A stretch of 56,080 bases of DNA, taken from positions 1-56,080 of the IMG/VR virus record IMGVR_UViG_3300037483_001430; one strand, given 5' to 3'. A program made the position numbers and the translations under genes. Positions 1 through 56,080 of this stretch are shown here, piece after piece (the stretch's first letter is position 1; every line of letters begins with the position of its first letter). The notes beneath the pieces were generated by a model. It had not been told where the DNA came from. It was given only the letters and a program-made list of their open reading frames with translations, and did no database searches. Origin of the DNA: a virus. Lineage: Duplodnaviria > Caudoviricetes.

Positions 1-107
1 ACCACCCACGACAGCGAGCGGTCCTGCCTCCACGATTCGCGCATGATCTCGTCGAGCATGTCCGCGGGGACGTAGAGGGACTGCTTGCGCTTGGCGTTCT
101 CGCTCAC
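1..107 (-). CDS. Small myxobacterial RHH-like protein (TIGR04563 / MXAN_4361-like), truncated by the window edge
   Basis: Manual translation VSENAKRKQSLYVPADMLDEIMRESWRQDRSLSWVV shows the RKQSLY.P..ML.EI..E..RQDRSLSW.V signature. GTGA overlap with the upstream gene. Confidence 0.75.
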   Translation of the reverse strand, partial: MSENAKRKQSLYVPADMLDEIMRESWRQDRSLSWV

Positions 108-406
108 GGCGGCGGCTTCGGCGGATCTACCGCCGCCTCCTTCGTGAGACGGAGGGCGACCGAACGATCCGCGTCCGTGTTCATCTCGCCGACGCCGATG
201 AGCCCGCCGAGCGTGGCCGCTATTCCGGCGCTCGCGAAGACGACGATCCTCCACGTGGTACCCGGCACGAGCAGTCCGAGTCCACCCGACGTGCCGGCGT
301 AGCCGAGCAAGAGGCTCCGCACCACCCGGCGCTGGACCTGGGGGTGGTAGACGAGCGCGGCGAACGCGCGGCGCAGGAACCCGAATGCGAGCCGCTTGCG
401 CGTCAT
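104..406 (-). CDS. Putative holin / small membrane protein
   Basis: 100 aa with two hydrophobic segments. ATGA-coupled to the endolysin. Confidence 0.55.
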   Translation of the reverse strand: MTRKRLAFGFLRRAFAALVYHPQVQRRVVRSLLLGYAGTSGGLGLLVPGTTWRIVVFASAGIAATLGGLIGVGEMNTDADRSVALRLTKEAAVDPPKPPP

Positions 407-909
407 GCGATCCTCCGGAACGGCCGGTACTTCGCCCCATCGTTCGTCTCGAGCGCGAGCAGCCGTGCTGGTGTCGTCGCCGGCGCGGCCTGCAAGTGGA
501 TCCACCCCATCTCGAGGATCACCTGGTCGACGTGCGCGAGCTCGCCGTTCTCGAGCGCGGCGGCGATCGCCCGCATCGCCTCCAGGCAGCCCATCCCGAT
601 CGGCTGCACGTCGGCCGCGAGGCCGAGGACGTGACGGCTCGTGGGGCGACCGCCGACGGCGCTATTGAGCCCGGGGCAGCGGAGCCCGCTCGTGACTCGG
701 AGCCCGCGCGCGCCGGCGCGGACGACGACGCCGCGCGTGGGCTCGAAGACGTCGCCGGCGAAGCGCCGCTGCGCGGTCGCGCGAAGCTCGGGGCTATCGC
801 GCCAGAAGCGGTCTTGCTCGGCCACGAAGGCGTGCCTCGATGTCGCCAGGAACTCGGCGACCGTGAGATGGTCCGAGAGGAGATCGAAGGGCGCGAGGAG
901 ATCCGTCAC
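403..909 (-). CDS. Endolysin, peptidase M15 family
   Basis: Motifs SGLRCPGLNSAVGG..TSRHVLGLAAD and GWIHL. Start placed at GTG 909. Confidence 0.85.
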   Translation of the reverse strand: MTDLLAPFDLLSDHLTVAEFLATSRHAFVAEQDRFWRDSPELRATAQRRFAGDVFEPTRGVVVRAGARGLRVTSGLRCPGLNSAVGGRPTSRHVLGLAADVQPIGMGCLEAMRAIAAALENGELAHVDQVILEMGWIHLQAAPATTPARLLALETNDGAKYRPFRRIA

Positions 910-964
910 GTGTAGGTGGTCCCCTCGTGCGCGAGGATGACGGGGATCGCGAGATCGAAGGTGC

Positions 965-1183
965 TCACCGGATCTCTCGCTCCCCGACGAGCTCCCGCGG
1001 ATAGGATCGGTAGCCCTCGCTCGTCGCAGCGATGACCACCGTCGGGCAGTTCGGGCAGGCAAAGCGCTCCGCTGGCAGGAAGGTCGATGCGGTCTCTTCG
1101 AGCCGCGCCTCGCCGTCACGAGTCATCTCGGCGCCGCAGAGCGGGCACGGTCTCGTGACGGCTGCGGCGAGCTCGACGAACAT
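965..1183 (-). CDS. Small zinc-ribbon protein
   Basis: CPLC...CPNC. Preceded by a promoter motif 6 nt upstream of the ATG. Confidence 0.6.
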   Translation of the reverse strand: MFVELAAAVTRPCPLCGAEMTRDGEARLEETASTFLPAERFACPNCPTVVIAATSEGYRSYPRELVGEREIR

Positions 1184-1189
1184 CCCGGG

Positions 1190-1222
1190 AGCATGGCACC
1201 CGGAGGCTCGGCCCCGGCGAAA
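1190..1222 (-). promoter_or_regulatory. Long-spacer promoter motif, leaderless (lysis region)
   Basis: TTTCGC-N21-CATGCT-N6-ATG. Confidence 0.55.
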
Positions 1223-1284
1223 TCGCCGCCGCCTCTAGCCGTTACAAGGGGCTCGCTGTTCGAGACGCGCGCCAGGGAAGGACG

Positions 1285-2619
1285 TCATCCCCCCACGGTC
1301 CATTCGACCGGCCTGTATCGGGAGACGTAGAGGACTGCTCTGTTGGACACGCTCTCGTCTGAGCGGAGGAAGATCCGCCCGCGCTCAGACCAGGAAGCCC
1401 CGCCGTCCGTGGAGACGAAGACGTTTCCGTCCACGAAGATCATCGCGAGAGCCTCGCCGACCCGCCCGCCGGCCTGAGACCCACCGCCAAGCCCTATAGG
1501 GTAGACAGACGTCCAGTGCTCGCCGTCGACGGTGTAGACGCACTCCGCACTTCCGAGGGCTACGATGCCACCGCCGGGACGAGGCATGATCTGCCAGGGG
1601 TTGTTCGATGGACATTCTAGCGTCCAGACCGCGGCATTCGCGTCGGAGGAGTAGACGCCGCCGGGATAGTCGTCGCCGTTGAATCTGCCCAGCGATACGC
1701 CGAGCCACCGGCTGCGCGGCGCGTCCCACATGAAGTCCCAGAAGTCCGGACCACCTCCCGGATTGCGGACTTCCCAGCTCTGCCCCTTGTCCGTGGACCG
1801 ATAGATATACTGCAATCCGGGCTGATAGCCCCACGGATCGCTCTCGTACTGGCACGTCAGAATGGAGTCCCCACCGTCCCAGCCTAGCCCGACGGCGGCG
1901 ACCCCCGCCATGCGTTGTGGGCTCGGCGTCCAGTTCTTGCCATCAGGAGCTGTGGCGCAGAAGTACGGGGCCTCATCGCCCCCTTGGTAGCCGACGGCTA
2001 GGAATCTATCCCCGATCCACGCCACGTTTTGGAATGCCACCCCTTGCCAGAACCCGGGCATATCGCCCGTAGCCCAGACGCCGTCCGTCAATGTGGCCCA
2101 AAACGTGCCCTGAAGCAGGCAGTAAACGGCGCCGTTCCATGCAGCGTCGCCCGCCCCTCCCACCGCCCCCTCGGGCATCGTGAACCCCGGGACTGCGGAA
2201 GTGAGATCGGGCAAGATTTCGACGGCAAACGGGATGGGGTTGCCTCCAGCCGAGGGAGAGGAGAACCCGCCCAAGACGGCGAACGGAGGGCCACCCGCCA
2301 GCGCCCCGAGCGGCCAGGGTGGTCGCGGCGGCGACACGTCCTCCGACGGGGTGGCCGCGTCCTGGACGAAGGCGCAGGCGTTCAGCGCACGCACCTTGGA
2401 AGTGAAGTGCGACGCGGGCTCGCGTTCATCCATGACGAACGCTGACGCGTTGGGGTCGGTGGCGGGCGAGACGAGGAAGCGCGTGCGGGGCTTGTCAGCG
2501 TCGAGCACGAGCGGCAATCGCGGCGCCTGCTGTAGAAGGACTTTCGCGGGCCCGCTCTGCGAGCCGATCTCGAGTCCCTCCACCGTCCCGTCGCTGTGCT
2601 GGATGTAGATCTTGGACAT
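1285..2619 (-). CDS. Putative receptor-binding tail protein: duplicated tail-tip module plus BNR/Asp-box beta-propeller
   Basis: N-terminal ~85 aa are paralogous to 2625..2930. Asp-box repeats APDGKNW, STDKGQSW, TVDGEHW, STDGGASW. Alternative start at 2637. Confidence 0.75.
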   Translation of the reverse strand: MSKIYIQHSDGTVEGLEIGSQSGPAKVLLQQAPRLPLVLDADKPRTRFLVSPATDPNASAFVMDEREPASHFTSKVRALNACAFVQDAATPSEDVSPPRPPWPLGALAGGPPFAVLGGFSSPSAGGNPIPFAVEILPDLTSAVPGFTMPEGAVGGAGDAAWNGAVYCLLQGTFWATLTDGVWATGDMPGFWQGVAFQNVAWIGDRFLAVGYQGGDEAPYFCATAPDGKNWTPSPQRMAGVAAVGLGWDGGDSILTCQYESDPWGYQPGLQYIYRSTDKGQSWEVRNPGGGPDFWDFMWDAPRSRWLGVSLGRFNGDDYPGGVYSSDANAAVWTLECPSNNPWQIMPRPGGGIVALGSAECVYTVDGEHWTSVYPIGLGGGSQAGGRVGEALAMIFVDGNVFVSTDGGASWSERGRIFLRSDESVSNRAVLYVSRYRPVEWTVGG

Positions 2620-2624
2620 GCGAC

Positions 2625-2930
2625 CTACTCGCTCCATCCCTCTTCTGTCGGGTTGTCGTAATCGTTGGCGTAGTAGCGATCGTCGTAGTTCACGGCCTTG
2701 ACGACGCTCGTGAAGGTGCTCTTCGCGTCCTTCTCCGTGACGAGAAAGGCCCTCGCAATCGGGCTCCCGTCGGGCACGATGTCGAAACGCGCCTGGCCAG
2801 AGAGGTCACCGTCCACAGCCAGGGCCAGCCGAGGCGCGCCGGCGAGCACCACCTTGTTGGACGCGCTGCCGGCCGAGACGTCGAGCGACTCGATCGTCCC
2901 GTCGACGTGCTGGAGGAAGATCGTTGGCAC
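2625..2930 (-). CDS. Detached C-terminal domain of the tail-tip protein
   Basis: IFLQHVDGT...APRL...AVNYDDRYYAND resembles the C-terminus of siphophage central tail proteins. Starts 1 nt after the TAA of the upstream gene. Confidence 0.7.
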   Translation of the reverse strand: MPTIFLQHVDGTIESLDVSAGSASNKVVLAGAPRLALAVDGDLSGQARFDIVPDGSPIARAFLVTEKDAKSTFTSVVKAVNYDDRYYANDYDNPTEEGWSE

Positions 2931-2931
2931 T

Positions 2932-5226
2932 TTAGAGGGTCACTGGCCGCGACAGGGTGAGCTCGAGACCGTCCTGCGCCGTGACCTCGCCGTCCTGCGT
3001 CCCGGCTCGCGTGTTGTCCGCCACCAGGATGCGGTCGAGCAGCACGAGCAGATCCGCTTCCTGCGTGGCCTCGAACTCGACGGCGATGTTCTGGTAGCGG
3101 ATCTTGTTCCAGATCCGCCACGCCTGGTAGTACGCCTGCACCCGCGAGCGCACGCCGATCGAGTCCACCTTCTTGGGGTTACGCGCCGAGAGGTCCTCGG
3201 GGATGTAGTATTTCACTGGCGCGTCGTCGACCGGTGAGACGTAGGAGAACTCGACCCCATCTATCGCGTCCTGATTGCCGAAGCGAACAGTCCGCGTTTC
3301 CGTCCCCGGGACCTTGTTCCGGTGATTGAAGAGGAGGACGCTGTCCTGCGTCTCCTTCTCGAAACTGAGCCGTATCTGAGAGCCGCGGCGGTAGGCCAGG
3401 CAGAACACCGCCATCGCGACCTGAGCGAGGCTCTCCTCGAAGGAGACATTGTCCTGGTCGAACGTGTAACAGAACTGCACGCACTTCGAGCCACCCGGGA
3501 AGTACGTCTCGACCTCGGCGATGGTGCTGTAGATGTTGTCGAGGTCGAGCTGGGAGTAGTCGGGCGTCACGCCGTCCGGGAGGACCCGTCGGCCGATAAA
3601 GGGATCGGTGCAGATGGCCACGATGATGTCATCGGCACGGATGGTCGGTTGTGGCTCGCTGAACGACGTATCGTAGTAGCGCGTCGGGATCTTGCGGGTG
3701 GCGAGCATGTTGAGCTTTCGCTCGTTCATCCTCCGGGCGTCGCGCGTCGCCCGGGTGACGGAGTAGACCGTCGTGACGTCCCCGAAGTGCTCCTGGGGGA
3801 CAGGGGCCACCGCATACAGGTCGGCCCACTTGATCGTGTCTTCGTAGGAATAGCGCTGGTAGTTGTAGGGGTGATCGCGCAGCGTGGCGAGGCGCGCGCG
3901 TACGGTGCAGTACCCGCCGGTGGCGATCTTGGCGGTGAGCGCCCGCTCAATCTTGGTCCCGGCGGAGCCGTTCAGGAAGACCTCCGTCACGTTGGGCGTG
4001 TCGGTCGGCGCGCCGGTCGCGTCGGTCGGGGTGATCTCGACCTGGATCACGGTATTCCACTGCGATTGCGGGGGCTCCGCCTCGTTGTCGTTACGATACA
4101 GCCCCTGCGGCGCCAGCAAGTTCACGAAGACGCGCGTTGCGTCGGGGACATCGACGAAGAACGGGCCAACCCAGTTCCCGCCCGCATCGGCGCCCTTGAT
4201 GTATCCCCCGGGTCCGCCGGTATTGACCGGGTTGGTGGTGTATATCATCCACCAGTCCTCGTTCACGCTCTGCGCATCGACGAGATAGATGTATCTCGGC
4301 GTGACGGACGCGATGACATAGGTGCCGGCAAGGTTAACTCCACCTGTCGTGAGCGCCACGTCGATGCTCTGCCCTTTGACGAAGTAGTCGGTGAAGTCCT
4401 GCGCCGACCCGAACGCGAGGCCGATCCAGTGTATATGTCGACCGTCGATGTCGACTCCATCGTTGCCGACCTGCATGTCCGAGGGGTTCGCGTTCCAGAA
4501 GGTCAAGTTCGGCGGCTTCAGTTGTTGGCCGTTCACGCCAGAGATTCGCTTCACGTTGAGCACCGGCTCAGGAAGCGTCCGACCGGGGGGGAGCGAGATG
4601 ATGGGCGTCCCAGAATTGGGCGACGTGTTGGGATCGTAGATGAGAACGGTGTTCGCGTCGATGTCCGTGATCGGGGTCGTGCCTTCCCGAATGCTGGGCA
4701 CGTCGATCTCGTAGCTCCCGCGGCCGAGGCACATGTAGCAATACTCGACCTCGGTGTTCCCCTCGTAGACTCGATACGGCACGGCCACGAGATCCGGAAT
4801 GGCGCGCACCTGACCGAAGATGTCGGGGATCCGCCCGTTGATGCGCTCCGAATTGCTGCGGTTGGACAGGCTGTTAGCTGCCGCGCCCGGAGGGGTCTGT
4901 GATGGCGTGCTCGGCCGCAAGAGAAAATAAGTGGCGACAGATGCCGCCACCGCGACCACCGCCAGGACTATGGCGGCTACCTCGATGCCCGTCCCCGGGT
5001 AGACCACCACGTAGAACGGCCCTGCCAGTTCCCCCAGCTTCTCGATGCCCCGCTCGTCGGCGGGCGTGACGTCGCAACAGAGCGCGACTTGCTCATGGTA
5101 GATGCGCGCCCCCGCCGGCCATTGCGGGAAGCTCTCCATGAGGAACTCCCGGATGTCCGGGACCTCATGCCTCGTCCACGATGATGGGTCGAAGGGATCC
5201 TGCGCGAGCGTGACCGTCTTCAGCAT
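2932..5226 (-). CDS. Central tail-tip / host-specificity (J-like) protein
   Basis: RIPDIFGQVRAIPDL motif. Position after the NlpC/P60 gene. Start placed at MLKTV. Confidence 0.85.
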   Translation of the reverse strand: MLKTVTLAQDPFDPSSWTRHEVPDIREFLMESFPQWPAGARIYHEQVALCCDVTPADERGIEKLGELAGPFYVVVYPGTGIEVAAIVLAVVAVAASVATYFLLRPSTPSQTPPGAAANSLSNRSNSERINGRIPDIFGQVRAIPDLVAVPYRVYEGNTEVEYCYMCLGRGSYEIDVPSIREGTTPITDIDANTVLIYDPNTSPNSGTPIISLPPGRTLPEPVLNVKRISGVNGQQLKPPNLTFWNANPSDMQVGNDGVDIDGRHIHWIGLAFGSAQDFTDYFVKGQSIDVALTTGGVNLAGTYVIASVTPRYIYLVDAQSVNEDWWMIYTTNPVNTGGPGGYIKGADAGGNWVGPFFVDVPDATRVFVNLLAPQGLYRNDNEAEPPQSQWNTVIQVEITPTDATGAPTDTPNVTEVFLNGSAGTKIERALTAKIATGGYCTVRARLATLRDHPYNYQRYSYEDTIKWADLYAVAPVPQEHFGDVTTVYSVTRATRDARRMNERKLNMLATRKIPTRYYDTSFSEPQPTIRADDIIVAICTDPFIGRRVLPDGVTPDYSQLDLDNIYSTIAEVETYFPGGSKCVQFCYTFDQDNVSFEESLAQVAMAVFCLAYRRGSQIRLSFEKETQDSVLLFNHRNKVPGTETRTVRFGNQDAIDGVEFSYVSPVDDAPVKYYIPEDLSARNPKKVDSIGVRSRVQAYYQAWRIWNKIRYQNIAVEFEATQEADLLVLLDRILVADNTRAGTQDGEVTAQDGLELTLSRPVTL

Positions 5227-5576
5227 GAGTAGTACCTCACGATCTCGAACCCGAGGGCGGCTACCTCCAGCGGCTGGAACTGCACGCCCCGCTCCCGAAT
5301 GTGCAGGACGCGCCCGCGCGCGAAGACGCCCACGTGCGGTTCCCCGCGCCGCCGGCTCATGAAAACGAGACATGGGCTCTCGGGCGTCTCGAGCCGGCGG
5401 AACGCATCGAAGTGGCGCTTCCCGAGCGTCCTCGTCTCCGGGTCAAGGACGCCCGCCAGGCGCTCGCCGATGTCCACGCCGGTGAGGTCGAGCATGACGT
5501 CGCGCGCGAAGTGGAGGCAGTTGTACCGGCGGTGGTCGTAGGCCCGCGCGAGGTATTGATCGAAGCTCGCGATCAT
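5220..5576 (-). CDS. NlpC/P60-like tail assembly protein
   Basis: YNCLHF...HVGVF..GRVLH catalytic pattern. Confidence 0.8.
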   Translation of the reverse strand: MIASFDQYLARAYDHRRYNCLHFARDVMLDLTGVDIGERLAGVLDPETRTLGKRHFDAFRRLETPESPCLVFMSRRRGEPHVGVFARGRVLHIRERGVQFQPLEVAALGFEIVRYYSC

Positions 5577-6079
5577 GACGTGAGAAAGCCCCTCAACATC
5601 GGGAACCTGGCAATAGAATACGCCTCCCCCGTCTTCGTCACGTTCACGGACGGCGCCTTGGCCTCGAAGGACGCGCCGTCCTTGGTGAAGCTGAACGTCT
5701 CCACCTCGAGCATGAGTGCCGGGAAGAGCGGGGCCGAGAGGTCGTCCGAGCGGTAGCAGCGGTAGATGATGGTGGGCTTCGTCGAGAAGCCGCCCGCGGC
5801 GGCGACGGCGTCGAGCTCCGTGGGCAGGATCTCGCCCAGGTCGCCCAGGTCCACCCGGATGCCCGAATCGAGGTTGTCCCGGTTCCCGACCGGGGTCATC
5901 TGCAGCGGGTAGTAGTCGAAGGTCGCGTCCGTGGAGTCCTCGAGCGTCACGGTGACGCCGGCCACGGCGTTGCGTACGATCCGGTACGTCCTCGAGAATG
6001 CGGGGTGCGAGATCTCGAGGAGCTCGAGCTGGACGACGTCGGTGCGCGAGTTGAGGAAGAACTCCGAGTAGCGGCTCAT
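5573..6079 (-). CDS. Minor tail protein (DUF1833-like)
   Basis: LELLEISHPAFS..YRIVRN ... Y...RFP.L. ATGA overlaps at both ends. Confidence 0.8.
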   Translation of the reverse strand: MSRYSEFFLNSRTDVVQLELLEISHPAFSRTYRIVRNAVAGVTVTLEDSTDATFDYYPLQMTPVGNRDNLDSGIRVDLGDLGEILPTELDAVAAAGGFSTKPTIIYRCYRSDDLSAPLFPALMLEVETFSFTKDGASFEAKAPSVNVTKTGEAYSIARFPMLRGFLTS

Positions 6080-6435
6080 GGCGTCACCGCGGGCTCGACG
6101 AAGAGCTCGGCTCTCACGACGTAGGTGAGCCCCGCATACTCGGAGAGGCCGAAGGTCCCAGGCGCGAAGCAAACCCGGTGCTGGGTCGGCACCGCCTCCT
6201 CGAAGATGAGATCGAGGAGGAACGGGAGGCCCTTGTTCGTCCCGTAGAACGTGCGGAGCGTCACGTAGTCGGTCGTGCCCACCGTCCACTGGACCTGCAT
6301 CTTGGCCCAGGCGCCGATGACGTCGAGCCGGATGCGAGGGGCTCCGCCGGCGAGCTCCACGGAGAGGACCTCGGGGCCGTCGAGGAAGCTGTACCCGCTC
6401 TTGTCCGGCGGGATGGTGAGCTTCGCGAGCGCCAC
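6076..6435 (-). CDS. Distal/minor tail protein
   Basis: Directly follows the tape measure gene. GYS..DG.EV.SV.L.GG..R pattern. Confidence 0.7.
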   Translation of the reverse strand: MALAKLTIPPDKSGYSFLDGPEVLSVELAGGAPRIRLDVIGAWAKMQVQWTVGTTDYVTLRTFYGTNKGLPFLLDLIFEEAVPTQHRVCFAPGTFGLSEYAGLTYVVRAELFVEPAVTP

Positions 6436-9351
6436 CTACCGCCTCCGCGGGGCCGTCGTGCTCGTGCCGAGGGCGCTCGAGGTGCGGCTGTTGGGGTTCC
6501 GCAAGTCGGCAGCGATGACGCTCGGGCCTTCCTTGTGGAGCGTCTTGCGCGCTTCGTCCCGAGCCATGATCCGGACCTCGGAGGGCGAGAGCTGCTGCAC
6601 CTCGAAGGCCTTCGAGGTGCCGTAGTTCTGGATGGAGACGTTCATGGACGCGCCGCCGCGGCCGCCAGCGCCCGACGACACCGCGCGGCCGGCGTTCATC
6701 GCCTCGAGCAGCGGGCGGTTTCGGGCGGTCGCGTCCGCGTTCATGACGAACTCCCGGCCGTGGACCACGCCGGCGACGTCGTGCCGCCCGACGTCGCCCG
6801 TGTACCCGCCCGATTCGAGCGAGACGCCTCCCGCGACGGCGAGCCCTTCCGAGAGCGCGACCGTGCCGGCTATGGCAGCAGCTGCCGGGGCAGCGTTCGC
6901 GCCGAACGTGGCGAGGGAGACGTAGGAGGCTGCAGTAGCCCATGCCGCGGCCGTCGTAGCGGCCATCCCCGCGCTCGCCGCTGTCGCGGCCTCGCCGGCG
7001 GCTGTGCCGATCGTCGCGTTGAGGACCATCTGGATGCCCATCTTGATGAGCCCGGCGAGGAGTGCGGCAAGGCCCTCCTGCGCCACCTGGTGCAGCGCGT
7101 CCCCGATGTTCTCGCCGAAGACGATCCCGCGCGCGGTCGCCTGGGCGAATCCATCCTCCAGACTGTTCGTGAGCGTCCCGAACTCCGCTCCGGCGCGGGC
7201 GGCGAAGTTGACCGTGGCCCTCTCCATCACCCCGAGCTGTTGCACGTAGCCGTCGGCGAAGCTGCCCCTCCCGGCGTCCAGGCGGAGGCGCATCATCTCG
7301 AGGGCGTATCGCTGGGCGGAGATCGCCCCGCGCTTGAAGAGATCGTCGAGGGCCTGCTCGCCGCGGATGAACTTCTGCTGCGGGCCCTGGATCTTCTCGA
7401 AGATCGCATCGCGTTCCTGCATGACCTTGTTGGCCTCCGCGATGGACGCGATCGAGGATCGTTCCGCCGTCCCGAGCTCCTTCGTGACGGTGACGCCGGC
7501 GGCCTTGAGCTGCTTCTCTTCGGCGAGCCACTTCGATTCGGCCTCGCGAGCCTGGGCGTCGAGATGGAACCCGGCCACCTCCTGCTCGCGTGCGCGGCGA
7601 ACAGCCTCGAGAGGGTGGATGACGTCCTTCAGCTTCTCGCCGAGCTGCCCGAGATACGTGAGGCGCTGGGCCTCGGTGATTGAGCCCTCTGCCTCGGCCT
7701 TCTGCAGAAGCCTCTCGGCTTCTGTGAGCTTGCGAAGCGCAGACTCGGCGGGCGCGACCTCGTCGATGATGCCGTGGGCGCTGCCGCCCTTCCTCCCGAG
7801 CTGGATCTCTTCGGCCATGGCCTTGCGCTGCAGCGCGGCCTGCGCCTCCCCTGAAGCATCGATGATGCGCTGCTGGTCTTCCGCCGCTGCGTTCGCGTTC
7901 TCGAGGAGCGTCCGATCGCGCTTCACCTGTTCTTCCACCAGGGCCGCGTCGAGGCGTAACTGGATCGCCTCCTGCTCGCTGGCCGAGGCGAGCTGCGCCT
8001 CGGTGAGCGCGCGCCGCGCCGCCTGAGCCTGGTCGAGCTCGGCCTTGTAGGCGAGCTCGCGACCCTGCGCAATGTCGATGGGCGCGGCGAAGCCGGCGAG
8101 CTTGCCCTTCATCTCTTCGAGGCCGGCGACCTGCGCGTCGATCGCCTTCAGGCGATTGTTCTGGATATCCCAGGCGAAGGTGGCTTTCGTCTCGGCGTTC
8201 CGCACATTCTCGACCTCGACGCGCTCGCGCTTGAGCGCTTCCGTCTGGGCATCGATGTCGGCCGTCTGCTCCCGCGTCCAGGTCTGCCCCTTGGATCGCG
8301 CCAGGCTCTGATCGTTGAGACCGGCTGCGGCTCGCTTGGCCGCGTCGGCGCGCTGGTGCTCCTCGCTCTCCAGGACGGCGGGGACCACCTTTTCGATGAA
8401 GTCGATGGAGATGCGGATCTTCTTCTGCTGGAGAACGGCGAGCTCGTTCTGAAGCTGATTCAAGTGTCGGATGAGCTCATCCACCTCGGTCTTCACACCG
8501 AGCGCGTGTTTGAAGTCGTCCCAGGGCCCGCTCGCCGCAGCGACCTTGGTCTTCACCGCCGTCATCTCGTCGCCGAGCCTGCCCGCCTCTTGCTGGATGG
8601 AACGGAATTGGCTCGTGATCCAGGTCTCGCCTTTCCCTCTCGCGTTGAGACTGGCGATGAACTCCTCCACCGCCTCGCGTCCCTCGCGCAGCATGCCCGC
8701 GTACTTGGCCGCAGCATCAGCCGCCTCGAACTGCAGCTTCTTCTGCTCCTCGAGCTTCTCGCCGAGCAGTTGCAGTCCGGCCATCACCACCTCGATGGCG
8801 AAACCGATCCCCAGGCCGCCGATCATCGCGCCGGCGAGGAGCCGCATGCCTTCCCCCGCCGCAGAGGACGCGGGGATGAGCCCGTTGAGTGATCCCGCAA
8901 AGAAGTTCACGAGCCGGTTCTCGGCCACGATCTCCTTCTTCAGGGAGAGGAGCCCGCCCGTGTGCCGTTCGTGTCCCTGAGAAGCCCCCTCGCCAGCCTT
9001 CTTCAGCGTCGCGAGCTCACCCGAAAGTCGTTTCACCTCCGCCTCGAGCGCCGCGCTGCTCACCGTGGCCCCGTCCGCGCCCTTCGCGCCCAGCTTGAAC
9101 GCCGTGGCGGCTTCATTCATCCCTACGCCCACGACCTCGACGCGGTCGACGAGGCTGCCCATCCGCGTCGCGAGCTGACCAATTTCAGTCTGCAGCGCGC
9201 CGGAAGTGGCCTGGCTCGCCTTGAACGCCGCCATGAGCGCGTCGACGTTCGAGGCACTCTTCTCCGCCGACACGCCGAGCTCGTCGAGATTGCGCTTCAC
9301 CGTGCGGGAGCCGGTCTCGCTGACGACGATGTCAATGACCTCGGCGCCCAT
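6436..9351 (-). CDS. Tape measure protein
   Basis: 971 aa Ala/Glu-rich helical protein. C-terminal GGYTG...AGVVHGREFV. Confidence 0.9.
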   Translation of the reverse strand: MGAEVIDIVVSETGSRTVKRNLDELGVSAEKSASNVDALMAAFKASQATSGALQTEIGQLATRMGSLVDRVEVVGVGMNEAATAFKLGAKGADGATVSSAALEAEVKRLSGELATLKKAGEGASQGHERHTGGLLSLKKEIVAENRLVNFFAGSLNGLIPASSAAGEGMRLLAGAMIGGLGIGFAIEVVMAGLQLLGEKLEEQKKLQFEAADAAAKYAGMLREGREAVEEFIASLNARGKGETWITSQFRSIQQEAGRLGDEMTAVKTKVAAASGPWDDFKHALGVKTEVDELIRHLNQLQNELAVLQQKKIRISIDFIEKVVPAVLESEEHQRADAAKRAAAGLNDQSLARSKGQTWTREQTADIDAQTEALKRERVEVENVRNAETKATFAWDIQNNRLKAIDAQVAGLEEMKGKLAGFAAPIDIAQGRELAYKAELDQAQAARRALTEAQLASASEQEAIQLRLDAALVEEQVKRDRTLLENANAAAEDQQRIIDASGEAQAALQRKAMAEEIQLGRKGGSAHGIIDEVAPAESALRKLTEAERLLQKAEAEGSITEAQRLTYLGQLGEKLKDVIHPLEAVRRAREQEVAGFHLDAQAREAESKWLAEEKQLKAAGVTVTKELGTAERSSIASIAEANKVMQERDAIFEKIQGPQQKFIRGEQALDDLFKRGAISAQRYALEMMRLRLDAGRGSFADGYVQQLGVMERATVNFAARAGAEFGTLTNSLEDGFAQATARGIVFGENIGDALHQVAQEGLAALLAGLIKMGIQMVLNATIGTAAGEAATAASAGMAATTAAAWATAASYVSLATFGANAAPAAAAIAGTVALSEGLAVAGGVSLESGGYTGDVGRHDVAGVVHGREFVMNADATARNRPLLEAMNAGRAVSSGAGGRGGASMNVSIQNYGTSKAFEVQQLSPSEVRIMARDEARKTLHKEGPSVIAADLRNPNSRTSSALGTSTTAPRRR

Positions 9352-9788
9352 CAGGACTCCTCCATCTCGAGATCCCCACAGATGCCCTTCGCGTTCTTCA
9401 GGGCTGCGGCCGCGCGCACGACAGCGAGTTCCACGAAGCCGGCCGGTGCCTGGGACGAATGCCCCGCGTTGAGCCTGCCGATGTAGGGCAGGTTGTTCGT
9501 GATGTGGATCTCGGAGCCGCCCTGATAGCTGGCGACGACGCTCCGAGCTTGGTCAAGCGCCTCCTGGACGCCGCCACCGGGCGACGACGGCGCGGGAACC
9601 TCCTCGGCCGGGGCTGCACCCACGCCAGCGCGCCAGTTGGCCCTGGCGCGACCGGTCTTGACCGGGGTCGCCATCACCACGGCGGTGTCGATGAGGAGCG
9701 CCACCCTGCGCACCACCTCGTCGGTGTTCGCGACCACCGCCTCGCCGCGGAGCCGGATGGACTTCGCGAAGCCTCGCAGGTCACCCAT
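9351..9788 (-). CDS. HK97 gp10-like tail completion protein
   Basis: TPVKTGRARANW ... NNLPYI.RLN.GHS.QAP.GFV. Confidence 0.85.
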   Translation of the reverse strand: MGDLRGFAKSIRLRGEAVVANTDEVVRRVALLIDTAVVMATPVKTGRARANWRAGVGAAPAEEVPAPSSPGGGVQEALDQARSVVASYQGGSEIHITNNLPYIGRLNAGHSSQAPAGFVELAVVRAAAALKNAKGICGDLEMEES

Positions 9789-10131
9789 GACTGACCCCCT
9801 TCGATTCTCTCGCGCGCGCCCAGGCGAGATAGCCCTGGTCCATCGCGCGCACGTGGTGGAAGAGGTCCTCGCGCTGCTCGCCCTCGAAGGCGTTCGCCTC
9901 GGCGTAGCGGTCGATGGCGGTCCACGGGATCGGTCCTTCGCCCCAGCCCGACGTGCGGCAGGTCGCGAGCTCGAGGAACGCCACGTAGAAGAGATCGAGC
10001 CCTGGGGCGAGCTCGGGCGCATTCGCGATCTTCTCCGGCAGGGGCATCTTCGATCTCTGGCAGTCCCGTGCGATGAGCTCCTCGAGCGGGCCCTGCTCAA
10101 GCTGGTAGAGCAGGACCTCCGTCAGTTTCCC
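9781..10131 (-). CDS. Tail assembly chaperone, -1 frame extension (gpT-like part)
   Basis: Open frame GKLTEVLLYQ...GPIPWTAIDRYA, entered at the GGGAAAC slippery site. Confidence 0.8.
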   Translation of the reverse strand, partial: GKLTEVLLYQLEQGPLEELIARDCQRSKMPLPEKIANAPELAPGLDLFYVAFLELATCRTSGWGEGPIPWTAIDRYAEANAFEGEQREDLFHHVRAMDQGYLAWARARESKGVSHG

Positions 10132-10541
10132 GAGTCGGCCTCCCGCTCCATCGCCCGGAACGGCGCCAGGCGGTTCGCCTGCAGGCGCACGTCGGCGAAG
10201 AGCTCGGGCAGGTCCGTGAGGATCTTCACCACGTTCTCGCGGGTGAAGGGGAGCTTTGCGCCCTGCTCGTCCTCGACGTTCTCCCAGGCGAGCACGACCG
10301 CCTCGGCGTAGAGCTCGGCGTAGAGCCGCTCGGAGGTCTTGTCGTCGAGCGTGCCGAGTTGCATCTGGCGGCGGTAGGGCTTCGTCTTCGTCTCGAACAC
10401 GCGGCCGTATTTGGCGTTCGAGCCGCCCGCGCGCGCGATCTTGATGCGCGCTGGCGGCTTGCCACCGGCGGTCGCGTACTCGAGCCACACGCCTTCCCTC
10501 TCCGCCGCCTCGTCGGTGCGGAATATCTTGTAGAGCGACAT
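10122..10541 (-). CDS. Tail assembly chaperone (gpG-like)
   Basis: MSLYKIFRTD...EGVWLEY...IARAGGSN. Lies between the major tail and tape measure genes. Confidence 0.85.
   Translation of the reverse strand: MSLYKIFRTDEAAEREGVWLEYATAGGKPPARIKIARAGGSNAKYGRVFETKTKPYRRQMQLGTLDDKTSERLYAELYAEAVVLAWENVEDEQGAKLPFTRENVVKILTDLPELFADVRLQANRLAPFRAMEREADSGN
10125..10131 (-). other. Programmed -1 ribosomal frameshift site G GGA AAC
   Basis: TCG GGA AAC TGA is an X XXY YYZ heptamer immediately before the chaperone stop codon. Confidence 0.85.
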
Positions 10542-10546
10542 GGCTG

Positions 10547-12061
10547 CTACTCCGCGATCGTCGGCGTGTAGGGGAACACGGTGACGAGGAAGGTGTGGTT
10601 GAAGACCGGATCCGCCGCCGCGTTCATCTCGAGCGGCAGCGTGATGGGCTTGTCCTTCTCCACCGCCAAGCGGCCATCGCCGAGCGACACGAGCGGCACG
10701 TCGAAGACCATGCCGGCGTTCTTCTTGGCAATGGCGACGTCGATCGTCGTGTCCGCGTTGGCGCGCACGGCTTTTACTCCGGTCATGTCGGCGAAGTAGC
10801 AGGTGACCTTGCCCGAGATGTCGAGCGTCCCGACGTTGATGTCGAAAGCGCCGAGCGTTCCGATGGCCTTGGTCGGCCCCACGTTGTTCTTCACGACGAG
10901 CGAGAGGTCGGTCGCGAAGGCGAAGAGCGCGGTGGGAGCGGCGGTGGTCGGGTCCACCTGCGCGAGCTTGATGCGGGAGAAGTCCGAGCTCGTATTGAAG
11001 GCGTCCTCGGACACGAGCGCCGGTCGTGTGCCGCTCTTCAATCCCGCCGTCCCGTCGCGCTGCTCGAGGTCGCAGGCGATGAAGGAGAGGTCCGCCGTCA
11101 CCTTGTCCGCCTGCTTCACGTTGATCGTGAGCTCGGAGGCGACCGCGCCCGTGAGGACCTCGCTCATGGTGCCATTGGCATCCGTGCCGACCGACCGCTC
11201 GAGCTGATAGGTGCGCCGCTTGATGAGCGCCGGGGTCGCTTCGTTCTTCACCACCGTGCCGAAAAAGATCCGGATGTTCTTGCCGGTGCCGGTCTCGGCC
11301 TGGGGCGTGAAGCTCGTCTTGTCGAGGTCGATGTACGAAGCCGCGACGGCCTTCACGCGCGCGAAGCCCTGATTGTTCGTGAACTGGTTGGCCGCGACGT
11401 CCCCACCCAGGAAGATCCACTCGCCGGGAATGAGGCCGAGCGTCGTGAAATCGAAGGCGCCAGAGGCGCGATTGAGCCGCGGGAAGCCGCCGACCATGGT
11501 CACGTCGAGCGTGGCGACCGTGAACTCGTATCCCACCTGCTGCACCATCGCTGCCGCTGGAGGCGTTGCCTCGGCCGTGAGGCCGGCGGTGGTGAGGAGC
11601 CCGGAGGCCACGGCGCTGAGCTTCCAGAGCCCATTGTTCGCGGACACACCGAAGCCGGAGGACTTCACGAGGGCGGAGACGAGGAACGTCCCGAGACCGG
11701 AGACCGCCGAGAACGTGGTGCTTGTGACCGCTGTCATCGCGATGGCGGCCCCGTTGAGCGGGCTCGTCCCGATCTTCTCGCGCGCGTCCGCGAACAGGAA
11801 CCCCTGCAGGAGCCGGACGAGGTTCGATTGCGTGAGGTCCGTCTCGAAGGCGCCCGAGGCCTCGAGATCCGTGATGGTGCCCTTCCGGCGTTGGCGGGAC
11901 GGGTCGATGGGAGAGCGCGCGACGGTCGTGAGCTTGCCGCCGAAGTCGGTGAACTTGTTGGGCTCGAGGGGATACCAGACCGGCGTGCCCGGGAGCGTCT
12001 TCAGGGACGCCTCTTCGGCGTAGCGCAAACCGGTCGCGTTGGAGTCTTGCTTGTTCGCCAT
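10547..12061 (-). CDS. Major tail tube protein
   Basis: 504 aa, MANKQDSNATGLRYAEE...PIDPSRQRRKG. Synteny. Confidence 0.85.
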   Translation of the reverse strand: MANKQDSNATGLRYAEEASLKTLPGTPVWYPLEPNKFTDFGGKLTTVARSPIDPSRQRRKGTITDLEASGAFETDLTQSNLVRLLQGFLFADAREKIGTSPLNGAAIAMTAVTSTTFSAVSGLGTFLVSALVKSSGFGVSANNGLWKLSAVASGLLTTAGLTAEATPPAAAMVQQVGYEFTVATLDVTMVGGFPRLNRASGAFDFTTLGLIPGEWIFLGGDVAANQFTNNQGFARVKAVAASYIDLDKTSFTPQAETGTGKNIRIFFGTVVKNEATPALIKRRTYQLERSVGTDANGTMSEVLTGAVASELTINVKQADKVTADLSFIACDLEQRDGTAGLKSGTRPALVSEDAFNTSSDFSRIKLAQVDPTTAAPTALFAFATDLSLVVKNNVGPTKAIGTLGAFDINVGTLDISGKVTCYFADMTGVKAVRANADTTIDVAIAKKNAGMVFDVPLVSLGDGRLAVEKDKPITLPLEMNAAADPVFNHTFLVTVFPYTPTIAE

Positions 12062-12094
12062 GTGTGCTTCACCTCATACTGGTCGTCGTACTGG

Positions 12095-12544
12095 TCACTT
12101 CACTTCGTCGTACTGAAACTGCACCACGGCATTCACCTGAAACCAGCCCTTGTCCGGGCCCACTTCCTTGATCGTGGCGTTCCTGAACCACACGCCGCCC
12201 GGTGACGCTTTCCCTTCAAATGCGTCCTTGGCGACCGACGCCAGGGCCTCGGCCAGGGTGGGCCCGCGTCTTCCGCGCGGCGCGAAGCACTGCACGGTGA
12301 CGATGCCGTCCCGCTCGAATCGGCGTGTGCCGGTGTCGCTCGCGAGGGACCGCTGCCGCCCGCTCGCGTGCAGGATGGTCACGCGTGCGAAGGCATCCGA
12401 TTGCGCCGGCGGGCCGCTCTTCTCGACCCCTTCCCAGAGGAGCTCGGGGGCCGCCTCCGGCGTGCCGACGACGCCTCCGGCCCGCGCATTCCAGTAGGAG
12501 GCCAGCATCGCGCACATCTCGTCGCGAGCTTCGGCCGCGGTCAC
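12095..12544 (-). CDS. Tail terminator-like protein
   Basis: Synteny. G.V.VQCF.P.G ... WFQVN....F.YDE. GTGA overlap. Confidence 0.75.
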   Translation of the reverse strand: MTAAEARDEMCAMLASYWNARAGGVVGTPEAAPELLWEGVEKSGPPAQSDAFARVTILHASGRQRSLASDTGTRRFERDGIVTVQCFAPRGRRGPTLAEALASVAKDAFEGKASPGGVWFRNATIKEVGPDKGWFQVNAVVQFQYDEVK

Positions 12545-12909
12545 TGGCGCACCTGGAGCGTGTAGAGGATGTCCTCGCCGTTCGGCGAGAGGATCTCGAC
12601 GTGGACGATCTTCCAACGATCCTCGTCCACACGGACCTCACCAGAGAGCTGCGGGGGCGAGGCGAGCCCGAGTGCAGCGACGAGCACCTTGCGATCCCCC
12701 TCGTGGATCGTCGTCCCGTCGATGAGGCGCTCGGCGTAGGAGAGGAAGACCGCCGATGCCGTCTGCACGTCCTCGGGAGCGTAGTCCGCGCGCCATGGGG
12801 TCGCGCCGTCGAAAGGGAGGGGCTCGCCGAAGGAGACGAGCTCGACCAGGCGCCCGTTCTTCTTGATGAGCTTCTGCGCGCTCTCTTGGGCCCGGCTGAA
12901 GGTCGCCAC
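12541..12909 (-). CDS. Head closure / head-tail joining protein
   Basis: IDGTTI..GD.KV and Y.LQVR motifs. Synteny. Confidence 0.7.
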   Translation of the reverse strand: MATFSRAQESAQKLIKKNGRLVELVSFGEPLPFDGATPWRADYAPEDVQTASAVFLSYAERLIDGTTIHEGDRKVLVAALGLASPPQLSGEVRVDEDRWKIVHVEILSPNGEDILYTLQVRQ

Positions 12910-12910
12910 G

Positions 12911-13426
12911 TCACACCCTCGTGGTCGAGACGCGACCCCATGAAGAACTGAAGAGAGGCGCGAGGAGCGCCTCCACCTTGGGCATGACTGGGAGCGGGTT
13001 CCCGGCGTTGTCCCCTACTGCGTAGACGGTCGTGATGGGCCCGATGGTCTCCTGGCGCACGGCCGGGCCGCTCGTCGTCGGGGTGGGGTCCTGCGTCTGG
13101 AGCTCGACCGCGAGCTGGCACTGGGCGAGCTTCAGCTCGCTGGGGATCGTTGTCGGGTCGACCGTGTACCCGTCGACGTCGATCCCGGTGCCGTCGGCGT
13201 TCGTGCGCGGCCACTGTAGGTAACCGGACCCGTTCGCCTTGTTGCCCTTGAAGCGTCCTCGCAGGCCTTCGAGGTAGTCAGTGCCCTTCGTGAGGAGTTG
13301 CTCCAAGGCCGGGTCCCCGGACGGCAGCGTGAGGCCGCGCGCGGCGGCATACGCGCGCGCCTCGGTGAGCGTGACGTAGCTCGTCGCGCCGGCGACCCCG
13401 CTACCGTCCTCGATGACGAGCGCCAT
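12911..13426 (-). CDS. Head-tail adaptor (DnaT-like family)
   Basis: MALVIEDGSGVAGATSYV...LQWPR...IP.ELKLAQCQLA. Confidence 0.8.
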   Translation of the reverse strand: MALVIEDGSGVAGATSYVTLTEARAYAAARGLTLPSGDPALEQLLTKGTDYLEGLRGRFKGNKANGSGYLQWPRTNADGTGIDVDGYTVDPTTIPSELKLAQCQLAVELQTQDPTPTTSGPAVRQETIGPITTVYAVGDNAGNPLPVMPKVEALLAPLFSSSWGRVSTTRV

Positions 13427-13446
13427 GGGCGGTTACGACTCACGTT

Positions 13447-13668
13447 CTACGCGAGGTCGACCGTCTTCCAGGCGGCGCCATCCCAGACGTGGATCGCGCG
13501 CGTGACGGTCAGGACCACGCACATGAACCCCGCGGGGAGCGCCGCCGTCCCGCCGTTGGCGGTGACGAAGGCGTCGCGCGCTGTCGTATCGGCGAAGGTC
13601 GGGGCGAGGACCGACGTCGGGTCCAAGTAACCCTTTGCATCCCGACCGGGGAAAGAGCCTGAAGCCAT
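13447..13668 (-). CDS. Small virion protein
   Basis: 73 aa ORF within the head operon, ending WDGAAWK. Confidence 0.55.
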   Translation of the reverse strand: MASGSFPGRDAKGYLDPTSVLAPTFADTTARDAFVTANGGTAALPAGFMCVVLTVTRAIHVWDGAAWKTVDLA

Positions 13669-13695
13669 GCTGTGCTCGCTTTCCGTGCCGCGGCG

Positions 13696-13983
13696 TTACT
13701 TCTTGGCCGGGCCCTTCGGGTCTGCCTGGGGTGCGGACAGCTCGATACCCTTCGCCTCGGGCGCCTTTGCCTCGCCTGCATCGGCACGCGGGAACTTCGC
13801 GAGATAGGCCTTGGGCGCCAGGCCCGCGACCGCGTCGCACGGCTCGAGCGCCGAGTCCTCCTGGTAGAGGCTCACGTTCCGGAACCTGCGGGTATTGAGC
13901 TTGCCGGCGGCTTGAGTCTCTTCCGCCGTCGGCGAGGAATCGGCGATGAAGTACAGGATGCGCCGTTCTTTCTGGATTGCCAT
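13696..13983 (-). CDS. Virion structural protein
   Basis: ILYFI....PT.EE...LEPCDAVAG. AAGGAG SD. Follows the capsid gene. Confidence 0.65.
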   Translation of the reverse strand: MAIQKERRILYFIADSSPTAEETQAAGKLNTRRFRNVSLYQEDSALEPCDAVAGLAPKAYLAKFPRADAGEAKAPEAKGIELSAPQADPKGPAKK

Positions 13984-14054
13984 CGAAAGACTCCTTTGCT
14001 GTCCTCGGGAAGACGCTCCTCGGGTACCCCGGTGCGCCGTTCAAGCGTGCCGTG

Positions 14055-15011
14055 CTAGTTGGTCTTCACCACGATGCCGCAGAGATCCTTGGCGTTCGAG
14101 GCGTACTTGTCCCAGTTCGTCCCGGTGCCGAGGGCCGTGTCGTTCGGCGAATGCCCGCCGTTCGTCTTGTCCCACTGAAAGCCCATCACGCCCACGTTGT
14201 ACGACCACTCCGCCTGGTAGGTCCGCTTGATGTTCTCGTCGCCGTTGATCGTCTGGATGTTGTCCTCGAAGTCGGCGTTCTGATCGACCATGAGTCCGGC
14301 CGGGACAACGCCGATGGCGTGATATTTCGTCGAGGCGAGCAGGGACGCCGAGTCGGTCATCACGAGCGGATTGCCGAAGCCGTCGGAGGTCACCTTCACG
14401 TTGCCGAAGTTGAAGAGCAGGTTCGAGTTGGAGAGCGCGGCCCCGTAGATGTCGAAGAGCTGCTTCGAGTGCAGGACCCAGCAGGCGACGTTGTCGGCGC
14501 GATCGCCGAGCTTGGAGCGGCCGGTGTTGAGGATGGCGAGCGTCGCCGTTCCGGGGCCCACCGCGGTGGCGTCGTAGTAGTTCGAGGCCTCGTTCACGAG
14601 CGCGACGCGCGCGCAGAGCAGGGCCGCCGAGAGCATGTCGCCGAGGGTGTCCTTCGCCATCTGACCGCCGACGACGGCGCCGGCCTCCTCGGGGGAGGAG
14701 AGGATCCACCGGAGCATGCCCGGGTCGACGCGGATCGGGGCGATGCCGGCGGCGACCTTGACCGAGGTCTCGAGCAGCTGCGTCAGCACCTTCTCGGTCA
14801 CGGCCCCCGAGCCGTAGGCGTTGCGGCGGCGGACGAGGCCCTGGATCTTGGCCCAGATGCTCGTGTCGGAGTAGTCGCCGTCGTGATTGCTGGCGCGGAG
14901 CACGATGCCGCCGCGCGTCGCCGCGTTGAAGAGCTCGACGTTGTACGCGAGGATCTCCGACATCGTGCTGCGGGAGTATTCGGTGAAGACCTGCAGGTCG
15001 CTGAGAGCCAT
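14055..15011 (-). CDS. Major capsid protein
   Basis: MALSDLQVF...FNAATRGGIVL...QAEWSYNVGVMGFQWD. Confidence 0.9.
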   Translation of the reverse strand: MALSDLQVFTEYSRSTMSEILAYNVELFNAATRGGIVLRASNHDGDYSDTSIWAKIQGLVRRRNAYGSGAVTEKVLTQLLETSVKVAAGIAPIRVDPGMLRWILSSPEEAGAVVGGQMAKDTLGDMLSAALLCARVALVNEASNYYDATAVGPGTATLAILNTGRSKLGDRADNVACWVLHSKQLFDIYGAALSNSNLLFNFGNVKVTSDGFGNPLVMTDSASLLASTKYHAIGVVPAGLMVDQNADFEDNIQTINGDENIKRTYQAEWSYNVGVMGFQWDKTNGGHSPNDTALGTGTNWDKYASNAKDLCGIVVKTN

Positions 15012-15133
15012 CCTGTGCTGCCTCCGGCGAGCTCGCTCGGAGTCGCCTTCCGGTGGAAAGAGTCCGATGAACGCCTGCGGGAGCACAGCTTCCGCCGCCG
15101 CCAGGGGCACCGCCACCGTGGCTTGACCGTAGA

Positions 15134-15166
15134 AGCATCCCAGGAAGACGAAGGGCCCAGGCGAAA
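15134..15166 (-). promoter_or_regulatory. Long-spacer promoter motif upstream of the major capsid gene
   Basis: TTTCGC-N21-GATGCT in the intergenic gap. Confidence 0.5.
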
Positions 15167-15206
15167 TCGCTCCGCCGAGGGCCCGCGCGAGGGATGTGCT
15201 GCAGGG

Positions 15207-15962
15207 CTACCCGCCGGCCGCCTTCATCTCCTTCTTCCACTTCTGCCAGGCCACCACATCCTTCGGCGAGGCCTTGTTCGGGTCGAACTTCGACCAGTCG
15301 CGGGTCTGGCTTCCGCCGCCAGCGCCGCCGCCGCCGCCGCCCGACGCGCCGCCTCCGGACCCCCTCGATCCGATGATGACCTTCGCGAAGCGCTTGTCCG
15401 CGCGGATCTCCTTCTCGAGCTCCTCCACCGTCGCCGCCGAGGGCTTCCCCTCTGCGTCGAGGACGCGAAGCACGTAGCCTTCGGTCGTCTTCTCGGCGAC
15501 GAGGCGCTTCTGGATGATCGGCAGCATCAGGTCCGGGGCGTCCGAGATCTTCGCCGCGAGAGATACCGCGGTGTTGTCGACGAGGAGCTTCTTGACCGTC
15601 CCGAAGGCGCTATCGCGATCGGCCGTGAGCTCATCCTCTCTCTTCTTCATCCGCTCCTGGTAGCTCTTCTCGAGCCGCTCCACGTCCGTCTTCGGGATCG
15701 CGCCCTTGAGCAGGCCGTCGTGGTCTTCCTGGAGCTTGGCGTACTGCGTCTCGAGCTCCTTGCGCTTCTTCTCCTCCTCATGGCGCTGCTTTTTCTCGTG
15801 GTCGCGCGCGCGCAGGGCCGGCCCGATGTCCTCGTCATGGAGGAACGCGCCCTCGACGGTCAGGCGGTAGTGCTTCTTGCCGTTCTCCTCGACTTGCTCG
15901 TATTCCTTCGCGAGATCCGCCGGCACACCGTCCAGGGTCTCGAGCTTCGCCTTCACTGCCAT
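15207..15962 (-). CDS. Capsid scaffolding protein
   Basis: Coiled-coil protein directly before the capsid gene. RVLD.EGKPSA motif. Confidence 0.8.
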   Translation of the reverse strand: MAVKAKLETLDGVPADLAKEYEQVEENGKKHYRLTVEGAFLHDEDIGPALRARDHEKKQRHEEEKKRKELETQYAKLQEDHDGLLKGAIPKTDVERLEKSYQERMKKREDELTADRDSAFGTVKKLLVDNTAVSLAAKISDAPDLMLPIIQKRLVAEKTTEGYVLRVLDAEGKPSAATVEELEKEIRADKRFAKVIIGSRGSGGGASGGGGGGAGGGSQTRDWSKFDPNKASPKDVVAWQKWKKEMKAAGG

Positions 15963-16007
15963 GGAGCACCGCTCCCTTTCTTCCCGCCACCGGCGGGGAC
16001 CTTCGGG

Positions 16008-17084
16008 TTACTCGAGCCCCGCCTTCGAGAATGCCCCGGGCGCTTTCGCCCGCATCTCGTCGAGCGTGAGCGGCTCGAACGTCCGGCCGAGATTCAAACG
16101 GGCGAACTCCTCGGCCGAGAGTCCTCCGTTGCGCAAGAGCTTGCCGCGCGTCGCTCCGATTGCGTCGTCCTGGAAGGCCGCCGGCTGCGTCTTCAACCAC
16201 CCGTAGTAGGTCTGCGACGCGGGCACCTGCGCCCCGCCGCTTGCGCCCTTCGATGCGCGCGTGCCGCCCCCGAGGAGCTCGAGCGATTCGTCCATCTCCG
16301 AGACCGTGCAGCATCGGCAAGAGAGATGCAGGGGCGGGCGCGGGCCCTTGCCGAAGGGGAAGGTCTGCTGGTCGAGGGCCCCGCACCGCTCGCAGGTCGC
16401 GTTGTCGAGCGTCGAAATCCAGCGTTCGCCGGTCACGATGTCGCTGTTCGCCTCGAAGATCGCCGAGCGGGCCGTGCCTGAGACGTGCTGCACGGAGGTC
16501 CGCACCAGGGTCTCCATGTTCCGGCGCACGCCAGCGGCGACGCCGTCGGCGTAGCCCCTGGCCCTCGTACCCCGGATTGCCCTCACCGTCTCCTCGATGG
16601 TGAAGCCCTGCGCGTGCGCGTTGCGGATGACGCCCTCGACGGCATCGAGCGTCGTCTCCGTGAAGTCCCGGATGAAGGGCTCGAGGAGCTTCCCCTTCGC
16701 CCGGACCGGGTGCTCGAGGGCGGCTTTCCACGCATCCGCGGCCGTGACGGTCCCGATCGTGACATCGCCGACGATCGCGCGATCGAGCGCTGTCGCCGTG
16801 AACTCCGTCTCGTGGGAGGCGACGTCCTTGAGCTTCGCCGTGAGGTCGTCCTGCCACGGCGTGATGACCGCCTGCTCGGCCCTGAAGATCTCCCTGATGA
16901 GCTGCTCCATCTCGGGCTGCGAAAGCTCGGCGAGCGGCTTGTTCGCCGCCTGGAGCTTCTGCGTGGCGAGACGGATGTACTTCTCGAGCTCGGGATCGAA
17001 CTCCTGCACGAGGCCCGACTTCGCGCGCTCGAGGTACACCTGGGCCCGGGTGAGGATATCGACGAGGTATTTGGAGATCGCCAT
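16008..17084 (-). CDS. Minor head morphogenesis protein (SPP1 gp7 / Mu F-like)
   Basis: WISTLDNATCERC..LD...PPLHLSCRC. Confidence 0.85.
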   Translation of the reverse strand: MAISKYLVDILTRAQVYLERAKSGLVQEFDPELEKYIRLATQKLQAANKPLAELSQPEMEQLIREIFRAEQAVITPWQDDLTAKLKDVASHETEFTATALDRAIVGDVTIGTVTAADAWKAALEHPVRAKGKLLEPFIRDFTETTLDAVEGVIRNAHAQGFTIEETVRAIRGTRARGYADGVAAGVRRNMETLVRTSVQHVSGTARSAIFEANSDIVTGERWISTLDNATCERCGALDQQTFPFGKGPRPPLHLSCRCCTVSEMDESLELLGGGTRASKGASGGAQVPASQTYYGWLKTQPAAFQDDAIGATRGKLLRNGGLSAEEFARLNLGRTFEPLTLDEMRAKAPGAFSKAGLE

Positions 17085-17087
17085 GCG

Positions 17088-17339
17088 CTACGCCTCGACT
17101 CCTCGGGCGAGCGATGCCACGATGATCGCCCACTCGAGCCTCTGCGCTTCGTCCTCGAGCACGTCCCGCGTCGTCGTGAAGACGTCCTCGGACCCGATGA
17201 TCAGGACACCCGGGTTCCCGTCGCCGTTCTCCGCGAAGGCGATCGCGCGCACCCCGAGGCGCGCGAGCTCGGCGAGGACGGCGACGAGCGACACGGAGAC
17301 GGTCATGCCGTTGCCACGAGCGTGCGCCAGACAGGTCAC
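17088..17339 (-). CDS. Hypothetical protein
   Basis: Fills the gap between portal and head genes. GTGA overlap, alternative start at 17306. Confidence 0.45.
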   Translation of the reverse strand: MTCLAHARGNGMTVSVSLVAVLAELARLGVRAIAFAENGDGNPGVLIIGSEDVFTTTRDVLEDEAQRLEWAIIVASLARGVEA

Positions 17340-18970
17340 GCCGCCGCCCCTCCAGCCCCGCCGCCGCCGCCTCCCGCAGCGCCCGCCTCACCACCAGCGC
17401 CGGGCATCCCGGATTCGCGCTCGAAGGCGAAGCCAGGCCTCGCCGGGTTCGCTGCGATCTCTTCCTTGGCGGCCTCGTCGTCGAGCGTGGCGACCCCCGC
17501 GGTCCGGAGTTGGGCGCGCATCTCGGAGTAAGAGATCGCAGCCCCCTGCCACTCGGCTATGAGTTGCGCGCGATCCTGGGCGTTCATCATCGCCGCCGGG
17601 AAGTCGCGATTGAGTGCGTAGCAGATCTCCTGCTCGGCGGCCGGCTCCTCGCCCTCACCCGGCGCGGCCGGCTCGGAGAAGCTCGCCCCCATGAACATGG
17701 CGCACCATTTGAGCGCCTCGGTGTAGGCGTCCGACACGTTGGCCGCGATGGATGACAGGAGAGACGAGGTGCTCGCGTCCTCCTGGCGCGCCTCCTGCGC
17801 CGTGCGCTGCACCTGGCGCTGCTCCACGAGCTTCGCGCCGAGCGCGACCATCTGCCGCTCCTTCGTGTCCATCGCCTCCTTGGGCATGCCGTTCGGAGCT
17901 GCCTGCATGAGCGCGGCGGTGCCGCCGGCGGGTAGTAGCACCGCCGCGCGGGAGCCCAGCATCACCTGGCCCTTCAGGACCTCGTCCACCCAGGTCTTCG
18001 TGAGACCGCCGAGCACGGGCGTGGGCTGGCCGGTGATGAAGCTCGCCTCTTCGTAGTCGGCAGAGTTGCGATAGTGGCCGATGTTGAGGACGGCGAGATC
18101 ATAGAGCGGTGGGTGGTCGACACCTGGATCGTTATTGAGCGCGCCCACGAAGGTGAACGGGATCTCCGTGAGCACGTTCCCGTCCGCGTCGCGCGGCTCG
18201 TATGTCTCAGCGAGAAGGAATTGCGCGTCCCCCACCTTCCCCGGCACGCCGCCGCCGGCGTCACCCTGCGAGTCGAGCCGCCAGATCTCCACCACGTAGC
18301 TCGCCTGGCTGAAGTCGAACGGCTCGCCCTCTCTCGGAGTCGGTGGAACGAGCCGCAGGACGCGGTACTGGAGGGCCGAACGCGCCTCGAAGCCGTCGTC
18401 CGCGAGGATGTACGATTCGGAGATGACGATAAGCGAAAAGACGCGCCGCGCGCCGATGGTCACCGTGCGCCAGTTGATGACCTCCCACGGCTCGTACAAC
18501 GTGATCGTCGGCCGCACGAACCCGCTATCAAGGTCGGCCTGCGTCGCTGGGATCGCGTTGCCCTGGCCGTCGACGCGTGCTGGTGGGTAATCGACGAGGA
18601 GCCCGCAGCGCCCGAAGGCCACGGTCTCGGAGAGGGCCTTCTTCGCCTGCTGGTCGAGGCCGACCCCGGCGCCGTCGACGTCGGGCAGGAGAACGTCCAT
18701 GGCGTCTGGGATGTCGACAGCCGGATCGCGGGAGAAGACTTGCCCCACGAGCCCGTCGAGCGTGCGGCGGGTCACGTTGAGGAAGACCGCCCGCTCCAGA
18801 TAGGCGTTGTAGCGGCTCAGGTTCTCCGGGGAGGTGTCGCTCTTATTCGGGATCGGCAGGTACACCTCGCGCTTCCCCTTCACCGTTTCCTGGCCGGAGA
18901 GGCAGTCGCGCACGAGGTTCCAGCGGGCGAGCTGCAGCATGACCTCGGGGCGGGTGTAGCCGACTGGCAT
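17336..18970 (-). CDS. Portal protein (DUF4055-like)
   Basis: YLERAVFLNVTRRTL...PPLYDLAVLNIGHYRNSADYEE. Confidence 0.9.
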   Translation of the reverse strand: MPVGYTRPEVMLQLARWNLVRDCLSGQETVKGKREVYLPIPNKSDTSPENLSRYNAYLERAVFLNVTRRTLDGLVGQVFSRDPAVDIPDAMDVLLPDVDGAGVGLDQQAKKALSETVAFGRCGLLVDYPPARVDGQGNAIPATQADLDSGFVRPTITLYEPWEVINWRTVTIGARRVFSLIVISESYILADDGFEARSALQYRVLRLVPPTPREGEPFDFSQASYVVEIWRLDSQGDAGGGVPGKVGDAQFLLAETYEPRDADGNVLTEIPFTFVGALNNDPGVDHPPLYDLAVLNIGHYRNSADYEEASFITGQPTPVLGGLTKTWVDEVLKGQVMLGSRAAVLLPAGGTAALMQAAPNGMPKEAMDTKERQMVALGAKLVEQRQVQRTAQEARQEDASTSSLLSSIAANVSDAYTEALKWCAMFMGASFSEPAAPGEGEEPAAEQEICYALNRDFPAAMMNAQDRAQLIAEWQGAAISYSEMRAQLRTAGVATLDDEAAKEEIAANPARPGFAFERESGMPGAGGEAGAAGGGGGGAGGAAA

Positions 18971-18979
18971 CGTGACTCC

Positions 18980-20479
18980 CTAGCTCGCGAATCCGACCTT
19001 GAGAGTAGTCGCCGCGCGGTTCGCCCCGGCGAGAACGCGATACCGGACGTCGTCGTAGGGGTGATCCTCGGAGTCCGTGTCGACGTCGTCGGGGTCGTCG
19101 GGATCGCGTGGAAGGACGGGGAGCGTGCCGATCGCGGCTTGGCAGTGATTCATGAAGTAGAGACCCGGCCCCTCGCGCTTCTCGCTCGCCTCGAGCCTGT
19201 CCCGGGTGAGCTCCAGGCCGTTCTTTCGGGAGCCGTTGCTCTTGTCGGAGCGCGTCCATTCCACGCCCTGATCCGCCATCTTCTTCGCGATGGTGTCGAC
19301 GTCCTCTTCCCGGACGTCGAAGATCTGGTTGTCGGCCGGACCTGGGTAGACGCGCCGCGCGATGAAGCCGTCCGCCTTGAGCTTCTTCTCCCGCTCCACG
19401 ATCCCCTGCGCGATCGTCGTCGCCGACATGCGGAGGCCCTGGTTCGTGCCAACCCCGACCGTCCCGTACCATTCGTGAATACGAATGAGGGAGCCGGGCT
19501 GCGGGCAGAAGGTTCTCCCGTCGGGCAACGTGGCCTCCTCGCCGTTCGCCTCCGCCCACCAGCCGACGCTGAAGGGATGCGAGCTGCCCCAATCGAAGCT
19601 GCGATCGAGGTGCCAGGCCGCGGGCACCTTGAACCGAGGCAGGATCACGACGTCGGACTTCCAGAGGTCGTCGAGCGCGCCGCCGGCGGTGATGTCCCAG
19701 TCGCCGGAGAGCCAGGCGCGCTTGCGGTTCGGGTCCTTGATGTTCTCGAGCTCGGCCACGTATTCGGGCGAGAGGTAGCGGTTCTCCCGGTAGCTTCCGA
19801 AGATCCGCACCTGCGTCTTCACGATGTCCTCGCGCTTCTGCGTGCGCGGATTGAAGACGTTGGTGGTCGAGCGCAGCACCTCGCCCGCGCGCCCCGCGTC
19901 GACGAACTTCCGCTTGCACCAACCATGTCCAGGTCCGTGCGGGTTCGTCGTCGAGACCACCTCGAGCGGGATCTCGGGGAGCAAGGTCCCGTCCTCGAGC
20001 GGATGCTCCGACGGCAAGAACGAGCTGCGGTTGCAGCTCATCATGAGGTCGTACATCTCGGAGGTCGGGTACTTCGTGAGCTCGTTCCAGCCGATCCACG
20101 GGTACTCGTGCCCGTGATAGGCCGCGTACTCGGCGGCCTTCTTGATGCGCCTGAAGCGGAGCTCCTCGCCCGACGGCCAGCGCCAGAGCAGGTAAGAGCC
20201 CGATGAGACGAACTCGGCACCGTCCCCGAATTGCGGAAACCATCGCTGCGTCTTCGAGATGAGGTCGTCGAGAGCCTTGTACTCACGGTCGAAGATGATG
20301 CCGCGCCAGAACTTCCCGTAGCCGAGCCCCACGCGCATGCGGAAGCGCATGATCTGGGCGTCGGACTTCCCTGGGCCTCGGCTCCCCTCTAGCAGGATGT
20401 GATGCGCCCGGCAGGCCATCGCCAGGGTCTGCGAGCCGGGCAAGGGTCTCCAGACGACGGTCGGCTGGGCCTCGGGCAT
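18980..20479 (-). CDS. terL: Terminase large subunit
   Basis: Walker A GSRGPGKS, TTNP.GPGH.W, RNase H-like FDWGS and EDHPYD. Confidence 0.92.
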   Translation of the reverse strand: MPEAQPTVVWRPLPGSQTLAMACRAHHILLEGSRGPGKSDAQIMRFRMRVGLGYGKFWRGIIFDREYKALDDLISKTQRWFPQFGDGAEFVSSGSYLLWRWPSGEELRFRRIKKAAEYAAYHGHEYPWIGWNELTKYPTSEMYDLMMSCNRSSFLPSEHPLEDGTLLPEIPLEVVSTTNPHGPGHGWCKRKFVDAGRAGEVLRSTTNVFNPRTQKREDIVKTQVRIFGSYRENRYLSPEYVAELENIKDPNRKRAWLSGDWDITAGGALDDLWKSDVVILPRFKVPAAWHLDRSFDWGSSHPFSVGWWAEANGEEATLPDGRTFCPQPGSLIRIHEWYGTVGVGTNQGLRMSATTIAQGIVEREKKLKADGFIARRVYPGPADNQIFDVREEDVDTIAKKMADQGVEWTRSDKSNGSRKNGLELTRDRLEASEKREGPGLYFMNHCQAAIGTLPVLPRDPDDPDDVDTDSEDHPYDDVRYRVLAGANRAATTLKVGFAS

Positions 20480-21073
20480 CTACGCGCCTCTCACTTCGGC
20501 CTTCAGCTTCGCCTGCGCCGCCATCGCTTCCTTCTCCCAGTCGTCGATCGAGCCCGAGACCGGGATGAGCATGACGCCCGACCCGGCCAGCTGCGCGTCG
20601 ATGCGCGTCGGCGCGTCGAGACCGAGCAGCTTCGCCCGCCGCTCCTGGCAGTCGAGGAGGACCTGGAGGAAGCGCGGGTCACCGTTCAGGTCCTCGGTGC
20701 GGACGCTCGCCTTCGAGCCGCCCCCGCCCCTCCCGCCGTCCCGGCGCTCCGTGAAGGTCTGCTGCTTCTTTCCGATGCCCCGGTGCCACGCCGCCCATGC
20801 CTGGCGCTCCATCTCGTCGAGGCGCTCGAGCTCGCGGGCCTGATGCTCCCCGACGTCCCGCTTGGCGTCCGCCTGCCAGCGCGCTGCGAGCTCTTGCAGG
20901 TCCTCGCAGATGACCTTGATGGACCACGGCTTCTTCGTCGACGGGTTCAGGACGCCGTCCCCCGCGAGCGCGGCCGCCGTCTGGCGGATGGAGAAGCCCC
21001 GGACCTTGTAGGACGCCACGCGTGCGCGGCGGGCATCGACCGCGGCGGAGAGCCGCCGGCTGTTACCGCCCAT
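20480..21073 (-). CDS. Putative terminase small subunit
   Basis: N-terminal HTH and RAKLLGLDAP. Abuts terL. Confidence 0.7.
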   Translation of the reverse strand: MGGNSRRLSAAVDARRARVASYKVRGFSIRQTAAALAGDGVLNPSTKKPWSIKVICEDLQELAARWQADAKRDVGEHQARELERLDEMERQAWAAWHRGIGKKQQTFTERRDGGRGGGGSKASVRTEDLNGDPRFLQVLLDCQERRAKLLGLDAPTRIDAQLAGSGVMLIPVSGSIDDWEKEAMAAQAKLKAEVRGA

Positions 21074-21110
21074 GGGTGTTACCGCTCACGGAGCCTCTTC
21101 CACGGCCCCG

Positions 21111-21143
21111 ACGGTAGCGCGGCCGCGCTCCGGCCCGGCGAAA
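21111..21143 (-). promoter_or_regulatory. Long-spacer promoter motif upstream of the terminase operon
   Basis: TTTCGC-N21-TACCGT. Confidence 0.55.
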
Positions 21144-21293
21144 AACGCAGCGCTGACGGCAGGTTGGGCGACGCCCTCGGCGTGAGATTGCAGAGCGCCC
21201 GCGCCTGGTAACAGTCGGCAGCGAGGTGTTACCCGCCGAGCTCGTCGCGACCATTCGGCCACCAGGCGAGGGAAGCGTCGGATCTTCCTTGGG

Positions 21294-21869
21294 TTACAGC
21301 GTCTCCCGGTCGGGGGGAATGCCGCCCATCGAGATCGCCAGCTTGCGCAGCGCCTGCGCCTCGATCTGCTTCACGCGCGCGCGCGTCGAGCCCAGGATCT
21401 CCGCTACCCGGTCCACCGTCACGCCCTCCTGCTCGGCCACGTCGAGCGCACATGAGGCCGTCGGCCCGCAACCTGTGCCGCTGGCGTTCAGAACGAGCGC
21501 GCCCGAGCCGCACACGTCGAGGAAGAGGTTGAAGCGGCACGAGACGAACGGGCAGGGCCGCGGGACGAAGGCGCATTCGGCGCGCGTGCGCGGCCGCGCC
21601 ATGGCTCCGGCCGCGGGCTCGTCCTTGCGATGCAGGGAGACCTCACGCGCGAGCTCGGAAGGTAGGACGCGATCTGGGCCCTGGCGTCGCGCCTCGATGG
21701 CGCGCCCCGGGACGCGCGGTCGTTTCCGGGCGCGCTTCCCGCTCGCGAGCGCGGCCTTTCTGGCGCGGTGTTCGATTCGCTCCGCCAAGCGCCGGAGCTT
21801 CTTTGTCGTCTGTCGCGTCGAGGGGAGCTGCTTCGGAGAAAGGCCTGGCGACCGCGGAACGGTGCTCAA
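21294..21869 (-). CDS. Cys-rich protein with sigma-70 region 4 HTH (candidate late activator)
   Basis: PRPCPFVSCRFNLFLDV...SCALDVA...TRARVKQIEAQALRKL. AGGAGG before the TTG start. Confidence 0.75.
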   Translation of the reverse strand: MSTVPRSPGLSPKQLPSTRQTTKKLRRLAERIEHRARKAALASGKRARKRPRVPGRAIEARRQGPDRVLPSELAREVSLHRKDEPAAGAMARPRTRAECAFVPRPCPFVSCRFNLFLDVCGSGALVLNASGTGCGPTASCALDVAEQEGVTVDRVAEILGSTRARVKQIEAQALRKLAISMGGIPPDRETL

Positions 21870-22087
21870 TCGCGCCTCCTAATGCCCCTCGCCCCCGGCA
21901 GCATCCCTCGCCGGAGACCTGCACTGCACGTCACTTCGCTTCGCGCGCCGAGCTCCATGACCGCGAGTGCGGCACGCTACCACGAGTGAACTAGCCAAGG
22001 CTCCGGTGACAAGGTGTGCTGATGTGCGTGACGCGCTGTGGCGTCCGGGAGCGGCGCACTGTGGATAATCCGACGAATCGCAAGTGG

Positions 22088-23071
22088 CTACAGCTTCACG
22101 AGGTCGGTGAGTCGCGCCGCGGCGGAGCTCCCGCGCCGGCGGCGATTGTCGTCGTAGTGAGCGAGCGTGCTCGGGTCGCGGTGCCTCGTGAACGCGGCCA
22201 CCTCCTGCCACGGCAGCCCGGCGTCGAGCAGGGCCGTCGCCGCGGTGTGTCGCAGCCCGTGAGGTCGGCAGCGCGCCTGCACGGCGGCCGCAATGCCCCA
22301 GCGGTTGACGAGCGTCGCGACACCGCCTCCGGTGAGCCGCCCGCTTACGCGCGCCCCGCGCCACCCGACGAAGAGCGGCCCCACTGCCGGTCCGGGACGC
22401 AAGACCAGCCACCCGCGCATCGCCTCGAGCACGGGTGGGGCGAGCGCGACCCATTCCCGTTCAAGCCGGCCCTTGCCGAGCACATGCGCGCGACTCGCGG
22501 CGACGTCGAGATGGGCGACGTCCAGGGACACAACCTCGCCGCGGCGCAGGCCCTGGCCGTACAAGAGGGCGAGGAGAGCCCGATCGCGCGCGGCGCGCGG
22601 TCCCTTGCGCTTCTTGAGGGCGGCCGCGATCGCCTGCACGGCGGCGATGCCTGGCCCTTCGGTCTCTCGGTACTTCTCGACCCGGACCGAGGGCGTGTCG
22701 AGCGTCCACGTCACCATCGCAAGCATGCGCGCGAGGCGCACCGCTGCGCGCAGATTTGAGAGGCGCAACGCGACCGTGCCGGGGGCACAGCGCGTGAGGA
22801 GGTCCGCGCGGTAGTCGAGGGCGATGAGATTGGCGGGACCGTGCCCTGCGCGCAGGAGCTCCTGCAGGGCGCCCTCGGGCCCGAGCTCGCGGCCGAAGCG
22901 GCGGGTGAGGTAGCCCGCCAGGTCGCCTGCGGTCTGGGCGTAGGCCCGGCGCGTGTTCTTGTTCCGGCCGGACATCCAGGCGTCGAAGAGGCGGCGCGTC
23001 CCGTCCTCGTCGAGGAGGAGGGGCGCGACGAGCGCGCCCGGCGGCCGTGAGACGACGATGTCCGTGCCCAT
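22088..23071 (-). CDS. Tyrosine recombinase (Xer-like, no arm-binding domain)
   Basis: GLRRGE, GKG, HGLRH, RH, HY catalytic residues. Confidence 0.9.
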   Translation of the reverse strand: MGTDIVVSRPPGALVAPLLLDEDGTRRLFDAWMSGRNKNTRRAYAQTAGDLAGYLTRRFGRELGPEGALQELLRAGHGPANLIALDYRADLLTRCAPGTVALRLSNLRAAVRLARMLAMVTWTLDTPSVRVEKYRETEGPGIAAVQAIAAALKKRKGPRAARDRALLALLYGQGLRRGEVVSLDVAHLDVAASRAHVLGKGRLEREWVALAPPVLEAMRGWLVLRPGPAVGPLFVGWRGARVSGRLTGGGVATLVNRWGIAAAVQARCRPHGLRHTAATALLDAGLPWQEVAAFTRHRDPSTLAHYDDNRRRRGSSAAARLTDLVKL

Positions 23072-23077
23072 GGACGC

Positions 23078-23110
23078 ATCGTGCGCCACGCGGGAGGGCG
23101 ACGGACGAAA
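23078..23110 (-). promoter_or_regulatory. Long-spacer promoter motif, leaderless (recombinase)
   Basis: TTTCGT-N21-CACGAT-N6-ATG. Confidence 0.5.
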
Positions 23111-23140
23111 GCGCCAATGGGTGCGGGGAACGTCGTTACA

Positions 23141-23683
23141 TCACAGGGCTGGCTGCTTCGCGGTGTCGGCGGCTTCCGGGCGGAGCGAGGCAGGGTGAGC
23201 TGCGGCATCCCATTGCGCGTACCTCGTCGTGTGCGAGCTCGGCACGCCGCACCCGATGCCGATGATCTGTGAATCCATGTCGCTGCCGATGTACCAACCA
23301 CCCAAGGGATCCTCGGAGAAGATCCGCAAGGTCGCGATCTGCCCGCCCCGATCGAAGCTCGCAGCAAACGGCCGGGTGCCGACGTAGCCTCCGTAGGAAT
23401 TCCTCGCATTCACGGTGCCGCAGGCGAGGGCGCCCACCCTCGAAGCGGAGAACGTCACCCGACGCGATTCGGGATCCTTGAGCATGCCAGCCAGGAATCT
23501 GTCCACCTTGTCGGCGTAGTCGTCGGGCAGGCGGAGACGCGTACCATTCGCAAGCGTCGCGTGCACGAACTCGAAATCGGCCTCCTCTCGCTGCAGAAGG
23601 CGGGCGCGGAGCTGCCCCTCCGTGGCGCAGCCCATCGAGATCGCGCAGAGACCCACCGAGATCGCCAGCCCATGCTTGGTCAT
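23141..23683 (-). CDS. Lipoprotein (moron-like)
   Basis: Signal peptide ending SMG-C. LKDPES...CGTVNARNSYGGYVG motif. Confidence 0.7.
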   Translation of the reverse strand: MTKHGLAISVGLCAISMGCATEGQLRARLLQREEADFEFVHATLANGTRLRLPDDYADKVDRFLAGMLKDPESRRVTFSASRVGALACGTVNARNSYGGYVGTRPFAASFDRGGQIATLRIFSEDPLGGWYIGSDMDSQIIGIGCGVPSSHTTRYAQWDAAAHPASLRPEAADTAKQPAL

Positions 23684-23797
23684 TGTCCGCACCTCTCTGA
23701 TGGACTGTACACCACACCGCGCGTGCGCGGATCTCTCCGCCCACGAACGCGGGACACGCGCGAGCGATTGACGCGCTACAGCGGGGCGCAACCTCTT

Positions 23798-24079
23798 TCA
23801 GAGCTTGGCGTTGACGTACTTGGCCAGGATCATCTTGGCGGCCGTCTGATACCCCACGCCCAGCTGCTCGCCACGCCGGCGGAGCTGCTCCTTCAGCCCG
23901 TCGCTGAGCAGGATTGTCGTTGGCCGCTGGGGACGGACGAGGACGCCGGTCCCGGCCGCCTTGATGTCGGCGCCGAGGTCGCGCTGCTCGAACTCCTGCA
24001 GGACCGGATCGTTCGTGCTGTCAGCGTTCTTCATCGTCCTTTTCGTGCCCTTCTTGCTACCCGTCGTGCGTCGCTGCAT
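23798..24079 (-). CDS. BrnA/CopG-like antitoxin
   Basis: C-terminal RHH (TTILLS...LGVGYQT). Overlaps the toxin's end. Confidence 0.75.
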   Translation of the reverse strand: MQRRTTGSKKGTKRTMKNADSTNDPVLQEFEQRDLGADIKAAGTGVLVRPQRPTTILLSDGLKEQLRRRGEQLGVGYQTAAKMILAKYVNAKL

Positions 24080-24389
24080 CGTATGCCTCCTTCTCATTCG
24101 TCCGCATAGCCCGGCAACTGATCGGCCGAAGCTGGTCGCCGCGCCGGGTGAAGATGAGGGCTGCGCGCCGCCCATCCATCGTGACGCCCAGAAGCAGCCA
24201 GCGCGGTTCATCGTGCGCGCGCCTGACGATCCGGCCCGCCAGGAAGACCGCCTGGCGGAACATCGACTCAACACCCATGACCGAGAACCCGTGCTTGTCG
24301 GAGCTCTTGGCGTCATTACCCGCATCCCATTGCAGCGCCGGCCCGTTCCCGACCCACTCTGCCATCTCAGGGTCGGCGGCGAGATTCAT
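24057..24389 (-). CDS. brnT: BrnT family toxin
   Basis: QWDAGN..K..KHG...EPRW.LLG...IFTRRG..LRPISCR. Confidence 0.85.
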   Translation of the reverse strand: MNLAADPEMAEWVGNGPALQWDAGNDAKSSDKHGFSVMGVESMFRQAVFLAGRIVRRAHDEPRWLLLGVTMDGRRAALIFTRRGDQLRPISCRAMRTNEKEAYDAATHDG

Positions 24390-24418
24390 GATGCGAGTAT
24401 ATGCATGTTATACGCATC
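24390..24418. promoter_or_regulatory. Imperfect palindrome, putative TA promoter/operator
   Basis: GATGCG(AG)TATA...TATACGCATC, AT-rich, abutting the brnT start. Confidence 0.5.
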
Positions 24419-24420
24419 CG

Positions 24421-24777
24421 TCAAGCACGAACCCTGCGCGCTCGCTCCGCCTCACGCCGCGTCTTCAGCTGCGCCAGCTTGCGCTGCGCTCGAACGAGAT
24501 CGCGAGCGCGATCGGTGACGACGTCGTCCTGCGCGCAGACCGCACAGAGCGGCGCGCCCCAGCTCGCGGGCCGAGTCGTGCCCTTGAACGTCCAGGCGCA
24601 GCGGCCGCAGATTTGCTCGACACGTGCACGCACCTCGCTCGCGAACAGATCGCCCGGCTCGAACTGGCGCGCCTTGGCGACTCTTTCGCGAGCCGCGTCG
24701 GCGGACTCGGCGGCGACGGTCGCCACGTGCCGTTTCACGCCGTCCTGGTACTGATGGATGCGATAGCGAGCTTTCAC
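24421..24777 (-). CDS. Hypothetical Zn-finger protein
   Basis: CGRC...CAVC. GTGA coupling. Confidence 0.55.
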   Translation of the reverse strand: MKARYRIHQYQDGVKRHVATVAAESADAARERVAKARQFEPGDLFASEVRARVEQICGRCAWTFKGTTRPASWGAPLCAVCAQDDVVTDRARDLVRAQRKLAQLKTRREAERARRVRA

Positions 24778-24992
24778 GGCTGCTGTTCCTCGCGCTTGAG
24801 CCCGCACATGTCGTAGAATTTCGCCCGGGGGAGCTCGCGGTCGACGTCGACCACGCCGCCCAGGCAGCGACAGATCATCGCCCAGTGCTCGCGTTGATTG
24901 ACGAGCCTGGTGCGCGCGGAACGGATGTCGAAGGGCTGCGGTTCGCGCGGGGCGAGTTGGCGCAGCATGTCGGCGAGAGAACGTGCAGTCAT
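24774..24992 (-). CDS. Hypothetical protein
   Basis: 72 aa, coupled to the next gene. Confidence 0.5.
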   Translation of the reverse strand: MTARSLADMLRQLAPREPQPFDIRSARTRLVNQREHWAMICRCLGGVVDVDRELPRAKFYDMCGLKREEQQP

Positions 24993-25307
24993 GATGTGTC
25001 CCCCTACTTTCGGAAGCGGTAGGTCTTCATGGCGTTATCCAACGGTGTTCGCTGGGTTGAGCGAGCAGCTCTCGGAGTGCGCGGAGTCGAGGTGTCCATC
25101 GGGCCCTTGCCCGCACTCGTCGCACACATCCTCGGCTTCGTCACAGCACGGGTTAGCGGCGCGACGCAACACGGATGAACTCCGCCTGATGCTCACCGTC
25201 GGCGCGCGCGAATTGCGCCCACAGCGCTCGCGCCTCCTCACTCTTCTCCGGGTGCGCTCCAACGTCGCCGTCGCTGTAGTGAAACTCGATCACGAGATCG
25301 TCCATGG

Positions 25308-25799
25308 TCAACCCTCCTTGTTGAATCGGTCGTTGATGATGACGGCGCCCGGGTACTTGCCCAGGATGAACGCGCGGGCCTTGTCGGAGAGGGCGCACTT
25401 CAGGGCGCGGAACTCGCCCTCCGGATCGCCCGGCACCGTGAAGCACGCCTTCTTCGCGCACAGGCGCTTCAGGCGCTGCTCGTTCTTGATCTCGTCGGCG
25501 AGGTGCCCGATGAAGCACGCGACGTCCCAGGGCATCGGCTCGGCGCCTTCCCACCCGGGCTTCATCGGCGACAGCGTGGCGAGGTGCGCCTTGAGCGCGG
25601 CCTCGGCCGCCGTCGCTCCCGTGCCCGTCCCGACAAAGTCGACGCGCATCTCGCCCCCGTGTCCGCGGTCCTCGTAGGTGGCGATGACCACGCCTTCGGC
25701 GCACAGCTTGCCCGTCATCGCGAACCCGTCAGACGTCCGCAGATCCTTGTGGCTCTTCAGCGTGTAGATCGTCATGTTCGCCTCGTTCGTCGTTTTCAT
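25308..25799 (-). CDS. Hypothetical protein (cassette gene, leaderless)
   Basis: Starts MKTTNEA 6 nt after the -10 box. Contains EDRGHGG. Confidence 0.7.
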   Translation of the reverse strand: MKTTNEANMTIYTLKSHKDLRTSDGFAMTGKLCAEGVVIATYEDRGHGGEMRVDFVGTGTGATAAEAALKAHLATLSPMKPGWEGAEPMPWDVACFIGHLADEIKNEQRLKRLCAKKACFTVPGDPEGEFRALKCALSDKARAFILGKYPGAVIINDRFNKEG

Positions 25800-25805
25800 G
25801 TTCCT

Positions 25806-25834
25806 AGTATGCGACAAGTACGGTTGCGTGTCAA
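25806..25834 (-). promoter_or_regulatory. Sigma-70 promoter with GCAACCGTAC box (diverged cassette copy)
   Basis: TTGACA-N17-CATACT-N6-ATG. Confidence 0.85.
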
Positions 25835-25902
25835 GGAGCGGTGAACCTCGCGAATGCCCAAGGGTTTCCAGATCCGTGCGCGCGCACCGCGGCCCGTATC
25901 CG

Positions 25903-26133
25903 CTACAGCGCGCGGTATTGCCGCGGCAGGGTCGCGCGCGTGACGTATTCGAGGGCGTTCTGAATGAGCTTCGCGAACTCCTGATCGGTGTTGCGTCTGA
26001 ACCCCGCGGCCTCGTCGGTACAAGCACAGCAGACCTTCGTTCCTGTGCGCTTGTAGTCCACGAACGCGCTGGCGCAGCATTCACAGGTCGTCATGTTGTG
26101 TCTCTCATGTTCCTCGTACAGGATGCGCTTCAT
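25903..26133 (-). CDS. Hypothetical Zn-binding protein
   Basis: MKRILY start shared with the VWA gene. CECC...CCAC. Confidence 0.6.
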   Translation of the reverse strand: MKRILYEEHERHNMTTCECCASAFVDYKRTGTKVCCACTDEAAGFRRNTDQEFAKLIQNALEYVTRATLPRQYRAL

Positions 26134-26150
26134 GGGGTGTCCCTTTCACG

Positions 26151-26327
26151 TCACTTCGTGAGGGAGCACAGCGCGCGCATGATCTCGCCCTGCGCGTCGC
26201 TCATCTTGGACGCAGCGAACCCTGCGCCGATGTCGTAGGCGTCGGAGTGCAGGTCATTGAGCATCCCGTGGACCTTGCCCAGCATCGCCATCAACTCGAA
26301 TCGCTTCGTCTCGTTCGTCGTTTTCAT
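26151..26327 (-). CDS. Hypothetical protein (cassette gene, leaderless)
   Basis: MKTTNET start 6 nt after the -10 box. Confidence 0.65.
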   Translation of the reverse strand: MKTTNETKRFELMAMLGKVHGMLNDLHSDAYDIGAGFAASKMSDAQGEIMRALCSLTK

Positions 26328-26449
26328 GATGCTAGTATGCGACAGGTACGGTTGCATGTCAAGGACGGTGAACCTCGCGTCGGGACACGCGATTTCGAGG
26401 AGTCGCAGCCTCGTCGCGGCCCGTATGCGCTACAGCGCGCGGTATTGGC
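26323..26449 (-). repeat. 127-bp promoter-cassette direct repeat, copy A
   Basis: Identical to 28121..28247. Contains TTGACA-N17-CATACT (26334..26362). Confidence 0.95.
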
Positions 26450-26518
26450 GGGGGGCGGCGCGACGCACACGCGCGCGCCCGGTGCGCGTGCGCGTGCGCT
26501 ACCGGTGGCGCGTGCACG

Positions 26519-27844
26519 TCACGCTGACGCGCCGAAGAGTGCCGCGGCAGCGCCATCCTCGATGGTGGAGAGATTCACGATCTCGTGACTCTCGTCCGAC
26601 CAGGGTTGCACCCAGTCCCGCGTCATCTGGATCGCGATCCCGACGATGCTCGTCTTGAGCGCCTTCGCTCGCTCGCGGATGGCGGGTGCCGGGTCAGGCT
26701 CGCTCCCGCCGTCGGTGACGAGCACCACGTCGGCCTTCCCGAGCGCCGTGCCGCGGTGCTGTTCGATGACGTCCAGGGCGCGCGTCAGCGCGCGGGCGAT
26801 GTCGGTGCCGCCACCGCACCCGACCATGAGGGCGTCGCGCGGGAGTTGCTCCGACGGCTTCACGACGGCCTCGAAGGTGACGTGGTAGTCGAAGCAGAGG
26901 ACCGCGAAGGGCCGCTTCTCGACCTGCGCCTGTTCGAGCAGGGCCAGGACGACCGCGGTGGCCCAGACGTCGCGCTCGCCGTCCATCGATCCCGACTTGT
27001 CGAGCGCGACGACCAGGGGCCCCTTGCCCTTGGGCTCGGTGCCGGTGAGCTGGTACTGCAGGGCCTGCCGTTCCATGAGATCGCGGATGAACGCCAGCCG
27101 CCTCGCCGGGTGCGTGAGCTTCGCGATCTCGGACGGCAGCAGACGCGCGATGTCGGCGCCCATCTCGATGTCCGCGATCTCGTCGGCGCCGTGCTTCACG
27201 CGCTCGCGCCGCTTGTTCGCGGCGATGCGCCGGAAGCGGCCGGCGAGCTCGAGGATCTTCTTCAGGCGCTGGTCGTTCTTGAGCCCGGCCACGACGCGGC
27301 GCACCTGGGCGGCGTTGAGCGCGACGGAGCCCGTCCCCGAGCCCGTGCCCGGCGCGAAGCCCACCGCCACGCCCTCGAGCGCGCGCATGGCGTCGCGCGT
27401 CTCATCGATCGCGGCGGAGGCCTTCTCGAGAGCCGGAATGAGCGCGCGGCGGAGCTGGTCGACAGCGCTCGGCGCCCCCGGCTTCTGCGGCTGCGGGCTG
27501 GCGTTCGGCTCTGTCTCAGACTCCTCCTGGGGGTTCACGGCGGCCGCGATCTTCTCGAGGGCGATGGACGAGGCGACCGCGTCGCCGCGACACTCGGCGG
27601 CGAGCCGCTCGAAGGCGGGCATCTGCGAGGCGGCCTCGTGGAACCCCTTGGCCCAGGCGGCGAGCCGCGCGTCCTGCCGCTTCGCCGGGAGCTCGTCGAC
27701 CTCGCCCCCCGAGTAGAGCCGGTCGAAGAGCTCGTCCTCGAACTTCGCGACCGGCCGGTCAGAGTCGCTGGCGCGCGGGAGCTCGCGCGCCTCGCGGTGC
27801 AGGTAGGTGTGCCATTTCGGGACGTCGTAGAGAATCCGCTTCAT
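26519..27844 (-). CDS. VWA-domain protein (ViaA/CoxE-like)
   Basis: MIDAS DKSGSM, GGGTD, VLVTDG. RLLPSE motif. Confidence 0.9.
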   Translation of the reverse strand: MKRILYDVPKWHTYLHREARELPRASDSDRPVAKFEDELFDRLYSGGEVDELPAKRQDARLAAWAKGFHEAASQMPAFERLAAECRGDAVASSIALEKIAAAVNPQEESETEPNASPQPQKPGAPSAVDQLRRALIPALEKASAAIDETRDAMRALEGVAVGFAPGTGSGTGSVALNAAQVRRVVAGLKNDQRLKKILELAGRFRRIAANKRRERVKHGADEIADIEMGADIARLLPSEIAKLTHPARRLAFIRDLMERQALQYQLTGTEPKGKGPLVVALDKSGSMDGERDVWATAVVLALLEQAQVEKRPFAVLCFDYHVTFEAVVKPSEQLPRDALMVGCGGGTDIARALTRALDVIEQHRGTALGKADVVLVTDGGSEPDPAPAIRERAKALKTSIVGIAIQMTRDWVQPWSDESHEIVNLSTIEDGAAAALFGASA

Positions 27845-27858
27845 GATTCGCCTCGGAG

Positions 27859-28125
27859 CTACGGACAAACGTTGACGAGGACGTACGCGGGCGCCGCGCC
27901 GGCCGCGGCGATGAGCGCCAGCACGTGCGCACGCGCGACCTTCTTCGCGTCGGCGTATGTGCTCGCCGGCGCGAACCACACCGGCATCGAGCCCGGGATC
28001 TCGAAAGCCCACGACCCGTAGCCTCGCGGCTCTTTCCCGTGGCTGAAGCTGAACTCGGTCGTCGAGAACTCGATCTTGGTCGTCATGTTCGTTCCCTCGC
28101 TCATCGTCGTGCTCGTCGTGTTCAT
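27859..28125 (-). CDS. Hypothetical protein (cassette gene, leaderless)
   Basis: Contains FSHGKEPRGYGSWAF. ATG 6 nt after the -10 box. Confidence 0.7.
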   Translation of the reverse strand: MNTTSTTMSEGTNMTTKIEFSTTEFSFSHGKEPRGYGSWAFEIPGSMPVWFAPASTYADAKKVARAHVLALIAAAGAAPAYVLVNVCP

Positions 28126-28247
28126 GATGCTAGTATGCGACAGGTACGGTTGCATGTCAAGGACGGTGAACCTCGCGTCGGGACACGCGATTTCGAGGAG
28201 TCGCAGCCTCGTCGCGGCCCGTATGCGCTACAGCGCGCGGTATTGGC
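28121..28247 (-). repeat. 127-bp promoter-cassette direct repeat, copy B
   Basis: Identical to 26323..26449. Promoter at 28132..28160. Confidence 0.95.
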
Positions 28248-28289
28248 AGGGGGCGGCGCGTGCACGCGCGCGCCCCCCGCGCGTGCACG

Positions 28290-29510
<1,221 letters not shown>

Positions 29511-29516
29511 GGTTGG

Positions 29517-29546
29517 ACTATGCGCCGTGTACGGTTGCATTGTCAA
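29517..29546 (-). promoter_or_regulatory. Sigma-70 promoter with GCAACCGTAC box, leaderless (AAA gene)
   Basis: TTGACA-N18-CATAGT-N6-ATG. Confidence 0.8.
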
Positions 29547-29623
29547 GGGTATCGGCGCGCGCCGAACGAGGTGCACCAGGCGCACCCACTCCATCCATGT
29601 CGCACGGTTCAATACAACCGTAC

Positions 29624-29653
29624 TTGACGCGGCAACCGTACGTGGCGCATACT
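29624..29653 (+). promoter_or_regulatory. Divergent sigma-70 promoter with GCAACCGTAC box
   Basis: TTGACG-N18-CATACT. An extra CAACCGTAC lies at 29615..29623. Confidence 0.8.
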
Positions 29654-29684
29654 CCAGTCATCAACCCGCACCCGGGAGAGCAAC

Positions 29685-30569
29685 ATGAACGCCACCCTGA
29701 CCAGCATCTCGCAGAGCCTCAACTCCAGCGGTCCCCACGTCGGCGACATCCTGTGGTGGAGCCTGTTCGACTCCCACGTCAGCGCCGAGTGGTTCGCTGG
29801 TGAGTGGAAGGCAGCCGGGCTGGACGGGTCGATTCTCGCGCAGCCGAAGACGCCGGCGCGCGCGTTGCGCGAGGCCGGGTTCGCGGCGGTCACCGGAGTG
29901 GACGGGCAGCTGTTCCGCTTCGCCGCCCAGACCGACGAAAGGACGATCTGGGCGCTCGTGCGCGAGGAGCGGAAGGGCGATGGCTCCGTCGAGTACCACC
30001 AGGAAGCGCAGATCGCCGTCGACCTGGCGGCCGGCACCTTCTCCAGCGACTGCGCGGCGCATCCCATCGTGCAGGACATCCGCGCACGCTACGACGCGCT
30101 CGTCGGAACGTACTCGAGCCGCGAGGTTCGCGCCTCGATCGTCCGCCTACTCGAGCGCAGCAGCGCCGTGTCGATCCGCGAGGCGGGCGGCGTCTACTGG
30201 ATCCCCGCTCCCTACGCTGAGACCGGACGCCGACTGAAGGCCGTCATCGACCAAGTCGGCTCGTCGGTCTTCTCCGTCCTTCCCGTGCACGAGACGAACA
30301 TCGGCAACGAGGCGCTCGGGAACGCCGCGCGCGGCTCGCTCGAGACCGAGATCGTGGAGCTCAAGGACGAGATCGCGAGGTTCAAGGCTGACCCGCCCAA
30401 GGCCGCCACCTTGGAGCGCCGCCTCGAAGCCTTCACCGCCCTGCAGGCGCGCGCGTCGCTGTACCGCGATCTCCTTTCCGTCGAGGTCTCCGACCTCGAG
30501 ACGAACCTCACCGAGCTCGCCGATTCGGTGAAGGCCATCATCGGCGGGCTCGAGAAGGCCGCCGCGTAG
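29685..30569 (+). CDS. DUF6744/DUF3150-like protein
   Basis: GDILWWSL ... SIREAGGVYWIP. Divergent from the AAA/VWA genes. Confidence 0.7.
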   Translation: MNATLTSISQSLNSSGPHVGDILWWSLFDSHVSAEWFAGEWKAAGLDGSILAQPKTPARALREAGFAAVTGVDGQLFRFAAQTDERTIWALVREERKGDGSVEYHQEAQIAVDLAAGTFSSDCAAHPIVQDIRARYDALVGTYSSREVRASIVRLLERSSAVSIREAGGVYWIPAPYAETGRRLKAVIDQVGSSVFSVLPVHETNIGNEALGNAARGSLETEIVELKDEIARFKADPPKAATLERRLEAFTALQARASLYRDLLSVEVSDLETNLTELADSVKAIIGGLEKAAA

Positions 30570-30632
30570 GTTCCACGCGCGGGCGGTGCTCGTCGAGAGC
30601 GCCTCCCGATTCGAGCGACAGGAGACACACCG

Positions 30633-30944
30633 ATGGCACCGATCTGCGACTTCTGCTCATCCGAAGCTGTGCACTGGCGATACCCGGCGCGGGACTTCGC
30701 TGCGCCTGGCTTGCTGGCGTTCTTCTCGAAGAGCGCTGGCGACTGGGCGGCGTGCGATGCCTGCCACGACCTCATCGAGAAGGACGAGCGCGCCGCGCTC
30801 GTGGAGCGCGTCTTCATCTCGGCGCCCCCCGATCTCGTCACGCCCTACGCGATCCGGTTCGTCCAGGATCTGCACGCGAGCTTCTACACCTGTCGGACGG
30901 GGCCGGCAGAGCCCATCTCGGCGCGCGTGCAGGTGACGTCATGA
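30633..30944 (+). CDS. Zn-binding hypothetical protein
   Basis: CDFC...WAACDAC. AGGAG SD. Confidence 0.65.
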   Translation: MAPICDFCSSEAVHWRYPARDFAAPGLLAFFSKSAGDWAACDACHDLIEKDERAALVERVFISAPPDLVTPYAIRFVQDLHASFYTCRTGPAEPISARVQVTS

Positions 30945-32023
30945 CACGCTCCGAGATGGCGGCGGAGCTCGAACGGCACTTCCCGACCACGCCCCACTCC
31001 GAGACGGTGTCAGCTCGGCTGCAGGCCAGATGGGATGCGGATCCGCACGATCCGATCTTCCGGTTCACATGGGCAGACGGTACGGTGGGGTACATGCCGC
31101 GCCCGGCGGACTCGGCCATCGGCTCGGATTGCCTCGCCTGGAGGAAGAAGATCCTGAATGGCGAACCCTTGTTCAAGGTGAAGGAGCCGCGCAACGCGAG
31201 CCCGAACTGGGGGCGCGTGCTCAAGCCGGTGCTTACCGTGTGGCGTCGACACCCGTCGACGTTCCACTTCGACGCCCTCGATCCCACGAAGAGGATCAGG
31301 AACCCCGGGACCGCCTACTGGGAACACGATTCCGAGCGCCAGAAGACGGTCCCGGTGCGCGTGCGGTGCCCGTCGTGCAATCGCCCGATCCGTCTCTCGC
31401 GGTGGTGGGAGCACGGGTGCGAGAAGGGGATTGTCACGAGCGACTGGTGCTTCGCGCCGTGGGCGGAGGCAACGGCGGGCGCAGCTGAGCCCGTGTATGA
31501 TGACGAGACGACCCCGACGACCATCGTTCCCGTGACGGCGACGACCGTTGACGAACCCGCCGAAACGACGCCGCCCACGCCGATCCCGCGTGAGTCTGCA
31601 GACCCGGTCGCCGAGACGGGGGCGCGCGACTGGATGACGCCCGGTAGAACATTCGGGAGCTACCGCACGCAGCAGGGCGAGCTCGTCACGATGTACCGCT
31701 GGCGGCAGCACGTGCGCTTCTACACCGACGGTGGACGCCAGATCGGGCCCGAGCAATCGAACGTAGTCCCCGGCGTGGCATACGCGATGGCGCAGGGCTG
31801 GGAGAGCGCGTCCAAGCCGCCACCGCCGTGCCCAGCGCCGCCAGTGCCACGAGTCGGGCGCGTCGGGAAACTCACGCCAGAACAGGCTTCCGAGCTGCGC
31901 CGGCGCGCGAACCGTGGCGAGAGCCCGCGAGCGCTCATGGCGGAGTTTGGCATCTCCTCGCGTGGCTACTTCTACAAGCTCAAGGCTGGCGTGGGTCGCG
32001 CTCGTTGGGCGGAGGTGGCCTGA
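30941..32023 (+). CDS. Mosaic protein with Zn knuckle and C-terminal HTH
   Basis: CPSC..HGC, PT-rich linker, KLTPEQ...LMAEFGIS. ATGA coupling. Confidence 0.6.
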   Translation: MTRSEMAAELERHFPTTPHSETVSARLQARWDADPHDPIFRFTWADGTVGYMPRPADSAIGSDCLAWRKKILNGEPLFKVKEPRNASPNWGRVLKPVLTVWRRHPSTFHFDALDPTKRIRNPGTAYWEHDSERQKTVPVRVRCPSCNRPIRLSRWWEHGCEKGIVTSDWCFAPWAEATAGAAEPVYDDETTPTTIVPVTATTVDEPAETTPPTPIPRESADPVAETGARDWMTPGRTFGSYRTQQGELVTMYRWRQHVRFYTDGGRQIGPEQSNVVPGVAYAMAQGWESASKPPPPCPAPPVPRVGRVGKLTPEQASELRRRANRGESPRALMAEFGISSRGYFYKLKAGVGRARWAEVA

Positions 32024-32511
32024 TGCTCGCCCTCACCGTGCAGCAGCCATGGGCTGACGCCATCGCGAGCGGCCTGAAGCCGGTCGAGAACCGAAAGTGG
32101 GCTCCGCGGATGGACGTCTACGGGCAGGATCTCGCCATCCACGCCGCCCGAGCCGTTTCCGCGGAGAGCAACGGTCACAGCCTCGCGCGCTACAGAAAGG
32201 TGGCTGGGCATGCGGCTCGGCCTATCGAAGACATGCCGCTCGCGGCGGTGGTCGCTGTGGTTAGGCTCGTCGGTGCGGTCAACGTCGAGTCGCGCCGGGT
32301 GCTTGGAAACCTCTCCGAGGCGAGGATCGCAGAGGTGCTGTCATCGCCCTGGACCTACGGCCGCTGGGCTCTGGTGCTCGACCATGTGCGTCGGCTCGCC
32401 ACGCCTGTCCCGTGCCGCGGAGCCCTCATGCTCTGGCGACTGCCGGTCGAGGTCGCCCGACAGGTATCGCATACAACCGTGGTAGACGCGCTGCAGGCAC
32501 GGGGGCTATGA
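32023..32511 (+). CDS. ASCH domain protein
   Basis: ALTVQQPWA.AI..G.K.VENR.W ... LAIHA ... PVPCRG.L.LW. Confidence 0.85.
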   Translation: MLALTVQQPWADAIASGLKPVENRKWAPRMDVYGQDLAIHAARAVSAESNGHSLARYRKVAGHAARPIEDMPLAAVVAVVRLVGAVNVESRRVLGNLSEARIAEVLSSPWTYGRWALVLDHVRRLATPVPCRGALMLWRLPVEVARQVSHTTVVDALQARGL

Positions 32512-32795
32512 TGGCGCTCATGGGACGCAAAGCCGCAGCGGCGAAGGCGAGCGTCGAGAACCCGAGGCGCGAACGGGGCGCCATGACGGCGGTGGTGCTC
32601 AGGGCCATCGGCCTGCTAGTGGCGAGCCCACGGCGCCCGCTCGATCTCATGGGCGAGCTCGACCTATCGCGTCGAAGCGTCGAGCGGCTGCTCCGCGGAA
32701 TCAAGGCCGCCGGGCTCGATCTCGAGGTGGAGCGTTCCGGCAACGAGGCTTACTACCGACTCTCGCGCGAGTCCGTCCGGAAGAAGCTGGCGTAG
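32508..32795 (+). CDS. Winged HTH protein
   Basis: LMGELDLSRRSVERLL...YYRL. Confidence 0.65.
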   Translation: MMALMGRKAAAAKASVENPRRERGAMTAVVLRAIGLLVASPRRPLDLMGELDLSRRSVERLLRGIKAAGLDLEVERSGNEAYYRLSRESVRKKLA

Positions 32796-32810
32796 CGGTA
32801 CACTCGCCGC

Positions 32811-33068
32811 ATGAGCACATCTTCTCCGACAGACGCTGTCGCCTGCCCACGCTGCGGGGCGGCGCCGGGCGAGACCTGCGCGTACGCGCTCCTCACGGCC
32901 GCGCTCAAGAAGGGCGACATGCCCACCGCACACGACCTGGAACGGGTGAACCGTGCGGGCCCGTCCCTGGCGCACCCGGAGCGCATGGAGGAGGCCCTGG
33001 CCCTGGTGGCGCTCGCGAGGCGGTTCGGGATCACGCAGGTGCAGCGGCTAGCGCCTGCCGGAAGCTAG
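32811..33068 (+). CDS. Zn-finger hypothetical protein
   Basis: VACPRCGAAPGETC...HPER. Confidence 0.6.
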   Translation: MSTSSPTDAVACPRCGAAPGETCAYALLTAALKKGDMPTAHDLERVNRAGPSLAHPERMEEALALVALARRFGITQVQRLAPAGS

Positions 33069-33161
33069 GAGCACAGCACCGCGTTGCGGACGCCAGGACC
33101 ATGACGGCCGCCGCGAGCAGCAAGCGGCGCTCCCATTCCCGCACGCGCTCACCGTAGGTCT

Positions 33162-33719
33162 TCACGCTGCCCGCCCCTCCTTGTCTTTCGGCATGAACGT
33201 CTCGTAGGTGGCGAGCCGATCTTCCTGGGCCGCTCGCCGTGGCGCGCCCTCCAGGATACCGGCGAGAGCGCGCCGGAGGGCGCGGAGTCCAGCCGGCACG
33301 AACCGCCGGGCGTAGGCGTCCCGCGGCTTCTCGTCGGGGTCGAGGACGACGACATCCTGCTCACAGACAGGGCCCGTGTCGAGCCCGTGGTCGCACCAGA
33401 ACCACGTCGCGGCCGAGACGTGCTCGCGGGCAGCAAGGGTGTGTCGGATGGCGTCCGGGCCGCGATGCCGTGGCAGTGCAGACGGGTGGAAGATGAGCGT
33501 CCCGAGCACCGGCGCGCCCCACTCCTCCGGCCCGATCTTGCGCGCGAGGAGGGGGGCGATCGCGACCATCGCCGATCGAGGCTCGTCGACGAGCCGGAAG
33601 CCGAGATCGAGCGCGAGCGACGCGCAGTCGGCGACGAACAACCGCGCCGCCGGCGGCGACCCGTCGCGCGCCAGGTACACGTAGACGCCATGCGCTAAGG
33701 GCAGCCTACTCGCCGACAT
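33162..33719 (-). CDS. Formyltransferase-family protein
   Basis: FHPSALPRHRGPDAI ... GLDTGPV. Confidence 0.85.
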   Translation of the reverse strand: MSASRLPLAHGVYVYLARDGSPPAARLFVADCASLALDLGFRLVDEPRSAMVAIAPLLARKIGPEEWGAPVLGTLIFHPSALPRHRGPDAIRHTLAAREHVSAATWFWCDHGLDTGPVCEQDVVVLDPDEKPRDAYARRFVPAGLRALRRALAGILEGAPRRAAQEDRLATYETFMPKDKEGRAA

Positions 33720-34830
33720 ACCGGAACCCCTGGACTGCGCGGAAGTGGCCCCCAAAGCCCGAGCCCATGAGCGAGCCCGACTTCGCCAGCGTCTGGACAG
33801 ACCTCCTCTTGTTGCTGCCGTGGAGGACGGCGGAGAGCTGGCGCCACTTCTTGTCGCGGCGCAGGGCGGAGGACAGCCCAGGATGGCTCGTGTGGAATAG
33901 CGTCGTCACCTTGCGCCCCGGCATCCGCGCCCCAGCCGCGCCCTCCAGTTGCAGCTGCGAGACGGCGTTGAGGCAGCGCATCCCGACGCCGGCGCCCTGC
34001 CATTCGGGCATGACGACCATCCGGCAGCCGCGCGCCTCGACGGCGCAGCCCTTGTTCTTCGTGCCGATCCCGATGTGAAAGACGAGCTCGTCGTCGACCG
34101 TGCCGACGTAGCAGGACGCCGCCACCATCAGCGGCAGCTTCAGATAGTGATGCGGCTCAAAGAGCGGCCAGTAACGCCAGTCCGTCTTCCACAGCTGAAC
34201 GTCGAACCGAGGCCGGCGATGAAGCCCCCTCCCGCGGGTGAACTCCCGCTTCTGCGTGTCGAAGACCCAGTCCGGCTCTACCCAATCGATGATGTCGTAG
34301 TGGCAGGAGAGCAGCACCGCCTTTCCCTTGGTCCGCCGCCACGACTTCTGGAAGGCTAGCGCGCCGATCTTCGCGATCTGGCGGTCCACCACCGAAGTGA
34401 ACTCGTCGATCACGATCCGGTCCGGTTCCTCGGCGATGATGCGCGCCAGGTCGGCGCGGAACTTTTCACCGTTGGAAAGGACTGGATATGGCCGCAGCCA
34501 TGCTGGCACGTCGCCGAGACCGACCGCGGCGAGCGCGCCGGTAACGGCGTCGAACCCGCCGCCTGGCGCTATCGCTTCCACGATGGGCGTTTCCGAGGGC
34601 CACCCCTGGGGCTCGTAGAACCCCTCGCCCTGGAAGATGCGTCGGCCGACGCTGGTCTTCCCCGAGCCCGAGGGCCCCACTACGAGCCCGATGCTCCAGT
34701 CGCCGTCGTCAATGGCCAGGTCCGCCACCAGATCAAAGTTGCACCCCTTCTCTGCGTTGAAGAGCGACTTCACCCGGGCGGCGCGGTAGGAGTCGAAATC
34801 GGAGCAGCGGTTGTGTACCTCGATACGCAT
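33706..34830 (-). CDS. Soluble ABC ATPase-GNAT acyltransferase fusion
   Basis: GPSGSGKT, LSNGEKFR, IDEF, SCH, followed by HHYL and RMVVMPEWQGAGVG (acyl-CoA motif A). Confidence 0.88.
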   Translation of the reverse strand: MRIEVHNRCSDFDSYRAARVKSLFNAEKGCNFDLVADLAIDDGDWSIGLVVGPSGSGKTSVGRRIFQGEGFYEPQGWPSETPIVEAIAPGGGFDAVTGALAAVGLGDVPAWLRPYPVLSNGEKFRADLARIIAEEPDRIVIDEFTSVVDRQIAKIGALAFQKSWRRTKGKAVLLSCHYDIIDWVEPDWVFDTQKREFTRGRGLHRRPRFDVQLWKTDWRYWPLFEPHHYLKLPLMVAASCYVGTVDDELVFHIGIGTKNKGCAVEARGCRMVVMPEWQGAGVGMRCLNAVSQLQLEGAAGARMPGRKVTTLFHTSHPGLSSALRRDKKWRQLSAVLHGSNKRRSVQTLAKSGSLMGSGFGGHFRAVQGFRYVGE

Positions 34831-34840
34831 GAAGGCTCCG

Positions 34841-35464
34841 CTAGGTCGTGACGACCTTGCAAACGAGACCCTCGCCGCGGAGCCTCTCGTAGACCTGCTG
34901 CTGCTCAGCCTCGTCCTTGCACATGACGACCACCCCGAATTGCTCGGAGTAGGTGTTCGCGCGTTCTCGCTCCCGTGCGAGCGCGGCTTCGTCATCGGGA
35001 GGGGCCGCCTCCTTCGGCGCCATGTCGTAGAGCATCGCCTGTAGCGCGGGGTCCTCCGTCGCGACTTGTCCGAGCAGCTCCTGGAGGACGCCTTCGTTCC
35101 GCTCGGCGAGCTCGGTGATGGGGTCGAGGATGGCCAGCGCGAGGCGCTCCTCTTCCACGGGCAGCTCGACGAAGTCGACCGGGATCGCCGAGAGGCCTTG
35201 CCGGCGAGCCTCCTCGACACGCGCGTGGCCGTCGAGGATGTGGCCGGTCGTCCGGTTCACGATGACGCCCTTCAGCCACCCGAGCTCCCTCATGGAGCCG
35301 CGCAGGGCGTCGACCTGCTCTTCAGGGTGCGTGCGGAAGTTGAGCGGGTTCGCGAGCAGCTGTTCCGGCGGGACGTCCTCGTGCCCGACGATGCGGCTGC
35401 GCAACGCGCCGGCGGCTTCAGCGGGGACGGCGACCAGTTCGGGAGGCTTCCGCTTCTTCGGCAT
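34841..35464 (-). CDS. ParB/Srx N-terminal domain protein with small C-terminal domain
   Basis: NPLNFRTH...ILDGHARV. C-terminal QFGVVVMCKDEAEQ. Confidence 0.85.
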   Translation of the reverse strand: MPKKRKPPELVAVPAEAAGALRSRIVGHEDVPPEQLLANPLNFRTHPEEQVDALRGSMRELGWLKGVIVNRTTGHILDGHARVEEARRQGLSAIPVDFVELPVEEERLALAILDPITELAERNEGVLQELLGQVATEDPALQAMLYDMAPKEAAPPDDEAALARERERANTYSEQFGVVVMCKDEAEQQQVYERLRGEGLVCKVVTT

Positions 35465-35470
35465 GCCTAC

Positions 35471-35504
35471 AGGCTACGACAGGAGGGCGCCTGGGCAGGC
35501 GAAA
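35471..35504 (-). promoter_or_regulatory. Long-spacer promoter motif, leaderless (ParB operon)
   Basis: TTTCGC-N22-TAGCCT-N6-ATG. Confidence 0.55.
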
Positions 35505-35512
35505 GCCGCCAG

Positions 35513-36850
35513 CTAGTCGGAGAGGAGGTCCTCGTCGCTCGGGTAGGGGGGATCGTCCGCGGGGGCGGCTTGCTTGCCGGCGAGGCCGGGGCCGGTTTCA
35601 CAAGCTGCACCAGCTGGCTTCGCAAGCGCCTCGGAACGGGCGTCTCCGTCGCGCTGGACGTCTTCCGTGCGGGCTGGACGGTAGTCGGGCGCGATGGGCA
35701 TCGCGTACCGCGTGGCGCCAGCCTCGTAGCTCATCACCACGGCGCCGTCCTTCAGGGCGAGCTGTTCCCGGACGCGCTCCCGGATCTCCTCCGGCGAGGT
35801 GATGCGCGCGCCCTCGGGCAGCTTCCCGTTCCAGAACACGGGGATCATGGAGAGGCCGCAGTCCGTGCAGGTCGTGAGACCGTCCTCGAGCGCGGTCTTC
35901 CGGCGGGGGTGATCGCAGCGGATGCTGTTCCTCGCGTTCTGGTTTCGCACCTCGGCGCGGTACTTCTCCCGTTCGTCGATGAGCCGGCGCAGGACCTCGA
36001 CCGCTCCCTCGCCCATCCCGTCAGGGCCTGGCCCTACGTGATCCTCGAGGATCGCCACGAGCTCGCGGCCGAGCTTGGCGTCCCGAGCGTCGTCTGTCGC
36101 GGCGTACGCCTGCTGGACCAGCTTCGCCACCCTCGTCGCGGTCTCGCAGGCCTCGATCTGGGCGGCTCTTGCATCGAACACCTGCGACGACGGCTTCGGG
36201 TCCCAGCACATCGACGCTGCGCCGGCGAGCTCATGGAGCGGCCCCACCACGAGCATCTCCAGGACGGCGCGCTCCGAGGGGGCATCTTCGACGGGGGAGT
36301 CGGGGCGAAACGGGTTCTCCGTCTGAAGCAAGACCGGCGGATGCGCCCGTCCCAAGACCCACAGCCAGATGGGCCCGCCGCGGGCGATGCGCGCACGGTC
36401 TGCGGCACCGAGGTCCCAGCACGAGATGAACCCCTCGCCGGTGTCGTGCACATCGAGCGCGCTGCATTCGTCCTCGGTCATATCCTTCGGCCGTTGGAAT
36501 GTCCGGTTCGACGCCGGGAACGGCACGGCCTTCATGCCGTCTTTCCGCTGGGCGTGCAGATCTGATCTCTCTTCGAGCTCCTTCGTGAGGACGGAGACGC
36601 GCTCGCAGATCCGCTCGACGACGATGTGGGCGACTTCGGACGCTGCGCGTTGCGCCGCCGCCTGTGCCCTGACGGCATCGAACACCCCGCCAGGTTTCGG
36701 GGCCCAGCATACGGACGCCTCGTCAGCGAGCTGGTAGAGCGCACCGGAGATGGCCGTCTCGAGCAGGGCGCGCTCCCGGCTCTGTGCGACTGCCTCCGGC
36801 ACCTCGTTCGTCGGGGAGGGTCCTGCTCCTGCGCCGTTTCGTTCCGTCAT
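35513..36850 (-). CDS. Mosaic hypothetical protein with internal duplication
   Basis: Two copies of L..LA..AS.CW.PKP...VFD in a 445 aa ORF. Confidence 0.7.
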   Translation of the reverse strand: MTERNGAGAGPSPTNEVPEAVAQSRERALLETAISGALYQLADEASVCWAPKPGGVFDAVRAQAAAQRAASEVAHIVVERICERVSVLTKELEERSDLHAQRKDGMKAVPFPASNRTFQRPKDMTEDECSALDVHDTGEGFISCWDLGAADRARIARGGPIWLWVLGRAHPPVLLQTENPFRPDSPVEDAPSERAVLEMLVVGPLHELAGAASMCWDPKPSSQVFDARAAQIEACETATRVAKLVQQAYAATDDARDAKLGRELVAILEDHVGPGPDGMGEGAVEVLRRLIDEREKYRAEVRNQNARNSIRCDHPRRKTALEDGLTTCTDCGLSMIPVFWNGKLPEGARITSPEEIRERVREQLALKDGAVVMSYEAGATRYAMPIAPDYRPARTEDVQRDGDARSEALAKPAGAACETGPGLAGKQAAPADDPPYPSDEDLLSD

Positions 36851-36870
36851 GTGCCTTGCCTCCGGCGCGC

Positions 36871-36903
36871 ATCCTACTTCGCCGCGCGCGAGGACTGCCG
36901 AAA
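36871..36903 (-). promoter_or_regulatory. Long-spacer promoter motif
   Basis: TTTCGG-N21-TAGGAT. Confidence 0.55.
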
Positions 36904-36998
36904 TGGGTCGGCGCCCGGCGCGGCGGACAGAAGAAGGCCCCGGAGAAGGATCCCCGGGGCCCGGCGTCCAGAGCGGGGAGAGCTATGAACCCCCTATC

Positions 36999-37148
36999 TC
37001 ACGCCGTGGCCGGCGCGGCCGTCGCCGACGTGCTCCTCTTGGTCTTCGGTTTCGCGCGGTTCGCCTTCCGTCCGATGCCAGGCTTGTGCGCCGTCGCCTT
37101 CGCGATCGGCTTGCGCCCTCGCTTCGGGTGCTTCCCCGGGGCCGCCAT
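36999..37148 (-). CDS. 49-aa K/R/A/P-rich basic peptide (not in the ORF track)
   Basis: MAAPGKHPKRGRKPIAKATAHKPGIGRKANRAKPKTKRSTSATAAPATA. The ATG directly follows the TAA of the upstream gene, in frame. Confidence 0.5.
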   Translation of the reverse strand: MAAPGKHPKRGRKPIAKATAHKPGIGRKANRAKPKTKRSTSATAAPATA

Positions 37149-37532
37149 TTACGCCGCCGCCTGGCGCTGCGTGGTGGCAGGCACGGGGGCCGGCGCGGGG
37201 TGCTTCAGGGCCTTGCGCGCGGCGGCCGTGAGGATGGCCGGGAGCGCCTTGCCGACCTCGAAGCGGGCGTCCGCGCCGAAGCGCTCGACGATCTTCTTCT
37301 TCGTGTCGAGGCCGCCCGTCATCTGGATGACCCAGGTCGGAACGCGGCGCGCCTTGGAGTCAGCGATCCAGACGTTCTCTGTCCCCTTGGCCCGGCGCCG
37401 AGCTCGCTTTGCCCTGGTCGTCACGACCGCAGGCGGTACGAGCTGCACAGCCTGCGTGCGTGTGATCATCTGACCGGCGAGGGCGAAGAGCCGTCGCCTG
37501 GCGTCCGAAATGATTCCGTCGAATGTGTCCAT
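37149..37532 (-). CDS. Basic histone-like / nucleoid-associated-like protein
   Basis: WIADSKARRVPTWVI..TG.LDTKKKIVERFG resembles a domain recalled from K/A-rich myxobacterial proteins. Confidence 0.55.
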   Translation of the reverse strand: MDTFDGIISDARRRLFALAGQMITRTQAVQLVPPAVVTTRAKRARRRAKGTENVWIADSKARRVPTWVIQMTGGLDTKKKIVERFGADARFEVGKALPAILTAAARKALKHPAPAPVPATTQRQAAA

Positions 37533-37588
37533 ACGGTTCCCCTTTGTACGGTGCAAAGTGCAATTTGTTACCCGTACCGCGCATCCTG

Positions 37589-37801
37589 CTACTCCGCGCG
37601 AAGGACCGCAAGATAGCGCCGCGTCCTCGAGCGCTCCCGCCTGCTCGTGTAGAGGTACTCCCGGCGCGCGAGCTGCGCGGCGCAGCGCTCGCACATCGTG
37701 GCGCTCCTTCCGCCACCGAGGACGACCCAAAGAATGGACGTCGAGTCCTGGCACCCGAAGACACAGGTGCGCCGCCGGTCGACACCATCATGGCTCGGCA
37801 T
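37589..37801 (-). CDS. Small Zn-finger protein
   Basis: CVFGC...CERC. Confidence 0.45.
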   Translation of the reverse strand: MPSHDGVDRRRTCVFGCQDSTSILWVVLGGGRSATMCERCAAQLARREYLYTSRRERSRTRRYLAVLRAE

Positions 37802-38189
37802 TGGCCTCCCCCTCCGGGTAGCTCGGGGCCTCTCGCGCTCGCAAGCTCGTGAGGAGCCCCACCATCGTCGCGCGCTGCTCCCGCACGATATCAGCTCCGG
37901 TGATACCCCGCCTGTCGAGCATGACCGCGAGGAGATCGAGCTCGGCCGCGGCCCGCACCAGCGCCGCCTGGGCTGTGCTCCGGAACTCCTCCCAGCTCGC
38001 CGAACCGCCCGGCCGCGGCGTGCGGGGAAGAGTCATCCCGAACCGCGGGAAGGCGCAGCGCCCGTGCGTCTCCATCCACGTCTCGGCGAGCTCGAGCTCG
38101 TCGTAGGTCGCCCGCCGGGGCACGAGATAGGTTGCGCTGCAGCCCGCGCACTCGAGCAGCATCACCTCGGCTGAGCGGATGGGGGCCAT
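37788..38189 (-). CDS. Hypothetical protein
   Basis: CAGC...HGRC. Abuts the Ku stop codon. Confidence 0.55.
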   Translation of the reverse strand: MAPIRSAEVMLLECAGCSATYLVPRRATYDELELAETWMETHGRCAFPRFGMTLPRTPRPGGSASWEEFRSTAQAALVRAAAELDLLAVMLDRRGITGADIVREQRATMVGLLTSLRAREAPSYPEGEANAEP

Positions 38190-39062
38190 TCACCTGGTCG
38201 CGCGCGGTTTCTTCTTGGGGAGGGGCTCGGGCTTGGGTGGGCTTTCGGGCTTCTTCGGCGGGGAGGCAGCGACGCTCGCCTTGAGCGCTGCGAGGAGGTC
38301 GACGATGACCGGCCTGCCGTTCACTGGCGCAGCGACGATCTCGCCGCCGCGCACCTTCGCCGCAATAGCCATGACGGTCGCTGCGTACCGCTCGTCGGGG
38401 TAGGCGCCGGGGCGGAACTCGGCGACGGACCGCTCTTCGGCGAGCCGGAGCCCGAGCTGGAGCGCCGGCTCGTTGGCCGCGACCGGGGAGAGCTCAATCT
38501 CGCCCACGGGCCGGACCTCTTCCGCCCGGCGCAGCTCCTGGAGCACGAGCCGGCCATCTGCCGCGCGCAGACCGACGAAGAGATCACGGCCGCGGGTCGC
38601 CCATCGGCAGAGCGCGATCTTTCCCCCGAGGCGCAGCACGTCGGCGAGCCAGGCGTACCGGCGCGCCGCCTCGTCGGCCTCGGGCAGGCGCACCGGGCCG
38701 CTCTCGACGTCGGGGCCGAGGTAGTGGGGCCGCGCCCAGTGCAGGGGATCGATCTCCGCCGCGTCGACGAGCTCGGCGACCTCGATGGCGGGATCGGGCT
38801 TGGGCTCGACGGCCTCGAGGTCCTCGGGGGTGAAGACAACGAACCTGTCCTTCCCGACCTCGTAGCCCTTCACGATCGCGTCCTCCTCGAGGAGCGTGTT
38901 GTCGGCGGGGCAGAGGTAGCGTTGCTTGGGTCGGGAGCCGCAGTCCTTGTGCAGGAGGCGGAACTCGATCTTGGGCGGGTCGCGCGTCGCAGGGTAGAGG
39001 CGGACAGGGATCGACACCTGGCCGAACCAGATCACCGCCTTGCCGGTACACCGGGGAGCCAT
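38190..39062 (-). CDS. ku: Ku DNA end-binding protein
   Basis: I.FGQVSIPVRLYPAT...IVKGYEV.KDRFV...VDLLAALKASV. Confidence 0.92.
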   Translation of the reverse strand: MAPRCTGKAVIWFGQVSIPVRLYPATRDPPKIEFRLLHKDCGSRPKQRYLCPADNTLLEEDAIVKGYEVGKDRFVVFTPEDLEAVEPKPDPAIEVAELVDAAEIDPLHWARPHYLGPDVESGPVRLPEADEAARRYAWLADVLRLGGKIALCRWATRGRDLFVGLRAADGRLVLQELRRAEEVRPVGEIELSPVAANEPALQLGLRLAEERSVAEFRPGAYPDERYAATVMAIAAKVRGGEIVAAPVNGRPVIVDLLAALKASVAASPPKKPESPPKPEPLPKKKPRATR

Positions 39063-39132
39063 GACACCCAGTATAGGGCCCTCCCCGGACGTAGACCGAG
39101 GGCGTGCAACCTGGGGGTTACGGCCCGGAGGG

Positions 39133-39155
39133 GTGTAAAGCTGCGTGTAAAGCTG
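39133..39155 (+). repeat. Tandem GTGTAAAGCTG x2 upstream of ku
   Basis: 11-bp direct repeats at a 12-bp period. TATACT -10 box at 39070..39075 on the minus strand. Confidence 0.6.
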
Positions 39156-39243
39156 GTGCCAAAGGCCTCGGAGAGCTGCGCCGCCGTCGCGCTGGGCGTC
39201 TACCGTGCGGGCTGCGCGGCATGGGGGCGCGTCACCATCCAGC

Positions 39244-39987
39244 TCATGGCCGCCCCTCCTCACGCATGGACGGCCCCGGCAGGTTCACCCAGCGACCTCC
39301 CGTCTTCAGCCGTTCCTCGAGCCGGTCGAGGCCTCCCTCGCGGGCGAGATAGCGCTCCCGGAAGTCGGTCGCGGTGAGGTTCGTCGCGATGACGGTCTTC
39401 CGCTCTCGGCGAAAGCGGCTGTTCAAGACCGAGTAGAGGTTCGCGTCGTAGCTCGTATTGCCCTGCTCGGCGCCGAGCTCGTCGAGCGCGAGGATCGGCG
39501 CGGCGGCCATGTCCTCCCAGACGAGGCGGTCGAACGTCGAAAGCTGCACGAGCTCTTGCGCCTCGAAGAACCTCCCGCCGTTCGTCGCCACCGCCCAGGC
39601 GAGCGCGAAGGTCTTGCCGCGCCCCTTCGGTCCGGCGAGCGTGAGGAAACGGGACCGGCCGCATGGCTCGGCGAGGAAGGCGCGGGTGGCCGCCAGGGCG
39701 CCCGTATCTTCGGGTGCGTCGAGAGCTCCCCAGGTGGCTTCCGGCACGCGCTGGCGTTGAAACGAGAGGCGCCGCTTGAGCCGTTGCTCATGGACGACGA
39801 ATGCTTCTACGTCGGCCGCGAGATCCGCGAGCTTCTCCCGGAAGACCGGGTCCCGTTCCCGCTTCCGCACGCGGTCCATGATGGCTTTCAGCCTGTCGCC
39901 TTCGGCGCGGCCCTCGATCTCGGCGAGACGGGCCCGGACCTCGGCGGGCGTGATGGTGCCTTGTTCGCTCATGCCTTGCTCGCTCAT
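39244..39987 (-). CDS. DnaC/IstB-like ATPase (helicase loader)
   Basis: GPKGRGKT, LALDELGAE, TVIATNL. Confidence 0.88.
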   Translation of the reverse strand: MSEQGMSEQGTITPAEVRARLAEIEGRAEGDRLKAIMDRVRKRERDPVFREKLADLAADVEAFVVHEQRLKRRLSFQRQRVPEATWGALDAPEDTGALAATRAFLAEPCGRSRFLTLAGPKGRGKTFALAWAVATNGGRFFEAQELVQLSTFDRLVWEDMAAAPILALDELGAEQGNTSYDANLYSVLNSRFRRERKTVIATNLTATDFRERYLAREGGLDRLEERLKTGGRWVNLPGPSMREEGRP

Positions 39988-41009
39988 AGTGTTTCTGTTG
40001 CCTTTGCTGGGTCGTCCCAATTGCTCACCGGCGCCATGGTTCGTCTGCGCGCGCCGTTCGTGTGCGGGAGGGCCTGGGGATCTGCGTCCGGCGCTGCGAG
40101 CACGCGGAGCGTCCTGCCGAAGGCCGCCATTGTTCCGGGAGGGTCGCCGCGAGCGGCCATCTCCCTGCCCACTGCTGCACATGCTTCTGCGACCAGAACG
40201 AAGCCGCGGAGCGCCACGGCCTCGTTTGCGCTGCGGATGAGCTCGCCGAGCCGCCGGCTCGAGCCTAGCTCGATCCCTACCCCGCCCTTGCCAACGATGC
40301 CGAGCGCCTGCGCGATCGCGCCGCGCAAGCGCTCCAGCATTGAGGGACCTGCGGGTCCCTCCGACACTGCGATGCTGCTCTCCGGCGCTGCGGCGCCGTT
40401 CATCGAGAGACCTGCGGGCCTCTCCGGCGCTGCGGCGCCGTTGCTGGTCTTGGCCATCCCCTCGCCTTCGTCCCGCGTGCGCGCGCCCGCGGCGGGGGCG
40501 GCTGGATCGGAAGGCACGGAAGGCACGGCTAAGAAGGAGTGACACGGCGTGACAGCACGTGACGGTTCGGTCACGTTCCGTGACTCGCCCTCCGATTGGA
40601 CCCTACCGAGGGTGAGCTGTGGACCCATGCAGAGTGCCGCCTCGGCGGCGGCGCGGTCCCGGGCGCGGGCGCGGGACTCGCGTTGCCGCTGCGCATCAGA
40701 CTGCGGAGCCTCTTGGGCCTCGATGAAGTTGGGGACGAGCAGCACCTGGTCCTCGCCCTCGCCGCGGATCTGGACGCATCCGTCGACCAGGAGCTCGTCG
40801 AGCGCCTTCTCGACCACCTTCGCGCGGTTCGCATGGCCGATCGCCACCGCGACGGCGCGCTTGCCGAAGGTCCCGAGAGAGAGGATCCCGGCCCGATCGA
40901 CCTTCCGCAGGATGAGCCCGAAGAGGCCCTGAGCCTCGAGCGACAGCAGGAGCCACCCAACGGTGTCGCGCGTGTAGAGGCGCACGTACCTCTCGTCCTC
41001 CCACCTCAT
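39984..41009 (-). CDS. Putative replication initiator
   Basis: Upstream of and coupled to the DnaC-like gene. wHTH-like N-terminus and internal DNA repeats. Confidence 0.7.
   Translation of the reverse strand: MRWEDERYVRLYTRDTVGWLLLSLEAQGLFGLILRKVDRAGILSLGTFGKRAVAVAIGHANRAKVVEKALDELLVDGCVQIRGEGEDQVLLVPNFIEAQEAPQSDAQRQRESRARARDRAAAEAALCMGPQLTLGRVQSEGESRNVTEPSRAVTPCHSFLAVPSVPSDPAAPAAGARTRDEGEGMAKTSNGAAAPERPAGLSMNGAAAPESSIAVSEGPAGPSMLERLRGAIAQALGIVGKGGVGIELGSSRRLGELIRSANEAVALRGFVLVAEACAAVGREMAARGDPPGTMAAFGRTLRVLAAPDADPQALPHTNGARRRTMAPVSNWDDPAKATETL
40539..40584. repeat. Phased GTGAC repeats, candidate origin iterons
   Basis: GTGAC at 40539, 40549, 40559 and 40580, with inverted GTCAC at 40570. 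Confidence 0.5.
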
Positions 41010-41266
41010 GGCCGGCTCCTCGCCGCCGCGATCGCCGCCTCGACCTCGGCTCGCGCACGCCCGAGGGCGATCTCTGCCGTCGCGCCCAGGTGGTGCTCGC
41101 GGCGCTCGTCGACGAGGGTCGAGCCGGGGAGGGGGACGCGCCGGACGAGCGTCACCGCCCAGGAGCCGTCCGACTCGAGGAAGGGACCCGAGCAGCGCGG
41201 GCCGAGGAGCTCTCGGAGGTAGGCGAGGTCCTGCTCAGCCTTCGGGGTGAGATCTGGGGCGCTCAT
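41006..41266 (-). CDS. Hypothetical protein
   Basis: 86 aa with GGAGG SD. ATGA-coupled. Confidence 0.55.
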   Translation of the reverse strand: MSAPDLTPKAEQDLAYLRELLGPRCSGPFLESDGSWAVTLVRRVPLPGSTLVDERREHHLGATAEIALGRARAEVEAAIAAARSRP

Positions 41267-41366
41267 CGCTCGGGACCTCCGAGCGAGGGGGGCGCGGCGG
41301 GGGAGGCGGAGGGTGCTACCCGGGGGCGGCGTCGCTCAGCTGCGGCGGTAGTCGCGCCGGCCGATT

Positions 41367-41541
41367 TGTTCCCCTCGCTGTTCCCCTCAGACGCTCCCCG
41401 GGGGCGGCATACCTGCCACGTTCGGGGGTCGACGCCGCTCGGCTTGTTCCCCTCGCTGTTCCCCTCAAGCCTCGCTGGTTCACGTCGCGTGTTGGCGCGG
41501 CCTGGCGTGATCGCCTGAGTGTTCCCCTCATTGTTCCCCTC
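41367..41541 (+). repeat. Three tandem pairs of TGTTCCCCTC, putative integrase arm sites
   Basis: Copies at 41367, 41379, 41445, 41457, 41520 and 41532. Confidence 0.8.
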
Positions 41542-41574
41542 AGACGGTCCCCGGGGGCCATTTGGGGAAAGAAG

Positions 41575-41617
41575 AAGGCCGCGATGTGCCGGGGTTCCCG
41601 AGCAACATCGCGGCCTT
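41575..41617 (-). terminator. Hairpin terminator downstream of the tRNA fragment
   Basis: AAGGCCGCGATGT...ACATCGCGGCCTT stem followed by CTTTC on the minus strand. Confidence 0.7.
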
Positions 41618-41620
41618 ATC

Positions 41621-41666
41621 TGGTCGGGGCGACAGGATTTGAACCTGCGACCACTTGCACCCCAAG
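41621..41666 (-). mobile_element. attP core: 3' half of tRNA-Pro(TGG)
   Basis: CTTGGGGTGCAAGTGGTCGCAGGTTCAAATCCTGTCGCCCCGACCA covers the anticodon loop, T arm and CCA. The 5' half is absent. Confidence 0.92.
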
Positions 41667-41790
41667 AATTTTCCGCATGGTGCGCGTATCGCGTCAATCG
41701 CCGGCACGTCGCGCAACGCCCCGGAATCAGGGCGCTTCCTGTATGTCGCCATTTGACGTGGGTCAGCGCGGAAAGTGAGGGTCCGGCGAG

Positions 41791-41810
41791 TGTTCCCCTT
41801 GAGGGGAACA
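41791..41810. repeat. Inverted pair of the arm-type motif
   Basis: TGTTCCCCTT GAGGGGAACA. Confidence 0.75.
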
Positions 41811-41928
41811 AATTGGCTTCACCTGGGCCGCGCGATCTGGTCTCCTGCGCGGCACAAAGAAGTCGGGCCCCGGAGCGGTTCGCGCCGCCGCCGGAGCCCT
41901 CACCACCGGAACCTGTGAAGGAGGTTCG

Positions 41929-43446
41929 ATGGCTCCCGAATACCCTAGCACGCCGCCCCTCGGTTTCACGGACGCCTGGATCCGGGACCTGCCCGTCCCA
42001 GAGGAGCAGCGTTACGAGCGCTTCGACCGCGGCCTCTGCGTCCGCGTGGAGCAGTCGGGCTCCAAGGCGTTCCGCTGGTACTACCAGGCCGACGACGGGC
42101 AAGGCGGGCGGCAGAAGCGTTCGGTGGTGCTCGGACCGTGGGCCCATCCGAGCAGCAAGCCGGCCGGCTACCTTGAGGTCGCGGATGCGCGCTCGCTCCT
42201 CGACCGCGCGAAGCAGGCGCACAAGGCTGGGAACCTCGCCGAGTTCGAGGCTGGGCTCGGGCATGGCAAGTCGCGTGTGCTTGGAGGCGGCGGGAAGACG
42301 GTCAAGGAACTCGCCGAGGAGTTCTATACGCTGCGCATCCTCCCCAAGCGCAAGGCCACGCCACAAGAGGTCCGGCGCACGCTCGACAACGACATCTTGC
42401 CTGCGATCGGCGCCAAGCCGTTGCGTGCCGTCAGGGCCGAGCACTGCCGCGACATCGTGCGCGCGGTGGTGCAGCGGGACTCCCCTTCTCAGGCGGGCAA
42501 GGTCTTCGCCCACATGGACTTCTTGTTCCGCTGGGCTCGGGGTTGCGGCGAGGACCTCCCTGTGAACCCGATGGAGATGCTCGACCCGGATGCGCTCGGC
42601 GTCGTGAATAACGAGCGCGATCGATTCCTGACCGAGGACGAGATTCCGCTCTACTGGCATGGCGTCGAGAGGCGCCCGAAGGACGAGAAGCTCGAGCCGG
42701 GAATGGAGCCGTGCGCCTTCCCCCGCTGCGGGCGCGCCGCTCGCGCCAAGACGTACTGCTTCGGCCACTATCGGCAGATGACGCGCGGGCGCGAGCTCTC
42801 CCCGCTCGAAGGGATCTCCCGCACGGTGCAGATCGGGCTCCGCATCATGCTCCTCATCCCGGAGCGTACGGCCCAACTGCTCAAGGGCGAATGGACCGAG
42901 ATGGACTTCGACGAGGCGCTCTGGACCGTGCCGATAGCCCATCAGAAGCTCAACCCGCGTTCGAAGAAGAAGTCGCGCGATCGCCGTGTCCCGCTCACGC
43001 CGCGCGTGATTGAGCTCTTCCGGGAGCTGCAAAACTTCGCCGGCGGCTCGCGCTTCATCATGGCGAGCGACGATTCCGAGACGGGCAGGCTCAACGACAA
43101 GGCGCTCATCCAGGCGCTCACGAGTCTGACGGCGACGGAGCGGCTGAAGGGCAGAAAGAAGATCCCGGTCAAACCTGTCCTGGCTCTCCCTGGTGGGCAT
43201 CTCACCGTGCACGATCTCCGCCACACGTTCCGAACGCTCGCCGTCGAGAAGCTGGGTCTGTTGCCCATGATCGCCGAACAATGCCTCGCGCACAGCGAGG
43301 GCGCCATGGCGGGCCGGTACAATCACTACGACTACCTGCGCGAGCGGCGCGAGGCGCTCGAGCGCTGGACGGAGTACGTCTACCGGCTCGTCGAGCCCAT
43401 GAGCACGAACGTGGCCTTCCTGCCTGGGCGGGCAGAGCGCGGGTAG
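41929..43446 (+). CDS. int: Tyrosine integrase with arm-binding domain and inserted CCCH Zn motif
   Basis: GLCVRV..SGSK.F arm domain, HDLRH, LAH, RYN. Adjacent to attP. Confidence 0.92.
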   Translation: MAPEYPSTPPLGFTDAWIRDLPVPEEQRYERFDRGLCVRVEQSGSKAFRWYYQADDGQGGRQKRSVVLGPWAHPSSKPAGYLEVADARSLLDRAKQAHKAGNLAEFEAGLGHGKSRVLGGGGKTVKELAEEFYTLRILPKRKATPQEVRRTLDNDILPAIGAKPLRAVRAEHCRDIVRAVVQRDSPSQAGKVFAHMDFLFRWARGCGEDLPVNPMEMLDPDALGVVNNERDRFLTEDEIPLYWHGVERRPKDEKLEPGMEPCAFPRCGRAARAKTYCFGHYRQMTRGRELSPLEGISRTVQIGLRIMLLIPERTAQLLKGEWTEMDFDEALWTVPIAHQKLNPRSKKKSRDRRVPLTPRVIELFRELQNFAGGSRFIMASDDSETGRLNDKALIQALTSLTATERLKGRKKIPVKPVLALPGGHLTVHDLRHTFRTLAVEKLGLLPMIAEQCLAHSEGAMAGRYNHYDYLRERREALERWTEYVYRLVEPMSTNVAFLPGRAERG

Positions 43447-43451
43447 CCGCC

Positions 43452-43799
43452 TCATGCTGGGTCCTCGGCAGGCGTAGCGCCGGAGCGCTCGTTCTCCGCG
43501 ATCCAAGCCCGGACCTCCGAGACGAGCCAGAGGCGCTTGCGGCCGAGATACCGCGGCGCTGGGAAGCCCTTGGTCAGGATCCAGCGCTCGACCGTGCGCC
43601 GGCAGTTCCCGACGAGCCTTTCTACCTGGGTCATGTCGAGGCGCTCGGCGCCGTCTATCCCGCGGATCCGCTTCTTGCGGGGGCGCCGCGGCGCTGGTGG
43701 TGCGGCGTCCCCGTGAAGCATGCCTGGCGGCAGCGGTTGCGGGCTGCTACCCGCGCCGTGCTGCACACCGTTCGCGGTCCCATTCGTGTTTGCCGTCAT
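43452..43799 (-). CDS. AlpA/excisionase-like HTH protein
   Basis: V...VG.CRRTV.RW....FPAP..LG...W...EV.AWI. Confidence 0.8.
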   Translation of the reverse strand: MTANTNGTANGVQHGAGSSPQPLPPGMLHGDAAPPAPRRPRKKRIRGIDGAERLDMTQVERLVGNCRRTVERWILTKGFPAPRYLGRKRLWLVSEVRAWIAENERSGATPAEDPA

Positions 43800-43891
43800 T
43801 CGTTGCAGCCTCGTTTCGATACCTCATGGCGCGTGTTCTCCATCCCTCGCCCTGCGCCCCGACCGACCCCGACGACCCCTTCACCGTTCCT

Positions 43892-45331
43892 TCATTGACC
43901 GCCCTCTGGCCCGAGCAGAGAGAGCTGCCCGTCCACCGGCGCTGGTCCCCGCTCCAGCGCTCCGAGCGGCTTCGCCTTGGGCGCGTTCGCGGCGAGCCGG
44001 ATGCGCCGCTCGGCGATCCGCGCGTACTCGGGTTCGCGCTCGATCCCGATGAAGTTGGACCCCAGGCGGACCGCGGCGCAGCCGGTCGAGCCCGACCCGG
44101 TGAACGGATCGAGCACCGTCCCGCCTGGAGGCGTGACGAGCCGCACGAGCCACTCCATGAGCTCGACCGGCTTGACGGTGGGGTGGATGTTGCGCCGCGC
44201 CGCGCTGGTGGGGCCGGCGCGTGCCGAGCAGACCGCCCCGGCGCTTCCGTCCTTTCTTCCCGTGACGTCGTTTCCGCTCACATCTTCAAGATCCCAGCAC
44301 CCCGCGTCCCTCTCGCCCCTGCTCGGCTTGGCGACGTAGCGGAACACCGGGAAGAAGCGGGAGGCACCGCCGGAGTCGCCTCGCCCGGGAGGTAGCGTGC
44401 CCCGGGAACCACGCAGGAACCCCGCCACCGGCACGTCGTCATCTCGGAAGCCGCCGTTGGCCGCGCCGTCACGGCTTGCGCAGTCCCCGCTCTGCCGATC
44501 CATCTCCGCCACCGGGCACGTCGGGGCGCAAACGCCGTTGCAGCTCGGGTCATGGGATAGGAGGAGGTTCGGGGGCCAGCGGCCGGAGGGGTTGAAGTCG
44601 ATCAGCGAATCACGCTGGTCGAGGCCCTCGCCGTAGACGACGCCGCGCGTGGTCCCGTTCTTACCGGGAGAGCCCGCGTCGCGACGAACCTCGTCCAGGT
44701 CCTTGCCGCCGTATCCGACCCGACACCCCTCGACATTGATCCCGCCCGTCCCGTACTCGAGCACGTTCGCCGCCACCGTCCCCACCAGCGGCTTCCGTGC
44801 GAGCCACCACACCTCATGGGCGGGCTTCAGGGCGGTGCCCCAGCCGCTCCAGGCCGTCGCGGGGGCCGTCGCGGGGAAGATGCGGGTGCGTGCCTCGCTG
44901 ATGGAAGTGGCGTTTCCGGCGGAGGGAGCGCAGCCGTTGGAGCGCTGGCCCACGATTGGCCGTTCCGCCCCCGCCGCCGCGTCGATCGCCTTGCTCACGT
45001 CGAGCGACTTCGGAAACCCCGACCCGAACACGTGGTGTAGCTGGTCGCGAACCTCCCACCCTGCCCGCTCAAGAGCAGTCCCTGTCCAGTGAGACGTGCG
45101 CGGCAGAGCCCAGACAAGCGCGTGAGCCCCCGGCTTTGCCACCCGGATGGCCTCGCGCATGACCTCGGAGAGCCAGGCGATCCACTGCTCGGCCCCGCCG
45201 CGGTCATGATCCCAGCCCTTGCCCATGAACCCGATCCCGGCGGGTGGGTCGGTCACGATCGCGTCGACGCTGGCGGCGTCCATGGCGCGCATGGCTTCGA
45301 GGCAATCGCCCTGGATGACCCGCCAGGTCAC
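43892..45331 (-). CDS. Amino (N6A/N4C) DNA methyltransferase, beta class
   Basis: TDPPAG, HPTVKP, VLDPFTGSGST. GTGA-coupled start. Confidence 0.9.
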   Translation of the reverse strand: MTWRVIQGDCLEAMRAMDAASVDAIVTDPPAGIGFMGKGWDHDRGGAEQWIAWLSEVMREAIRVAKPGAHALVWALPRTSHWTGTALERAGWEVRDQLHHVFGSGFPKSLDVSKAIDAAAGAERPIVGQRSNGCAPSAGNATSISEARTRIFPATAPATAWSGWGTALKPAHEVWWLARKPLVGTVAANVLEYGTGGINVEGCRVGYGGKDLDEVRRDAGSPGKNGTTRGVVYGEGLDQRDSLIDFNPSGRWPPNLLLSHDPSCNGVCAPTCPVAEMDRQSGDCASRDGAANGGFRDDDVPVAGFLRGSRGTLPPGRGDSGGASRFFPVFRYVAKPSRGERDAGCWDLEDVSGNDVTGRKDGSAGAVCSARAGPTSAARRNIHPTVKPVELMEWLVRLVTPPGGTVLDPFTGSGSTGCAAVRLGSNFIGIEREPEYARIAERRIRLAANAPKAKPLGALERGPAPVDGQLSLLGPEGGQ

Positions 45332-46528
45332 TCGTTGGCCTCCGGCGCCGGCGCAGATTCCCTCGCCTCGATCTCCCTGAGCAGCTCGGCCGCCAGGCGG
45401 GAGAGCCCCCACGGCTTGCCTTCGTCGGTGCGGAGCGCCGCGACGTCGGTGAGCAACCGGTGCACGGCGACGTGGATGGCCTGGGTCCAGTGGCAGACCC
45501 TCATCGGTCGGGACATCAGGCAGACTCCTTGCCGTTGCGCAGGTGCTCGCGCACGAGCTCCCGGAGCGAGGTTGGCAGCCGTGCGAGTTCGAGGCAGTCG
45601 CCCATGGCCGGGGGCACATGTTCTCCCCACGTGTCGAGCATGTGGAACTGGAGCGTGCGCCAGACGTCCATGGAGAGGTGGTGGACGCCGCAGGCGCAGG
45701 GGATGGGGGCGGTCATGGCCTGCGCCTCCAGTCCTTCCCCTGCGGGCACGTCGCGTGGTGCGGCATGTACCGGATCTTGCCCGCGAGCAGCAGCTCTTCG
45801 AGCGGCCCGAGCACGATCGCGAGGCCGTTCTCTATGACCACGTTCCCGCGGCTGTTCGGCTCAGCGTCGAGAGGCATCGGCGTCTTCTTGTTCCTGGTGG
45901 GCGCCCAGACGATCTCGGCGCCGCAAGTCCGGCAGGCGCTCATGTCCCGCCCCAGATCGGTTCGTCAGGGTCGATGATCCCTGCGAGCCGCTCGGCCTCG
46001 GCCAGGCTGTGCGCCGAGCAGACGGGGCCGAGGTTCGTCTCCACCGCCCAGTGGCAGGTCCGACCGGGGGCGAGGAGGCCTGGATCGGAGACGAGGCGCG
46101 CGATCCGATCTGCCTTGTAGATGGGGGTGCCGGAGACGCCGAGGCAGGGCCGGCCATCGGAGCAGCCGCAGAGGATGCAGTGCTTGGGGGAGGGGGAGGA
46201 GTCAGAGATCATCGAGGGCGTCTCCAGCTGCTGATTTCGCAGGCGCCTCGGCGGCGGGCGCTTCCGTCGCGTTGGGCGGTTTCGACGCGGGCTGGACGGA
46301 GGGAGGCGCGAGGGCGGCGCGCGTGGCCAGCGGGTGATCCGGCGGCACGGCCACGACCATTCCATGCGCCTCCGCTCCCGGCCTGTCCCCGCTGTAGGCG
46401 ATTGCCGGGATCCGTCGCATGCAGCGCCGGCACTCCGCGAGCGTCCCAACGTGCAGCACCTGCTCCTCGGGCTCGCCCCCGTCCGTGAACGTGAGCACGT
46501 ACCCGAAGGCGTAGAGAAGTCCAGGCAT
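45328..46528 (-). CDS. Chain of five small coupled ORFs (45328..45516, 45516..45716, 45713..45943, 45940..46212, 46202..46528)
   Basis: Overlapping starts and stops. Several Cys motifs (CRTCGAEI.W...H.ATCP; CILCGCSD). Confidence 0.6.
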
Positions 46529-46531
46529 CGC

Positions 46532-47709
46532 TCACCCCTCCTTCGCCGAGTCGGGCTGGATGGAGGGCGGCGCGACGTGTCCGCGTTGATCCGTCCGGGT
46601 TTCCTCGTCGGTCGACACCTCCCGGATCATGTACGGATCGCAGCCTGGTCCATGCAGGGGCGCGAACGGCCGATCTCCGTCTACTCGGAACCATTCGCCC
46701 AGCTCGTGATCTTCCACTTGCCGACAGCGCTCGAAGATCCACCGGCGCCAGGACTTGAAGTTGTAGGTCGCGATCGGGACCGGGAAGTGGTTGTTGATCC
46801 GCTGGATGGCCCCTCCCCTCGAGTCGGCGACGGGGATGCTGACGATGAGTTCCAGGGCCCCGGTCTCGGCAGAAACCGCGAGATGGAAGGACCAGCCCGG
46901 TTTGCAGGTCACGCCCGAGAGCAGGACCGCCAGGACGTCATGGGTGTTCATGCGTCCCCTCCTTCGCCGCGTCGGCCTTCAGCCGGGCCACGTACTCCAG
47001 CAGCGCCGCGTAGACCTCGGGCTCGAGCACGATCCGGTTCGTCTCGCGGATGCCGTTCTCCGTGGTGAGCACCAGGGTGCCGAAATCATCCCAGTCGAGG
47101 TAGACGCCGTCGCCGAGATAGGCCTTGCTCACGTCCCCTCCTTCGCCGTGTCGGGGGCGCTGGAATCAGAAGCAACGTCAGATTTCGCCAGCGCCTCGGC
47201 GCCGGGCGCTTTCGTCGCGCTGGGCGGTTCCGACGCGGGGTGGACGGAGGGAGGTGCGAGGGCGGCCTGTGCGTTCCGCAGCGCCATCACAAAGGGTATC
47301 TGCCGAATCGCGAAACCGGGCTCGCTGTCCTTGCTGATGTCGCGCACGAGCGTCCCATCCTTTACGAGCGCGAATAGGCGACGCAGCGCCTCCCGTAACC
47401 GGTCCCGCTCGGCCTCGGCTCTCGCCAGTGTCGAGCGCGTCGCGGCGAGGGCACAGCGCACAGAGTCCAGGTCCTCGCTCACGTCCCCTCCTTCGCCGTG
47501 TCGGGGGCGAGGGCGGCACGGCCGACGATGCACGGCCTGCATTGGCACCCGGGCTCCGATGATGACAACGCTCGCACCGGAGCGGCCCACGTGTCGTGCA
47601 TGTCGCATTCGACCCAGCCACCACGGAACACCTCGCGTAGCGCCTCCCGTAACTGGTCCCGCTCGGCGGTCAGCGCGGCGAGGGTCTCGGCGCAGTCAGA
47701 GCAGGTCAC
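46532..47709 (-). CDS. Chain of four small ORFs with shared ends (46532..46951, 46938..47132, 47129..47482, 47479..47709)
   Basis: AKEG(T) endings containing GGAGG SDs. YLGDGVY...D family motif in 46938..47132. Confidence 0.65.
47127..47509. repeat. 33-bp gene-boundary direct repeats (47127..47159 and 47477..47509)
   Basis: GCTCACGTCCCCTCCTTCGCCGTGTCGGGGGCG occurs twice. Confidence 0.85.
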
Positions 47710-48194
47710 AGCGCGCCTCCTCTATTCACGAGGTCGGCCATCATGCGGCGGTGCTCCGCAAGGGCCGCGCCCCGGGACACACCTTCGATCGCGCCCCATG
47801 CCACGGCGAGCTTCCGGCGCTCGCTCGGCCGCAGAAGAACGGCGCGACGTGGAGCGGCGACGATCCGCGCCGACGGTGCATGCACGGTCGGAAACGGGTC
47901 CTCGTCGCTGACCTCGACCTCCCCGATCGGCGCAGCCAGGTAGAGGTCCCCGCGTCCGTACAGCGAGGCGTGAAAGAGGGCATAGAGCCGTTCGTGGGTC
48001 AGGTAGACGTGATCCGGATGCGAACTGGGCGGGTCCATGCCGTGCCCGTCGCGCTGGTAGGTCTCGCCGCGCGCGCGGGCTGCGCAGACCGGACATCCGG
48101 GGTGCCGGTTGTTCCTCGAGTTCCCCGGCTCAAGGAGGTCACCGATCTGGAGGCCGGGGACGCCACCGTGCCAGAGAGGACGTGGGTCGCTCAC
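47706..48194 (-). CDS. Arr-like ADP-ribosyltransferase fold protein
   Basis: LWHGG...L.IGDLLEPG ... HVYLT ... G.GDLY...PIG..E...ED. Confidence 0.6.
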   Translation of the reverse strand: MSDPRPLWHGGVPGLQIGDLLEPGNSRNNRHPGCPVCAARARGETYQRDGHGMDPPSSHPDHVYLTHERLYALFHASLYGRGDLYLAAPIGEVEVSDEDPFPTVHAPSARIVAAPRRAVLLRPSERRKLAVAWGAIEGVSRGAALAEHRRMMADLVNRGGAL

Positions 48195-50698
48195 GGCACG
48201 CTCCCATCGTCCCCATCCACCCGCGCCCCGATGAGCCGCAGCCGCGCCGGCGGCCTTGGGTTCGGGACGATCTCGACCGCCTTGGCCGTCTCCACCACCA
48301 GGTGCAGGTGCGCGAGCTCGTGCTCCAGGTAGCGGACGCTGTGCTCCCTGCCCTCCGCTCGGTCAGCCCCGAGGACCTGGTCGAGGAGGTGGAGGGCGTA
48401 CTCGAGGCGATCGAGGAGGAAGGAGCAGGCGGTGCAGCGGGTCATGGTTCCCGTCCCTCCGCCTTGGCGAGGGCGGCGCGGGTAAGGGCCACGGCCTCGT
48501 CGCGGGCGAGGATGGAGTCTTCGTCGTGCCAGCGCATCCAGGCGCGCAGCGCCTCCCGTAGCCGATCCCGCTCGGCGCGGGCTGATTCAAGCTCGACCTT
48601 GACCTCGGTGAGGCGCACCACCAGCTCCTCGATGCGCGCGGAGGCGCACCGCATGCAGCCGCAGCCCTTCACTGGCGTGTCGGATACACATTGCCGCTCC
48701 CAGCTCCCGCACTCCGGACACCGGGTCTCGCCCTCGCTCATGGCTCCCGTCCCTCCGCCTTGGCGATGACGGCACGGCAGGCCTTCACGAGCGTGTGCTC
48801 CTCGGGATCGAAGTCGGGCAGGTTTTCGGTGCCCGCCCGCACCGCCATCGCAAGCGCCTCCACGGCTCGGCGCAGTACCGCCAGCATCTCCGGCGCCGCC
48901 GCAACGAGGGTCGCATCCTCCCGCCGATCCATGACGCCGATGAGCCGCCCCTCCGTCCCGTGCTCCTCGCAGTAGATCGTCCGGAAGACCTTGCGCCCGG
49001 TGCGCCAGGGGCCGGGGGTGTGGGTCGGGTGCCTGCCCTCCACTGCTTCGGTCGCCTCGGTCATCGCTCCCCCCGACAGAAGCAGGCCCCGCAGATGCCG
49101 CTCCGGTTGCGCTTGTGGATGCGTTCCGTGTGGCAACGCATGCAGACCCGGCGGTACTTGCTGCAGCAGGACGCGCAGACACCGCTCATGTTCCCCGTCC
49201 ACAGCGTCCGCGCCTTGCAGCGTGCGCAGAGTCGCGGAACCGGAGCTGGATCTGGATCGTCTTCGTCGAGCGCCCCGCGCCAGCGTAGGGAGCACGTCTG
49301 CTCTTCCGCGCGGGCGAGAAGGATGGCCTGGAGGTTGAGGGTCATGAGCCGAGGCCAAACTCCGAGAGACCATTCCCGCGGCGGGCGATCGCGAGCCCGT
49401 AGCTGGCGAGCTCGTCCGTTGGGTGCGCCGAACAGATCGTGCGCGCTTTGTCCATCCACATGCAGGCCTCACCGACGGGGAGGAGATTCTCGTCGGACAC
49501 GAGACGCTTGACGAAGGCCTCCTCACCGGCCGAGGCACGAGGATCGCCGCCCCAGCACGGGCGATGATCCGTGCAACCGCAGATCCTGCAGGTCCCGCTA
49601 CTGAACATGGGACACCTCCTCCATCGCGTCGCTCCGATGCGCCCGCGCGACGTACGCCGCGAACAGAAGCTCCAGGCACCGCGCACAGGTGACCCGCTCT
49701 CGGTGCTCCGTCATCCGCCCGGATAGCCTGGCACAGCGGGCGAACCGCTCGCCGTGGTCCGTGCGGCGGTAGTGGGTGAGCCGCTTCATGGCATGATCTC
49801 GTCCTCGTCATCCGATGGAGTCGTCGGGGCGCCCGGGCTCTGGTGCGCCGCCACCGCTGGCCGGTCCCGCGGCCCCGCTACCTCTCGGCCCGGGCGCTCC
49901 GGCGGCTCCACCGCTTCGGCCATGCGGAGCGTCACGGCCGCGGCGACCTCCTCGATGCTCGGCCGCGGCGGTGGCTCCACCGGGTCAGGCTCGAGTGCCG
50001 CGCGGCGCTTGCACGGCCTCCTGCCGCAGACGCCGGGACTCCGCACAAGGGTGCGGTCCCGGAGGTGCGCGCCGCAGTACCGGCACCGGCCGAGCACCTT
50101 CACCGCGCGGTCGAGCCGCGCCTTCGTGCGGGCGTCCTCTTCTGCAAAGCGGTCCTCGACCAGGGCCTCGACGGCGCCCTGGCCGAACGAGGTGCCGGCG
50201 GTCGTGATGAGGGTGGTCATCATGCGGCGTCCAGCGGGTCGTCACCTGCGAAGAGGACGAGCGGCAAGGGGACGATCTCGGTCGCGGCCGGGTAGCACTC
50301 CTTGAGCTCGCGATCGAAGTCCTCGCAGTTGTAGCCGACGTTGCGCACCGCCAAGCGGTGGATGAAGACGTGGCACGGGACACCGCGATCGGTCACGCCC
50401 TCCCAGACGCGGCAGGGGACGCCCTCGATGGTGGTGAGCTTGGAGGTTGAGGTGATGGTGATCTTCATGGGCGGCCCTCCTCGCGTCGTTCCAGCACCCC
50501 GCGCGCCCCGCCCCACCACCTTTCCGCGCAAGCACGGCAAAAGCCGCATGCCTGACCCGCCTGATTCCACAGGTAGAGCGGGATCTTCTCGCCGAGTGGC
50601 CCCCCGCAGTAGGAGCAGAGCTCCGTTAGATCGGCTTGGAGAGTGCGCCACTTCACGCGCGCCCACGAGAAACCGGAAGCTGGCTCGAGATCGGTCAT
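48191..50698 (-). CDS. Chain of nine small coupled ORFs (48191..48445, 48442..48741, 48738..49064, 49061..49345, 49342..49608, 49598..49789, 49786..50223, 50220..50468, 50465..50698)
   Basis: Mostly ATGA overlaps, many with CxxC pairs. HTPGPW...LVAAAPEML motif in 48738..49064. Confidence 0.6.
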
Positions 50699-51186
50699 GA
50701 CGTGACGCTCCTTCGGAGGTGAAACGGGATCCGAGCGGCCCGCGCCCAGGTTCTCTCGGCGCGTGCGCACAGCGCCTGGCGTGGCGAACGCGAGCGCCCC
50801 GCGTCATGGATCGACGACGCCATGACGCGGAGCCAGCGCGCCGCCTGATCCGGCGACGAGGTGGCGAGAGCGACCCACCGCGCCGCGAGCTCGAGAGAAC
50901 AGGCCCAGAGATAGCCAGCGGTGAGGAACGCAGGGCACGGCAACGGCGCGTGACCGTCGAGGCAATGAACGCAGAACCGGGCGCGCCTGCCGGTGGCCGG
51001 GCGACCGCAGCCGTTCGTGCAGGGTGAGGGATTGCGCCGCCAGGCTTCGGCGATGGAGGCCGCGATATCGCTGTCCGAGAGCGACTGCGGATCAAAAGCC
51101 CTAGCTACTTCGGGGGGGAGGGGGGGGGGGGAGGCAATGAGCCTTGAGAAGCCCTGCACGGCTGCGATCATTCGGCGCGCGTTCAT
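50695..51186 (-). CDS. Hypothetical Cys-rich protein, first gene of the leftward operon
   Basis: CTNGC...FCVHC. Stop is ATGA-coupled to the next gene. Start uncertain. Contains a poly-C tract. Confidence 0.45.
   Translation of the reverse strand: MNARRMIAAVQGFSRLIASPPPLPPEVARAFDPQSLSDSDIAASIAEAWRRNPSPCTNGCGRPATGRRARFCVHCLDGHAPLPCPAFLTAGYLWACSLELAARWVALATSSPDQAARWLRVMASSIHDAGRSRSPRQALCARAERTWARAARIPFHLRRSVTS
51112..51131 (+). repeat. G7-A-G12 homopolymer tract
   Basis: Read directly from the sequence. Confidence 0.85.
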
Positions 51187-51483
51187 TGGCTGGCTCCACC
51201 GGCTAGAAACAAAGCTCCATTGGCTCGGAACCAAGCCGCAGCCGATGGAGCTTCTGTACGGGGACTCCGGGCATCGGGCACTCCTCTCGCCCCCTGCGTC
51301 CGCTACGACCAGCCGTCCGATAATTGAGGCGGGCCGGAACATATGGATATCGCCCGGCAGCGACAAGCGACCTCGCTTGATCGTACTAAGGTGATTTGGG
51401 GAAGACCCAAAGGAATCAGACCGCGAGGGATGGGAGGTGCTCGCGATTGCCGGAGTTCTCGATAAATGGCACATTCCGCGGCC

Positions 51484-51744
51484 ATGGGCGCGCGAGAGAC
51501 GAAGAGCGAGAGCGAAGGCCGGGACCTGTTCCAGCGATTCCTAGAGATGAAATGCGGCGGCAACTACAGCGAGTTCGGCCGCCGGGCGGGCGTCTCCAAG
51601 GACGCCGCCAAGCAGTGGGCGACGGGCAATCGCACACCGGACAGGCGATGCGCCGTCATCATCGAGCGGGTGACGGAGGGGGAGATTCCCGTGGAAAGCT
51701 GGGATCTTCCGCCGAGGAGGGGGAGGCACGGACAGGCCGCCTGA
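51484..51744 (+). CDS. Cro/YdaS-like HTH regulator
   Basis: SEFGRRAGVSKDAAKQWATGNRTP...IERVTEGEIPVESW. Confidence 0.8.
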   Translation: MGARETKSESEGRDLFQRFLEMKCGGNYSEFGRRAGVSKDAAKQWATGNRTPDRRCAVIIERVTEGEIPVESWDLPPRRGRHGQAA

Positions 51745-51815
51745 AGCAGTGGACCGCGACGTGAATTGGAGGTGGAGACGCCGCGACTAACTATCCGCTT
51801 ACCTTCTTGGCGCGT

Positions 51816-51899
51816 GGTTTCGTGTGAAACTACCAAATGAGCACGAAGCGGTGGCTCCTTTGCCCGGCCCCCGCCGTGCTCGCGGTTTCTTGAGAAACC
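51816..51899. promoter_or_regulatory. Two GGTTTC-N4-GAAACY palindromes
   Basis: Copies at 51816..51831 and 51884..51899. Confidence 0.55.
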
Positions 51900-52264
51900 A
51901 GTCGGCGAGCAGACTAGCGGGGGTGGCGCCGGTTCCGCGCACGTGACCGCGCCCCTTTTCCCCCCGCACTCGACACGCGGATCTGGCCCCTCACGGATGG
52001 GGCCGCGCTCGACGCCGCCCGGCGCTTGGCTGTCGATGACCCTGGTGCGGTTGGACGCCGAGCCGCCGGGGACATGAAAAGGGCCGCGACGGATCGCGGC
52101 CCCCAGGCCCACCGAGGGCACGCGCAGGCAGCGCGCCCCTCTAGATTCTGAGGACGCGCATCCAATCCGTCCAGCCCGGGCGGGGGTCTACCCGCCGCGC
52201 GGGCACCGACCGCCCCGGGCGGATCAGAAGCCGTTGACGCGGTGAGAGGTCGTAGCGAGCGGCG

Positions 52265-52483
52265 TTAGCGCTTGCCGCCCCTCGCGATCCAGGCGTCCAC
52301 GACCTCGCGCAGCACCTCGGAGGCGTCGAGTCGGCTCGAATGCCGCTCTCCCGCCCGTCTCAGCGCCTCGTCGCGCAGGGCGTGGACCTGTCGGGGCTCC
52401 AGCACGTACTGCGCTTTCACCATCTTCGCTCGGCTCCCCGGCTCCTGCGCCGTCACCTCCGGCGCGACCTTCATCCTTGGCAT
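52265..52483 (-). CDS. RHH-like DNA-binding protein
   Basis: QYVL...Q..AL...A......DASEVLREVVDAW. Confidence 0.65.
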   Translation of the reverse strand: MPRMKVAPEVTAQEPGSRAKMVKAQYVLEPRQVHALRDEALRRAGERHSSRLDASEVLREVVDAWIARGGKR

Positions 52484-52522
52484 GTTCGGCAGGCTAGCAC
52501 TTCAGCGGAACCAACGCACGAC

Positions 52523-52551
52523 TTGACGTAGCATGCCGAATCCGCTAGCGT
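52523..52551 (+). promoter_or_regulatory. Sigma-70 promoter, leaderless (recombination operon)
   Basis: TTGACG-N17-TAGCGT-N6-ATG. Confidence 0.65.
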
Positions 52552-52557
52552 GCTGTC

Positions 52558-52920
52558 ATGACGAGCATGACACGCACCGCCGCGATTCGCCGCAATCAAC
52601 GCCCCCCGCAACACGAGATGCCCCTCGAGATCGAGCACGGCTCCACCTCCGTCGAGTACGAGGTCGTATTCACGATCGCCCCGGGCGAGCCCGAGACGCC
52701 CCGCACCTTTGATTGCGGCGGCACGCCTGGGTGTCCGCCCTCGGTCGAAGACTGGGAGGTCTTCTACGTCTCGGCTCGCAAGGGCAAGCAGGCGTTCCGG
52801 GAGCCCCGCCCCGAGCTGCACGATCTCGTGACGGAGGAGGAGCTGCTCGAGTTCGCAAGCAAGGACGACGGCGGTCGGGATTGGGACAACGAACGGAAGA
52901 GCCGGCTCGAGAACGATTGA
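52558..52920 (+). CDS. Acidic hypothetical protein
   Basis: Follows the promoter. PGEPET.....GTPGCPP.VE. Confidence 0.65.
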   Translation: MTSMTRTAAIRRNQRPPQHEMPLEIEHGSTSVEYEVVFTIAPGEPETPRTFDCGGTPGCPPSVEDWEVFYVSARKGKQAFREPRPELHDLVTEEELLEFASKDDGGRDWDNERKSRLEND

Positions 52921-52946
52921 CCGCCGCAACCGCAACGGAGCGCATC

Positions 52947-53663
52947 ATGAGCGACATTCGCACCTTGATCCGAGTAGCAGAGACGCACCCGCCGGCCGCG
53001 CCGGAGCTCCCCGAGATCCCGGAGTACGAGGACCCGGAGGATTACCAGGGGCAGGCTGTCACGTCAGGCTCTCGTTCGAAGAGGCCCTGGCGCATCGAGG
53101 ACGAGGGCGCCGGGGAATGGGCGCTCAAGAAGAAGGGGCGCGCGGACGGCGAGATCGCCCGCGTCCTGGCGCTCGCCGAGGCGGAGAAGCGGCTCTTCGC
53201 CGCGAAGATTGACGCGCGGGTCGCGGAGATCGTTGCGGGCGAGCAGCGCCGGTCCCGGTTCTTCGAGGCGGTGCTACTCGAATGGATGAGCCGGGCCCGC
53301 GCGACGATTCTCACAGGCAAACAGAAGAGCCGGAAGTTCCTCTTTGGCACGATCGGCTGGCGCAAGGCCAGGAACACGATCGTCTATCTCGACGAGGCGC
53401 GAGCGATCTCCTGGGCTCGAGCCCGCGGTCTGGACGCTGGTCTCGTGCGCGTTGAATGGAAGCTCGAGCGCGACGCCGTCAAGCGCTACTGCGCGGCGAA
53501 CGACCTCGTTCCCGACGGCGCGCACTTCGAGGGGGGCGAGGACGTCCCCTACGTCCAGACGGAACAGCCGCCCGCGCCCACCCTCGCGGCACCGACAGCA
53601 TCGATCGCCGCTCTCACCATCGCACAGACACCAGCACCCGCACCTGTGAAGGAGACACCATGA
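52947..53663 (+). CDS. gam: Mu Gam-like host-nuclease inhibitor
   Basis: WRIED...EWALKK, coiled coil, KSRKF.FGTIGWRK. Confidence 0.8.
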   Translation: MSDIRTLIRVAETHPPAAPELPEIPEYEDPEDYQGQAVTSGSRSKRPWRIEDEGAGEWALKKKGRADGEIARVLALAEAEKRLFAAKIDARVAEIVAGEQRRSRFFEAVLLEWMSRARATILTGKQKSRKFLFGTIGWRKARNTIVYLDEARAISWARARGLDAGLVRVEWKLERDAVKRYCAANDLVPDGAHFEGGEDVPYVQTEQPPAPTLAAPTASIAALTIAQTPAPAPVKETP

Positions 53664-54583
53664 TCCGTTCCGAGACCACCGCGAAGCTCGCCGCCGCCCT
53701 CGCCAAGGCGCAGGGGAAGTTCAAGAAGGTGAAGAAGAGCCAGAGCGCCAACTACAACACCCGCTCGCAAGGACAGATGGCCTACGACTTCGCGGACCTG
53801 GCGGCACACCTCGAAGCGGTCACGCCGGCCCTGTCGAAGAACGGCCTCGCGCTCATGACGCCGGCGACGCCAGTGCTCGAGGGCGCATGCCCGCGCGCGC
53901 TCGCGGTGGTTCGTCTCGAGCACGAAAGCGGGGAGTTCGTGGAGTCGGACCCTTTCACCATCCCGATCATGGACCCGACGGACGCGCGCTCCATCGGCTC
54001 GGCGTGCAGCTACGCTCGGAAGTACGCCGTGCAGGGATTCCTCGGAATCCACCCGGCCGAAGAGGACGACGACGGCGAGGCCGCGCGCGGTCACGACAAC
54101 GAGCAGGCGCGGCGGCCGGCGCAGCGGCAGGAACGTGAACAGCCGCAGCGCGCCTCGCAGCAGCCGCAGCCGAAGGGCATGCCCGTCGCCGAGCTCGCGA
54201 AGCAGCTCGAGCGCGACGCGCGCGACGTCCAGACGCGCCGGGACGCCCTCGAGACCGGGATCCCAGAGGACGGCTACCGCGCATGGGTCGAACAGATGCT
54301 CGCCCACCCGATCCCGCCCACCGCCGCCTGGAACCGCACGCTGACCGACGATGAGCGGCAGATCCTGGAGGACGAGGTGCGCGCGCGGCGCGAGCTCGAG
54401 GGTGCTGGCGGCGCGAAGAAGTCGGGTGCCAAGATGCAGCAGAAGCGCGGTCCGGTCCAGGATCCGCCGCGCATCATGACCGTCGTCGACGCGGTGGAGG
54501 GGACGACCAAGATCGTCTCCTCGAGCCCGAGCACCGTAGCCAAGACGACGAACGGGAGCACGCCGCCGGTGACGTCGTCATGA
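53660..54583 (+). CDS. erf: ERF family single-strand annealing protein
   Basis: LAAALAKAQ...FADL...P.LSKNGL...GSACSYARKY...EDDDG. Confidence 0.9.
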   Translation: MIRSETTAKLAAALAKAQGKFKKVKKSQSANYNTRSQGQMAYDFADLAAHLEAVTPALSKNGLALMTPATPVLEGACPRALAVVRLEHESGEFVESDPFTIPIMDPTDARSIGSACSYARKYAVQGFLGIHPAEEDDDGEAARGHDNEQARRPAQRQEREQPQRASQQPQPKGMPVAELAKQLERDARDVQTRRDALETGIPEDGYRAWVEQMLAHPIPPTAAWNRTLTDDERQILEDEVRARRELEGAGGAKKSGAKMQQKRGPVQDPPRIMTVVDAVEGTTKIVSSSPSTVAKTTNGSTPPVTSS

Positions 54584-55098
54584 CCTGGCCAATCACCATC
54601 CGCCGCCGGGTGCGCCGGCTCCTCGAGGAGCTCGCCCAGGTCCGGATCGAGGGCATGCCCCTCGGGCTCGCCCGGGAGGCGGAAGAGATCCTGCCGAAGC
54701 TGCGCGAGCGTCTCCCACCCCGGAGGTCCGCACCGCTCTTCGCCGTCGCGCCGGCGGACAAGGGCGAAGGCGCGGCGCAGCACCGGCGTCGCATCCGGGC
54801 CGAAGTCATGCTCCGCGACGGTACGTGCTGTGCCGCTCTCTTCCTTGGCCAGCGCTGCTCCGGGCCGCCGGAGCTCGACCACTTCTTCGGCCGAACCAAG
54901 GCGCCGGAGACCGTGGAGACGACCTGGATCCTGTGTCAGCGCCACCACCGGCTGAAGACCGACAACGTGCCCCACCGCGCCGCCTGGCTAAGGCTCTTCA
55001 GGGAGCACGCGGTCCTGCATGCCTATCACTACGCGGTGAGGCTCGCGGGCAGAGGACTCGCGCTCGAGAGGGCGCAGCATCCTGAGGCGGTGGAGTAG
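54580..55098 (+). CDS. HNH-type nuclease domain protein
   Basis: RDGTC...C....ELDH...LCQRHH. Confidence 0.7.
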   Translation: MTWPITIRRRVRRLLEELAQVRIEGMPLGLAREAEEILPKLRERLPPRRSAPLFAVAPADKGEGAAQHRRRIRAEVMLRDGTCCAALFLGQRCSGPPELDHFFGRTKAPETVETTWILCQRHHRLKTDNVPHRAAWLRLFREHAVLHAYHYAVRLAGRGLALERAQHPEAVE

Positions 55099-55251
55099 CG
55101 GGATGCGCGGTGCGCTACTTCCCTGCGGTGACGGCGCGTCATGTGAGGCGCGTCCCGTCCTCGCGCATGAGCGCGCCCGGTGTGCCCTGGTCGGTGGAGC
55201 GGCAGCGGGTGAGGAGGGACGTCACCCCTGGCGTCATGGTACAGCCCCCCC

Positions 55252-55279
55252 TTGCATCCGTTTACGATTGTGTTAGACT
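55252..55279 (+). promoter_or_regulatory. Sigma-70-like promoter with extended -10
   Basis: TTGCAT-N16-TAGACT with TG upstream of the -10, in an AT-rich patch. Confidence 0.55.
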
Positions 55280-55360
55280 CTTGTTATCGAACGGACGGCA
55301 GGGAGCCGGACGCGAGCAAGTAGGACCCGCCGGGGAAACCGGACCACAAGGGGACAAGCC

Positions 55361-55672
55361 ATGATGACGTACAAGGGCATCGAAGTTGACCTCATCGACG
55401 ACGAGACGGGCAGGGAGCTTGAGCCGGGCCGCTACTACCTGATTCTCAGCTCGCCGACGATGATCCGCAGCGGCGGCGACAGCTACTACCTGTCGCGGCG
55501 CCCTGGCCGGACGAACATGAGCCACGAGCCCAAGGTGCACGGCTGGCTCGGCACCACCAATGACATCGCCGCGTACGCCCAGGGCGCGGTGGAGCTCTAC
55601 CAGAACAAGGGTGGCCACCTCCGGCTGCGCAAAATCGAGCCGGCCAGCGTGGATGAGGAGATCGGCGCGTAG
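55361..55672 (+). CDS. Hypothetical protein
   Basis: 103 aa with PGRTN.SHEP...GWLGTTND. AAGGGG SD. Confidence 0.65.
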   Translation: MMTYKGIEVDLIDDETGRELEPGRYYLILSSPTMIRSGGDSYYLSRRPGRTNMSHEPKVHGWLGTTNDIAAYAQGAVELYQNKGGHLRLRKIEPASVDEEIGA

Positions 55673-55788
55673 CGAGACCCCTGGGCGCCGGCCGGAGTCA
55701 CTGCGACGTAGACGACGGCCTCCAGGACGCTATCGAGGCGCGCGCCTGGGAGAATGAGCAACCCCTCCTCGCCGCGTCGGAGCGCATC

Positions 55789-56040
55789 GTGAGCACAGCC
55801 TGTTCCGCCCCCGGCAAGAACGGCGCACCCTGCGCCCGCCCCATCTACGCCCTCGGACTCTGCCGCGGCCACTACGCCGCCCAGCTCCGGGGCCGCCCAC
55901 TCGTCCCGCTCCGGGATCGCACCGCATCTGCGCGCGAGGTCGTCTCCCTGCGCGTCTCGCCGGAGTGCCGGGAGCGCATCCTCGCCAAGCCGGCCGCGGC
56001 GCGACTCGTGCTCGAGCACTGGGCGAGGCGGGCGAGCTGA
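55789..56040 (+). CDS. Small CCCH Zn-finger protein
   Basis: C...CARP..ALGLCRGHY..QLRGRPL.PLR. Confidence 0.65.
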   Translation: MSTACSAPGKNGAPCARPIYALGLCRGHYAAQLRGRPLVPLRDRTASAREVVSLRVSPECRERILAKPAAARLVLEHWARRAS

Positions 56041-56080
56041 TGATTTCGCACAGCGCCTCGGAGCGGGCGGCGCCGCCCGG

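What the first reader, a model, noticed from the sequence alone, without database searches (positions are those of the whole stretch)
1285..5226. Tail-tip C-terminal domain split off and duplicated, one copy carrying a beta-propeller: candidate plug-in receptor-binding adaptor
Seen: the tail-tip gene stops at ...LTLSRPVTL-TAA, and 1 nt later a 101-aa ORF starts (MPTIFLQHVDGTIESL...KVVL..APRL.L..D...AFLV.E....S.FTS.V.AVNYDDRYYAND). The next gene begins with a clear paralogue of that module (MSKIYIQHSDGTVEGL...KVLL..APRLPL.LD...AFVM.E....SHFTS.VRALN), then a Pro-rich linker and an Asp-box propeller. Both copies start at the same register, which argues for an evolved split over a sequencing indel. 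Recalled: this module normally forms the C-terminus of the single-chain central tail protein. Inference: the truncated hub exposes a socket that either the bare cap or the propeller-bearing cap can fill, giving interchangeable or mixed tail tips.
Basis: partly seen in the sequence, partly recalled or inferred. Interest (0 to 1): 0.85.

Follow-up and report, generated by a model that had tools for sequence, protein, structure and literature searches.

The report
Split phage tail-tip with duplicated anchor
In this uncultured sediment phage the last small piece of the tail-tip hub protein is made as a separate protein and a second, diverged copy of it carries a propeller-shaped probable host-binding domain, a natural tag-and-socket way of mounting a receptor binder that so far rests on sequence comparison and a predicted complex.

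Summary
On the minus strand the tail-tip hub gene (2932-5226, 764 aa) stops at TAA. One base later a GTG opens a 101-aa ORF (2625-2930). The next gene (1285-2619, 444 aa) begins with a paralogue of that ORF in the same register (43% over 81 aa, E 3e-19), followed by a Pro-rich linker and a BNR/Asp-box-type propeller.

In relatives the module is part of the hub chain: 32 of 32 longer protein hits and 56 of 56 related viral loci. None of those loci has a second copy.

The split is very probably real. Contigs built by another assembler from two runs are identical. A variant contig from another study bridges the junction without a gap.

A quick tree puts both copies in one clade (SH-aLRT 97), so the duplication arose within this lineage. 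An 83%-identical orthologue of the propeller gene and three further stand-alone modules exist elsewhere.

A predicted complex docks the propeller's module on the hub's last domain by strand pairing (0.66, best control 0.00). This may only reflect likeness to solved single-chain hubs.

Whether the bare and loaded modules share one socket is untested.

I rate it a new variant of a known kind. This scan's earlier AI notes describe analogous split hubs on other DNA.

The parts
2932..5226 (-). Tail-tip hub core (baseplate hub 2 protein / gpJ-like), 764 aa, lacking the family's C-terminal module
   Evidence: phrog_469 E 1.6e-158 and phrog_31 (central tail fiber J) E 5.9e-19. PDB 9occ_E, Sf11 gp14, E 2.7e-12. 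All 12 near-invariant C-terminal hub positions checked are kept.
2928..2934 (-). Fission junction: TAA stop of the hub, one A, GTG start of the module ORF (TAAAGTG)
   Evidence: Read directly. A TGA lies in the module frame three codons upstream. Logan contigs of X1 and X2 are identical here, and X4 record 27 (2630-3047) bridges it with 0 gaps.
2625..2930 (-). Bare module, 101 aa: the orthologue of the hub's usual C-terminal module, made as a separate protein
   Evidence: phrog_469 positions 803-900 of 903, E 9.6e-15. 47-59% identical to modules of fused homologues. GC3 0.87. Keeps the AVNYDDRYYAND motif.
2329..2619 (-). Second, diverged copy of the module: residues 1-97 of the 444-aa protein, the predicted anchor
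   Evidence: 43% over 81 aa to the bare module, E 3e-19. Same clade as the bare module, SH-aLRT 97, on a long branch of 1.55. Predicted to dock on hub residues 575-764, score 0.66 against a best control of 0.00.
2215..2364 (-). Pro/Ala/Gly-rich linker (residues 86-135 of the 444-aa protein)
   Evidence: 11 Pro, 7 Ala and 7 Gly of 50 residues.
1285..2214 (-). BNR/Asp-box-type beta-propeller, the probable receptor-binding cargo (residues about 136-444, plus stop)
   Evidence: Sub-threshold Pfam BNR and Sortilin-Vps10 hits. Asp-box-like motifs at residues 156, 184, 224, 275, 324, 363 and 403. Atlas structure matches at TM 0.65-0.75 to propeller clusters. Orthologue P0036 at 83% identity.
5220..5576 (-). 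Context: small tail-tip protein (DUF6950-like, phrog_329), overlapping the hub start by 7 nt
5573..6022 (-). Context: baseplate hub 1 protein (DUF1833, phrog_396)
   Evidence: Pfam PF08875 E 1.1e-9 and phrog_396 E 5.2e-32. The counterpart of Sf11 gp16 by position and by the paper's table.
6076..6435 (-). Context: short distal-tail-protein candidate, 119 aa
   Evidence: phrog_384 E 2.9e-7. It occupies the position between the tape measure and hub 1 genes, as in loci L001-L003.
6436..9351 (-). Context: tape measure protein, 971 aa
   Evidence: ORF and position, with synteny to L001-L003. Not scanned against a family library here.
403..1119 (-). Context: endolysin. The propeller gene is therefore the last tail gene before lysis.
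   Evidence: phrog_894 E 1.6e-14. Same order (hub with cargo, then lysis genes) in the Acinetobacter phage loci L003 and L063.

Best explanation
This is a real gene fission and duplication in a siphophage tail-tip hub of the Sf11 gp14 / phage chi BH2P / lambda gpJ kind.

The ancestral single chain was hub plus a roughly 95-residue beta module, often with host-binding cargo after the module. Here it is encoded as three proteins:
1. The hub core.
2. The orthologous module on its own. It is probably translated by termination-reinitiation, because its GTG lies one base after the hub's stop and has no visible Shine-Dalgarno sequence.
3. A diverged paralogue of the module, duplicated within this lineage, joined by a Pro-rich linker to a BNR-type propeller.

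The module is not an independent cap. It supplies strands that complete the hub's last domain. A module-bearing protein therefore attaches in trans by fold complementation.

The propeller protein is the phage's receptor binder. It is the last tail gene before lysis, no other fibre or spike gene lies in the tail operon, and the distal tail protein candidate is too short to carry a docking arm. It is mounted on the tip through its module.

The three sockets of the trimeric tip would then be shared between bare and propeller-bearing modules.

Shown here: the fission, the paralogy, the fused state in relatives, the conservation in a second strain and in an 83% orthologue, and the common origin of the two copies.

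Inferred: translation by coupling, docking (a model only), the receptor-binding role, and above all the sharing of one socket.
For: The fission is real:
- Logan contigs of 22,906 nt from runs X1 (depth 89) and X2 (depth 30) match 1200-5400 with 0 differences and 0 gaps. Both runs may be the source, but the assembler differs.
- X4, from another study and year, has a 418-nt contig over 2630-3047 with 6 substitutions and 0 gaps. X3 has a contig over 2537-2939 with 7 substitutions and 0 gaps.
- Fusing the frames would need an indel within about 9 nt.
- GC3 of the 101-aa ORF is 0.87.

The family is normally fused:
- 32 of 32 longer hits and 56 of 56 viral loci.
- 0 of 56 loci has a second module copy, and 0 of 56 has a propeller match.
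- Among 182 session proteins: 112 have the module C-terminal, 62 have it internal followed by cargo, 6 have it alone (2 are the window's own, 1 is a fragment without Met) and 2 have it N-terminal with cargo (the window's own and P0036).

Both genes are kept elsewhere:
- P0036 is 83% identical over 444 aa with the same start.
- P0002 (59% identical), P0045 and P0149 are stand-alone modules whose Met lies 1-4 residues before the IFLQ strand.

The duplication arose in this lineage: the clade {bare module, P0002, propeller copy, P0036} has SH-aLRT 97 among 181 modules.

Docking:
- ipSAE 0.66 (median of three runs) against a best of 3 controls of 0.00. This mark was reached by 58 of 80 solved complexes and 2 of 110 mismatched pairs. 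The counts hold only roughly because my own alignments were used.
- The runs agree in at least 87% of contacts and the partner's pLDDT is at least 75.
- The module modelled alone is confident only over residues 1-40.

Cargo role:
- PF13385 lectin-like cargo follows the module in P0008, P0016 and P0018.
- Acinetobacter phages have hub, module and cargo in one chain, followed by lysis genes.

The family tolerates fission: in L051 and L054 the hub is split at about residue 340.
Against: - X1 and X2 may be the very samples the record came from, and contigs drop rare variants. A minority fused form cannot be excluded.
- Two of the six substitutions in the X4 contig were not listed, so I did not see its stop and start codons letter by letter. 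With 0 gaps the two frames still differ.
- The complex pass may come from likeness to solved single-chain hubs such as 9OCC. It shows that the copy still looks like a fitting module, not that it binds.
- Only the propeller's module was folded with the hub. The bare module and the competition between the two were not tested.
- The propeller's copy lacks the near-invariant Tyr residues of NYDDRYY and lies on a branch of 1.55.
- Identity between the two copies is no higher at predicted contact positions (25 of 67) than elsewhere (14 of 30), Fisher p 0.50.
- The tree is the quick search with SH-aLRT only, on 102 columns. The careful search did not finish.
- I could not see the contigs of P0002, P0036, P0045 or P0149. 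Their gene neighbourhoods, and whether a hub stop precedes them, are unknown.
- No expression or virion data exist.
Confidence: 0.5

Rival explanations
1. The fission is real, but the two modules are not interchangeable. The bare, conserved, translationally coupled module always completes the hub and is simply the hub's detached last piece. The propeller's diverged module has acquired a different docking site, for example on the assembled hub-plus-module surface or on another tip protein.
For: - The bare module keeps every family motif and is 47-59% identical to fused modules.
- The propeller copy has lost the NYDDRYY tyrosines and sits on a 1.55 branch.
- The bare ORF starts 1 nt after the hub stop, which suggests equimolar synthesis.
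- Long retention of the bare copy (P0002 at 59% identity) is easiest to explain if it is indispensable.
- There is no excess conservation at predicted contacts.
Against: - No second site is known or predicted.
- The only model places the propeller's module in the hub's C-terminal domain with high confidence, though a homologue would be placed there anyway.
Confidence: 0.25
2. This is an artefact or decay. The stop and frame change are an assembly or sequencing error, or a recent inactivating mutation in a defective prophage. The bare module would then be a leftover of a cassette exchange with no function of its own.
For: - The fused frame differs by a single base, and a CCC run lies in the 9-nt window.
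- 56 of 56 related viral loci are fused.
- X1 and X2 may be the source samples.
Against: - A different assembler gives the same letters at depths 89 and 30, and a diverged strain from another study keeps the frame offset.
- A start codon sits exactly at the module boundary, as in P0002, P0045 and P0149.
- The ORF is intact with GC3 0.87.
- The four listed substitutions in the module ORF are two synonymous and two changes to residues seen in homologues (S24P as in P0002, Y91F as in L006).
- CheckV completeness of the record is given as 100.
Confidence: 0.1
3. This is programmed recoding. A +1 ribosomal frameshift at CUC-UAA-A produces some full-length hub-module chain, while termination gives the truncated hub, so the ratio of closed to open sockets is set during translation.
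For: The module frame is +1 relative to the hub, and the shift window of about 9 nt ends at the stop codon. A stop in the A site is the classical pause for +1 shifts; this is recalled from prfB and comes from no call.
Against: - By eye, the 30 nt upstream show no slippery re-pairing (CUC to UCU) and no Shine-Dalgarno-like stimulator.
- A start codon at the exact boundary, and stand-alone homologues starting with Met, fit independent initiation better.
Confidence: 0.05

Closest known systems
Baseplate hub 2 protein of Shigella siphophage Sf11 (gp14, 828 aa, PDB 9OCC chain E) and of phage chi
   Same: Homologous hub: E 2.7e-12 for the window's hub, and E 6.6e-30 for the 47%-identical fused relative P0003, whose module aligns with gp14 up to residue 821. 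Same partner gene (DUF1833 hub 1 protein) and same gene order. Three copies per virion with residues 81-827 modelled, according to the paper's table (passages of PMC12724387 seen).
   Different: Sf11 gp14 is one chain that includes the module and carries no cargo. Its tailspike docks on a long arm of the 457-aa distal tail protein. Here the module is detached and duplicated, the distal tail protein candidate is 119 aa, and the receptor binder appears to hang on the hub.
Hub-module-cargo tail proteins of Acinetobacter Vieuvirus phages (e.g. YMC/09/02/B1251 YP_007010630.1, 1148 aa; Ab1656-2 UFJ83237.1)
   Same: The same module (31-34% identity, E about 1e-5) lies after the hub and is followed by some 300 aa of cargo. 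Lysis genes come next, the same order as in the window.
   Different: They are one chain with one module copy. The cargo is unrelated to the propeller, as far as tblastn against related viral loci shows (which did not include these phage loci).
Lambda gpJ / T1 gp33 / T5 pb3 tail-tip hubs
   Same: A trimeric cone-forming hub whose C-terminal extension carries the host-recognition part (passage of PMC11945409). Weak match of hub residues 599-764 to phrog_31 'central tail fiber J'.
   Different: No central fibre here. The sequence relation is limited to one region. Those proteins are single chains.
N-terminal adaptor domains that mount tailspikes on tails (Sf11 gp13 on gp17; T7 gp17-type and CBA120/G7C-type anchors are recalled and come from no call)
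   Same: It works like them: a small conserved N-terminal piece anchors a variable receptor-binding body.
   Different: Here the anchor is a paralogue of the hub's own last module. It is predicted to bind by completing the hub's fold, not by docking on a dedicated adaptor.
Earlier AI notes of this scan on other DNA (e1-5999482, e1-6081420, e1-5660747)
   Same: These notes describe split tail-tip hubs whose detached module is encoded more than once, bare or loaded.
   Different: They concern other hub families (megatron/g15-type, Tal/gp27-type) and other genomes. They are unchecked notes, not publications, and were not tested here.

Membership tests
phrog_469 / BH2P-type siphophage tail-tip hub (Sf11 gp14, chi BH2P) | Sequence match to the family profile and to a solved member | tested here: met
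   phrog_469 E 1.6e-158. 9occ_E E 2.7e-12.
phrog_469 / BH2P-type siphophage tail-tip hub (Sf11 gp14, chi BH2P) | Gene order: tape measure, distal tail protein, DUF1833 hub 1, small NlpC-like protein, hub 2 | tested here: met
   Same order in L001-L003.
phrog_469 / BH2P-type siphophage tail-tip hub (Sf11 gp14, chi BH2P) | One polypeptide that includes the C-terminal module (profile positions 803-900) | tested here: not met
   The hub matches the profile only to position 796. The module is a separate ORF in another frame. By contrast it is fused in 56 of 56 viral loci.
phrog_469 / BH2P-type siphophage tail-tip hub (Sf11 gp14, chi BH2P) | Trimer closing the tail tip in the virion | not testable with these tools
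   No particles exist for this record, which comes from a metagenome.
Lambda gpJ central tail fibre (phrog_31) | Match along the hub, and a C-terminal central fibre with a receptor-binding domain | tested here: not met
   Only residues 599-764 match positions 600-770 of a 1565-position profile, E 5.9e-19. The protein ends there.
BNR/Asp-box beta-propeller (Pfam PF02012, PF15902, PF25852-like) | Pfam score above the gathering threshold | tested here: not met
   BNR 19 bits against 27; Sortilin-Vps10 20.6 bits against 33.
BNR/Asp-box beta-propeller (Pfam PF02012, PF15902, PF25852-like) | Repeated Asp-box motifs and a propeller fold | tested here: inconclusive
   Seven S/T-x-D-...-W motifs, the last five 39-51 residues apart. 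The Atlas's own model matches propeller clusters at TM 0.65-0.75 by query. My AlphaFold2 model was unusable, pLDDT 28.8.
prfB-type +1 programmed frameshift site | Slippery codon that can re-pair in the +1 frame before a stop, with an upstream Shine-Dalgarno-like stimulator | tested here: not met
   Read by eye: CUC UAA A with no re-pairing and no GGAGG-like run upstream. The motif definition is recalled.

The most novel reading that the evidence does not exclude
The tail tip is built by natural split-protein complementation. A truncated trimeric hub offers three sockets, each completed in trans by one of two paralogous modules, bare or propeller-loaded. The phage can then set the number of receptor binders per tip (0 to 3) through the relative synthesis of the two proteins. 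It can also exchange the binder without touching the essential hub. Together with the analogous splits noted by this scan in other hub families, this would be a general, previously undescribed plug-in principle of siphophage host-range evolution.
Probability: 0.3. Interest if true: 0.75.

Novelty: new variant of a known kind. Interest (0 to 1): 0.6.

Why it matters
Tail-tip hubs of this family are known as single chains that sometimes end in host-binding cargo. A conserved natural form, in which the junction module is detached and duplicated, would show that the module can work as a trans-acting anchor.

That would explain how receptor-binding cargo moves between phages at this junction. It would raise the possibility of tips with mixed occupancy. 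It would also offer a small (about 95-residue) tag and a matching socket for mounting chosen binding domains on siphophage tails in laboratory phage engineering.

It also serves as a warning for annotation. The 101-aa ORF has no Pfam hit, and by position alone it would be called hypothetical.

Tried and rejected
**AlphaFold2 of the 444-aa protein.** With a two-row alignment it gave mean pLDDT 28.8. The model was unusable, and no fold search was run on it.

**AlphaFold2 of the 101-aa module.** With 45 rows it gave mean pLDDT 64.8, with only residues 1-40 confident. I did not send it to fold search, because low-confidence models give meaningless matches. No fold name is therefore claimed for the module. 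Sequence search of the PDB with the module alone gave only a weak hit to an AcfD-homologue lipoprotein (E 4e-4), which I did not follow up.

**Contact conservation test.** Identity between the two copies is 25 of 67 at predicted contact positions and 14 of 30 elsewhere, p 0.50. This supports neither reading, and the test has low power.

**Searches for context.**
- Genome contigs with the hub and with the propeller alignment: no relative found.
- Viral contigs with the propeller alignment, P0061 and P0149: nothing.
- Viral contigs with the hub alone: one locus.
- Metagenome contigs with P0061: only a 63% relative, L062, which is fused to a hub.

As a result the neighbourhoods of P0002, P0036, P0045, P0149 and P0061 remain unseen.

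**Horizontal acquisition of a foreign module-cargo cassette.** I considered this as the origin of the second copy. I rejected it as the leading view because both copies fall in one clade (SH-aLRT 97). The tree is a quick one on 102 columns.

**Runs X3 and X4.** They cover only parts of the stretch at depth 2-6, and their uncovered parts say nothing. X3's contig reaches only 5 nt beyond the hub's stop, so I do not count it as bridging the junction.

**Literature.**
- ('tail tip', 'siphophage', 'split', 'receptor-binding protein', 'fold complementation'; at least 4 of 5 terms): 20 papers, 10 listings seen.
- ('tail tip protein', 'gene fission', 'bacteriophage', 'receptor-binding'; at least 3 of 4 terms): 67 papers, 10 listings seen, none holding 'gene fission'.

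Neither search listed a description of a split BH2P/gpJ-type hub with a duplicated module. I saw only titles and abstract starts, so this is weak evidence that it is not in print.

Of PMC12724387 I saw passages only. Of PMC11945409 I saw two passages.

**Earlier notes by sequence.** No look-alike was found.

Full report
**What is there**

The window is a complete 56,080-nt IMG/VR virus record with 68% GC. Its left end carries, on the minus strand, a siphophage tail operon:
- tape measure (6436-9351);
- a 119-aa distal-tail-protein candidate (6076-6435, phrog_384);
- a DUF1833 protein (5573-6022, phrog_396), the counterpart of 'baseplate hub 1';
- a small DUF6950-like protein (5220-5576);
- a 764-aa hub (2932-5226; phrog_469 E 1.6e-158);
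- a 101-aa ORF (2625-2930);
- a 444-aa ORF (1285-2619);
- a small unassigned ORF (965-1183) and an endolysin (403-1119, phrog_894).

The hub stops at TAA (2934-2932). One A follows, and GTG at 2930 opens the 101-aa ORF. In that ORF's frame a TGA lies three codons upstream, so only a frame change inside about 9 nt could fuse the two.

The 444-aa protein starts in the same register with a paralogue of the 101-aa ORF (35 of 81 identical, E 3e-19). It continues with a linker holding 11 Pro in 50 residues. It ends in a region with seven Asp-box-like motifs, sub-threshold Pfam BNR and Sortilin-Vps10 hits, and Atlas structural neighbours that are BNR/DUF6242_C/PSII_BNR propellers (TM 0.65-0.75 by query). 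My own model of this protein failed (pLDDT 28.8).

**What the module is in relatives**

The phrog_469 profile (903 positions) matches the hub up to position 796 and the 101-aa ORF at 803-900.

All 32 longer proteins found with the 101-aa ORF contain a hub-homologous region followed, 7-10 residues later, by the module.

In 56 of 56 related viral loci the module lies in the same open frame as the hub. Of these, 42 end within 13 residues after the module, 12 continue with 26-511 residues of cargo, and 2 are cut by the contig end. L006 and L016 come from one contig.

None of the 56 has a second module copy, even at E up to 1, and none has anything like the propeller.

A profile search of 1.84 billion representatives found 534 proteins at E up to 0.001. 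Among the best 150, the module starts within the first ten residues in only five: two are the window's own, one is a fragment without Met, and the other two are P0045 and P0149.

The module is also present, fused and modelled, in the solved baseplate hub 2 protein gp14 of Shigella phage Sf11. This is PDB 9OCC chain E, 828 aa with residues 81-827 modelled and three copies per virion (passages of PMC12724387).

In cultured Acinetobacter phages the same module sits between the hub and about 300 residues of cargo in one chain, followed by lysis genes.

The module is therefore the normal end of the hub and the normal junction for cargo. Some of that cargo is lectin-like (PF13385 in P0008, P0016 and P0018).

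**Is the split real?**

Logan contigs of 22,906 nt from runs X1 (depth 89) and X2 (depth 30) reproduce 1200-5400 without a single difference or gap. Both runs may be the source samples, so this excludes an assembler error but not a systematic read error.

A run from another study and year (X4) has a 418-nt contig over 2630-3047 with six substitutions and no gap. A diverged strain therefore keeps the one-base frame offset. X3 has a contig over 2537-2939 with seven substitutions and no gap, but it ends 5 nt past the stop. Only four of the X4 substitutions were listed, so I did not see its stop and start codons directly.

The 101-aa ORF has GC3 0.87 against GC2 0.44, like its neighbours. Of the four listed substitutions in it, two are synonymous. 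The other two change residues to ones seen in homologues: S24P as in P0002 and Y91F as in L006.

Three other stand-alone modules from other sources (P0002 at 59% identity, P0045 and P0149) begin with Met 1-4 residues before the first strand. Fused proteins have a Met-free linker at that place.

The fission point lies in that variable linker. From hub residue 750 to the IFLQ strand there are 22 residues in 45 of the 56 fused rows where the motif was found (70 rows in all), against 18 in the window. All 12 near-invariant positions checked in the hub's C-terminal part are kept.

The family also tolerates fission elsewhere. In L051 and L054 the hub is two ORFs cut at about residue 340.

I put the probability that the split is genuine at about 0.85.

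**Origin of the second copy**

In a tree of 181 modules, four rows form a clade with SH-aLRT 97: the bare module, P0002, the propeller's module and the module of P0036. P0036 is an 83%-identical, 448-aa orthologue of the propeller protein with the same start. The two propeller copies sit on a branch of 1.55.

This favours a duplication within the lineage followed by fast divergence of the loaded copy, not capture of a foreign cassette. The tree is a quick one on 102 columns, and the careful search did not finish.

The loaded copy has lost the near-invariant tyrosines of the NYDDRYY motif, which both C-terminal and cargo-bearing fused forms keep.

The X3 variant's listed changes in the propeller gene coincide with P0036's residues (for example D64A, A69G, H71Q, V364A). 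In that strain the propeller gene is far more diverged than the bare module: 25 differences plus an in-frame 3-nt deletion in 606 nt, against 7 differences in 403 nt. That is the pattern expected of a host-range determinant.

**How it probably works**

I folded the hub (764 aa, 71-row alignment) with residues 1-97 of the propeller protein (45-row alignment). This gave ipSAE 0.66 (median of three runs), with 0.00 for the best of three controls.

That mark was reached by 58 of 80 solved complexes and 2 of 110 mismatched pairs, although the counts hold only roughly with my own alignments. The runs agree in at least 87% of contacts, and the partner's pLDDT is at least 75.

The interface is large, with more than 220 contacts, and confined to hub residues 575-764. 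It includes antiparallel strand pairing: hub 714-719 with module 75-80, and hub 754-756 with module 27-29.

Modelled alone, the bare module is confident only over its first 40 residues (a different predictor).

I read this as fold complementation: the module completes the hub's last domain. Because the fused form is solved, the pass may only reflect that likeness. It shows that the loaded copy still looks like a fitting module, not that it binds.

The propeller protein is the last tail gene before lysis. No other fibre or spike gene was seen in the tail operon. The distal-tail-protein candidate has 119 residues, whereas the Sf11 protein whose arm carries the tailspikes has 457. I therefore infer that the propeller is the receptor binder and is mounted on the hub through its module.

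**What remains open**

The alternative is that the bare one always completes the hub while the loaded one binds elsewhere.

For a shared socket: homology and the model. Against it: the lost motif, the long branch, the retention of the bare copy over a long time, and no excess conservation at predicted contacts (p 0.50).

A +1 frameshift producing some fused chain is possible by geometry. The sequence shows no re-pairing codon and no stimulator (the motif definition is recalled).

**Comparison and novelty**

The hub is a member of the phrog_469 / BH2P family by sequence and synteny, but it fails the family's single-chain feature.

The arrangement works like N-terminal adaptor systems for tailspikes, except that the anchor is a paralogue of the hub's own last module.

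Two literature searches (listings only) showed no description of such a split. Earlier AI notes of this scan describe analogous split hubs with bare and loaded modules in other hub families on other DNA. These are unchecked and are not evidence here, but they mean the theme is not unique to this window.

I rate it a new variant of a known kind, with interest 0.6.

Noticed in passing
L051:2446-5879 and L054:2446-5345: In two related viral loci the hub itself is two ORFs, cut at about residue 336-347 (336 + 812 aa, and 347 + 618 aa with adjoining stop and start). The cut lies at the place where other homologues carry a variable insertion. This is a second natural fission point in the family.
   Followed up: partly
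P0061 (417 aa, from a 37,050-nt JGI contig) and L062:2-1663: P0061 has four repeats of about 19 residues (ITS.S.EVLR-like), then the module, then about 240 aa of cargo, with no hub part. A 63%-identical copy of the same module and cargo is fused to a hub in L062. Module-cargo units therefore occur both fused and detached.
   Followed up: partly
window 1200-1805 versus 2537-2939 (run X3): A variant strain in another sediment metagenome differs much more in the propeller gene than in the bare module: 25 substitutions plus an in-frame 3-nt deletion in 606 nt, against 7 substitutions in 403 nt. Its listed changes match the NCBI orthologue P0036.
   Followed up: partly
window 965-1183 (-): A 72-aa ORF between the propeller gene and the endolysin has two Cys pairs (CPLC...CPNC), looks like a zinc ribbon and has no PHROG hit. 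It lies within the longest reading (to 1119) of the endolysin ORF, in another frame.
   Followed up: no
window about 4870-4945 (-), hub residues about 95-120: The hub has a strongly hydrophobic stretch near its N-terminus (GIEVAAIVLAVVAVAASVATYFLL). In Sf11 gp14 the first 80 residues were not modelled.
   Followed up: no
P0132 (146 aa, from a 15,463-nt ENA contig): This is a called protein that starts inside the hub's last strand (…DGLALELSEPVDL…) and continues through the module. Its nearest relative in the tree, P0179, is fused. It may be another fission point or a frameshift error.
   Followed up: no
window 6076-6435 (-): The distal-tail-protein candidate has only 119 aa, far shorter than the 457-aa Sf11 gp17 whose C-terminal arm holds the tailspikes.
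   Followed up: no

Follow-up and report, generated by a model that had tools for sequence, protein, structure and literature searches.

A conserved phage module of a ParB-fold protein, an ABC ATPase-GNAT fusion and a formyltransferase-fold protein: a candidate system for nucleic acid acylation

Several described systems resemble parts of the locus reported here. Mom is a phage GNAT reported to acylate dA in dsDNA (PMC13219725) and, like the module proposed below, is described as a late-expressed GNAT-fold protein that acylates the exocyclic amine of a base in dsDNA (PMC13219725, PMC7261163). Mom acts as a single protein with an HTH-like insertion, takes a glycyl group from Gly-tRNA, and has no ATPase, ParB or helper enzyme. 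The module differs in that it keeps a CoA-binding box, fuses its GNAT to an ABC ATPase, includes an adaptor/ParB protein, and encodes a predicted donor-making enzyme. In Pfam, the module GNAT matched only generic GNAT families. A second point of comparison is provided by the ParB-N6_N4 DNA methyltransferases (PF01555; phrog_498), which carry the same ParB-N head subtype (57-68% identity between the heads) and occupy the same genomic slot, just before terminase. In the methylase, a SAM methyltransferase is fused onto the head, whereas in the module the head ends in an adaptor and the ABC-GNAT and the formyltransferase (FT) are separate proteins.

A DNA thymine dioxygenase is also described that requires a phage ParB-like protein as its activator (PMC13229309). 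In this 5mYOX system, the ParB-like partner reportedly lacks an obvious DNA-binding domain and is needed for post-replicative base modification (PMC13229309). The chemistry differs, being an Fe/2-oxoglutarate oxidation of T, a ParB C-terminal dimerisation domain takes the place of the adaptor, and the system has no ATPase and no acyl donor. TmcA/NAT10, which is discussed together with tRNA-directed GNATs in the Mom paper, is similar to the module as an NTPase-GNAT fusion that acylates a nucleic-acid exocyclic amine from a CoA thioester (PMC13219725). TmcA/NAT10 is an ATP-dependent RNA cytidine N4-acetyltransferase with a helicase-like NTPase and a tRNA-binding domain, whereas the NTPase of the module is of the ABC type. 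Lastly, the best sequence relatives given for the module FT are the N-terminal domains of FDH (ALDH1L1) and HypX, which move a formyl group from 10-formyl-THF to a pantetheine thiol. FDH is described as passing formyl to the 4'-phosphopantetheine thiol on its carrier-domain arm (PMC8748788), and the FDH-like domain of HypX was proposed, from its structure, to form formyl-CoA (PMC6802093). The phage FT corresponds to the catalytic domain alone, with no carrier, aldehyde dehydrogenase or crotonase domain. A published description of a ParB/ABC-GNAT/FT module was not found in the literature.

Three packed genes and their products

The window, a 56,080-nucleotide stretch of phage DNA, encodes on its minus strand (33162-35464) a trio of packed genes for a ParB/Srx-fold protein, an ABC-ATPase-GNAT and a formyltransferase-fold protein. 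The genes and their predicted domains are as follows.

35464..34841, minus strand: ParB gene, 207 aa
35015..35392, minus strand: ParB-N (ParB/Srx, 'ParB-CTPase') domain, residues ~25-150, with a G79-H-A-R82 box
34844..34957, minus strand: C-terminal adaptor domain, residues ~170-207; ~35 residues, strand-helix-strand
34830..33706, minus strand: ABC-GNAT gene, 374 aa, starting 10 nt past the ParB stop
34216..34830, minus strand: ABC-type ATPase domain, residues 1-205 of the 374-aa fusion
33709..34215, minus strand: GNAT acyltransferase domain, residues 206-374, very basic (pI 10.2)
33719..33162, minus strand: FT gene, 185 aa, with a 14-nt overlap with the ABC-GNAT gene
33162..33719, minus strand: short formyltransferase-fold protein of the 10-formyl-THF dehydrogenase N-terminal type

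The ParB protein scored 18.5 bits against Pfam ParB_N, which is under the cut-off of 26.3, and matched PHROG ParB/ParB-methylase families with E values of 4e-22 to 1e-19. A Foldseek search with its AF2 model (pLDDT 80.7) returned CTP-bound ParB structures (7bm8, E 2e-7, TM 0.46-0.51). Further matches were 6sdk, 7bnk, Noc, PadC, KorB and sulfiredoxin, and these include CTP/CDP-bound ParB. The G79-H-A-R82 sequence, a G-x-x-R phosphate-binding box (box II), aligned to the G-E-R-R of Caulobacter ParB; across 27 module ParB proteins G79 was invariant, and H80 and R82 were nearly so. Judged from the model and the profile matches, the protein has the ParB/Srx ('ParB-CTPase') fold. NTP binding can be followed with DRaCALA, a binding assay used in PMC12704722. 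Past ParB-N, the AF2 model and alignment of the 207-aa protein revealed only helices and a disordered linker ahead of the 35-residue adaptor. Pfam searches of the ParB protein and the window ORFs found neither an HTH family nor a ParA partner. A chromosomal or plasmid partition ParB was thus rejected, as an HTH, a C-terminal dimerisation domain and a ParA are all missing. Among 100 longer ParB homologues, 96 joined a ParB-N head to PF01555, an N6_N4 DNA methyltransferase domain. PADLOC defence families gave no match except generic ABC domains and the ParB-methylase head.

The adaptor (motif Y.EQ[YF]GV[IV]V.C.DE..Q..V[YF]..L...G..CKVV) matched phrog_28816 with an E value of 3e-11 and was modeled with pLDDT 91-97 across residues 181-207. 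It occurs either at the C terminus of the ParB-N protein or as a standalone protein of 42-62 aa, and it was also found in single-chain fusions and in distant phages. It should be noted that its conserved Cys is not universal and that the adaptor protein of Porphyromonas phages carries the annotation 'acr candidate'.

The ABC-GNAT protein matched phrog_11143 (E 9e-143). Pfam ABC_tran and Acetyltransf_7 were both under threshold for the window protein, unlike its relatives, in which Pfam GNAT families scored above threshold. In an alignment of 83 relatives, the Walker A sequence GPSGSGKS (S54, G55, G57 and K58 conserved, G52 in at least 90%), the LSNGE signature (L118-S119-x-G121), the Walker B D142-E143 and the H-loop H177 were conserved and, by these residues, the domain keeps the full ABC ATPase motif set. 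In the AF2 model of the fusion (pLDDT 90.9), the ABC fold matched nucleotide-binding domains (NBDs) with Z of about 13-15 and a Foldseek E of 1e-8, nearest to transporter NBDs, ABCF1, ABCE1, the MCR A2 component and PhnK. A permease or other membrane partner was not found in a Pfam scan of 52 window ORFs, nor was a permease found among the recurring neighbors of ABC-GNAT in 80 viral loci; on these grounds an ABC transporter was rejected.

The modeled C-terminal part has the GNAT fold. Residues 209-374 superposed on 1y9k with Z 15.1 and an rmsd of 2.9 over 133 aligned residues, on RimI 5isv with Z 14.3, and on Naa50 6yzz with Z 13.6. The Q-x-x-G-x-G box, which binds the acyl-CoA pyrophosphate, is here Q278-G-A-G281-V-G. 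Across the 83 sequences R270, P275, Q278 and G279 were invariant, and G281 was present in at least 90%. The domain carries a net charge of at least +5 in 82 of the 83 relatives, with a median of +14. At the thresholds applied, Pfam and PHROG gave no match to a Mom-specific family, and a Mom structure was not among the VIA or Foldseek matches listed; distant kinship with Mom is compatible with both results. Pfam returned ABC_tran and AAA families for the ATPase part and no TmcA-specific families, and membership in TmcA/NAT10 was rejected on this basis and on the ABC type of the ATPase.

The FT scored 42 bits against Pfam Formyl_trans_N (PF00551; cut-off 26.1). Its best match was 1s3i (E 2.4e-19, compared with 3e-8 for Fmt). 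The main FT subtype likewise matched FDH best, and both subtypes favor the FDH N-terminal domain over Fmt/PurN by 6 to 11 orders of magnitude. At the thresholds applied, sequence searches of the PDB did not return HypX. In PurN/Fmt, the catalytic Asn lies two residues ahead of the His in an N-x-H motif. The window FT retains His78 and Asp114 and carries Ile in place of the catalytic Asn; this position is Gly, Ile or Ala in all 47 aligned module FTs and is Ile in FDH. The absence of the Asn from all 47 led us to reject a PurN/Fmt-type amine formyltransferase. H78, P79, S80, D114 and G116 were invariant in 33 FT sequences (pattern H-P-S-L-P..G, D.G). The window FT belongs to a divergent, N-terminally shortened subtype with 19-34% identity to other module FTs. 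The PHROG category assigned to the FT is 'moron, auxiliary metabolic gene and host takeover'.

A sequence-only reading of this DNA had described three tightly packed genes for a ParB/Srx-fold protein, a soluble ABC ATPase fused to a GNAT with no membrane partner, and a folate-type formyltransferase. The genes lie where that reading placed them, on the minus strand, and each of its assignments agrees with the profile, motif, structure-model and neighborhood results above.

Conservation of the module and exchange of its helper gene

Synteny was assessed in the best 80 of 238 confirmed IMG/VR hits, some of which are near-duplicates. Within this sample, the adaptor was directly upstream of ABC-GNAT in 72 of the 74 loci with room, the FT was downstream in 63 of the 69 with room, and both were present in 56 of 63. 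When the 757 ORFs of the 80 loci were clustered, only the trio and terminase/portal genes recurred. The trio is therefore a conserved phage module and not a chance neighborhood. In four cases (P0149, P0221, P0225 and P0252), ParB-N, adaptor, ABC and GNAT form one polypeptide, and these natural single-chain fusions establish the physical link from ParB through the adaptor to ABC-GNAT. ParB-N was detected by tblastn in 28 of 58 loci with room, which is probably an undercount but suggests that the DNA-linked head is dispensable in many modules.

Among bacterial viruses, the module occurs very widely and is conserved to an unusual degree. Matches with E <= 0.001 were obtained for 7,724 of 8,000 scored candidates, and the 119 relatives listed share 65-76% identity. 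At least 595 matching places were found in species-representative genomes, the best 80 of which have 53-75% identity and come, according to their records, from at least eleven phyla.

The position of the module is also recurrent. In at least 25 of 50 loci, the start of a TerL homologue lies no more than 3.5 kb downstream of the module, and in at least 29 of 69 ParB-methylase loci one starts within 3 kb downstream. In the window, the terminase is ~12 kb away with the module upstream in the direction of transcription, unlike many relatives, and a TerS candidate is also encoded. In the Mu-like phages phiE255 and Komp_PAO1_1 and in Porphyromonas phages, the module closes the late operon, behind the tail-fibre genes. 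The mom gene of Mu has this same location, and the placement in the Mu-like phages is thus a further likeness to Mom.

A sister clade of ABC-GNAT proteins carries different helper genes. Of its 42 loci, 16 have the aspartate decarboxylase PanD, 20 a CoA_transf_3-like protein, and only one the FT. The 80 loci plus the window contained the FT in 69 cases and had neither PanD nor the CoA-transferase. No locus had both helper types, which use the same slot beside ABC-GNAT. In addition, the helper type tracks the ABC-GNAT tree, with SH-aLRT support of 100 for the FT clade and 96 for the PanD/CoA-transferase clade in a quick tree. The CoA-transferase-like proteins are shortened (~223 aa against a 366-position profile), match Pfam weakly (E 3e-4 to 2e-13), and had no PDB sequence match. 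GNAT-fold PanM is described as an activator of PanD (PMC3398536), so the PanD-GNAT neighborhood could have another meaning.

A tentative acylation mechanism and its rivals

From sequence comparison and analogy we propose, with slightly less than even confidence, that this late-expressed module N-acylates nucleic acid, most likely the phage's own dsDNA, and thereby blunts host nucleases. The dsDNA would be modified after replication and before packaging. A ParB-N head of the DNA-methyltransferase subtype would lead the machine to DNA, on which it may load, and the 35-residue adaptor would dock this head on ABC-GNAT. The ABC domain would dimerise on ATP, with binding and hydrolysis clamping or opening the substrate for the basic GNAT. 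We infer this role from TmcA, an ATPase-GNAT, and from soluble ABC modules that drive enzyme complexes. The GNAT would then move an acyl group from a CoA thioester to an amine of the putative target.

The third gene product is envisaged to leave the target itself untouched and to make an unusual acyl-CoA. The FDH/HypX-like FT would transfer formyl from 10-formyl-THF to the CoA thiol, yielding formyl-CoA, and the mark would therefore be N-formyl (+28 Da); in the sister clade, the aspartate decarboxylase and the CoA-transferase-III-like protein would give beta-alanyl-CoA (+71 Da). We infer this supply step from comparative genomics and enzymological precedent. The mark of FT modules is most likely a small acyl group, probably formyl. 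To our knowledge, formyl transfer by a GNAT has no precedent. N-formyl groups on aromatic exocyclic amines are labile to hydrolysis, with N6-formyladenosine persisting for hours, which makes a durable mark in the virion questionable. Acetyl-CoA is plentiful, and no helper would be required for its supply.

The sequence-only reading had the GNAT and the FT as parallel modifiers (+42 acetyl and +28 formyl). The comparative data favor one pathway instead and suggest that the FT, or PanD with the CoA-transferase-like protein, supplies the acyl donor for the GNAT. Its larger idea, a late, ATP-driven, ParB-linked acylator of DNA analogous to Mom, fits all findings and is strengthened by the synteny, the single-chain fusions and the ParB head common to DNA methyltransferases, while the DNA target stays putative. 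Further links to DNA are the basic charge of the GNAT throughout the family and the precedents of Mom and of the ParB-activated thymine dioxygenase. Several observations run against DNA: the nearest GNAT folds are generic small GNATs, including the protein N-terminal acetyltransferases RimI, Naa50 and NatA; the ABC part is like transporter, ABCF and ABCE domains and unlike DNA-binding ABC ATPases; and in this phage the module is distant from the terminase and its promoter motif is weak. Against the donor reading, the window FT is divergent and the CoA-transferase-like proteins are short and weakly scored. A generalization that we regard as doubtful is that these modules are pan-bacterial phage 'acyl-DNA writers', in which a ParB-loaded, ATP-gated ABC-GNAT works with a swappable donor cassette that picks the mark.

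Other targets were considered. One alternative, which we consider unlikely, is that the substrate is a tRNA, is an aminoacyl-tRNA or is bound to the ribosome, and that its acylation in a TmcA-like or GNAT-toxin-like manner reprograms late-infection translation. TmcA has an NTPase fused to a GNAT, an architecture that the ABC-GNAT resembles; a basic GNAT suits any nucleic acid; and the FT fold is common to Met-tRNA formyltransferase. In PDB sequence searches, the top matches to the ABC domain include ribosome-binding ABCF1, EttA and ExpZ, and ABCE1 is in the VIA listing with Z 13.8, but the ABCF matches are weak (E 5e-6), with transporter domains matching at least as well. The module has no tRNA-binding domain, and its 185-aa FT is without the C-terminal OB domain of Fmt and far nearer FDH. 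The ParB head is shared with DNA methyltransferases rather than with RNA enzymes, and the positions next to terminase and, in Mu-like phages, after the tail-fibre genes suit DNA modifiers. Equally improbable is a protein target, in which a phage or host protein (one bound to DNA or involved in packaging, for instance) would be formylated or acylated at its N-terminus or at a lysine, with ParB as the scaffold. Formyl and acetyl are classical protein N-terminal marks, the GNAT fold is near N-terminal acetyltransferases (RimI 5isv, Z 14.3; Naa50, NatA, Ard1 and NatC, Z 13.0 to 13.6), and about half of the modules can do without ParB-N. However, GNAT fold likeness is no guide to substrate, a point that the Mom authors also make about their own enzyme (PMC13219725). 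The strong positive charge would be unusual in a protein acetyltransferase, and no fourth gene recurs near the module as a substrate; the adaptor could serve as one, but its Cys is not universal.

We give a small chance to a metabolic role, in which folate and CoA pools are remodeled by an FDH-like 10-formyl-THF hydrolase, PanD and the CoA-transferase, or in which a small amine (such as a polyamine, nucleotide or immune signal of the host) is acylated for an auxiliary metabolic or anti-defence purpose. The FDH N-terminal domain alone is described as the FDH hydrolase domain (PMC6802093), PanD and CoA-transferase are metabolic enzyme families, and PanD is regulated by a GNAT-fold protein, PanM (PMC3398536). 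The PHROG category of the FT and the 'acr candidate' annotation of the Porphyromonas phage adaptor point the same way. This explanation leaves the obligatory adaptor, the fusion to a DNA-methylase-type ParB-N, the ABC ATPase and the basic GNAT surface without a role, and the PADLOC matches were limited to generic ABC domains and the ParB-methylase head. Very improbable, in our view, is a partition, condensation or packaging-initiation device of ParB and ABC with degenerate GNAT and FT and no DNA chemistry. ParB proteins do partition DNA, the module is often directly 5' of the terminase genes, and Gordonia phage Axumite has no annotated small terminase between the two. Against it, the GNAT Q-x-x-G-x-G box and the FT His/Asp are kept family-wide, and an HTH DNA-binding domain is missing from the ParB protein. 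In addition, a separate TerS is present in locus L062 (Pfam Terminase_2), a small terminase is annotated in P335, a small ORF occupies the TerS position in L060, L068 and L076, and the window has its own TerS candidate.

Should DNA acylation prove correct, one of the best conserved and most widely distributed tailed-phage accessory modules would write acyl marks from CoA thioesters, an activity absent from the current catalogue of phage DNA modifications, and would constitute a second GNAT route to acyl-DNA besides Mom. N-formyl and N-beta-alanyl bases would be DNA modifications so far undescribed, formyl-CoA would be assigned a new biological role, that of group donor, and many orphan phage ParB-like proteins would acquire a concrete role. 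Such marks would influence restriction, sequencing chemistry, base calling and the handling of prophage DNA in cloning. The modular arrangement of targeting head, ATP-gated transferase and exchangeable donor enzyme could possibly be used for site-directed DNA labelling. Even with a target other than DNA, the module represents a large and well-delimited family, directly testable in cultured phages of harmless hosts. Carriers in culture include Gordonia phage Axumite for the FT type and phage Jace for the PanD type.

A promoter-like motif upstream of the ParB gene

The following element precedes the ParB gene.

35496..35504, minus strand: TTTCGCCTG motif, 32 nt before the ParB start, one of four TTTCGCCKG copies

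The module had also been said to follow the same promoter motif as terminase and capsid. A shared motif is real and statistically weak: the count of four was reached in 3 of 100 shuffles, the 7-mer core was not enriched in the window (10 observed, 8.8 expected), and the flanks of the four sites aligned poorly. What stands of the claim is the placement of the copies, all of which are on the minus strand and outside mapped ORFs, 32 to 95 nt 5' of the lysin (site at 1214), capsid (15158), small-terminase (21135) and ParB (35496) genes. The copy before ParB is a candidate late promoter or operator element.

The phage genome and the three-gene module

The record is a complete genome of 56,080 bp (CheckV estimate 100%), classed as linear in IMG/VR, with a G+C content of 65-70% and sediment metagenomes as its source, for which six sequencing runs are listed. 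Gene content was drawn from a Pfam scan of 52 ORFs together with a PHROG scan, and the predicted genes show a temperate tailed phage.

Predicted features of the genome (coordinates, strand, assignment and its source)
403-1119, minus, lysin (Pfam/PHROG scans)
10547-12061, minus, tail tube (Pfam/PHROG scans)
14055-15116, minus, capsid (Pfam/PHROG scans)
16008-17084, minus, MuF (Pfam/PHROG scans)
17336-18970, minus, portal (Pfam/PHROG scans)
18980-20479, minus, large terminase TerL (Pfam/PHROG scans)
20480-21073, minus, candidate small terminase TerS (Pfam/PHROG scans)
21294-21869, minus, sigma-70 region 4 protein, just upstream of the TerS candidate (Pfam)
22088-23089, minus, tyrosine integrase, first of two (Pfam)
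24057-24389, minus, BrnT-family toxin (Pfam)
26519-28012, minus, VWA protein (Pfam)
28290-29612, minus, MoxR-type AAA ATPase (bpMoxR, AAA_5; Pfam)
29685-33068, plus, gene block before the module
29685-30569, plus, DUF6744 gene, divergent from the MoxR/VWA pair (Pfam)
31828-32511, plus, ASCH-domain protein (Pfam)
33719..33162, minus, protein 3, formyltransferase (185 aa)
34830..33706, minus, protein 2, ABC-GNAT (374 aa)
35464..34841, minus, protein 1, ParB + adaptor (207 aa)
38190-39263, minus, Ku homologue (Pfam Ku, E 3e-32; phrog_4873)
41929-43446, plus, tyrosine integrase, second of two (Pfam)
53456-54583, ERF recombinase (Pfam)

The sequence-only reading had described three tightly packed genes for a ParB/Srx-fold protein, an ABC ATPase fused to a GNAT, and a formyltransferase, and this was borne out for both the gene positions and the domains. 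The ABC-GNAT gene starts 10 nt past the stop of the ParB gene, is preceded by GGAG, and overlaps the formyltransferase gene by 14 nt. Three minus-strand ORFs with no assigned function lie between the module and the Ku gene, which heads the gene string that the module ends. MoxR-VWA pairs are mostly cellular; here, such a pair, with its adjoining DUF6744 gene, is carried inside a phage.

The module had also been placed under a promoter motif shared with terminase and capsid, and the position of the motif is suggestive of this. TTTCGCCKG occurs four times in the window, always on the minus strand and never inside a mapped ORF; the copies precede the lysin, capsid, TerS and ParB genes by 32-95 nt. 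The statistics, however, are weak: four matches were reached by 3 of 100 shuffles, the TTTCGCC core is not enriched in the window (10 observed vs 8.8 expected), the flanks of the copies align poorly, and a consensus scan of 32500-39800 returned no sigma-70 promoter. The phage's own sigma-70 region 4 protein could be the reader of these sites. Because the sole terminator-like hairpin in 32500-39800 (36935-36962, minus strand) lies upstream of a 445-aa ORF, this ORF may be transcribed together with the three module genes. A further TTTCGCC is located at 39408-39414, ~145 nt upstream of the Ku gene.

Proteins of the module

Protein 2 consists of an ABC ATPase (residues 1-205) and a GNAT domain (residues 206-374) and is covered over its full length by phrog_11143 (E 9e-143), a family with no function assigned. 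An alignment of 83 relatives, with identities down to ~30%, revealed conservation of Walker A, the LSNGE signature, the Walker B D-E, the H-loop His and the GNAT CoA box Q278-G-x-G281; the key residues do not vary, with G52 and G281 retained in at least 90% of the sequences. Confidence in the AF2 model is high (pLDDT 90.9, pTM 0.87), and a Foldseek search with the whole model returned ABC domains only, with no solved structure spanning both domains. Taken separately, the ABC part has transporter NBDs and soluble ABC modules (the MCR A2 component, ABCE1 and PhnK; Z 13-15) as structural neighbours, and the GNAT part has generic small GNATs (1y9k, Z 15.1; RimI, Z 14.3; Naa50, Z 13.6). The GNAT part is strongly basic, with a pI of 10.2 in the window protein and a net charge of at least +5 in 82 of the 83 relatives (median +14); the ABC part is approximately neutral. 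A complex prediction for ABC-GNAT with the formyltransferase (score 0.00, mark 0.32) bears on their interaction neither way.

The N-terminal domain of protein 1 is of the ParB/Srx type. It falls short of the threshold for Pfam ParB_N, it matches ParB and ParB-headed methyltransferase families of PHROG at E 4e-22 to 1e-19, and a Foldseek search with its AF2 model (pLDDT 80.7) retrieved CTP-/CDP-bound ParB, Noc, KorB, PadC and sulfiredoxin (best E 2e-7). The phosphate-binding G-x-x-R box is present as G79-H-A-R82, and neither Pfam nor the model contains an HTH domain. Following a poorly predicted linker, the last ~35 residues form a strand-helix-strand adaptor (pLDDT 91-97 over residues 181-207) that matches phrog_28816, a family of 54-residue proteins (E 3e-11). 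A conserved Cys in the adaptor was considered as an acyl carrier and ruled out, as the position is Val, Phe or Ser in the ABC-GNAT relative P0149 and in Porphyromonas, LE4 and P335 phages.

Protein 3 scores above the Pfam Formyl_trans_N threshold. By far its closest solved relatives are the N-terminal hydrolase domains of 10-formyl-THF dehydrogenase (FDH; 1s3i, E 2.4e-19 vs 3e-8 for Fmt). Across 33 module formyltransferases, the catalytic His and Asp do not vary. In PurN, Fmt and ArnA, an Asn precedes the catalytic His by two residues; this Asn is absent from all 47 aligned module formyltransferases and likewise from FDH. The window protein belongs to a divergent subtype with a shortened N-terminus and shares 19-34% identity with other module formyltransferases, and the commoner, longer subtype (viral locus L051) also has FDH as its best match, over the whole length (E 1.8e-21 vs 5e-13 for Fmt).

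Distribution of the module and its probable link to DNA

ABC-GNAT is widespread. It was matched by 7,724 of 8,000 scored candidates, with 65-76% identity among the matches listed (119 relatives), and by 3,074 representatives at E <= 0.001 in a library clustered at 50% identity. Species-representative bacterial genomes hold at least 595 confirmed places with ABC-GNAT, the best 80 of which are 53-75% identical and fall, as named in the records, into at least eleven phyla (Gemmatimonadota, Planctomycetota, Pseudomonadota, Acidobacteriota, Verrucomicrobiota, Desulfobacterota, Chloroflexota, Bacteroidota, Bacillota, Actinomycetota and Campylobacterota). By these sequence comparisons, such conservation is unusual for a phage accessory gene. 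Phage inteins reside mostly in highly conserved DNA-metabolism genes; inteins with Hint and LAGLIDADG domains split the ABC-GNAT gene in two representatives, P0228 and P0259.

The gene order was recounted with HMMs in the best 80 of 238 confirmed IMG/VR matches, near-duplicates among them. Of 74 loci with at least 150 nt of room, 72 have the adaptor immediately upstream of ABC-GNAT; 63 of the 69 loci that leave at least 700 nt have the formyltransferase downstream, and 56 of 63 have both. The protein upstream comes in two sizes, 52-62 aa (adaptor only) and ~180-200 aa (ParB-N + adaptor). By tblastn, ParB-N was detected in 28 of 58 loci with room, a figure that is probably too low. When the 757 ORFs of the 80 loci were clustered, only the trio and terminase/portal genes recurred. 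Natural single-chain fusions of ParB-N, adaptor, ABC and GNAT span 569-623 aa. Among GenBank phages, the module makes up genes 1-3 of Gordonia phages, with terminase next, and the same order is found in Lactococcus P335 and Leptospira LE4. An adaptor-only version in this order is found in Mu-like Burkholderia phiE255, Pseudomonas Komp_PAO1_1 and Porphyromonas phages, after the tail-fibre genes at the end of the late operon. Gene 3 of Gordonia phage Axumite (L001 1805-2452) matches Formyl_trans_N (E 1e-8) and is named 'tRNA-methyltransferase' in GenBank, probably a naming slip from Met-tRNA formyltransferase. NCBIfam, PADLOC and a protein atlas gave no named family beyond generic ABC, GNAT and formyltransferase, and text searches for the module and for related phage DNA modification yielded no published account of it; a 2013 NAR survey by Iyer and colleagues may mention such neighbourhoods.

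The ParB head points to DNA. Among 100 longer homologues of protein 1, 96 carry the same ParB-N head (57-68% identical) on an N6_N4 DNA methyltransferase domain, so one targeting head is exchanged between a DNA methylase and the ABC-GNAT adaptor. The start of a TerL homologue lies no more than 3.5 kb downstream in at least 25 of 50 module loci, and no more than 3 kb downstream in at least 29 of 69 loci with a ParB-methylase; with 12 TerL queries, both counts are lower bounds. Three different terminase families are involved. As judged from these neighbourhoods, the module and the ParB-methylase genes share one genomic slot. In a search for close relatives of this phage with a ParB-methylase in that position, none of the 80 loci had flanking genes in common with the window, so a direct 'allelic replacement' was not demonstrable. 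The basic GNAT domain fits a nucleic-acid substrate. Two published precedents are phage Mu Mom, a GNAT that acylates dA in dsDNA with Gly-tRNA as donor (PMC13219725), and a post-replicative thymine dioxygenase that needs a phage ParB-like activator with no obvious DNA-binding domain (PMC13229309). A survey of the ParB-CTPase fold describes phage proteins in which it is fused to methyltransferases or to domains without an assigned function; an ABC, GNAT or formyl partner is absent from its searched passages (PMC12704722). Because of the methylase-type head, the shared slot, the basic GNAT and these two precedents, DNA is the likeliest target, to which we would give slightly better than an even chance.

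The module as a small-terminase replacement was ruled out, as several loci have a separate TerS or TerS-sized ORF. ASCH as a fourth component was rejected, since it is near the module in the window and next to it in viral locus L122 but does not recur in the 80 loci. In the window, the ASCH gene faces the end of the module in convergent orientation, at a distance of ~650 nt; in L122 (5177-5611) it is directly downstream of ABC-GNAT. A 2026 preprint reports ASCH proteins as N4-acetylcytidine erasers, and the phage protein could be a reader or eraser of acylated bases.

The third slot and the proposed acyl donor

A search seeded with the ABC-GNAT of Rhodococcus/Gordonia phage Jace (36% identical to that of the window), whose gp85-88 are of the PanD/CoA-transferase type, gave 42 loci of a sister clade. 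Here, ABC-GNAT is followed by aspartate decarboxylase (PanD; Pfam E 1e-28 to 1e-33) and next by a ~223-aa protein whose similarity is to the N-terminal half of CoA-transferase family III (E 3e-4 to 2e-13) and which has no sequence match in the PDB. By tblastn, 16 of these 42 loci contain PanD, 20 the CoA-transferase-like gene and 1 a formyltransferase; among the first 80 loci and the window, 69 contain a formyltransferase and none contains either of the others. In a quick maximum-likelihood tree of 103 ABC-GNAT sequences, with labels shared among kin, all 58 formyltransferase-linked rows fall in one clade (SH-aLRT 100), all 16 PanD/CoA-transferase rows in another (SH-aLRT 96), and a third clade (n=12) has no recognised helper. 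On one viral contig (L098 4001-7261), two ABC-GNAT paralogues lie on either side of PanD and CoA-transferase-like genes.

Since the two cassettes are mutually exclusive and one is built around a CoA-thioester enzyme, we argue from the gene neighbourhoods that the third slot supplies the acyl donor for the GNAT and is not a second, independent modification. Acetyl-CoA as a donor would need no helper. In the window, the formyltransferase would produce formyl-CoA and the GNAT would then write an N-formyl mark; PanD and the CoA-transferase-like protein of the sister clade would lead to a beta-alanyl mark. We propose formyl-CoA because of these exclusive cassettes and because related enzymes pass, or are proposed to pass, formyl groups to thiols: FDH moves formyl from 10-formyl-THF onto the 4'-phosphopantetheine thiol (PMC8748788), and a structure-based proposal for HypX has its FDH-like domain producing formyl-CoA (PMC6802093). 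The proposal is tentative, with a chance that we place distinctly below even. It is weakened by the CoA-transferase-like proteins, which are truncated, score weakly in Pfam and lack a PDB match. N-formyl groups on aromatic amines are labile, which counts against an N-formyl mark. The PanM-PanD relationship that is already known (PMC3398536) also counts against the donor proposal. A DNA target combined with a formyl-CoA donor is possible, and falls somewhat short of an even chance.

Taken together, the domains and loci make the module best described as a putative ParB-linked, ATP-dependent GNAT acyltransferase with a dedicated donor-making enzyme. The idea of DNA acylation put forward in the sequence-only reading is partly supported and is strengthened by the conserved gene order, the single-chain fusions and the DNA-methylase-type head; the formyltransferase is better read as the GNAT's donor supplier than as a separate modifier.

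In the helper-less clade, the gene after ABC-GNAT encodes a D12-class adenine DNA methyltransferase in one locus (L116 4259-5170), and in Aeromonas phage PX29 (L089 4742-5989) the second gene downstream matches N6_Mtase weakly (E 5e-4). Other members adjoin a Cpn10-like gene and a family B DNA polymerase.
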